A DNA stretch of 28,663 nt from Myxococcales bacterium (GTDB lineage: Bacteria; Myxococcota_A; UBA9042), in NCBI GenBank assembly GCA_037441385.1, contig JBBISH010000087.1:1-28663 (forward strand), in the 5' to 3' direction. Both the position numbers and the translations under genes were made by a program. The notes under the pieces are model-generated. The model was not told where the DNA came from. It worked only from the letters and a program-made list of their open reading frames with translations, and ran no database searches. Positions 1 to 28,663 of the stretch are shown piece after piece; the stretch's first letter is position 1; each line of letters opens with the position of its first letter.

Positions 1-497
1 CGGCGTAGGCCGGCGGCGGCGGGGGGCGGCGCATACGCGGGCGGCGGGGGCGGTGGTGCGTAGGCCGGCGGGGGTGGCGGCGGCGGGTAGTAGTCGTCGT
101 GGTCCGAGGGAGCCGAGGCAAAACGCGTGCTTTCGTCGTCTGCCGGCGCGTCCTCGTAGATCGGCTCGCCGCCTTGGCCGCGGTTGTAGTCGTCGTCGTC
201 AAAATCGAAGCGCATCTCGAAGTTGCCACACATCAGGTAGTGGCCATCTTCGATCGGCACCGGCTCGCCGGGCTTCAAGCGCTCGTTTTCGTAAAACGTA
301 CCGTTGACCGACTCGTTGTCCTGCAGGTAGTAGCCCTGGCCATCAAAGAACACCCGCGCGTGGTAGCGCGACACGCTTTGGTTGCTGGTGCGGATGTTGC
401 ACGACTTGTGACGGCCGATGTGGATCTCGGGTTCGCTCTCGCCGACCGGATACGAAGTCTCTACGCCTTCGTCGCTGATATACGTCACTGTCGCCAC
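1..497 (-). CDS. FHA domain protein with proline-rich repeats (partial, runs off the window start)
   Basis: Not in the ORF track because there is no stop in the window. Manual translation from GTG at 497, with GGAG upstream, gives MATVTYISDEG...IHIGRHKSCNIRTSNQSVSRYHARV...LQDNESVNGTF. This has the FHA GR, SxxH and NGT motifs, followed by an acidic linker and (YAPPPPPPPA)n. Confidence 0.85.
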   Translation of the reverse strand, partial: MATVTYISDEGVETSYPVGESEPEIHIGRHKSCNIRTSNQSVSRYHARVFFDGQGYYLQDNESVNGTFYENERLKPGEPVPIEDGHYLMCGNFEMRFDFDDDDYNRGQGGEPIYEDAPADDESTRFASAPSDHDDYYPPPPPPPAYAPPPPPPAYAPPPAAAGLR

Positions 498-681
498 GGC
501 AGACTCCACCAAATCAGAACCGCAAATCGGGGGTTGGGCCACAAGACTGGGCAGCTTGCAGCCTCGGTCAAGCCAGCAACGTAACACGCACCGGGCGGTG
601 TCGACAAGGCGGCGCGGTCACCGCTTCGTGTGGGCCCGCGGCGAGCGCGATGATCGAATTTACCTAGCAATATCATAATAA

Positions 682-697
682 TGCAGAGTGTGGGCCA
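682..697 (-). promoter_or_regulatory. Candidate sigma54 -24/-12 promoter for the FHA gene
   Basis: The minus strand reads TGGCCCACACTCTGCA against the consensus TGGCACGNNNNTTGCW, with GG and GC correctly spaced. An AT-rich tract follows it (about 657-681). Confidence 0.4.
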
Positions 698-715
698 TCG
701 TTCCGCTCCGGCCAC

Positions 716-743
716 TTGACACGCAAGCCGGCCGACCTACCTT
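716..743 (+). promoter_or_regulatory. Candidate sigma70-type promoter for dnaK
   Basis: Perfect TTGACA (716-721), 16-bp spacer, then TACCTT (738-743). Confidence 0.45.
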
Positions 744-911
744 GAGATCGACGGCAGGCCAGAGGCATTGCTGTTACATATCAAGCACTTCCGTCGCAAT
801 CTGGGACGATTCCCGGCAGCCGCCCACCCCATCCGGGTCGGCGACCGTCCCGGAGAGGCAACGGATCACCGCCCGCCCTGCAGTGCGCGGCGCTAATTGG
901 AGAAGGAACCC

Positions 912-2810
912 ATGGGCAAGATCATCGGCATCGACCTCGGTACCACCAACTCGGTCGTCGCCATCATGGAGGGCGGCCAGCCCAAGGTCATCGCCAACCA
1001 AGAGGGTGGTCGCACTACGCCCTCGGTGGTGGCTTGGAACGACAAGGGAGAGATCCTGGTCGGCCAAATCGCGCAACGCCAGGCGGTGGTCAACGGCAAG
1101 AACACCGTGTACTCGGCCAAGCGCTTGATCGGCCGCAAGTACAACGAAGTGGCCGAAGAGATTCGCCGCCTGCCGTACAAGGTCGATCCGGCCGACAACG
1201 GCGATGCGTCGGTGGTCATCAACGGCCGCAAGATGAGCCCGCCCGAAGTCTCGGCCAAGGTGCTGGCCAAGCTGAAGGCCGCCGCCGAGGCGTACCTGGG
1301 CGAGACCGTGACCGAAGCGGTCATCACCGTGCCCGCCTACTTCAACGACAGCCAGCGCAGCGCCACCAAGGACGCGGGCCGCATCGCCGGTCTGGAAGTC
1401 AAGCGCATCGTCAACGAGCCCACCGCGGCGGCGCTGGCCTACGGCCTGGACAAGAAAAGCGACGAGATCGTGGCAGTTTTTGACCTGGGCGGCGGCACGT
1501 TCGACATCTCGGTGCTCGAAATCAGCGACCACGTGGTCGAGGTCAAGGCCACCAACGGCGACACCCACCTGGGCGGCGACGACGTGGACAACGTGCTGAT
1601 CGATTTCCTGATCGCCGAGTTCAAGCGCGATCAGGGCATCGATCTGGGCAACGACGTCATGGCCAAGCAGCGCCTGAAAGAAGCCGCCGAGAAGGCCAAG
1701 ATCGAGCTCAGCCAGGCGATGGAGACCGAGGTCAACCTGCCGTTCATCACGATGGACGCCACGGGGCCCAAGCACCTGCAGGTCAAGATCACCCGCGCCA
1801 AGCTCGAGTCGCTGTGCGAAGCGCTGTTCAACCGGGTCCTGGAGCCGTGCAAGAAGGCGCTGGCCGACGCCGGCATGAAGCCCAACCAGGTCGACGAGGT
1901 CATCTTGGTCGGCGGCTCGACGCGTATCCCCAAAATCCAAGAGATGGTCAAGAGCTTCTTTGGCAAGGAGCCGAACCGCAGCGTCAACCCGGACGAAGTC
2001 GTGGCCTTGGGCGCAGCCGTGCAGGCCGGCGTCTTGGCGGGCGATGTCAAGGACATGCTGCTGCTGGACGTGACGCCGCTGAGCCTGGGCGTCGAGACCC
2101 TGGGCGGCATCATGACCGCCCTCATCAAGCGCAACACGACCATCCCCACCAAGAAGACCGAAGTGTTCTCGACGGCCGACGACATGCAGACCGCGGTGAC
2201 CGTCAAGGTCTACCAGGGTGAGCGCGAATTGGCCCGCGACAACAAGCTGCTGGGCCAGTTCAACTTGGAAGGCATCCCGCCGGCGCCGCGCGGCGTGCCG
2301 CAGATCGAGGTCACCTTCGACATCGACGCCAACGGCATCCTGCACGTGACCGCCAAGGACAAGGCGACCGGCAAAGAGAACAAGATTACGGTACAAGGTG
2401 GCTCGGGCCTCAGCAAGGACGAGGTCGACAAGCTGGTCAAAGAGGCGGAGGCCCACGCCGCCGAAGACAAGAAGCGCCGCGAAGAGGTCGAGACCAAGAA
2501 CCAGGCCGAGTCGACCATCTACCAGCTGGAAAAGATGCTGAAAGACAATGGCGACAAGATCTCGGGCACCGACAAGGAGTCGCTGGAAAAGGCCATCGGC
2601 AACGCCAAGGAGGCGGTGGCTTCGGGCGACGTCGAGCGCATCAAGACCACCCAAGAGGCGCTGAAGCAGGCGGCCTTCAAGCTGAGCGAAGCCATGTACG
2701 CGGCCAGTGGCGCCCAGCCTGGCGCGGCCCCGGAGGCGGAAGCGGCCGGCGCGGCTCAGGGCAAGGGCGGCGGCAAGGACGACGTGATCGACGCCGAATT
2801 CGACGCTTAG
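912..2810 (+). CDS. dnaK: Molecular chaperone DnaK (Hsp70)
   Basis: [48 protein letters not shown] motifs and a DDVIDAEF C-terminus. AAGGA RBS before ATG 912. Confidence 0.99.
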
Positions 2811-2830
2811 CCCACCACTAGTGCCATCCA

Positions 2831-2872
2831 CGCGCCTCGGCCCGTACTGCTCCCGTACGGGACCGGGGCGCG
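2831..2872 (+). terminator. GC-rich stem-loop after dnaK (attenuator or mRNA stabiliser; no U-tract)
   Basis: CGCGCCTCGGCCCGTAC - 7-nt loop - GTACGGGACCGGGGCGCG gives a stem of about 17 bp with one bulge. Confidence 0.45.
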
Positions 2873-2935
2873 GGCGTAACCGGGACGTGGCCGTCCACGC
2901 CACTCCACCAGCGCAGCCCATCTAGCAGGTTGTCC

Positions 2936-3904
2936 ATGAAAACCGACTATTACACCCTGCTGGGCGTGACCCGCGACGCCAGCCCCGAGGCGATCAAGAA
3001 GGCCTATCGCAAGCTGGCCATGCAGTGGCACCCCGACAAGAACCCCGGCGACAAGGCCGCCGAAGAAAAGTTCAAGCAAGTCTCTGAAGCGTATGCGGTC
3101 TTGTCCGACGCCGACAAGCGCAAGAAGTACGACTCGTTTGGCTCGGCCGAAGCGTTTTCGCAGAATTACTCGACCGACGACATCTTCCGCGACGTCAACT
3201 TTGACGATCTACTTGCGCAATTTGGCCTGAAGTCGTCGGGTTGGGGCAATTTCCGCGGTCGCAAGTCCGGCAGCGGCGGAGTGGGCTCGATCTTCGACGA
3301 CTTGTTCGGTACCGCGACCGCCAGCGGAGTGCGCGGCCGTCCGACCCCGCAGCCCAGCGGTCCCGCCGGAGGAGCCAGCCCAGCCGGTCGCGGCAAAGAC
3401 GCCGAAGTGCCCATCGTGGTGAGCTTTGCCGAGGCGATGAACGGCGCCGAGCGCCAGCTGCGCCTGAACATCGACGGCGAGGAGCGCCAGTTGACGGTGC
3501 GGATTCCGGCCGGCATCTCGACCGGCAAGAAGCTGCGCGTCCGCGGCGAGGGCCACAAAACCCCGATGGGCGCTGGGGATTTGAACCTGCTCGTGACCGT
3601 TGAGTCCGACTCCCGTTTCGAGCGCAAGGGCGACGACCTGCACACGGTGGCGCAGGTGCGGCCCAGTACGCTGATCCTGGGGGGCTCGGTCGAAGTCGAG
3701 ACCCTGGGCGGCAAAAAGTCGATCAAGGTCGCTGCGGGCACTTCGACCGCCGCGGTGGTGCGGATCAAGCGGCAAGGCGGGCCAATTCTTGGCAAAACCG
3801 GCGAGCGCGGCGATCTGTACGTCAAGCTGGAAGTGGTGGGCACAGCCAGCGTGACCGAGGCGCAGCAGAACGCGGCCAAGCTCTTGCGCGACGCAGGGTT
3901 GTAG
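2936..3904 (+). CDS. DnaJ-class co-chaperone, class B / CbpA-like (no zinc finger)
   Basis: J domain ([16 protein letters not shown]), G/F-rich linker and DnaJ C-terminal domain (GDL motifs). No CxxCxGxG repeats. Confidence 0.93.
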
Positions 3905-4032
3905 AGGCCGGGCCGCGCTTGGGGCGGCCATTGCCGGCAAACTAGCAGTGAAGCATTGGCAGCCTGCCGCGTTGCACGCGGTGGCGGCCGTTGACCCGGG
4001 CGCCACGCTTGGATCACCCTACGGGTCTGGGC

Positions 4033-4073
4033 GCACGCCACCCTGTACGCCACACTGTACGCCACCCAGCACG
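4033..4073 (+). repeat. 12-bp tandem direct repeat, about 3.4 copies
   Basis: GCACGCCACCCT GTACGCCACACT GTACGCCACCCA GCACG, ending at the GAGGA RBS of the next gene. Confidence 0.8.
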
Positions 4074-4084
4074 AGGAACCGTTG

Positions 4085-4951
4085 ATGAAGCCTACGTCTG
4101 CCGTCTCTTCCGTTCGCCAACCCTGGACTTCTTGGCTGGGCCGCGCCCTGGCCGTCGCCGCGCTCGCGGTGCCGCTCGTGGCATTGGCCGCCGAGTCGTC
4201 GATCTCACTGAGCGATCCGGGTGGCGACGACAACGGCCCCGGCAGCTACAAATACCCGACCAACCCCGAGTACAAGACCCACGCCTTTGACCTGCGCAAG
4301 CTGGAAGTGACCGACAAGGGCGACGAAGTCGAGTTCAAGGTGACCATGGGCGCTTCGATCGACGACCCGTGGAATTCGCGCGATTGGCCCGATGGCGGCG
4401 GCAACGGCTTCTCGCTGCAGTTCGTCCAGGTCTACATCGACACCGACCACCAGAAGGGCTCGGGCCACACGTCGCCGTTGCCCGGACTGGGCAAGGGTAC
4501 GTTTGCCGACGACGAAGCCTGGGACAAGGTCGTGCTGATCTCGCCCCAGCCCCGCACGCGCCTGGCGGCCGAAGTCAAGGCCAAGGCGGGCAGCATGAGG
4601 GCCGGCGTGATCGTGCCCAAGTCGACGCGCGCCTCGGGCAAGTCGCTCATCGCCGTGGTCAAGAAGGCCGATCTGGGCGAATTCAGCAGCAAGTGGGGCT
4701 TCAACGCCTTGGTCCAGAGCAACGAAGGCTTCCCGGTGGGCAAGGACCTGCTGACCCGCCCCGTCAACCAGACTGCCGGCCCGCACCGCTTTGGCGGCGG
4801 CGACGACAGCGACTGCGACCCGCAGTGGATGGACATGCTGGCGGGCAAGGGCAAGGGCGAGGCGGCCGAGGCCCAGGCCCAGTACAACGCCATGAAGTAC
4901 TCGTGCGGCGGCAAGGTCGCCAGCATCCCCATGGTCTACGCCGGGGAGTAG
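4085..4951 (+). CDS. Secreted glucodextranase C-terminal DOMON-like (carbohydrate-binding) domain protein
   Basis: Signal peptide ending ALA, then DPGGDDNGPGSYKYPT, FDL, PWN and GFSLQxxxxYIDT motifs typical of Glucodextran_C. Confidence 0.8.
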   Translation: MKPTSAVSSVRQPWTSWLGRALAVAALAVPLVALAAESSISLSDPGGDDNGPGSYKYPTNPEYKTHAFDLRKLEVTDKGDEVEFKVTMGASIDDPWNSRDWPDGGGNGFSLQFVQVYIDTDHQKGSGHTSPLPGLGKGTFADDEAWDKVVLISPQPRTRLAAEVKAKAGSMRAGVIVPKSTRASGKSLIAVVKKADLGEFSSKWGFNALVQSNEGFPVGKDLLTRPVNQTAGPHRFGGGDDSDCDPQWMDMLAGKGKGEAAEAQAQYNAMKYSCGGKVASIPMVYAGE

Positions 4952-4958
4952 GCGCTCG

Positions 4959-6173
4959 ATGACCACTCCGGCCGGCAGCAACTCCAACGCGAAGAGCCGC
5001 ATTCAGGCGATTCTGCTCGTGCTTTTGCTGGGCGGCGTGCTGACTGCGCTGTTTTTGTTGCTCCGGCCGGGGGCCGTTTGCGGCGACGGCGTCTGCGATC
5101 GCGACGGCGGCGAGACGTTCTTGGTGTGCGCAACGGACTGCCCCTCAGCCTGCGGCGATGGTTACTGCGACCCGGCCAAAGAAACGGTGGCCACCTGCCC
5201 GGCTGACTGCAAGACCGTGTGCGGCGACGGCCGCTGCGACGCCCCGACCGAGACCGCGGCCAGTTGCCCCAAGGACTGCGCGGTGTGCGGCAACGGCAAG
5301 TGCGAACCGCCCACCGAGACGGCCGCAAGCTGCCCCAAGGACTGCAACACCTGCGGCAACGGCAAGTGCGACGCGGGCGAGACGGCCAAAACCTGCCCGG
5401 TCGACTGTCAGCCGGCCGGCAAGTGCCGCGATCCGGCCTTCCGCAAGATGCTGGTGCGCATCGTCAAGGACTGCGAGGGCGCCTGCGGCTTCGAGGCCAA
5501 GAACCCGGTGGTGGGCTTGGAGTTGGAGCAATTCAAGACCATCTTTGCTAGCAAGGGCGATCCGGGCTACGGCACCTACTTCGCGCTGTTCGGCTGCAAC
5601 GTGTTCAACGCCGAAGGCAGCGACTGCAAAGGCTTTGACTCGTTCTACGCCGAACCGGCCAAGTGCCCGGCCGACCACGCCTTTGAGTGCGCCACTCGCG
5701 CCACCGACCCCTGCAACCCCGCGGGCGCCCAGGGCCGCTGCCAAAAGTACAGCAAGGTCATCGAAGACGAGTTCCGCGGCTTTGCGCAAAAGTGGAAGAA
5801 CGCCAAGTACTTCATCTTGCTCGGCACGGCCAGTCGCTCGGGCAACGACTCGGCGGGCGGCAAAGAGACCATGAGCGTGGGCAACCAGAAGCTGGCCCTG
5901 AAGCGCGCGGCCAGCCTGGAGTCGCTGCTGTCGCGCCTGCGGCCCGAGTTTGCCAGTCGTGGCGACCACTTGGATGGCAAGGCCTACAAGGTGGCGCTGG
6001 ATAACACCAAGCAGTTCTTCGATACGCCCGAATTCGGCGCGATGATCAAGACGCAGCTGGATGCGATGGGGCGGCCGGATCGCGGCTTTACGCCCACCAC
6101 GGCCAACGCCGTCAACCGCTCGGTGTTCGTGCTGGCGATCGAGTGCGATCTGTCGGCCGAAGGCATCGAGTAG
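4959..6173 (+). CDS. Membrane-anchored Cys-repeat protein with degenerate OmpA-like C-terminal domain
   Basis: N-terminal TM helix, five CG[DN]GxC...ET...CxxDC repeats, then C-terminal LLGTASRSG, NQKLALKRA and NRSV. Confidence 0.7.
   Translation: MTTPAGSNSNAKSRIQAILLVLLLGGVLTALFLLLRPGAVCGDGVCDRDGGETFLVCATDCPSACGDGYCDPAKETVATCPADCKTVCGDGRCDAPTETAASCPKDCAVCGNGKCEPPTETAASCPKDCNTCGNGKCDAGETAKTCPVDCQPAGKCRDPAFRKMLVRIVKDCEGACGFEAKNPVVGLELEQFKTIFASKGDPGYGTYFALFGCNVFNAEGSDCKGFDSFYAEPAKCPADHAFECATRATDPCNPAGAQGRCQKYSKVIEDEFRGFAQKWKNAKYFILLGTASRSGNDSAGGKETMSVGNQKLALKRAASLESLLSRLRPEFASRGDHLDGKAYKVALDNTKQFFDTPEFGAMIKTQLDAMGRPDRGFTPTTANAVNRSVFVLAIECDLSAEGIE
5079..5408 (+). repeat. Five intragenic four-cysteine repeats of about 21-24 aa
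   Basis: CGDGVCDRDGGETFLVCATDC, CGDGYCDPAKETVATCPADC, CGDGRCDAPTETAASCPKDC, CGNGKCEPPTETAASCPKDC, CGNGKCDAGETAKTCPVDC. Confidence 0.9.
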
Positions 6174-6199
6174 GCCGCGCCACTCCATAGGATACGAGG

Positions 6200-6310
6200 T
6201 CCGTCCGAATCGGATCGCAAAATTCGGCAATTCTTCGGGCTCGAACCGGGGTCCCCGCCTGATTCTCGCCAGTTGCGGAACGGGTCACTGGAGCCGTACA
6301 GGCGTGAATC
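6200..6310 (+). repeat. 111-bp non-coding repeat, copy A
   Basis: Manual ungapped alignment to the reverse complement of 18479-18589 gives 89/111 identities. Confidence 0.9.
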
Positions 6311-6323
6311 AGGTGGGGTGCAC

Positions 6324-6986
6324 ATGAAACCAGCGATCCTGCTCATCGAAGACGAAGCGGCGATCGCCGACACGCTGGTGTACGCCCTGCAGGCCGAAGG
6401 TTTTGAGGTGGTGTGGCGCTCGCTGGGGCAGACGGGCCTAGCGGCGCTGGCCGAGCGCGACTTTGACCTAGCGATCCTGGACGTGGGGCTGCCCGACGGC
6501 AGCGGCTTCGAGCTCTGCAAAGAGATCCGCAAAACGTCTGAGATTCCGCTGATGTTCCTGACGGCGCGCTCCAGCGAGATCGATCGGGTGGTGGGTCTGG
6601 AGATCGGCGCCGACGACTACGTGGCCAAACCGTTCAGTCCGCGCGAAGTGTGTGCGCGGGTCAAGACCATCCTGAAGCGGAGCCGCGGCACCACCGCCAA
6701 GACGGCGCTGTTCCACGTGGATGCGGGGCGGATTCGCTACTGCGGTCAGTTGCTTTCGCTGACCCGCTATGAGCTGGGGCTGCTGCAGGTGCTGCTGGGT
6801 CAGCCGGGGCGGATCTTTTCGCGGGACCAGCTGATGGACCGGGTGTGGGGCGACGCCGAAGCCTTTGATCGCACGGTCGACACCCACATCAAGACCCTGC
6901 GCGCCAAGCTGCACCAGATCGACCCGCAGCGCGATCCCATCGCCACCCACCGCGGCTTGGGCTACAGCCTGCAGCTGGCGCCGTGA
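6324..6986 (+). CDS. creB: OmpR-family response regulator CreB
   Basis: IEDEAAIADTLVYAL, LDVGLPDGSGF, GADDYVAKPFS and DRTVDTHIKTLRAKL. Stop overlaps the creC start (GTGA). Confidence 0.92.
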   Translation: MKPAILLIEDEAAIADTLVYALQAEGFEVVWRSLGQTGLAALAERDFDLAILDVGLPDGSGFELCKEIRKTSEIPLMFLTARSSEIDRVVGLEIGADDYVAKPFSPREVCARVKTILKRSRGTTAKTALFHVDAGRIRYCGQLLSLTRYELGLLQVLLGQPGRIFSRDQLMDRVWGDAEAFDRTVDTHIKTLRAKLHQIDPQRDPIATHRGLGYSLQLAP

Positions 6987-8419
6987 AGATCAGCCTAAGA
7001 ATCCTGCTGGGTTACTTCCTGATCGTGGGGATGGCGGCGTGGTTCGTCCTCAACATCTTCATGGACGAGATCAAGCCCGGCGTGCGTCAGGCCATGGAAG
7101 ACACGCTGGTCGACACGGCGCAGGTGCTGGCGCGGCTGGCGGCGCCGGATCTGCAGGCGGGCCGGATCGGCCAGGGTGCGTTTGCTCAGGCTTTGCAGGG
7201 GCTTGAACAACAGCCGCTGCGGGCGCGGGTTTGGAATTTCTCCAAGAGCAAGGTCAACACGCGGGTGTATGTCACCGACGCGCGCGGCATCGTGCAGTTC
7301 GACTCGGCCGGGCAAGCGGTGGGTCAGGACTTTTCGCGCTGGAACGACGTGTACCTGACCTTGCGCGGGCGCTACGGCGCGCGGAGCACCCAGAGCGACC
7401 CCAGCAACGCCGACTCGACGGTGATGCACGTGGCGGCGCCGATCAAGAGCGGCGAGTCCATCATCGGCGTGCTGACCGTGGCCAAGCCCAACCTGGCGGT
7501 GGCGCCGTTCATCGAGAATGGGCGTCGCAAAATCTTTCGGGCTGGCCTGTGGTTGCTGGGTCTGTCGCTGCTGATCGGCGCGGCGGTGGCGCTGTGGATC
7601 ACCGGTTCGCTGCGGCAGCTGCTCCATTACGCCGAGCGGGTGACCCGGGGCGAGAAGGCCGAGCCACCCGACCTGGGCAGCAGCGAGCTGGCGACCCTGA
7701 GCCGGGCGCTGGCCGGGATGCGCGAAAAACTGGAGGGAAAACAGTACGTCGAGCGCTACGTGCACACCCTGACGCACGAGATGAAAAGCCCGCTGACCGC
7801 GATCGGAGCGTCGGCCGAGTTGCTGCAAGGCGAACTGCCTGCCGCCGATCGCCAGCGTTTTTCGGATGCGATCGCCGAGCAGGCTGACCGGCTGCGCCAC
7901 TTGGTCGACCGGATGCTGGGGCTGGCCCAGGTCGAGTCGCGCCAGGGCCTGCAACAGCCGGTGGCGATCGACCTGGCCTCGCTGTGTGCCGAGGTGCTCG
8001 CCACCCGCGAGGCGCAGCTGCACACCCGGCAACTCGCCGTGCAGACTCAAGTTCACGGGCCCTGTACCTTGCACGGCGACCGGTTCCTGCTGGCGCAGGC
8101 GATCGCCAATCTGCTGGACAACGCCATCGACTTCAGCCCGCCCGGCGGCACGATCGAGCTGAACGTGCAGGCCGACGACGCGCAAGTGCAGGTGCAGGTC
8201 GCGGACCGCGGGGCCGGTGTGCCCGAGTATGCCCAGGCGCGGGTTTTCGAGCGGTTCTACTCGCTCGAGCGCCCGGCCACGGGCAAGAAAAGCACGGGCC
8301 TGGGGCTACCCTTTGTGCGCGAAGTGGCTCAATTGCATGGCGGAACCGCCGCGCTGACCAACCGGCCAGACGGGGGCGCGGTGGCGACGCTGCGGTTGCC
8401 GCGCCAGCCCAAAGCCTGA
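6983..8419 (+). CDS. creC: Sensor histidine kinase CreC
   Basis: RILLGYFLIV, DFSRWNDVYLTLRGRYGARST, LEGKQYVERYVHTLTHEMKSPL H-box, NLLDNAIDFSP and KSTGLGL. Confidence 0.95.
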   Translation: MKISLRILLGYFLIVGMAAWFVLNIFMDEIKPGVRQAMEDTLVDTAQVLARLAAPDLQAGRIGQGAFAQALQGLEQQPLRARVWNFSKSKVNTRVYVTDARGIVQFDSAGQAVGQDFSRWNDVYLTLRGRYGARSTQSDPSNADSTVMHVAAPIKSGESIIGVLTVAKPNLAVAPFIENGRRKIFRAGLWLLGLSLLIGAAVALWITGSLRQLLHYAERVTRGEKAEPPDLGSSELATLSRALAGMREKLEGKQYVERYVHTLTHEMKSPLTAIGASAELLQGELPAADRQRFSDAIAEQADRLRHLVDRMLGLAQVESRQGLQQPVAIDLASLCAEVLATREAQLHTRQLAVQTQVHGPCTLHGDRFLLAQAIANLLDNAIDFSPPGGTIELNVQADDAQVQVQVADRGAGVPEYAQARVFERFYSLERPATGKKSTGLGLPFVREVAQLHGGTAALTNRPDGGAVATLRLPRQPKA

Positions 8420-8439
8420 GTTCAAGCCAAAAAACGCAC

Positions 8440-8477
8440 TTCACCCTGACTTCACCGTCGGCTCATCGTGCCTTCAC
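8440..8477 (+). promoter_or_regulatory. cre-tag (CreB binding site), four units at 11-bp period
   Basis: TTCAC(8440)-N6-TTCAC(8451)-N6-CTCAT(8462)-N6-TTCAC(8473) upstream of creD. Matches the known TTCACnnnnnnTTCAC motif. Confidence 0.88.
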
Positions 8478-8521
8478 CCGGCCCCGCAAAACTGGGACTC
8501 CAACCTGTTCTGGAGTCCGCC

Positions 8522-9946
8522 ATGTCGCAAGAAATCTACAATAAGCTCCTTGCCGATTCCCCGTTGCCGCCACCGCCACCGCCGCTGCCGCCGCGGTCGG
8601 CCAAGCCCAAGTCGAGTGGCCTGCTGACGCGCCTGCTGGTCATTGCCGCCATGATGCTCGCGCTGCTGATCCCGCTGCAGATGATCGACGGGCTAGTCCG
8701 CGAGCGCCAGGCGCAGAGCCGGTCGGTGGTCCAAGAGATCGCCGAGAGTGCCAGCGGCGCGCAGCGACTGCGCGGCCCGTTGCTGGTGGTGCCCTACCGC
8801 GAGCGCAAAGTCGTCACCGAAGAGGTGGTGGTGCAGCAAGACGGCAAAGCCAACACGGTGGTGCGCAGCAAAGAGTTGTTCGAGGACCACGAACGCATTT
8901 TGCAGCCGGCCACTTTGCAGGTCGCGGGCGCGGTCAGGACCGACACGTTGTACCGCGGCCTGTACCAAGCGCTCACTTTTACCTCGCAGACCAAGATCAG
9001 CGGCACGTTCGACTTGGAGATCGCTGACTTGGCACGCGATCCCAGCGTCACCATTGGCGAAGTCCGCCTGGCGGTGGGGGTGGCCGACGTGCGCGGTATC
9101 CGCAACACGCCGCGGCTGCGCTGGCAGAGCACCGAGGTCGAATTCCTGCCCGAAACCGGCGTGTCCAAACTGGGGCAGGGCATCCACGCGCCGATCGCAC
9201 TGGCCAAGCTGGGGACCAGCGGCAGCGCGGCATTTACCTTGGAACTGGAACTCTTTGGCACCGAGGCGCTCTCGTTCAGCCCGGTAGGCAAGGACACCCG
9301 CGTGCAGGTCCAGGCCAACTGGCCGCACCCGTCGTTCTTTGGCCGGGCGTTGCCCAGCCACCGCGAGGTGCGCGACACGGGCTTTTCCGCAGACTGGCAC
9401 AGCACTTGGCTCAACGCCGGCGGGGGCCGCGTGACCAAGGACGCCAGCGACGACGAGCAGGAATTCGGCGTGCGCTTCATCCAGCCGGTCGACCAGTACC
9501 TGCAGACCGACCGGGCGATGAAGTACGCGATCTTGTTCGTGGTCCTGACCTTTGCCGGCTTCTTCTTGTTCGAAGTGCTGCGGCGCCTGCGCGTGCACCC
9601 CATGCAGTATGGCTTGGTGGGCGCGGCGCTGGCGATGTTCTACCTGCTGCTGGTGGCTCTGTCCGAACACTTGGAATTCGCCGTGGCCTACGCCATCGCC
9701 GGGGCCGCTTGCGTAGGACTCATCGGCTTTTACGTGGCTCACGTGCTGCAGCACTGGCTGCGCGGCCTTGGCTTTGCCGGCCTGCTGGGCCTGCTGTACG
9801 GTACGCTGTACGCGTTGCTGCAGTCCGAGGACAACGCCCTGCTGCTGGGCGCGGGCCTGCTGTTTGCCGCCTTGGCCGCGGTGATGGTCCTAACGCGGCG
9901 GCTCGACTGGTACAACCTGGCGACGCCGGCCACCGAAGGGCCGTGA
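8522..9946 (+). CDS. creD: Inner-membrane protein CreD
   Basis: LLIPL...LVRER, WPHPSF, DRAMKYAILF, HPMQYGLVG, LLLVALSEH, LLQSEDNALL and TRRLDWY. GGAG RBS before ATG 8522. Confidence 0.95.
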   Translation: MSQEIYNKLLADSPLPPPPPPLPPRSAKPKSSGLLTRLLVIAAMMLALLIPLQMIDGLVRERQAQSRSVVQEIAESASGAQRLRGPLLVVPYRERKVVTEEVVVQQDGKANTVVRSKELFEDHERILQPATLQVAGAVRTDTLYRGLYQALTFTSQTKISGTFDLEIADLARDPSVTIGEVRLAVGVADVRGIRNTPRLRWQSTEVEFLPETGVSKLGQGIHAPIALAKLGTSGSAAFTLELELFGTEALSFSPVGKDTRVQVQANWPHPSFFGRALPSHREVRDTGFSADWHSTWLNAGGGRVTKDASDDEQEFGVRFIQPVDQYLQTDRAMKYAILFVVLTFAGFFLFEVLRRLRVHPMQYGLVGAALAMFYLLLVALSEHLEFAVAYAIAGAACVGLIGFYVAHVLQHWLRGLGFAGLLGLLYGTLYALLQSEDNALLLGAGLLFAALAAVMVLTRRLDWYNLATPATEGP

Positions 9947-12154
9947 TCACGCGGCAATCGGTCGACCAAAGTGGGTGCGCGTCTGGATGCCCGCCGCCTT
10001 GAGCAGCCCGGTCGGCAGCGTGCCGCCGATCGAAACGAGAACATCGTCGGCCTGGAACTCGGCGCCATCCTTCAGCTTGACCCGGCTCGCTTGGATCTCG
10101 CTCAGGCCCGTGTTCAGGTGCAGCGTGATGCGTCCGTCGGCCACCTGGGCTTCGAGCAACTCGCGGTTGCGCGCCTTGGCGCGATCGAACACGTCGCGGC
10201 GGTGAATCACGTGCACTGCCTTGGCCCCAGCTGCGGCGCAGGCCAGGGCGGCCTCCAGCGCCGAGTCGCCGCCGCCCACGACGCACACGTGGCGATCGCG
10301 CATCTGATCCGGATCTTGCAGGTTGTAGCTGACGTGGGGCAGCTCTTCGCCCGGCACCCCCGCGCGCATCGGCGTGCCGCGCCGGCCCAGGCACAACAGC
10401 ACCCGCCGCGCCCGCCACTGCTGGCCCTTGGCCGTGACCACAAAGCCGCTACCGCTGGCATCGGCCTCTAGGGACTCGACCGCCACGCCAAACTGGATGT
10501 TGGGCTTGTGTGTGGCCTTCAGCTGCGCGAAGAATTCGACCAGCTCCTCTTTGAACACGTTGAAGAAGCGGGCGTTTCCGTGCAGCGGCATGTGCATGGG
10601 CGCCGTCATCACCAGCTTGCGCCGGGGGTAGTGGCGCACCGCACCGCCGATGTCCGGTTCCTGCTCGACCGTCAGGTAGTTGAGCCCCAGTTCCTGCGCC
10701 GCCAGCGAGGCCGCCAGTCCGGCCGGCCCGGCGCCGACGATCAGCAAATCCAGCATCCCCGCCGGTAGCGAACCGCGCTCGCGCTCGTGGTCGCGGTGGA
10801 TGAAGCCCACGGCCTGGGTCGCCTGTTCCACGGCGTTGCGCACCAGGCCCATGCCCGTAAGCTCGCCCGCCAAGAAGATGCCGGGGGTCGACGCCTCGTA
10901 ATTGGGCGCCACGTCGGGGATATCCACGCCGCGCTTGAGCGTGCCGAACACGAGCGAAATGGCGCCTACCGGGCAGTTGGCGGCGCAGGCGCCGTGGCCG
11001 ATGCAGTGGCTGGGCTCGGCGAGTTGGCCGCGACCCTCGACCAGCGCCAGGATGTCGCCCTCGGGACACGACGCCACGCAAGCCGCGCTGGCCATGCACT
11101 TGTTGGGATCCACCCAGGGGTGCAGCGTCGGCGGCGGCTCGGGCGGCGGACCTACGTTCTTGATCTTGGCGGCGGCCTTGCCGCGCCGGTACAAGCGCCG
11201 CCAGCGCCCCTCCCAGCCACCAAACCCCACCAGGGCCAGCAAAAATCCCACACCCCATGCCCAAGTCGGCCCCGGCAAGTCCCAGGGGTAGCCGTGGGCA
11301 AAGGCACTGCGAATATGCAAGAAGGCCGTCGCCACCATCACCAGCGCGGCCAGCAGGTGGATCAAACGCCAACGCCGCAGCAGGGCCGAGGCCGCCGCCG
11401 CCAGCGCCAATTCCTGGCCGGTGCGCAGCAATTCGATCGCCAGCCGCCGCACCGCTTGGCGCTGCTCCCCATGCAAATCGGCCGCCTCGCGCTGCAGCCA
11501 GCGCGCCACCCACAGCGGTCCCAGCAGGCGCCGCGCCGGGCCCAACAGCAGATGCACGAAGCCGCGGCGGGCGCTGGCCCTGCTTTCGATGCGGGTGCGG
11601 GCGGCCAAGCTCTCCAACGCGTCGCGGCCTTCGGGCCACAGTTCGCGCAGCTCGACCAACAACGCCGAGCCGCGGCCCCGCAGCCCGTCCGGATCCTCTT
11701 GGCCAAAGGCCGTGTGCGGCACCAGGGCGTAGATGTAGCGGCCGATCACGCCCGTGGCCAACAGAGCAATCACCGCCAGCGCCGACCAGCGCGCCGCCTC
11801 GCTGGTCATGTGGAAGTTGGCGTGGAGCAGCAACAGGCCGCCGCCCAGCAGGCCAAAGAACACGTGCGCACTCATCCAGTGGCGCAGGTGGCCCCATTTG
11901 TGCCACGACCGCAGGCGCCGACGCAGTCCGTAGGCCAGGTTGGCCAAGAACATCGCGACCGCGAGCGTGCCGAGCCCGCGGCCGACGGGTCCAGCCGATC
12001 GCCACCGGTCGTACCACGGGTGGTCCAGCTGGGCATCGCCGACGATCTCGTAGAAGTCGCGGGCGTATTGGTAGACCATGCCGATCACCAGCGCCACCAG
12101 CGCCAACAGCAGCAAATCGATGGTGGTCTGGCGCAAACGCCGCGGCGGGGCCAT
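9947..12154 (-). CDS. Fused ferric-reductase-like (di-heme b) membrane domain + ferredoxin-like domain + FAD/NAD(P)H oxidoreductase
   Basis: About 6 TM helices with two H-x13-H pairs. Fe-S motifs CMASAACVASCP and CIGHGACAANCP. Flavin domain motifs GAGPAG, VGGGDSA and HRR. Confidence 0.85.
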   Translation of the reverse strand: MAPPRRLRQTTIDLLLLALVALVIGMVYQYARDFYEIVGDAQLDHPWYDRWRSAGPVGRGLGTLAVAMFLANLAYGLRRRLRSWHKWGHLRHWMSAHVFFGLLGGGLLLLHANFHMTSEAARWSALAVIALLATGVIGRYIYALVPHTAFGQEDPDGLRGRGSALLVELRELWPEGRDALESLAARTRIESRASARRGFVHLLLGPARRLLGPLWVARWLQREAADLHGEQRQAVRRLAIELLRTGQELALAAAASALLRRWRLIHLLAALVMVATAFLHIRSAFAHGYPWDLPGPTWAWGVGFLLALVGFGGWEGRWRRLYRRGKAAAKIKNVGPPPEPPPTLHPWVDPNKCMASAACVASCPEGDILALVEGRGQLAEPSHCIGHGACAANCPVGAISLVFGTLKRGVDIPDVAPNYEASTPGIFLAGELTGMGLVRNAVEQATQAVGFIHRDHERERGSLPAGMLDLLIVGAGPAGLAASLAAQELGLNYLTVEQEPDIGGAVRHYPRRKLVMTAPMHMPLHGNARFFNVFKEELVEFFAQLKATHKPNIQFGVAVESLEADASGSGFVVTAKGQQWRARRVLLCLGRRGTPMRAGVPGEELPHVSYNLQDPDQMRDRHVCVVGGGDSALEAALACAAAGAKAVHVIHRRDVFDRAKARNRELLEAQVADGRITLHLNTGLSEIQASRVKLKDGAEFQADDVLVSIGGTLPTGLLKAAGIQTRTHFGRPIAA

Positions 12155-12169
12155 GGCAAGCCTCTGGAG

Positions 12170-13861
12170 TTAGAGTCGGTACGTCAGGGTGGCGGTGGCG
12201 TCGAGCCAATTGCTCTTTGCCGGCACGTCGGTCCACAGCGTCTGCCGTCCACCGACGGACATGCCGATGATCCACGGATGGCGGCCCCAGTCCATACCGG
12301 CGCGCACATCCAGCGCTTCGGCGCTGCTGCTGCTCGTCTCGACCCGGTCATGCGACCAGCGCAGCCGCGCGTGCCAGCGCCAACGCGGCCCCGGCGACCA
12401 ATCCGCGCCGGCCGACAGCGAGCCGCCCGACAAGTACGGCCCCGTCTGCACCACCGCGACGAGCTGACCGTTCCAGTTCGGCCCCGGCCAGTTCGGTCGC
12501 AGCGCTTGCAGCGTGCCGCCAAACCGCCAGCTTTCCCAGGGATCCTCCGACGCGGTCAAGCTGCTCCAGAGAGCGGTCGAGGTCTGCCAACCGCGCCAAC
12601 TGGGCAGATCCAGCCAGGCCGACAGCGAGTGGCTGGTCGCGGTGCTCCAGCCCTGGTTGGGCAGCACCCAGGCCAATTCGCGCGTGAGTTCGCTGCGCAA
12701 GAAGGTGTAGCGCAGGCGCGGGCGCCAGTCGCCCAACCAAGTTGGGGCGTAGTCGACCACAGCGCGCACGGGGCGCCACCCGGCCTTGGCCGGCCCTTGA
12801 TCGGCCCACGCCGTGCCGCTCAGGTCCGCTTGGCCCGCTGCCCAGCCAAAGTCCCCTTGCAGCAGACCCAAGCGCGGGTGTTCGGCCCGCCATAGCAGCG
12901 CCCCCAGCTGGCGATCCCAGCCGCCGGCCACCTTGCCGGTCGACCAGTCGGCGCCCACCACGCTCTGCCAGCCGGCCACGGTGCCGCGCAGTCGTGCCGC
13001 GCCGCCCACCCGCCACGCATCCTGGCGGAAGCCGGTGCTGACGATCGACGGCAACAGCCCGCCAAACCCAGTGATTTCCAGCTGCGGCAGCGGCCGCACC
13101 AGCAGTGTCGCTCCATCCACGGTGGCCGAGCCCGCGCCCTCGGGCACCCACACCCGGCCCAGCGCCGCGCCCCAGGCCCGAACTGCGTTGGGGTCCACGG
13201 ACAATTGGGCCTGCCGCACCTGCATTGCCCGGCGCTCGCTCGCACCGGGCTGGGCCAGCCACTGCTCCACCCAGATCGCCGCGTCGTGGCGCCACGACAG
13301 CGGAGAGCCGCCAATGCCCTGCCACTGCACGTTGTTGCCGATGCGGAGCAGGGCCCATTGCTCGCCTTGGCCGCCGCGCACGCCCGCCGCCACCACCGTC
13401 ACTTGGCCGTCCAGCCGCCGATCGGGATCCTGGCCGCGCGGGCGCGGGTCGTCGATCCACGGCGTCTGCTTGCGCGACCAGGCTTCCCACTGCTCGGCCA
13501 GGGCCCGCTCGCGCGCCGCTTCCTGGGCATCCTTGGCCGGTGCCACCTTCCATGGCTCTCGCGGCGGCGCCTCCATTTGCGGACCGCTGCGGGGAACGGA
13601 GACCTTCTGATGCAGCTTGGCACCCGAGGCCAGGTCGGACTGGAGCCGGGCGTGCTGGCCCACCACTTCCACGACCTGCAGCGGCCGACCCTTGGGCACC
13701 AGCGCCAGTTGCGCCCCTTTGCTCAGCTGCTCGCCGGGCTCCAAGCGCACGAACACTTCGCGGCCAGCCGCCGCCACGCCCACCACTTCGGCCGCGGCCG
13801 CCGCGCGCGCCAGGCCTGCACCGGCCGCAATCAGAAGCACCAAGCTGCGCAAGTTCGCCAT
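12170..13861 (-). CDS. Probable outer-membrane beta-barrel (porin-like) protein
   Basis: ATG 13861 lies 2 nt after the upstream stop. Signal peptide, small N-terminal beta-rich domain, then Trp/Gly-rich amphipathic strands ending ATATLTYRL. The 5' extension in the ORF track overlaps the cytochrome gene. Confidence 0.7.
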   Translation of the reverse strand: MANLRSLVLLIAAGAGLARAAAAAEVVGVAAAGREVFVRLEPGEQLSKGAQLALVPKGRPLQVVEVVGQHARLQSDLASGAKLHQKVSVPRSGPQMEAPPREPWKVAPAKDAQEAARERALAEQWEAWSRKQTPWIDDPRPRGQDPDRRLDGQVTVVAAGVRGGQGEQWALLRIGNNVQWQGIGGSPLSWRHDAAIWVEQWLAQPGASERRAMQVRQAQLSVDPNAVRAWGAALGRVWVPEGAGSATVDGATLLVRPLPQLEITGFGGLLPSIVSTGFRQDAWRVGGAARLRGTVAGWQSVVGADWSTGKVAGGWDRQLGALLWRAEHPRLGLLQGDFGWAAGQADLSGTAWADQGPAKAGWRPVRAVVDYAPTWLGDWRPRLRYTFLRSELTRELAWVLPNQGWSTATSHSLSAWLDLPSWRGWQTSTALWSSLTASEDPWESWRFGGTLQALRPNWPGPNWNGQLVAVVQTGPYLSGGSLSAGADWSPGPRWRWHARLRWSHDRVETSSSSAEALDVRAGMDWGRHPWIIGMSVGGRQTLWTDVPAKSNWLDATATLTYRL

Positions 13862-13863
13862 CG

Positions 13864-15414
13864 TCAATCCGCGTAGCCGTAGGGGTGGCAACTGACGCAA
13901 GCCGTACTGGAGTAGACGTAGCCGCTCACTTCGCCGGCGTGCTTGCTGTTGGTCTTGCTCGCCGTGTGGCAGCCGCCGCTGATGCACGAATAGGCGGCGA
14001 AATTAGCCGGGTTCGTGTGGCACTTGTTGCAGGCCAGGGCGTGCTTGCCACTGGTGATCGGAAATTTGTGCGCCGGATAGCCCGCCGGGCTCCACGCCAC
14101 GGTCGAGTGACACGTCTGGCAAGTAGTTGGCAACCCTAGCGATTTGTGATTGGGGTTGGTGGTGGCGTTGTAGTCGGGCTGGTGGCAGCCGCTGCACACC
14201 TTGGGCGGTTTGACGCCGGGGGTGGTGTGGCACGACTCGCACGGCGCGGTGGCGTGCTTGTCCGTCAGCGGGAAGTAGTTGTTGTGGTCAAATCCGCTAG
14301 CTGGCTTCCAGCCTGCCGTGGTGTGGCACGTGTCGCAACTGGTCGGGAAGCCGACTTTGCTGTGGTTCGGGTTGGTGGTGCCTTGGTACGCCGGTAGGTG
14401 GCAACCGCTGCATATCTTGGTGGGTTTGTCGCCCGGGGTCTGATGGCAACCTCCGCAAGCCGCGGTCTTGTGCTTGCCGGTCAACGGGAAGAACTTGTCG
14501 TGATCGACGTTGGTCGCCGGTTGCCAAGCGCTCGTGCTGTGGCAGGTCTCGCAAGTCTGCGGGATCCCTACGGCGGCATGGTTCGGGCTGGTGGTGGCCT
14601 GGTAGTTCTTCAGGTGGCACGCGCTGCATACCTTGGCCGGCTTCATCCACGGATCCGAGTGGCAGTTCTCGCACGCCGTCGCCAGGTGCTTGCCCGTCAG
14701 CGGATAGGCCAGGTCGTGGTTGAAGCCCGGCGCCGGCTGCCAGCCCAGGGTGTTGTGACACTTGCTGCAATCTGTTGAAAATCCTACATTTTTGTGAGTA
14801 GGCTTGCTCGTCGCGTCGTAGTTGCCCTGATGGCAGCCGCTGCACACCTTGGGGGGCTGGTCGCCCGCCGTCTTGTGGCAGGCGTCGCATGCCAAGCCTT
14901 TGTGCTTGCCGGTCAGCGGATAAAAAAGGTCGTGATCGATACCCACGGCGGGCTTCCAGGCCTGCGTGTTGTGGCAGTTCTGGCAGGTTTTGGGGGTGTT
15001 CTGCTGCACATGGTTGGGCTGCTGGGCGTTCTGGTAGTCCTTCAAGTGGCAGTTTACGCAAGCTGAATCGAGCGTGACCGAAAAGTCGCCGTGGCATTGC
15101 GCGCAGGTTGGCCCCACGTGCTTGCCCGTCAGCGGCCAAATTTCTTGGTGATCAAAGCCAGTGGCTGGCTGCCAAGCTTTGTTGCTGTGGCACGTTCCGC
15201 ACTTGAGCCCGAATTCCAGCACCTTGTGTGGTGGTTTGGCCGAATTCTGGTACTCGTGCAGATGGCAGCCGTAGCAGGTCTGCCCCGCGACGGTCGCCGT
15301 GGTCGTGCTTTGCGAACTGGCCGACTGGCAGCCGCCCGCCAGAGCGAGCAGAGCCGCGATCCCCAGCGCCGCCGCTAGTCGGCGCCAGCTAATGGTGCTT
15401 GCCGTGACAGTCAT
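13864..15414 (-). CDS. Multiheme cytochrome c lipoprotein (19 CxxCH + 1 CxxxxCH)
   Basis: Lipobox-like LLALAGG-C. Heme motifs counted by hand, arranged in 72-aa tri-heme repeats with PLTGKH. Confidence 0.93.
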   Translation of the reverse strand: MTVTASTISWRRLAAALGIAALLALAGGCQSASSQSTTTATVAGQTCYGCHLHEYQNSAKPPHKVLEFGLKCGTCHSNKAWQPATGFDHQEIWPLTGKHVGPTCAQCHGDFSVTLDSACVNCHLKDYQNAQQPNHVQQNTPKTCQNCHNTQAWKPAVGIDHDLFYPLTGKHKGLACDACHKTAGDQPPKVCSGCHQGNYDATSKPTHKNVGFSTDCSKCHNTLGWQPAPGFNHDLAYPLTGKHLATACENCHSDPWMKPAKVCSACHLKNYQATTSPNHAAVGIPQTCETCHSTSAWQPATNVDHDKFFPLTGKHKTAACGGCHQTPGDKPTKICSGCHLPAYQGTTNPNHSKVGFPTSCDTCHTTAGWKPASGFDHNNYFPLTDKHATAPCESCHTTPGVKPPKVCSGCHQPDYNATTNPNHKSLGLPTTCQTCHSTVAWSPAGYPAHKFPITSGKHALACNKCHTNPANFAAYSCISGGCHTASKTNSKHAGEVSGYVYSSTACVSCHPYGYAD

Positions 15415-16432
15415 AGCATGCCCCCGAATTCCAAGAGTAGTTGCCAATCCCGCCGTGCTCCTTTGCCATCGCCGCTTGGTTGTGCTCGTGGCAGCTCGTG
15501 CAGATCAACGTGTTGCGGTCATAGCCCCCGCCGTGGCAGGCGGCACAACCCAGGCCCGCGTGCCCCCCTGAGCTGATGCGGTAGTAGCTGTCGTGCCAGG
15601 TGGCCTTGAGCACATGCCAGCCCAGCGCTGTATGACAGTTGTCGCATGTGGTCGAAAAGTTCATTTGCTTGTGATCGGGATGCGCCGTCGCGGCCAGCGC
15701 GCCATGGCAGCCCACGCAGGCGCCGCTCTTGCCCTTGTACTGGCCGCTGGCATGGCAGGTGTCGCAGCTCAGCTGGCCGTGCTTGCCGTCCAGCGGCCAC
15801 CAGACCGCGTGGTTGACGCGCGCCGGGCTCCAGGCAAACGTGCCGTGGCAGGTCTGGCAGCCTGGGCCAAAGCCCGTCATGCGGTGATCGGGCTTCTTCA
15901 CCGCCAGCGCCAGGTTCTGGTGGCAGTCGCCGCACACCGTGGGAGTGCCCCGGTAGACCGTGCCGCCCAGCCGCGTGTGGCAGGCGCGGCAGTCGGTGGC
16001 GGTGTGGGCGCCCGTGAGCGGGAAGCGCGAGGTCTCGTGCGAGGGTAGGCTGCGCGGGGCAAGCCAGTTGGTGGCCGAGTGGCAGTTGGCGCAGTTTTCG
16101 CCGAGTTCGCCGCGGTGCGGGTCGCGATGGCATTGCTCGCAGGTCTTGGGGACTTTGGCCTGGCTGCGCTCGGCCGGGCGGTGGCAGCCGCTGCACGGGG
16201 CGCGCGCATGGGCTCCAGTCAGCGGGTTGCCGGTCTTGGCGTGATCAAAGGCCACGTTGTCGCTGAGCCGCGACCAGCCCGCGGTCTGGTGACACGGCGC
16301 GCAAGACCATGGATCTGTGGCTGTTTCTGCAGGCTTTGCCGCAGGTGCGGCCGTCTGCCGCGGGGCAGCTACGGCAAGGCCAACCCACACGACGGCCGCC
16401 GCCAACGAACCCGCCAAGGTGCGTACGGTCAT
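15389..16432 (-). CDS. Periplasmic multiheme cytochrome c (13 CxxCH)
   Basis: Start MTVRTLAG overlaps the upstream stop (ATGA). Signal peptide, 13 CxxCH and PLxGxH repeats. Confidence 0.93.
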   Translation of the reverse strand: MTVRTLAGSLAAAVVWVGLAVAAPRQTAAPAAKPAETATDPWSCAPCHQTAGWSRLSDNVAFDHAKTGNPLTGAHARAPCSGCHRPAERSQAKVPKTCEQCHRDPHRGELGENCANCHSATNWLAPRSLPSHETSRFPLTGAHTATDCRACHTRLGGTVYRGTPTVCGDCHQNLALAVKKPDHRMTGFGPGCQTCHGTFAWSPARVNHAVWWPLDGKHGQLSCDTCHASGQYKGKSGACVGCHGALAATAHPDHKQMNFSTTCDNCHTALGWHVLKATWHDSYYRISSGGHAGLGCAACHGGGYDRNTLICTSCHEHNQAAMAKEHGGIGNYSWNSGACYDCHGKHH

Positions 16433-18282
16433 GGCTGCCTCCGCGGCACGTGGGGGTTGCGGTGGCACTGCTCGCACGCAGTCACGCCGATGCGGTAGAA
16501 CGTGACGTCGCGACCGTCGGCGGCTGGCCGATCGGGGTGGCATTTGGCGCAGGCCACCTGCATGTGGCGGCCATCCAGGGCAAAGCGCGTGCGGTTGTGG
16601 TCAAACTTGGCGATCTTGAAGGTGGCCTCTGGCCGGTGGCAGTCGTCGCAGCCGCGGACGGGATCGCTGGCGACAAACTGCCCGGCATGGCGGTCGGCGT
16701 GGCAACCCTGGCAACTCTGCTTGCTGCTTGCGAATTGGACGGGTTGGCCGGGAGCTGGGCGCAGGTGGCAGGCTTGGCAGGTGGGCTTGGCGTGGCCGCC
16801 GACCAGGGCAAAGCGGGTCTTGTTGTGGTCGAAGCGCGGCGCCGGCACAAAGGCTTGGTTGGTGTGGCACGTCTCGCACGGCCGCACCTGGTCGCCCTGG
16901 CGGAACTGCCCGCCGTGCACATCTTTGTGGCAGCCTGCGCAGTCCTGCGGTAGGTCGCGCAACTGGGCGACTTTGCCTCCGTCTGGCGCGACTTCCCCGC
17001 CCTTTTGCTGCGGGCGGTGGCATTGCGTGCACGCGACGACCCGGTGGGCGCCCTCGAGCGGGTAGCGCGCTTGACCGTGTTGGTCCACACCGTAGTCGGC
17101 GGGCGCAAAACCCTGCACGCTGTGGCAGGTCTCGCACCGATCGCCCTTGGCCACGGACTTGAACGGGCCGCCGTGCGGATCCTTGTGGCAGTCCAGGCAC
17201 GTGTCGCCGTCGCGGCCAAGGTACTTCTTGCCGTAGCTGCCGGTGCCCGAGTGGCAGCTGCTGCAGGCGACCTTTTTGTGCATGCCCACCAGCGGATAGT
17301 GGGTGCTGTCGTGGTTCCAAGGTGCGCCAGACAACATACGAAAATCCATGAAACCGTGACACTTCTTGCAGTCCGCGCCAAACCGCCGCTCGTGGGGATC
17401 TTTGTGGCAGGCGGCGCAGGCCGCGTCGACCGGACCAAAGCCCGGCTTGCCGCCGGCCTTGGCGGCGTTGGTCGACGTCTTGTGGCACTTCTCGCAAGCA
17501 ATTTCTGCGTGTTGCCCAAGAAGTGGCAAGCGCGTGCGCTGGTGCAATTCCAGCGCCGAGCCGCGGCTGACCTTGGCCCAGTCGTCGTTGCTGTGGCAAT
17601 CCTTGCAGTCCCTGCCGCCGGCGTGTCCCGCCTTGGGTTCGCGGTGGCAGTCGGCGCAGGCGGCAAAGGCGATGCCGCGGAATTTTCCCTTGATACCGGT
17701 AGCTTCGTGGCATTTTTGGCACGCGACGTTCTTGTGCTTGCCCACCAACTTCATGCGCGCCGTGTCGTGGCTGAAGCGGTCGGCCCCGGCGAACTTCTTG
17801 TCGCTGTGGCAGCCTTCGCACTTGTTGCCCAGGCTGGGTTGGTGGCTGTCGCGGTGGCAGTTGCTACAGGCGGTCTTCAGCCCCATCCAGTGCTGCGGCA
17901 CAGCGTGACAGTTCTTGCAGGCAACGATGGCGTGCGCACCTTGCAGCGCAAAGCCCGTGTCGCCGTGGTCAAAGGTCTTAGGCGGAGTCCAGCGCACCAT
18001 GGCAAAATCGCGTCCACGGTGATCGCGGTGGCAGCCGGCGCAGGTCTTCTTGGCTTCTTGTGCTTGATTCCAGTGGAATTTTGAAGTCTTGGCTGCTTTG
18101 TGGCACTCAAGACATTTGTCGTCGTTGGCGCCCTTGCCCTCGGTGTGGCACTTCTCGCACTGCTCGTTGTACTTGGCGTGGGCGCTAGCAAGCGGGCCGG
18201 GCGAGGTGAACTCCTGCCCCACCGCCACAGCGCTCCAGAGCCACGCGGCCGCCGTCACCAGCAAACTGATCCGTAGCGGCAT
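16429..18282 (-). CDS. Periplasmic multiheme cytochrome c (23 CxxCH)
   Basis: Signal peptide, SPGPLASAH N-terminus, and 23 CxxCH in tri-heme units with [FY][PA]LxGxH and DxH distal histidines. Confidence 0.94.
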   Translation of the reverse strand: MPLRISLLVTAAAWLWSAVAVGQEFTSPGPLASAHAKYNEQCEKCHTEGKGANDDKCLECHKAAKTSKFHWNQAQEAKKTCAGCHRDHRGRDFAMVRWTPPKTFDHGDTGFALQGAHAIVACKNCHAVPQHWMGLKTACSNCHRDSHQPSLGNKCEGCHSDKKFAGADRFSHDTARMKLVGKHKNVACQKCHEATGIKGKFRGIAFAACADCHREPKAGHAGGRDCKDCHSNDDWAKVSRGSALELHQRTRLPLLGQHAEIACEKCHKTSTNAAKAGGKPGFGPVDAACAACHKDPHERRFGADCKKCHGFMDFRMLSGAPWNHDSTHYPLVGMHKKVACSSCHSGTGSYGKKYLGRDGDTCLDCHKDPHGGPFKSVAKGDRCETCHSVQGFAPADYGVDQHGQARYPLEGAHRVVACTQCHRPQQKGGEVAPDGGKVAQLRDLPQDCAGCHKDVHGGQFRQGDQVRPCETCHTNQAFVPAPRFDHNKTRFALVGGHAKPTCQACHLRPAPGQPVQFASSKQSCQGCHADRHAGQFVASDPVRGCDDCHRPEATFKIAKFDHNRTRFALDGRHMQVACAKCHPDRPAADGRDVTFYRIGVTACEQCHRNPHVPRRQP

Positions 18283-18478
18283 CCAGAAGCACTCCCACCG
18301 CCCGATCGTTGCCCAAGGCGGCCCAAGGCGACGATAGCGATGGACTGACCGCCCCAGTATGGGATTTGTCTAAGGTTTCTCTTAGAGAGCCACCGCCGAT
18401 CCATGTCGGTAGCGCGATTTTCCCGTTCTGCAACCCACGAGAATTGGGTGTGGGCCCCAGTTCATACGAACCCTGTCG

Positions 18479-18589
18479 GATTCACGCCTGTACGGTTTCC
18501 CTGACCAAGCTTGCAACAGGCGAGAATCAGACGGGAACCCCGGTTCGGGCCCGAAGAGTTGCGGGAATTTTCGCGCCGATTCAGACGGA
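18479..18589 (-). repeat. 111-bp non-coding repeat, copy B
   Basis: Reverse complement is 80% identical to 6200-6310, and the last 17 nt (CCGTACAGGCGTGAATC) are identical. Confidence 0.9.
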
Positions 18590-18596
18590 TTCGAGA

Positions 18597-19862
18597 TCAG
18601 TCGATGCGGAAGTAGAAGCTCTTGCCCACGCGGTGAATGGCGCCGCGCTGCAGGACCTTTTCGTCGGCGGGCACGGCTCGCCAGCGGCTGCGCTCTTTGA
18701 CTTCCAGATCGGTGCGCGCCTCGATGCGAATGTCGTTGCCCTGGGCGTGCAAAACCAAGACGCCGCCACTGCCGCGCCGCACGGTCATGCCGCTGCCGTC
18801 GAACGTGCAGGTGGCCGAGCGATAGAAACCGCGCCGCCCGCCCGGCGCCGAGTACAGCGGCCGGCCGCCGTCGCGCGCCAAGTGGCTCTCTTGCGCGCCC
18901 ACAAATAGCACCGCCGACTTGGGGAAGGAGTGCGGCTTCAAGAAGCCCACCAAAATGAAGATGAACAGCGCCAGGCCGATCGCGCCGGCCAGGAAGGGCC
19001 AGTAGCAGAACCACATCGGGTTGGCCGTGACCGCAGCCTTCAGCAGCACGGCGGTGGCGCGGTCGGCCTCGACCAGGCCCTTGCCCACGGGCGCCAACAG
19101 CACTGCTTCTTGGGTGTCGGCGGGCACCGGCTGGCAGCGCGGCGCCGCGTAGCAGAGTTCCAAGGGCTTGTCGGCCGCCCAGGCAATGGCGATCGCCGGC
19201 GCGCCGTGCTCCAGGGGGTACAGCGGCGAGCCGGTGCCCTGTCGCACATGCACGCGGAGCTCGGGCCAGCCTTTGAGACCGCCGGGCTGCGCGGCCGGGC
19301 GAGATAGCGCCAATTTCTGGCCGCCGCGGAGCTGCTGGCTGCCGCTCAAGTCCACCGGTTTGCAGTGCTCGTCCAGGGCGCAACCCGAGAGGACTTGGGC
19401 AAAATCTAGACCAGCCCCGGCCTTGAGGCGCACGTTGGGCAGCACGGTAATCGTGATCGCCGGGCCTTGCTGCAGCGCACCGCCCACCTTGGCCTGCAGC
19501 CGCGCGTGCAAGGTGCCGCTGGCGGGCGCCGTCCACTGCAGCTTGAAGTCACCGCCGTCGCGCGTCAGGGGCGTGGTCTTGCCGTCGACCTCCAGCTCCA
19601 ACGAATCAAGCTGGCTCTTGAGCCACGCGTCGGATACCGGTTGGCTGTCGCTGCGGCGAATCTTTAGCGTTCGCGCAAGGTTGGTGCCTTCCAGGACTTC
19701 GGCGGGCAGCGGCGGCGGCGGCAGATTCCAGCCGTCTGACAGCGGTTCGCCTGCGGCCCATGCCGGCGCGGTGGTCGGCGGCGCTACCAAGAGGGCCGCG
19801 ACCAAAACGGCCCAGGCCACCAGGAGTCTTGGCAGTGCTCGTTGGCAGACCCTTGGCAACAT
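18597..19862 (-). CDS. Exported single-pass membrane protein of unknown function
   Basis: Likely start MLPRVCQ at 19862, since the longer ORF overlaps the tRNA. Signal peptide, beta-rich ectodomain with paired Cys, TM helix (FLAGAIGLALFIFILVGFL) and a cytoplasmic tail of about 115 aa. Confidence 0.7.
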   Translation of the reverse strand: MLPRVCQRALPRLLVAWAVLVAALLVAPPTTAPAWAAGEPLSDGWNLPPPPLPAEVLEGTNLARTLKIRRSDSQPVSDAWLKSQLDSLELEVDGKTTPLTRDGGDFKLQWTAPASGTLHARLQAKVGGALQQGPAITITVLPNVRLKAGAGLDFAQVLSGCALDEHCKPVDLSGSQQLRGGQKLALSRPAAQPGGLKGWPELRVHVRQGTGSPLYPLEHGAPAIAIAWAADKPLELCYAAPRCQPVPADTQEAVLLAPVGKGLVEADRATAVLLKAAVTANPMWFCYWPFLAGAIGLALFIFILVGFLKPHSFPKSAVLFVGAQESHLARDGGRPLYSAPGGRRGFYRSATCTFDGSGMTVRRGSGGVLVLHAQGNDIRIEARTDLEVKERSRWRAVPADEKVLQRGAIHRVGKSFYFRID

Positions 19863-19898
19863 GCTGGAATCCAGCGCAAACGCGGTGTTTGGGTGCGG

Positions 19899-19970
19899 AG
19901 CGGGCGACGGGATTCGAACCCGCAACATCCAGCTTGGGAAGCTAGCGCTCTACCGTTGAGCTACGCCCGC
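19899..19970 (-). tRNA. tRNA-Gly (anticodon CCC)
   Basis: GCGGGCGTAGCTCAACGGTAGAGCGCTAGCTTCCCAAGCTGGATGTTGCGGGTTCGAATCCCGTCGCCCGCT forms a cloverleaf with GTTCGAATC T-loop and U discriminator. It is followed by CCG, so CCA is not fully encoded. Confidence 0.97.
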
Positions 19971-20020
19971 ACTTGGGGTACTTGCGCCGTCGTGGCCTTG
20001 CGAAGCGACGACGCGGCTGT

Positions 20021-20050
20021 CAAATACCCCTTTCTGGCCCCTCGTGTCAA
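20021..20050 (-). promoter_or_regulatory. Candidate promoter for the tRNA
   Basis: TTGACA (20050-20045), 18 bp, then TATTTG. The -10 match is weak. Confidence 0.35.
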
Positions 20051-20068
20051 CGCCTGCCGCGCCGAGGC

Positions 20069-20635
20069 TCAGTTGACGGTGACCTTCATCGCCAGCTTTT
20101 CGTCGCGCAGCATGTAGCACTGCTCGCTGCTGCAGACCGAGAAGCTGCCTACGATCTCCAGGTTGCCCGAACCGGCCGCCAAGCCTTGCAGAGGCACGCT
20201 GACCACACCGGTCTCGCCCTCGATCTTGACCTCGCCGCCCTTGGTGCTCAGCTTGTCCTTGGTCGATTTGGCGAACGCTGCCGCCGTGACCGCGAACTTG
20301 GCCGGGTACTCGGCGTTGAAGTGCAGGCCCGCTGCGGGCTTGATGGTCAGCTTGAACTCGCCGGTCGCGCCGACCTTCAGGGTCACCGCGTCCGCGACCA
20401 CCGTGTATTGCTTGTCGCCGGCCGGCGCCGCCTCGGGCTGAGCTTGACCCGCTGCGGGCGCAGCCACGGCCGGGGCTCCAGCTTGGGGGGCCTGGCCCTG
20501 CGGAGCTTGTGCCTGCGGGGCAGCCGCTCCGGGTTGGGCGGCGGATCCGGGCTGGACCGCCTGACCTTCGCGATTGCAGGCCACCACCGCGGCCAAGCTC
20601 ATCGCCACCACACTCGCCATCCACAACGTCCGCAT
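20069..20635 (-). CDS. Lipoprotein with Ala/Pro/Gln linker and DsbD-N-like Ig domain
   Basis: AGGAG RBS, lipobox VVA-C, low-complexity linker, then GLHFNAEYP...FSVCSSEQCY with a terminal Cys pair. Confidence 0.7.
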   Translation of the reverse strand: MRTLWMASVVAMSLAAVVACNREGQAVQPGSAAQPGAAAPQAQAPQGQAPQAGAPAVAAPAAGQAQPEAAPAGDKQYTVVADAVTLKVGATGEFKLTIKPAAGLHFNAEYPAKFAVTAAAFAKSTKDKLSTKGGEVKIEGETGVVSVPLQGLAAGSGNLEIVGSFSVCSSEQCYMLRDEKLAMKVTVN

Positions 20636-20712
20636 CGCTTCTCCTTGCCTCGTTAGGGCCGACGCATGCTGCGGGATGCCGGCAACTGGTGTCAACGCAC
20701 CAGCGTTCGCGG

Positions 20713-21213
20713 CTATTCCGGCAACCCGTGATCCGTGCGGTCCAGCGCGTGCACGTCGACTTTGCTTGTCGGCGCCAGGTACTTGCGCTCCAAGGCCTCC
20801 ATCGCCTCGGCCTCGTCGGGCTGCTGGTGATCGTAGCCTAGCAAGTGCAATAGTCCGTGAATACACAGGAATGTCGCCTCGCACTGCAGATCGTAGTCGG
20901 GCGCGCCCAGCTGTTGCCGCACCAGCGCCGCCTGCCGCTCCGCCGCATCCAGCGACACCACGATCTCGCCCAGCACGTCGACGGGCAGGTCCAGATCGTC
21001 GTCTTCGTCAAAGGCGAAGCTTAGCACGTCGGTCGGTCGATCGACGCCGCGCCATTCGCGATTCAGTTCATGGATTTCGGCGTCGCCCACCCAGCTGATC
21101 GAGACCTCAGCCTCGGGCCGATCTTCAGCGCGCAGTACCGCCCGCAGGCGGGCCGAGAGGGCGCGTTGGTTGACCTTTTGCGTCGGGTGGCGCTGGTCGA
21201 AGTCAATCGGCAC
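20713..21213 (-). CDS. ybeY: rRNA maturation endoribonuclease YbeY
   Basis: LNREWRGVDRPTDVLSF and HGLLHLLGYDH. Confidence 0.97.
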   Translation of the reverse strand: MPIDFDQRHPTQKVNQRALSARLRAVLRAEDRPEAEVSISWVGDAEIHELNREWRGVDRPTDVLSFAFDEDDDLDLPVDVLGEIVVSLDAAERQAALVRQQLGAPDYDLQCEATFLCIHGLLHLLGYDHQQPDEAEAMEALERKYLAPTSKVDVHALDRTDHGLPE

Positions 21214-21240
21214 GGCGGGTTCCTCGGTTGCAGTGGGGCA

Positions 21241-23868
21241 TCAGCCGCGGCGGCCGCGTTGGGCACGCGACACCAGCGCCGTGGGCGCCTGCGGCTCGGG
21301 TTCGATGGCGTCGTCGTTCTCTTCTTCCAGCGCTGCCACGGGCGTGATCCCGGTCGGCAGCGACGACGGCAGCGCCACGGGCAAATCGGTGCGCGAACCC
21401 TCGTCGGCGTCGCGGGTTGCGCCCACTGGCGGCAGGTAGGTCGGCCGCGCGTGGTGGATGCCGACCAGCGTTTTGACAAACGCTTCCTCGACTTGTGCTA
21501 GCTCGCGCAGCGTCAAATCGCACTCGTCAAATTGCCCGTCCTCGGTCTTGGCGGCGACGATCTTCTTGACCAGGGCCTGCATGCGCGTGGCGTTGGGCTC
21601 GGGCAGCGCCTTGGCCGCCGCTTCGACCGCGTCAGCGAGCATGAGCAGGGCCGTCTCTTTGCGCTGCGGCTTGGGCCCCGGGTAGCGGAAATCGCTCTCT
21701 TGCACTTCTTCGCCCGAGTCCAGGCCGTCGCGCTGGGCCCGATGGTAGAAGTGGGCGATCAGGCTGGTGCCGTGGTGCTGGGGCACAAAATCGATGATCT
21801 CGTCCGGCAGGCCGAATTCCTTCAGCATCTTCATGCCGTCCTTGACGTGCGACTTGATGATCAACGCCGACAGGCTGGGCTTGAGACGATCGTGCGGGTT
21901 GTCGCCCGCCTGATTTTCGGCAAAGTAGCGCGGCGCCCGGGTCTTGCCCAAGTCGTGATAGTAGGCGCCCACCCGCGCCAGCAGACCGTTGGCGCCGATC
22001 GCGTCCGCCGCCGACTGCGCCAGATTGCCGACCATCACTGAATGTGTAAAGGTTCCAGGCGCTTCTGTGGCCAACTGCCGCAGCGCAGGGTGGTTCATCG
22101 ACGCGAGTTCCACCAGCTTGATGTCGGTCAGGCGGTTGAACACGGACTCGAACAGCGGCGTCGCCGCCGCCAGCAGCAAGTACGTCGAGATCCCCGAGCT
22201 CGCGCCGAGCAGCGCCAACCAGGCCGTGCGGCTGTCCAGGATCTCGTTGCTGGCGCTGCCCAACATGCCCACCGCCAAGGCCGCCACCGACGCGATGCTG
22301 CTGATGGTCAGCGTGCCCACCATCAGGTCCGAGCGCTGGCGGAATTGCCGCGCCGCCTGCACACCCGCCAGACCGGCGATCAGCGCCATCACGCCGATCA
22401 GCGCCGCCATCTCGTGCGCATCGCCCACATGCGGAGCGTTGTTGCACATCAGCGTCGCCACCACCGCGCACAGCGAGGCAAACGGCGCCGCCGTGAAGGG
22501 CCGCAAGAACAACGTGGCCAGCGACGGTCCCAGCGCGTGCGGCAGAATCACCAGCACCAGCTCGGACGGCACCGGGAGCCCCGACTCGACCAGCAGCGGC
22601 ACCACCGCCACGAAGGCGCGCAACACCGCGGCGTGCACCAGCAAAATCGCCGTCAGCAGGGCCGCATCGCGCGGGCGGTGGCGGAAGTGGTGCAGGTGGC
22701 GGCGGGCAAACAGCACGAACAGCAGCAGCGACAAGCCCAGCAGCAGGCCCGTCGCCACGTAAGCCTTGATGCTGGCTGGCTCTTCCACACCGTGCCACAT
22801 CTTGGCGACGCGGCTCTGCATCTGCGGCGTCACGACCTGACCGCGCGGGATCAGCACCTGACCTTTGGCGATCTGCACGGTGCGCGTCTTGGGCACGGCG
22901 GCGATCGCAGTCTCTTCGGCCTTGCGCGTGGCCGCGAGATCGCGCGTCAGGGTCGGCTCCACCATCGCTCGCGCCACGGAACGCACCGCGGCCTGCAGCA
23001 CCGGTTCATCCAGACGCGATGGCTTCTTTTGCTTAATAAAGTCTTGCACATAGCCGTCAGCTTTGCGCAAGGCCTGGTCTACGTCCAGCACCTCGGGTCG
23101 GCTGGCGCTGCGCCGCGAATAGGCTTGACCCGTCGTGACTTCCATGACGCCGCGGCCCAAGTCGTCGTCGAAGCGGTCGAGATCGCGCACGATGCGCTGG
23201 CTCAGCAGCACTTGGGCAATGTCGGTCAAGACCAGCTCGATTTCTTCGGAAAAACCCGCCTGCAGCAGCGCGCCAAACGTGTTGGCGGTCAACTCTTTGG
23301 GCACGGCCGCGATCTGAGCCTCGAACTCGGGGCGCAGTTTGGCCATTTCCTCGGTAAAGTGCCGCTCTGCCGCTTGCGGCGACTCGGGAACGGCTTCCAC
23401 CGGTTTGCCGTGCGGCTTGGCCTCGTGGGTCTTGTCGGGATGCACCGCGGGGGCCGTCTCTGGCGGCGGTTCGTTTTGGTGATCGCGGTCCGCTAGATAC
23501 AGACGGTAGCGCGGTCGCACCAGGCGGAACGCGTCGTGCAGGGCGTCGATGCGCCGCGTGGCCAACTGGGTGTCCAGCACGTACCGTACCGGCACGCTGC
23601 CAATGGCTTGATCGATGTGGACCTGCACGTCGGCGGCCGGCTCTTCGTCCTCAAAGTCGCGCACGGCCACGATGTCGTGGCGGGCGGGACCCAGCGGCGG
23701 GGGCTCGATGTTCGGCCGCGATGGCCCGATGAGCAGCGTCAGGACCGCCCAAGCCAGCATGGCTGCTGACCACCAACCGGCAGCCCGCCGCAACCGAGCC
23801 CGCCGCTCGCGCGTTTGCTGCTGGTCGCCCGGCAGTCCCGCCGGCACTTGGCCGCGGCGCAGGTTCAC
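21241..23868 (-). CDS. 7TM-HD phosphohydrolase (PgpH/YqfF-like, putative cyclic di-AMP phosphodiesterase)
   Basis: N-terminal TM, extracellular domain, 7TM region, then APGTFTHS, GAYYHDLGK, YFAENQ, QHHGT, FRYPGPKP and MLADAVEAA. GTG start overlaps the phoH stop. Confidence 0.9.
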   Translation of the reverse strand: MNLRRGQVPAGLPGDQQQTRERRARLRRAAGWWSAAMLAWAVLTLLIGPSRPNIEPPPLGPARHDIVAVRDFEDEEPAADVQVHIDQAIGSVPVRYVLDTQLATRRIDALHDAFRLVRPRYRLYLADRDHQNEPPPETAPAVHPDKTHEAKPHGKPVEAVPESPQAAERHFTEEMAKLRPEFEAQIAAVPKELTANTFGALLQAGFSEEIELVLTDIAQVLLSQRIVRDLDRFDDDLGRGVMEVTTGQAYSRRSASRPEVLDVDQALRKADGYVQDFIKQKKPSRLDEPVLQAAVRSVARAMVEPTLTRDLAATRKAEETAIAAVPKTRTVQIAKGQVLIPRGQVVTPQMQSRVAKMWHGVEEPASIKAYVATGLLLGLSLLLFVLFARRHLHHFRHRPRDAALLTAILLVHAAVLRAFVAVVPLLVESGLPVPSELVLVILPHALGPSLATLFLRPFTAAPFASLCAVVATLMCNNAPHVGDAHEMAALIGVMALIAGLAGVQAARQFRQRSDLMVGTLTISSIASVAALAVGMLGSASNEILDSRTAWLALLGASSGISTYLLLAAATPLFESVFNRLTDIKLVELASMNHPALRQLATEAPGTFTHSVMVGNLAQSAADAIGANGLLARVGAYYHDLGKTRAPRYFAENQAGDNPHDRLKPSLSALIIKSHVKDGMKMLKEFGLPDEIIDFVPQHHGTSLIAHFYHRAQRDGLDSGEEVQESDFRYPGPKPQRKETALLMLADAVEAAAKALPEPNATRMQALVKKIVAAKTEDGQFDECDLTLRELAQVEEAFVKTLVGIHHARPTYLPPVGATRDADEGSRTDLPVALPSSLPTGITPVAALEEENDDAIEPEPQAPTALVSRAQRGRRG

Positions 23869-24962
23869 GGCCGTGCCCCCCGATGGTGCTGGCGCAGCTC
23901 GAGCTCGCGATCTTCGCTCCACGCCTTGGCGATCGCCGCCACCAGCGGGTGCCGCACCACGTCGCCGTGGCCAAGGCGGACGACGGCCACACCGGGCAGT
24001 GCGCCCGTCACGCGCGCCGCGTGCTCCAGCCCGCACACCAGTCGCCCCCGCGGGTCCGCGTGGCCGGGCAGGTCGGTCTGGCTGGGGTCGCCGGTGATCA
24101 CCATCTTGGTGTGCTCGCCGATGCGCGTCATGACCATCAGCAACTGCTCGGGCGTGCAGTTCTGCGCTTCGTCCACGATGACGAACGCGTTGGCCAGGGT
24201 GCGTCCGCGCATAAAAGCCAGCGGTGCGGCCTCCAGTTGGCCGCGCTCCATCAGGCGCTCGACCTTGTCTACATCCATCAGCTCGGCCAGGGCGTCGTGC
24301 AGGGGCTGCAGGTACGGACTCACCTTTTCGCGCAGATCGCCCGGCAGAAAGCCCAAGCGCTCGCCCGCCTCCACCGCCGGCCGAGTCAGGACGATCTTCT
24401 TGATTTCTCGGCGCTGGAGGGCCGCCAGCGCGCAGGCCACGGCCAGCCAGGTCTTGCCGCTGCCGGCGGGGCCGATGCCAAACGTCAGGTCGTGGTTGCG
24501 GATCGCTTCCACGTACACGCGCTGGCCTTCGCTGCGCGGCTGCACCAGCCGCGCCCCATCCAGCCACTCACCCTCGTCCGTTCGACCGGTTGTCTTGCGA
24601 CGATGCGTAGCTAATTCGCGCACTTTGCCGTCATTTGCCCGGCTGATGAGCGGTTCGAGCGACCGCGGCTCGCCGCGTCCCAGCGCCATCTGCCGCAGCA
24701 GGTCCTCAAAGGTGCCGATGTCGATGGCATGGCCGCGCTGGGCGTGTGTTTGCACGGCTGCCAGGATGTCGATGGCCAAATCCGCCTCGGCGGCCGGACC
24801 CAGCACATGGAACTGCTGACCGCGCGCCAGCAATTGCAGCCCCAGCCGCTGTTCGAGCCAGCGCAAGTGCACGTCGCGCTCGCCGCACACCGCACGCGCG
24901 ACCTCGATGTCGTCGAACTGGATGGTTTTTCGCAGCCTTTCGGCGGTTGGCAACTCGGCCAT
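23865..24962 (-). CDS. phoH: PhoH-family ATPase
   Basis: GPAGSGKT, LTRPAVEAGERLGFLPG, LAFMRGRT, DEAQN, GDPSQTDLP and DVVRHPLV. Likely start MAELPT after AGGGGA. Confidence 0.95.
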   Translation of the reverse strand: MAELPTAERLRKTIQFDDIEVARAVCGERDVHLRWLEQRLGLQLLARGQQFHVLGPAAEADLAIDILAAVQTHAQRGHAIDIGTFEDLLRQMALGRGEPRSLEPLISRANDGKVRELATHRRKTTGRTDEGEWLDGARLVQPRSEGQRVYVEAIRNHDLTFGIGPAGSGKTWLAVACALAALQRREIKKIVLTRPAVEAGERLGFLPGDLREKVSPYLQPLHDALAELMDVDKVERLMERGQLEAAPLAFMRGRTLANAFVIVDEAQNCTPEQLLMVMTRIGEHTKMVITGDPSQTDLPGHADPRGRLVCGLEHAARVTGALPGVAVVRLGHGDVVRHPLVAAIAKAWSEDRELELRQHHRGARP

Positions 24963-25107
24963 ATCCCCTGTGTGCCTGCTCGGCGGTTCGCCTCCAGCAA
25001 CATAGCCGGTTTGCAGGGCGTTGGCCAGCGCCGGTTGATCCCACTGGAGCCCGCGCGTATGCTCCGGCCGCACGTCGCATCGCCAGCTTTGCGCACAGGG
25101 AAAGAAC

Positions 25108-25575
25108 ATGGCAAACGTCAATAAAGTCATCCTGATCGGCCGCCTGGGCAACCAGCCCGAGTTGCGGTACACGCCCGCCAACCGGGCGGTTACAGAGTTG
25201 CGCCTGGCCGTCAATCGCACCTGGACCGACAAGTCCGGCCAGCGCCAAGAGAAGACCGACTGGTTTTCCGTGGAAGTCTGGGACAAGAACGCCGAAAACT
25301 GCGAGCGCTACCTGGCCAAGGGCCGCGAAGTCTACGTCGAGGGCCGCCTGACCAACGATGAGTGGAACGACAAAGACGGCCAAAAGCGCATCAAGACCAA
25401 GATCGTGGCCGAAACCATTCAATTCATCGGTGGCCGCGGCGACGCGCCCGGCGAAGGTGGTGGTGGCGGCGGCGGCGGTTCGGCCCGGCCTGCGCCGCAA
25501 CGTTCGCAAGGGCCGGCGCCCGGCATGGGCGGTCCCGAAGACTTTGGGCCGCCGGAAGACGACATTCCGTTCTAG
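25108..25575 (+). CDS. ssb: Single-stranded DNA-binding protein
   Basis: VNKVILIGRLG, KGREVYVEGRL, Gly-rich tail and C-terminal DDIPF. Confidence 0.98.
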   Translation: MANVNKVILIGRLGNQPELRYTPANRAVTELRLAVNRTWTDKSGQRQEKTDWFSVEVWDKNAENCERYLAKGREVYVEGRLTNDEWNDKDGQKRIKTKIVAETIQFIGGRGDAPGEGGGGGGGGSARPAPQRSQGPAPGMGGPEDFGPPEDDIPF

Positions 25576-25637
25576 TCTAGCTAGGATAGCCAGCTCGTTT
25601 ACCTTGTGCTGCCGCCCACGCCGCACGGAGTTTGGTC

Positions 25638-25973
25638 ATGAGCGCAGCACCGGGTCGCTACTACGTCCGCTATACCTACCGTGTCGATCCTGACCGGCGG
25701 CCGCAGTTGATCGAGGCCTTGGCGGTGCTGCGCGACTACGCCGAATGGCTGGGCATGGTCAGCTTCGAGGTGTTTGCGGTTGAAGATGAGCCGTGGACTG
25801 TTGTGGAATTGCACGGTTACGACTCCTGGTCGCATCACCAGCGCTTGGCGCAGCGCGCCGCCCCGCCCGAAGTCGAGCGAGTCTACTCCCAACTGGACCT
25901 GCTCATCGACGGGGGCCTGAATGCCATGAGCCGCGAGGCCTGGTCGCAAATCGCTTTGCCAATCGAAGAGTAG
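25638..25973 (+). CDS. Small dimeric alpha/beta-barrel (ABM/NIPSNAP-like) protein
   Basis: GGAG RBS. YRVDPDRRPQLIEAL...FEVFAVEDEPWTVVELHGYDSWSHH fits the ABM-like pattern. Confidence 0.55.
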   Translation: MSAAPGRYYVRYTYRVDPDRRPQLIEALAVLRDYAEWLGMVSFEVFAVEDEPWTVVELHGYDSWSHHQRLAQRAAPPEVERVYSQLDLLIDGGLNAMSREAWSQIALPIEE

Positions 25974-26077
25974 TGCGACTGGCTGGCGCCGCCCGTGCCG
26001 CGTGGCTATGCTGACAACCGGCCGGCAGTGGCGCGGGCGGTGGACAGCGGGCGGAGCCGACTCCGTCCGGCTGGGCT

Positions 26078-28663
26078 ATGATGGCGGGCAACGTTGCAAT
26101 TCGATGGGGTATTGTGGCGCTGCTGCTGGGAGTCGCGGCCTGCGGTGACCCCTTTGCGGCCGACGGCGTCATGGTCGGCCCCGGCGCGGACGTCAACGGC
26201 CCCGGCGACATCGCGCCTGGCGACTTGGCCAGCGAAGGGCGCGACGGCGCGAGCGACCAGCACGATGCGCCGCATCTGCCCGACACAGCGACCGAGGTGG
26301 CACAGGACGGCGCGGCCCTTGAAGTGGCCGACGACGCTACGGCGGCGCAAGATGGGGTTGCGGTTCAAGACGTTGACGTAGAGGTCGATGTTGGCTCCGA
26401 TACTTCCGAACCGCTGGACACCGCCACGGACGTTGGCTGCAACTGCCCAGTGGGGCAAGTCTGCTTTGACACGGGCACCAACGCTGCCTCGATCTGCCTG
26501 CCCGACCCTGCGTTTGCCTGCGCACCCTGCTTGACCGATGCCACCTGTCTGGGCGGTCAGTGCCAAGCCGTGGGCGACGGCAAGTATTGCCGGATCCCCT
26601 GCGCCCTGGGCGCGCAAGGTAGCAGCTGTCCTGGTGGTTTTGCCTGTGTGGCCAATGCCGGCGGCCAGCTGGGTTGCGAACCGCTGAGCGGCAGTTGCAG
26701 CTGCGGGCCGCAAAACCTTGGCTTGGTGGTGGCTTGCGGCACAGTCGGCGTTTGCGCCGGTAGCAGCACCTGCACCGCCTCCGGCTGGTCCGCCTGCAGC
26801 GCGGGCACGGCGACGGGCGAAGCGTGCAATGGTCAGGACGACGACTGCGACGGCCAAACGGACGAAGACTTGGCCGGCAAGCCCTGCGGCCTGGCCGCCG
26901 ATCCATGGTGCCAGGGCCAGACCACCTGCAACCCGGCGCAAGGCCTGGGTTGTACCGCCACGCCCAGCGGCGCCGAGGTCTGCAACGGCCACGATGACAA
27001 CTGCAACGGCGCCACCGACGAAGAGCTGAGCCAGGTGGGAAGCCTGTGCTCGCTCAGCACCTCGGCCGGGACGTGCGTGGGCGCGTGGCAGTGCGGCGGC
27101 GCCGTGGGCTTGTACTGCCAGGCCAGCCAAGCGGCAGCCGAGATCTGCAACCAGCAAGACGACAACTGCGACGGCCTGACCGACGAACCGTTCCAGATCG
27201 CCGGGGTCTACGGCACGCTGCAACATTGTGGAACATGCGGCAATGCTTGCCCTTTGCCAACGGGCGCCCACGCCAGCGCGCTGTGCAGCGGCACAGGCCC
27301 GACGCCTTGCAGCATCGCCTGCGACCCGCCCTACGTGGACATGGATGGCAGCGTAGCCAACGGCTGCGAGTGCCCGTTCGTGGCGGAGTGGGACGAACCC
27401 GACGGCGTTGACCAGAACTGCGACGGCATCGACGGCGACGTCGCACTGGGCGTGTTCGTGGCCAAGACCGGCGCAGACAGCAACCCCGGCACCCTGCAAC
27501 TCCCCGTCGCATCTGTGCAAGTGGCCGTGCAGCTGGCGGCGGCCAAGGGCAAGCGCGACGTCTACGTCGCTGGCGGCGTCTACAGCGGCAGCGTTGAACT
27601 GCAAGCGGGCATCTCGGTCTACGGTGGCTACGGGCCCGGCTTTGCGGTGCGCGACACGGTGCAATACCAGACGGCCCTGGCCGCGGTCGCTCCGGACAAT
27701 GGCCCCAGCTGGGTGGTGCGCTGCCAGGGCATTGGCGGCCCAGGTCAGCCCACTCGCGTCAGCGGCTTGACGCTGCTGGGGGCCAACGCCAAGGCCGCCG
27801 GGCAGTCCAGCTACGGTCTGCTGTCGATCGCTTGCGACACGCGGCTGCAGGTCGAGTGGTGCGCAATCAGCGCGGGCGACGGGGCACCCGGCCAGGCCGG
27901 CGGTGGCGGGCAAAATGGCGAGCCGGGGCCCGAAGGTTTGCCCGGTCTGCCGGCCAAAGACATCGGCAAAGACGCCTGCAGCAGCGCCGACCACAACGGT
28001 GGCGGTCAAGGCGGCAAGCTGGTCTGCGGCGCCTTCGAGACCAATGGCGGCCAGGGCGGCAGCGCGATCTGCCCGCAAATGGACGAAGACAGCCCCGCCC
28101 CGCTGTGCCCCAGCAAGCCGTACCTGCAGACCGTCAAGAACGCCGAGCGCGGCCAAGGCGGCTCGAACGCGGGCGGTGGCGTGGGCGGCGAGCCAGGGGC
28201 CGACAGCTACATCGACTCGAACAAGGGCGTCGTCACCAAGTGCAACAACCCAACTGCGGGCTGCAACTTGTGTTTCGTGCCCGTCAAACCGCGCGACGGC
28301 GAAGACGGCCAAGCCGGCCTAGTGGGTGCCAGCGGAGTCGGCGGTGCGGGCGGCAGCTCCCAAAGTGCCGGCAGCGTGGTCGACGGCGTCTGGCAGTCCG
28401 CCTGGGCCGGCACCGGTGCGGACGGAATCCCGGGCAGCGGCGGTGGCGGCGGCGGTGCAGCCGGCGGGGTCGAGGTCCACGACTGTGCGCAAAGCTCAAG
28501 TCTTTTTAGCGACATAGGTGGATCTGGCGGCGGGGGCGGCGCGGGCGGTTGCGGCGGCACCGGCGGTCTGGGCGGCCAGGCCGGCGGCGGTTCGTTCGCC
28601 GTCCTCCTGGTCGCCAGCGCGGCCGGCGGGGTCCCGGGCTTCTATGGCAACGTCCTGAACTCG
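26078..28663 (+). CDS. Large Cys/Gly-rich surface lipoprotein with MopE-like metal-binding repeats, Stig1-like motif and beta-helix/PGRS-like region (partial)
   Basis: Not in the ORF track (no stop); the frame is open for 862 codons to the window end. MMAGNVAIRWGIVALLLGVAA-C lipobox, acidic linker, three ExCNxxDDxCxGxTDE repeats, HCGTCGNAC, VFVAKTGADSNPGT...VYVAGGVY...VYGGY, then GGxGG tracts. Confidence 0.88.
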   Translation, partial: MMAGNVAIRWGIVALLLGVAACGDPFAADGVMVGPGADVNGPGDIAPGDLASEGRDGASDQHDAPHLPDTATEVAQDGAALEVADDATAAQDGVAVQDVDVEVDVGSDTSEPLDTATDVGCNCPVGQVCFDTGTNAASICLPDPAFACAPCLTDATCLGGQCQAVGDGKYCRIPCALGAQGSSCPGGFACVANAGGQLGCEPLSGSCSCGPQNLGLVVACGTVGVCAGSSTCTASGWSACSAGTATGEACNGQDDDCDGQTDEDLAGKPCGLAADPWCQGQTTCNPAQGLGCTATPSGAEVCNGHDDNCNGATDEELSQVGSLCSLSTSAGTCVGAWQCGGAVGLYCQASQAAAEICNQQDDNCDGLTDEPFQIAGVYGTLQHCGTCGNACPLPTGAHASALCSGTGPTPCSIACDPPYVDMDGSVANGCECPFVAEWDEPDGVDQNCDGIDGDVALGVFVAKTGADSNPGTLQLPVASVQVAVQLAAAKGKRDVYVAGGVYSGSVELQAGISVYGGYGPGFAVRDTVQYQTALAAVAPDNGPSWVVRCQGIGGPGQPTRVSGLTLLGANAKAAGQSSYGLLSIACDTRLQVEWCAISAGDGAPGQAGGGGQNGEPGPEGLPGLPAKDIGKDACSSADHNGGGQGGKLVCGAFETNGGQGGSAICPQMDEDSPAPLCPSKPYLQTVKNAERGQGGSNAGGGVGGEPGADSYIDSNKGVVTKCNNPTAGCNLCFVPVKPRDGEDGQAGLVGASGVGGAGGSSQSAGSVVDGVWQSAWAGTGADGIPGSGGGGGGAAGGVEVHDCAQSSSLFSDIGGSGGGGGAGGCGGTGGLGGQAGGGSFAVLLVASAAGGVPGFYGNVLNS

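Follow-up and report, generated by a model that had tools for sequence, protein, structure and literature searches.

The window analysed here, a 28,663-nt stretch of DNA from an uncultured, myxobacterium-like groundwater bacterium, carries five tightly packed minus-strand genes, which we call A to E (Table 1). The original prediction had claimed five such genes with 56 c-haem motifs; all ORFs are present at the coordinates it gave, and our motif count over A, B and C returned 55 CxxCH and 1 CxxxxCH, distributed as 23, 13 and 20 sites. The likely start codons place the genes in close succession, with B starting at 16432, where its ATG overlaps the TGA stop codon of A as ATGA; C at 15414, 26 nt within B; D at 13861, 2 nt past the stop of C and identical to the coordinate originally given; and E at 12154, 15 nt past the stop of D. 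A consensus scan for promoters gave no sigma-70-like site in the 314 nt upstream of A, and inside the operon its hits did not exceed chance. The operon promoter upstream of A is therefore presumed, from gene spacing.

Table 1. Coordinates and predicted nature of the five genes and their subfeatures
Feature	Coordinates	Strand	Description
A	16429..18282	-	617-aa secreted cytochrome, 23 CxxCH, 26.8 aa per haem
B	15389..16432	-	347-aa secreted cytochrome, 13 CxxCH (ORF 15389-16543)
C	13864..15414	-	516-aa lipoprotein cytochrome, 19 CxxCH + 1 CxxxxCH (ORF 13864-15447)
D	12170..13861	-	563-aa cysteine-free outer-membrane protein (ORF 12170-13987)
E	9947..12154	-	735-aa inner-membrane fusion protein
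E residues 1-335, membrane domain	11150..12154	-	PCC3/PCC4 'IMP' type + sixth helix
E residues 345-403, ferredoxin-like two-cluster domain	10946..11122	-	Pfam Fer4_10, E value 4.8e-09
E residues 469-735, thioredoxin-reductase-fold flavoprotein	9950..10750	-	Pfam Pyr_redox_3, E value 2.2e-34
Presumed operon promoter region	18283..18596	-	314 nt intergenic, upstream of A; gene spacing

Synteny in other genomes supports the view that A to E are one conserved five-gene unit in which the oxidoreductase is tied to the cytochromes, as had been proposed. In each of the 15 related loci, the gene immediately upstream of E is D-like, and 14 of them also have cytochrome genes; the fifteenth stops inside D. 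Related contigs are titled as Myxococcales, Polyangiales and Deltaproteobacteria MAGs, in agreement with the myxobacteria-related host that had been suspected. In two other genomes, the components are split over two divergent operons; the barrel-sized protein of this split form is weakly D-like (25% over 227 residues; E value, 5e-04).

The targeting signals of A to D were read from the sequence without a predictor, and by this reading A, B and D have signal-peptide-like N termini, while C has a lipobox (LAGG-C29). Both A and B match Pfam Cytochrome_C7 (E values of 1.5e-24 and 9.2e-17, respectively), and 5 related loci encode the two as a single fused protein with 36 haems. All 13 CxxCH motifs of B are invariant across 8 orthologues, and A is probably a periplasm-spanning wire. 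In C, a 72-aa repeat with three haem sites occurs six times in tandem, followed by a two-site C-terminal module. Orthologues of C carry 4, 7, 10, 13, 16 or 18-19 CxxCH and, in addition, a single CxxxCH or CxxxxCH site, both spacings having been counted. C, which is missing from 3 of the 14 judgeable loci, is a candidate surface cytochrome.

D had been predicted to be beta-barrel-like, and its AlphaFold2 model (mean pLDDT, 73.8) bears this out, with a small N-terminal beta domain (residues 24-74) and a helix (112-137) preceding a 22-strand beta barrel (150-562). Cysteine is absent from the whole ORF 12170-13987. The Foldseek matches of the model are outer-membrane barrels only (best E value, 2.4e-09), and VIA-align ranks the 22-strand FyuA barrel first (Z 17.7, rmsd 5.3, 376 aligned). 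D is thus modelled as an outer-membrane barrel of about 22 strands. The predicted combination of periplasmic multihaem cytochrome, barrel and surface lipoprotein cytochrome resembles MtrCAB of Shewanella and the Pcc system OmaB-OmbB-OmcB of Geobacter, into which electrons enter through quinol dehydrogenases such as CymA, ImcH and CbcL. Yet the operon differs from these systems in that its cytochromes reach 67.3 bits against a DmsE/MtrA family cut-off of 192.2, and D has no Pfam match; MtrB (6r2q_B; Z 15.6, rmsd 7.1, 353 aligned) is one of many barrels that D matches at Z about 15-18.

E, encoded once in the host genome, belongs to a set of 27 proteins, itself included, of 731-751 aa with 95-100% query coverage and 48-82% identity, and it contains no CxxCH. 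Its membrane domain has six hydrophobic helices, with the N terminus read as inside and positively charged cytoplasmic loops, a topology in which the Fer4 and flavin domains would be cytoplasmic. Helix 3 carries W93-x3-H97-x13-H111, helix 4 T134-G-x-x-G138, and helix 5 W262-x3-H266-x13-H280, so that the predicted His-paired helices are present; the four His form two pairs close to opposite membrane faces. Across 90 membrane-domain family members, H97, H111, G135, G138, W262 and H266 never vary, and conservation is 90% or more at W93 and H280. These residues mark the domain as a putative two-haem-b type. No Pfam family matches this membrane domain of E itself at an E value up to 1, and its AlphaFold2 model (pLDDT 86) has no match among solved structures by Foldseek at an E value of ≤0.001; the best VIA Z score, 10.8, is below the level where helical bundles become meaningful.

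The same motifs equal the published signature of the "conserved inner membrane protein" of PCC3 and PCC4, namely, two WxxxHx13H and (S/T)GxxG (He et al. 2017, PMC5566968). Because the membrane domain carries this signature, we assign the cluster, by motif signature and architecture, to the PCC3-type porin-cytochrome clusters, an architecture that the original prediction had named among known conduits; A-like cytochromes beside stand-alone membrane proteins agree with this. No characterised complex was matched, PCC3 being a putative porin-cytochrome c cluster predicted from genomes (He et al. 2017, PMC5566968; Hoover et al. 2023, PMC9900912). Two periplasmic cytochromes are likewise found in some published clusters (PMC9900912). 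However, the PCC3 membrane protein is described in print as hypothetical, about 300 aa long and probably connected to quinones (PMC5566968; PMC9900912); to this, E adds a sixth helix, a ferredoxin-like domain and an FAD/NAD(P)H flavoprotein, and the published hosts are proteobacterial iron oxidisers rather than a myxobacterium-like heterotroph.

The iron-sulfur motifs predicted for E are there in the form of a Fer4 dicluster domain (residues 346-395), but they are three-Cys motifs. Motif 1 reads C353-x2-S356-x2-C359-x3-C363-P and motif 2 C384-x2-H387-x2-C390-x3-C394-P, so that the domain has six Cys, not eight, with Ser356 and His387 at the second Cys position of the respective CxxCxxCxxxCP pattern. 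None of the six Cys varies among 25 sequences, nor does S356 or H387; over the 120 best homologues, the second-Cys position is His in every case in motif 2 and is divided equally between Ser (60) and Cys (60) in motif 1. With Ser and His in place of Cys ligands, the clusters would be either 3Fe or mixed-ligand 4Fe.

The predicted flavin/NAD(P)H domain is equally recognisable, as a Pyr_redox_3/Pyr_redox_2 match over residues 469-727, in which GAGPAG marks the putative FAD site and GGGDSA, with HRR after it, the putative NAD(P)H site. By sequence, its nearest solved relatives are thioredoxin reductases, thioredoxin reductase (TrxR)-type ferredoxin-NADP reductases and YpdA/Bdr. It shares with the latter two groups the two-dinucleotide-binding fold without the CxxC disulfide; since none of the 120 homologues has a CxxC outside the Fer4 motifs, it is presumably not a disulfide reductase. 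YpdA is its best NCBIfam match, albeit at 125.4 bits, under the cut-off of 339.9. The Cys of the YpdA motif GGGPCG is Ala in E and, unlike these relatives, the E flavoprotein is fused to its own Fe-S and membrane domains.

This fusion is one of several arrangements in which the membrane and flavoprotein modules occur, as they are seen fused in both orders, adjacent or divergent. Nineteen of the best 150 membrane-domain family representatives are fused to a Pyr_redox_3 flavoprotein, most with Fer4 as well; the membrane domain comes first in 4 and last in 15, a Fer4 domain not being visible in 3 of these 15. In a phylum survey of 401 sampled genomes, among which related genomes are non-independent samples, a close homologue of the E flavoprotein half lies ≤10 kb from 76 of the best 110 membrane-domain matches (16 pairs overlapping, 13 within 150 nt on the same strand), and the other 34 have no same-contig match among the 94 flavoprotein matches compared. 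The membrane protein is present in 85 of the 86 flavoprotein-bearing genomes of this survey. The association extends outside the host lineage: of the metagenome loci with a Hyphomicrobium-type stand-alone flavoprotein gene, 21 reach at least 1 kb beyond it on the upstream side, and 13 of these 21 have the membrane protein gene, which is followed in 11 by a 21-24-haem cytochrome homologous to A (28-34% identity over 553-689 aligned residues), and a twelfth locus ends within that cytochrome.

Fusions in both orders, conserved neighbourhood and genome-level co-occurrence strongly support a functional link that ties the FeS/FAD/NAD(P)H module to the membrane domain with its two putative haems. The PCC3 descriptions consulted make no mention of a flavoprotein partner (PMC5566968; PMC9900912), and our literature search found no description of a flavoprotein link to a PCC3-type membrane protein. 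This link is the new element, the PCC3-type cluster itself having been predicted previously. A close known system is PCC4, whose membrane protein has the identical motif signature; PCC4 is described with "other redox-active proteins," one subgroup having an Fe-S gene beside the membrane protein or annotated jointly with it (He et al. 2017, PMC5566968). Hyphomicrobium, the PCC4 subgroup I genus, also supplies some of the nearest stand-alone homologues of the E flavoprotein half. PCC4 differs from our operon, with its 23-, 13- and 20-site cytochromes, in that its periplasmic cytochromes carry 4, 5 and 10 haems and an extracellular cytochrome is lacking.

A cytoplasmic NAD(P)H flavoprotein feeding two stacked bis-His haems b is also the design of NOX, FRE and STEAP proteins and of MsrQ with its flavin reductase, whose His pairs on helices 3 and 5 have the same 13-residue spacing. 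Pfam Ferric_reduct is weakly matched by 48 of the 90 family members of the E membrane domain; STEAP and cytochrome b561 align to its model at Z 8.9-9.9, below significance. In place of the FNR-like FAD_binding_8/NAD_binding_6 pair, E has an unrelated dehydrogenase module with a thioredoxin-reductase fold and two predicted Fe-S clusters, and its acceptor would be a multihaem wire rather than O2, an Fe-chelate or MsrP.

Considering these data, we propose, as the reading we hold to be moderately probable, that the operon is a PCC3-type conduit with a cytoplasmic electron-input module of its own built into the inner-membrane component, exporting electrons from NAD(P)H to the surface in a NOX-like manner without an obligatory quinone step. 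First, NAD(P)H would reduce the FAD of the thioredoxin-reductase-fold domain of E, from which electrons would pass to the two iron-sulfur clusters, then to a cytoplasm-side haem b (His97/His266) and on to a second haem b on the periplasmic side (His111/His280). From there they would enter the cytochromes A (23 haems) and B (13 haems) in the periplasm, cross the outer membrane in or through barrel D and reach the 20-site lipoprotein C, which would deliver them to an extracellular acceptor, e.g., Fe(III)/Mn(IV) minerals or humic matter. The analysis observed the genes, motifs, domains, fusions and co-occurrence and modelled the barrel; cofactor binding, protein locations, flow direction, acceptor and quinone independence are inferred. 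The design would be that of a haem wire joined to a transmembrane electron exporter of the NOX/ferric-reductase kind, and it suggests that a widespread, so far predicted type of wire may be fed from the cytoplasm rather than from quinones.

Quinone independence is plausible. NOX and ferric-reductase proteins carry electrons across the membrane through a bis-His haem pair without quinone, so such a pair would suffice here, and both-order fusions together with the 85/86 co-occurrence point to direct exchange between the Fe-S domain and the cytoplasm-side haem; no quinone-binding motif was identified in the E membrane domain. These points make it unlikely, in our judgment, that the membrane domain trades electrons with the quinone pool, the usual assumption for PCC3 in the literature. 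E would then act as an NAD(P)H:quinone or a quinol:cytochrome oxidoreductase, or regulate that step, and quinones would stay in the path. That role would nevertheless fit the weak Pfam likeness to Ni_hydr_CYTB, a quinone-reactive prokaryotic cytochrome b561 family, in 44 of the 90 family members (best E value, 1.1e-05), and the occurrence of the membrane protein in 41 of the 315 sampled genomes that have no close flavoprotein homologue. For this type of membrane protein, He et al. (2017; PMC5566968) proposed a role as quinone-active cytochrome b.

The original prediction also had the chain running in either direction, and here the inward leg does not hold up well: energetics make the reduction of NAD(P)+ by this route unlikely, since electrons given up by donors of the Fe(II) type would have to move against the redox gradient as well as against the membrane potential. 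Whether the donor were extracellular Fe(II), a mineral, a cathode or a partner cell, its electrons would have to reach NAD(P)+ or another cytoplasmic acceptor via E, a shortcut for "reverse electron transport" toward the negative membrane side and up to about -320 mV from far more positive donors. We consider this quite unlikely, even though TrxR-type ferredoxin-NADP reductases are reversible enzymes. The operon encodes no ion channel, ATPase or bifurcating partner for energy coupling. With two haem-copper oxidase genes and no RuBisCO large subunit found in its 90.9% complete genome, the host looks like an aerobic heterotroph and therefore unlike a lithoautotrophic iron oxidiser. PCC3 itself has been discussed as a candidate Fe(II)-oxidation system with inward flow (PMC5566968; PMC9900912; 10.1101/2025.02.27.639646), its clusters being enriched in Fe(II) oxidisers (PMC5566968; PMC9900912) and the membrane component of one PCC3 copy being significantly upregulated in iron-oxidising cells of Sideroxydans sp. 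CL21 (10.1101/2025.02.27.639646).

Moving electrons outward from NAD(P)H by way of a simple wire of two haems would conserve no energy and would consume membrane potential, and a respiratory role would therefore be unusual. An energy-dissipating step of this kind would suit NADPH-driven export for uptake of reductively mobilised Fe or Mn, extracellular superoxide production, or metal or oxidant detoxification at the surface. We rate such a non-respiratory function as the least probable of the alternatives, although its design is that of NOX and of ferric reductases, which serve uptake in yeast and plants, and the host already has oxidases for aerobic respiration. Against it, 56 haem sites and a dedicated barrel would be costly for assimilation, and no siderophore or iron-uptake genes adjoin the operon. 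The HRR after GGGDSA in E resembles the NADPH-binding motif of thioredoxin reductases, but it is not conserved across the family: in a survey of the 120 homologues by a loose text pattern, HRR followed GGGDSA in 19 and YRG in 61, the pattern being unmatched in 26.

Fusions, gene neighbourhood, co-occurrence, pairing outside the lineage and a split form, all read from sequence, support a link between the flavoprotein and the membrane domain that are joined in E, the 735-residue product of the last gene of the operon. A search with E returned 27 proteins of 731 to 751 residues (P0001-P0027, that of the window included), with 95 to 100% coverage and 48 to 82% identity. Four proteins of 751 to 776 residues carry the parts in reversed order (anchor helix, Fer4 domain, flavoprotein, membrane domain), and stand-alone Fer4-flavoproteins of about 435 residues, about 50% identical to the C-terminal half of E, number in the hundreds. 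Listed proteins with the permuted order include some from Archangium- and Myxococcaceae-named MAGs. An exhaustive search with the membrane domain only gave 1400 representatives at an E value of 0.001 or less; of the 150 best of these, 19 carry the same flavoprotein on one polypeptide, in 4 after the membrane domain and in 15 before it. The fusion is topologically sensible, since the five-helix protein would end in the periplasm and the single anchor helix with which the stand-alone flavoprotein starts, the counterpart of helix 6 of E, becomes that helix in the fusion.

We surveyed gene neighbourhoods in 401 sampled genomes of the phylum. Across these, the full-length fusion turned up only in the window's own family, in 13 other genomes (alignments starting at or before residue 13 and reaching at least residue 733) and, cut by contig ends, in two more, while the membrane-domain profile finds matches in 126 of the 401. 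For 76 of the 110 best membrane-domain matches, one of the 94 strongest flavoprotein matches lies within 10 kb on the same contig (16 pairs overlap, 13 are on one strand and no more than 150 nt apart, 17 are up to 1.5 kb apart and 30 between 1.5 and 10 kb); the other 34 have no partner on the same contig among those 94. The membrane protein is present in 85 of the 86 genomes with the flavoprotein and in 41 of the remaining 315, counts that are not independent trials because the genomes are related.

Outside the lineage, 35 metagenome loci share 52 to 67% identity with a Hyphomicrobium-named stand-alone homologue used as query. The membrane protein occurs in 13 of the 21 metagenome loci having at least 1 kb upstream, divergently in 12 and on the same strand in one. 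After it, 11 of these loci encode a cytochrome with 21 to 24 CxxCH motifs that is 28 to 34% identical to A, the 23-haem cytochrome of the operon, over 553 to 689 residues (E values of 1e-55 to 1e-103). The split form, seen in two other genomes (loci L007 and L008), distributes the components across two divergent operons, the first encoding the membrane protein, 23-haem and 10-haem cytochromes and a 575-residue protein weakly similar to the barrel protein D, and the second an 11-haem lipoprotein and then the flavoprotein. At the fused-E loci examined, E is immediately preceded by a D-like gene in 15 of 15 and multihaem cytochromes are encoded in 14, the fifteenth locus ending inside D; the co-occurrence of oxidoreductase and cytochromes in other genomes, on which the original prediction had staked itself, thus holds.

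The membrane domain (residues 1-335) comprises six hydrophobic helices; the positive-inside rule puts its N-terminus and the long loop 143-256 in the cytoplasm. The pattern W-x3-H-x13-H lies on helices 3 and 5, both running from inside to outside, so that H97 and H266 would sit near the cytoplasmic face and H111 and H280 near the periplasmic face. Aligned with 89 stand-alone relatives, the domain shows no variation at H97, H111, G135, G138, W262 and H266 and at least 90% conservation at W93 and H280.

This is exactly the signature of the inner-membrane protein in the putative porin-cytochrome c cluster PCC3, for which the passages of He et al. 2017 (PMC5566968) on its components describe a porin, a periplasmic cytochrome with a median of 21 haem sites (21 to 27 in Gallionellaceae), an extracellular cytochrome with a median of 34, repeat-rich and rich in small residues, and a conserved five-helix inner-membrane protein of about 300 residues that has SGxxG on its fourth helix and WX3HX13H on its third and fifth. 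The corresponding passages of Hoover et al. 2023 (PMC9900912) give 21, 24 or 27 haems for the periplasmic cytochromes and 10 to 35 for the extracellular ones, and two periplasmic cytochromes in some clusters. E has both WX3HX13H motifs and TGVIG, all conserved, and differs from the PCC3 inner-membrane protein in adding a sixth helix and a fused cytoplasmic part of 400 residues. On the match between the signature of its membrane domain and the published description, by which the assignment was made (the type clusters being those of Sideroxydans lithotrophicus ES-1 and Leptothrix cholodnii), we regard the operon as a PCC3-type cluster with two periplasmic cytochromes.

Going by its profile matches, the membrane-domain family belongs, at a distance, to the two-haem cytochrome b group. 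Weak Pfam matches link 76 of 90 family members to DUF4405, 48 to Ferric_reduct (PF01794; best E value 1e-04) and 44 to Ni_hydr_CYTB, and the window's own domain matches none of the three at E values up to 1. A word-based search found two short relatives of the domain. Its model is confident (pLDDT 86); Foldseek found no match to it in the PDB at an E value of 0.001 or less, and VIA-align gave sub-threshold matches only (best Z 10.8), among them the two-haem proteins 4D2, a designed protein (Z 10.7), E. coli superoxide oxidase (9.9), Dcytb (9.7), cytochrome b561 (9.7), STEAP4 (9.1, rmsd 4.9 over 163 residues, under significance for helical bundles) and STEAP1 (8.9). Look-up in the ESM Atlas returned only 'hypothetical protein' clusters. 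E has a His pattern that could hold two bis-His haems as in NOX and ferric reductases, and its proposed electron path follows their logic, with a dehydrogenase module that is unrelated: in place of the FNR-like FAD_binding_8 and NAD_binding_6 domains it has Pyr_redox_3, Pyr_redox_2 and Fer4.

Residues 345-403 of E are ferredoxin-like (Fer4_10, E value 4.8e-09). The Fe-S motifs that had been predicted here are borne out as a Fer4-type domain, but each motif retains only three cysteines, the second Cys of each CxxCxxCxxxCP being replaced by Ser356 or His387, both invariant in 25 aligned sequences of the fused group. Among the 120 best homologues the second motif has His in all 120, and the first is split evenly between Ser (60) and Cys (60). 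With six Cys, the domain lacks the eight of a bacterial 2x[4Fe-4S] ferredoxin, although the fold family matches.

Residues 469-735 form a flavoprotein of the thioredoxin-reductase fold (Pyr_redox_3, E value 2.2e-34) with the dinucleotide motifs GAGPAG and GGGDSA; the proteins of known structure closest to it in sequence are thioredoxin reductases, TrxR-type ferredoxin-NADP reductases and YpdA/Bdr. A CxxC beyond the Fer4 motifs is absent from all 120 homologues, that of the window among them, so the flavoprotein is not a disulfide reductase. Together with scores far under the family cut-offs (60.8 bits against 343.45 for the thioredoxin reductase family TIGR01292) and with Ala in E at the position of the YpdA Cys, this rules out a thioredoxin or bacillithiol-disulfide reductase. 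The HRR that follows GGGDSA is similar to the NADPH site of thioredoxin reductases. A loose text pattern applied to the 120 homologues found YRG after GGGDSA in 61 and HRR in 19 and left 26 unmatched; as HRR is not kept across the family, we write the donor as NAD(P)H.

D has no match in Pfam or NCBIfam, and a word-based search found 13 relatives, itself included. Its AlphaFold2 model, built on 12 relatives (mean pLDDT 73.8), shows 22 strands between residues 150 and 562, preceded by a helix and, at the N-terminus, a small beta domain. Outer-membrane barrels were the sole Foldseek matches, and the top VIA-align ranks went to 22-strand TonB-dependent transporter barrels (FyuA: Z 17.7, rmsd 5.3, 376 residues aligned); MtrB (6r2q_B: Z 15.6, rmsd 7.1, 353 residues) stood below several 22-strand transporters with Z of about 17. 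By these matches D is a large outer-membrane barrel, though not one that they single out as MtrB, and as modelled it supplies the porin-like barrel of a PCC3 cluster. The beta-barrel-like protein that had been claimed, and whose fold had been set as a test, is thus upheld. With the oxidoreductase accompanied by cytochromes elsewhere and the cluster matching a predicted PCC3 only, not a characterised complex, none of the outcomes that the original prediction had named as telling against it was encountered. Residues 24-137 of D comprise a conserved small beta domain (pLDDT 70-79) and a long helix before the barrel, with low-confidence linkers, and might serve as a plug or for docking in the periplasm. 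Complex prediction for D (24-563) with the 13-haem cytochrome B (24-347) scored 0.01 against a mark of 0.32, a value that speaks neither for binding nor against it.

A, B and the lipoprotein cytochrome C belong to the Pfam cytochrome c7/c3 families, with about 27 residues per haem site. They are not DmsE/MtrA-family decahaem cytochromes of the MtrCAB/MtoAB type: against the TIGR03508 cut-off of 192.2 bits, A scores 67.3 and C 32.8, and B has no match. The 56 c-haem sites first counted are present, as 23 CxxCH in A, 13 CxxCH in B, and 19 CxxCH plus one CxxxxCH in C; D is cysteine-free, and E, with nine cysteines, has no CxxCH. With its 23 CxxCH motifs and a signal-peptide-like start, from which a periplasmic location is predicted, A fits the very-high-haem periplasmic cytochrome of PCC3, and over almost its whole length it is homologous to the 21-24-haem cytochromes beside stand-alone membrane proteins. 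Six loci keep A (23 haems) and B (13 haems) apart, whereas five (L044, L045, L046, L049 and L051) have them joined as one 36-CxxCH protein, a form that argues for one continuous wire.

C consists of six tandem 72-residue three-haem repeats (site spacing 25, 32 and 15 residues) and a two-site C-terminal module. With its 20 sites, lipobox and repeats, C is a candidate for the extracellular cytochrome of PCC3 and may lie at the surface. Among 15 loci, a C-type cytochrome is present in 11 (L004, L005, L042, L044-L046 and L048-L052), absent from three (L006, L041 and L047) and undecidable in one. The orthologues have 4, 7, 10, 13, 16 or 18-19 CxxCH and always one CxxxCH or CxxxxCH site, both spacings having been taken into the count. 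The counts step by one three-haem repeat, so wire length varies in whole three-haem units.

The host genome (G000) contains 36 stop-to-stop frames with at least four CxxCH. A second multihaem cluster on its contig C11 encodes proteins with 24, 13 and 9 CxxCH, of which the 13- and 9-CxxCH ones are lipoprotein-like. It was rejected as a paralogue of the operon, since its 24-haem protein is only 24.6% identical to A (E value 7e-07) and this genome holds no second copy of the membrane domain or the flavoprotein. An open frame of 3290 codons with 50 CxxCH on contig C10 is possibly a giant multihaem cytochrome. Very large cytochromes also occur near the membrane protein at metagenome loci with a stand-alone flavoprotein, having 28 CxxCH in L083, 32 in L084 and 42 in L079.

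Coordinates of the operon, its neighbours and other loci mentioned in the text; gene starts are read from the sequence
Feature	Location	Position	Strand	Remark
Operon A-E	window	9947-18282	-	five ORFs
Gene A	window	16429-18282	-	23 CxxCH
Gene C	window	13864-15414	-	lipoprotein cytochrome
Gene D	window	12170-13861	-	barrel protein
Start of B	window	16432	-	most likely start; its ATG overlaps the TGA of A as ATGA
Start of C	window	15414	-	26 nt within B
Start of D	window	13861	-	2 nt past the stop of C
Start of E	window	12154	-	15 nt past the stop of D
CreB/CreC/CreD-like genes	window	6273-9946	+	CreD stop (9946) abuts E stop (9947)
Upstream ORF	window	18597-19928	-	93% identity in L004
Upstream ORF	window	19950-20624	-	74-82% identity in L004
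ORF opposite DnaK gene	window	774-2921	-	NAD-GH (PF10712), E value 7e-180
DnaK gene	window	897-2810	+	Hsp70, E value 3.7e-261
Open-ended ORF	window	26078-28663	+	PF11617, E value 6.2e-13
Second multihaem cluster	G000, contig C11	37711-46192	-	24, 13 and 9 CxxCH
3290-codon frame	G000, contig C10	70753-80622	+	50 CxxCH
Large cytochrome	L083	1-2223	+	28 CxxCH
Large cytochrome	L084	12276-15344	+	32 CxxCH
Large cytochrome	L079	3-3971	-	42 CxxCH

The predicted packing of five minus-strand genes is confirmed (Table). A, B and D have signal-peptide-like N-termini and C a lipobox, LAGG-C29, as predicted from sequence. A gap of 314 nt precedes A; a consensus scan revealed no promoter or terminator signals above chance within the operon, and no DNA-level tandem repeat was found in it.

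In the arrangement these parts suggest, electrons would pass from NAD(P)H and FAD to two Fe-S clusters, the inner haem b and the outer haem b, and from there along the periplasmic haem wire through the barrel to the surface cytochrome. We favour outward flow, since donors of the Fe(II) type could pass electrons to NAD(P)+ only uphill in redox potential, inward transfer would shift negative charge to the membrane's negative side, and nothing in the operon appears able to pay for it. The literature on PCC3 speaks for the opposite direction, with the conduit as an iron-oxidation system: PCC3 is enriched in iron oxidisers, and passages of a preprint (10.1101/2025.02.27.639646) report one PCC3 membrane component as up in iron-oxidising cells of Sideroxydans sp. 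CL21. He et al. 2017 (PMC5566968), in the passages on the PCC3 membrane protein, proposed that it has two haems b and communicates with the quinone pool, and the membrane domain of E may, as far as its sequence goes, hold a quinone site. Outward flow would conserve no energy, so the role of the operon may be redox balancing or non-respiratory, such as mineral Fe/Mn mobilisation.

The host genome (6.6 Mb in 221 contigs, estimated 90.9% complete) has two haem-copper oxidases and no detected RuBisCO large subunit. This, the titles of related contigs and the run label 'subsurface metagenome' suggest a heterotrophic host, aerobic or microaerobic, from groundwater. Related MAGs come from groundwater and lake habitats. 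Three sequencing runs, all of one study labelled subsurface metagenome, match sampled words of the window; one run contains every sampled word and may be the source of this DNA, and no RNA runs are listed among them. G+C in the window is 62-72%.

The PCC3 gene cluster is already in print as a prediction. The literature that we searched holds no description of a flavoprotein or NAD(P)H partner for the PCC3 membrane protein; the passages of He et al. 2017 on these clusters mention 'other redox-active proteins' for PCC4 only, with their identities in a supplementary figure image, and PMC13013709 uses 'PCC3 architecture' in another sense. The window adds the membrane-domain-first fusion, the complete one-strand operon, the series of 23+13-haem and fused 36-haem forms, and the stepwise three-haem series of C. 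Widespread as they are, PCC3 clusters serve as iron-oxidation markers, and the published model ties them to the quinone pool via a 'hypothetical' membrane protein. The fusion and the permuted, adjacent and divergent forms name a concrete partner for that protein and a donor, NAD(P)H, which makes the model testable with one recombinant protein.

We put forward tentatively, with somewhat more doubt than confidence, that PCC3-type wires in general are the output of an unrecognised NOX-like entry point for extracellular electron transfer at the inner membrane, instead of quinone-linked iron oxidases, and that in aerobic heterotrophs like this host they could serve Fe/Mn mobilisation or surface redox chemistry, not respiration. 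If so, the entry enzyme, split or fused, would comprise FAD/NAD(P)H, two Fe-S clusters and two haems b and would push cytoplasmic reducing power directly across the inner membrane, forming a third class beside the quinol dehydrogenases (CymA, ImcH, CbcL) and the flavin-based Ndh2/EetAB route. An NAD(P)H link alters the expected direction and energetics, and hence the interpretation of PCC3 genes in metagenomes, and one polypeptide that exports electrons from NAD(P)H to the periplasm would offer electroactive-cell engineering a compact part.

Convergent with the operon, and with zero intergenic space, lies a CreB/CreC/CreD-like set of genes for a response regulator, a histidine kinase and the membrane protein CreD, a layout retained in L004, the closest relative, and not in L005 or L006. 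Neither of the two ORFs upstream of the operon has a Pfam match; the nearer was not detected in loci more distant than L004, and the farther appears only among the L004 tblastn rows. A 443-residue protein encoded upstream has a signal-like start and one hydrophobic helix further on. The minus-strand ORF opposite the DnaK gene is most likely not a real gene, the plus strand there encoding a clear Hsp70 and the NAD-GH family being of hsp70 antisense origin. The ORF at the far end of the window is open-ended and encodes more than 860 residues with a MopE-type putative metal-binding motif.
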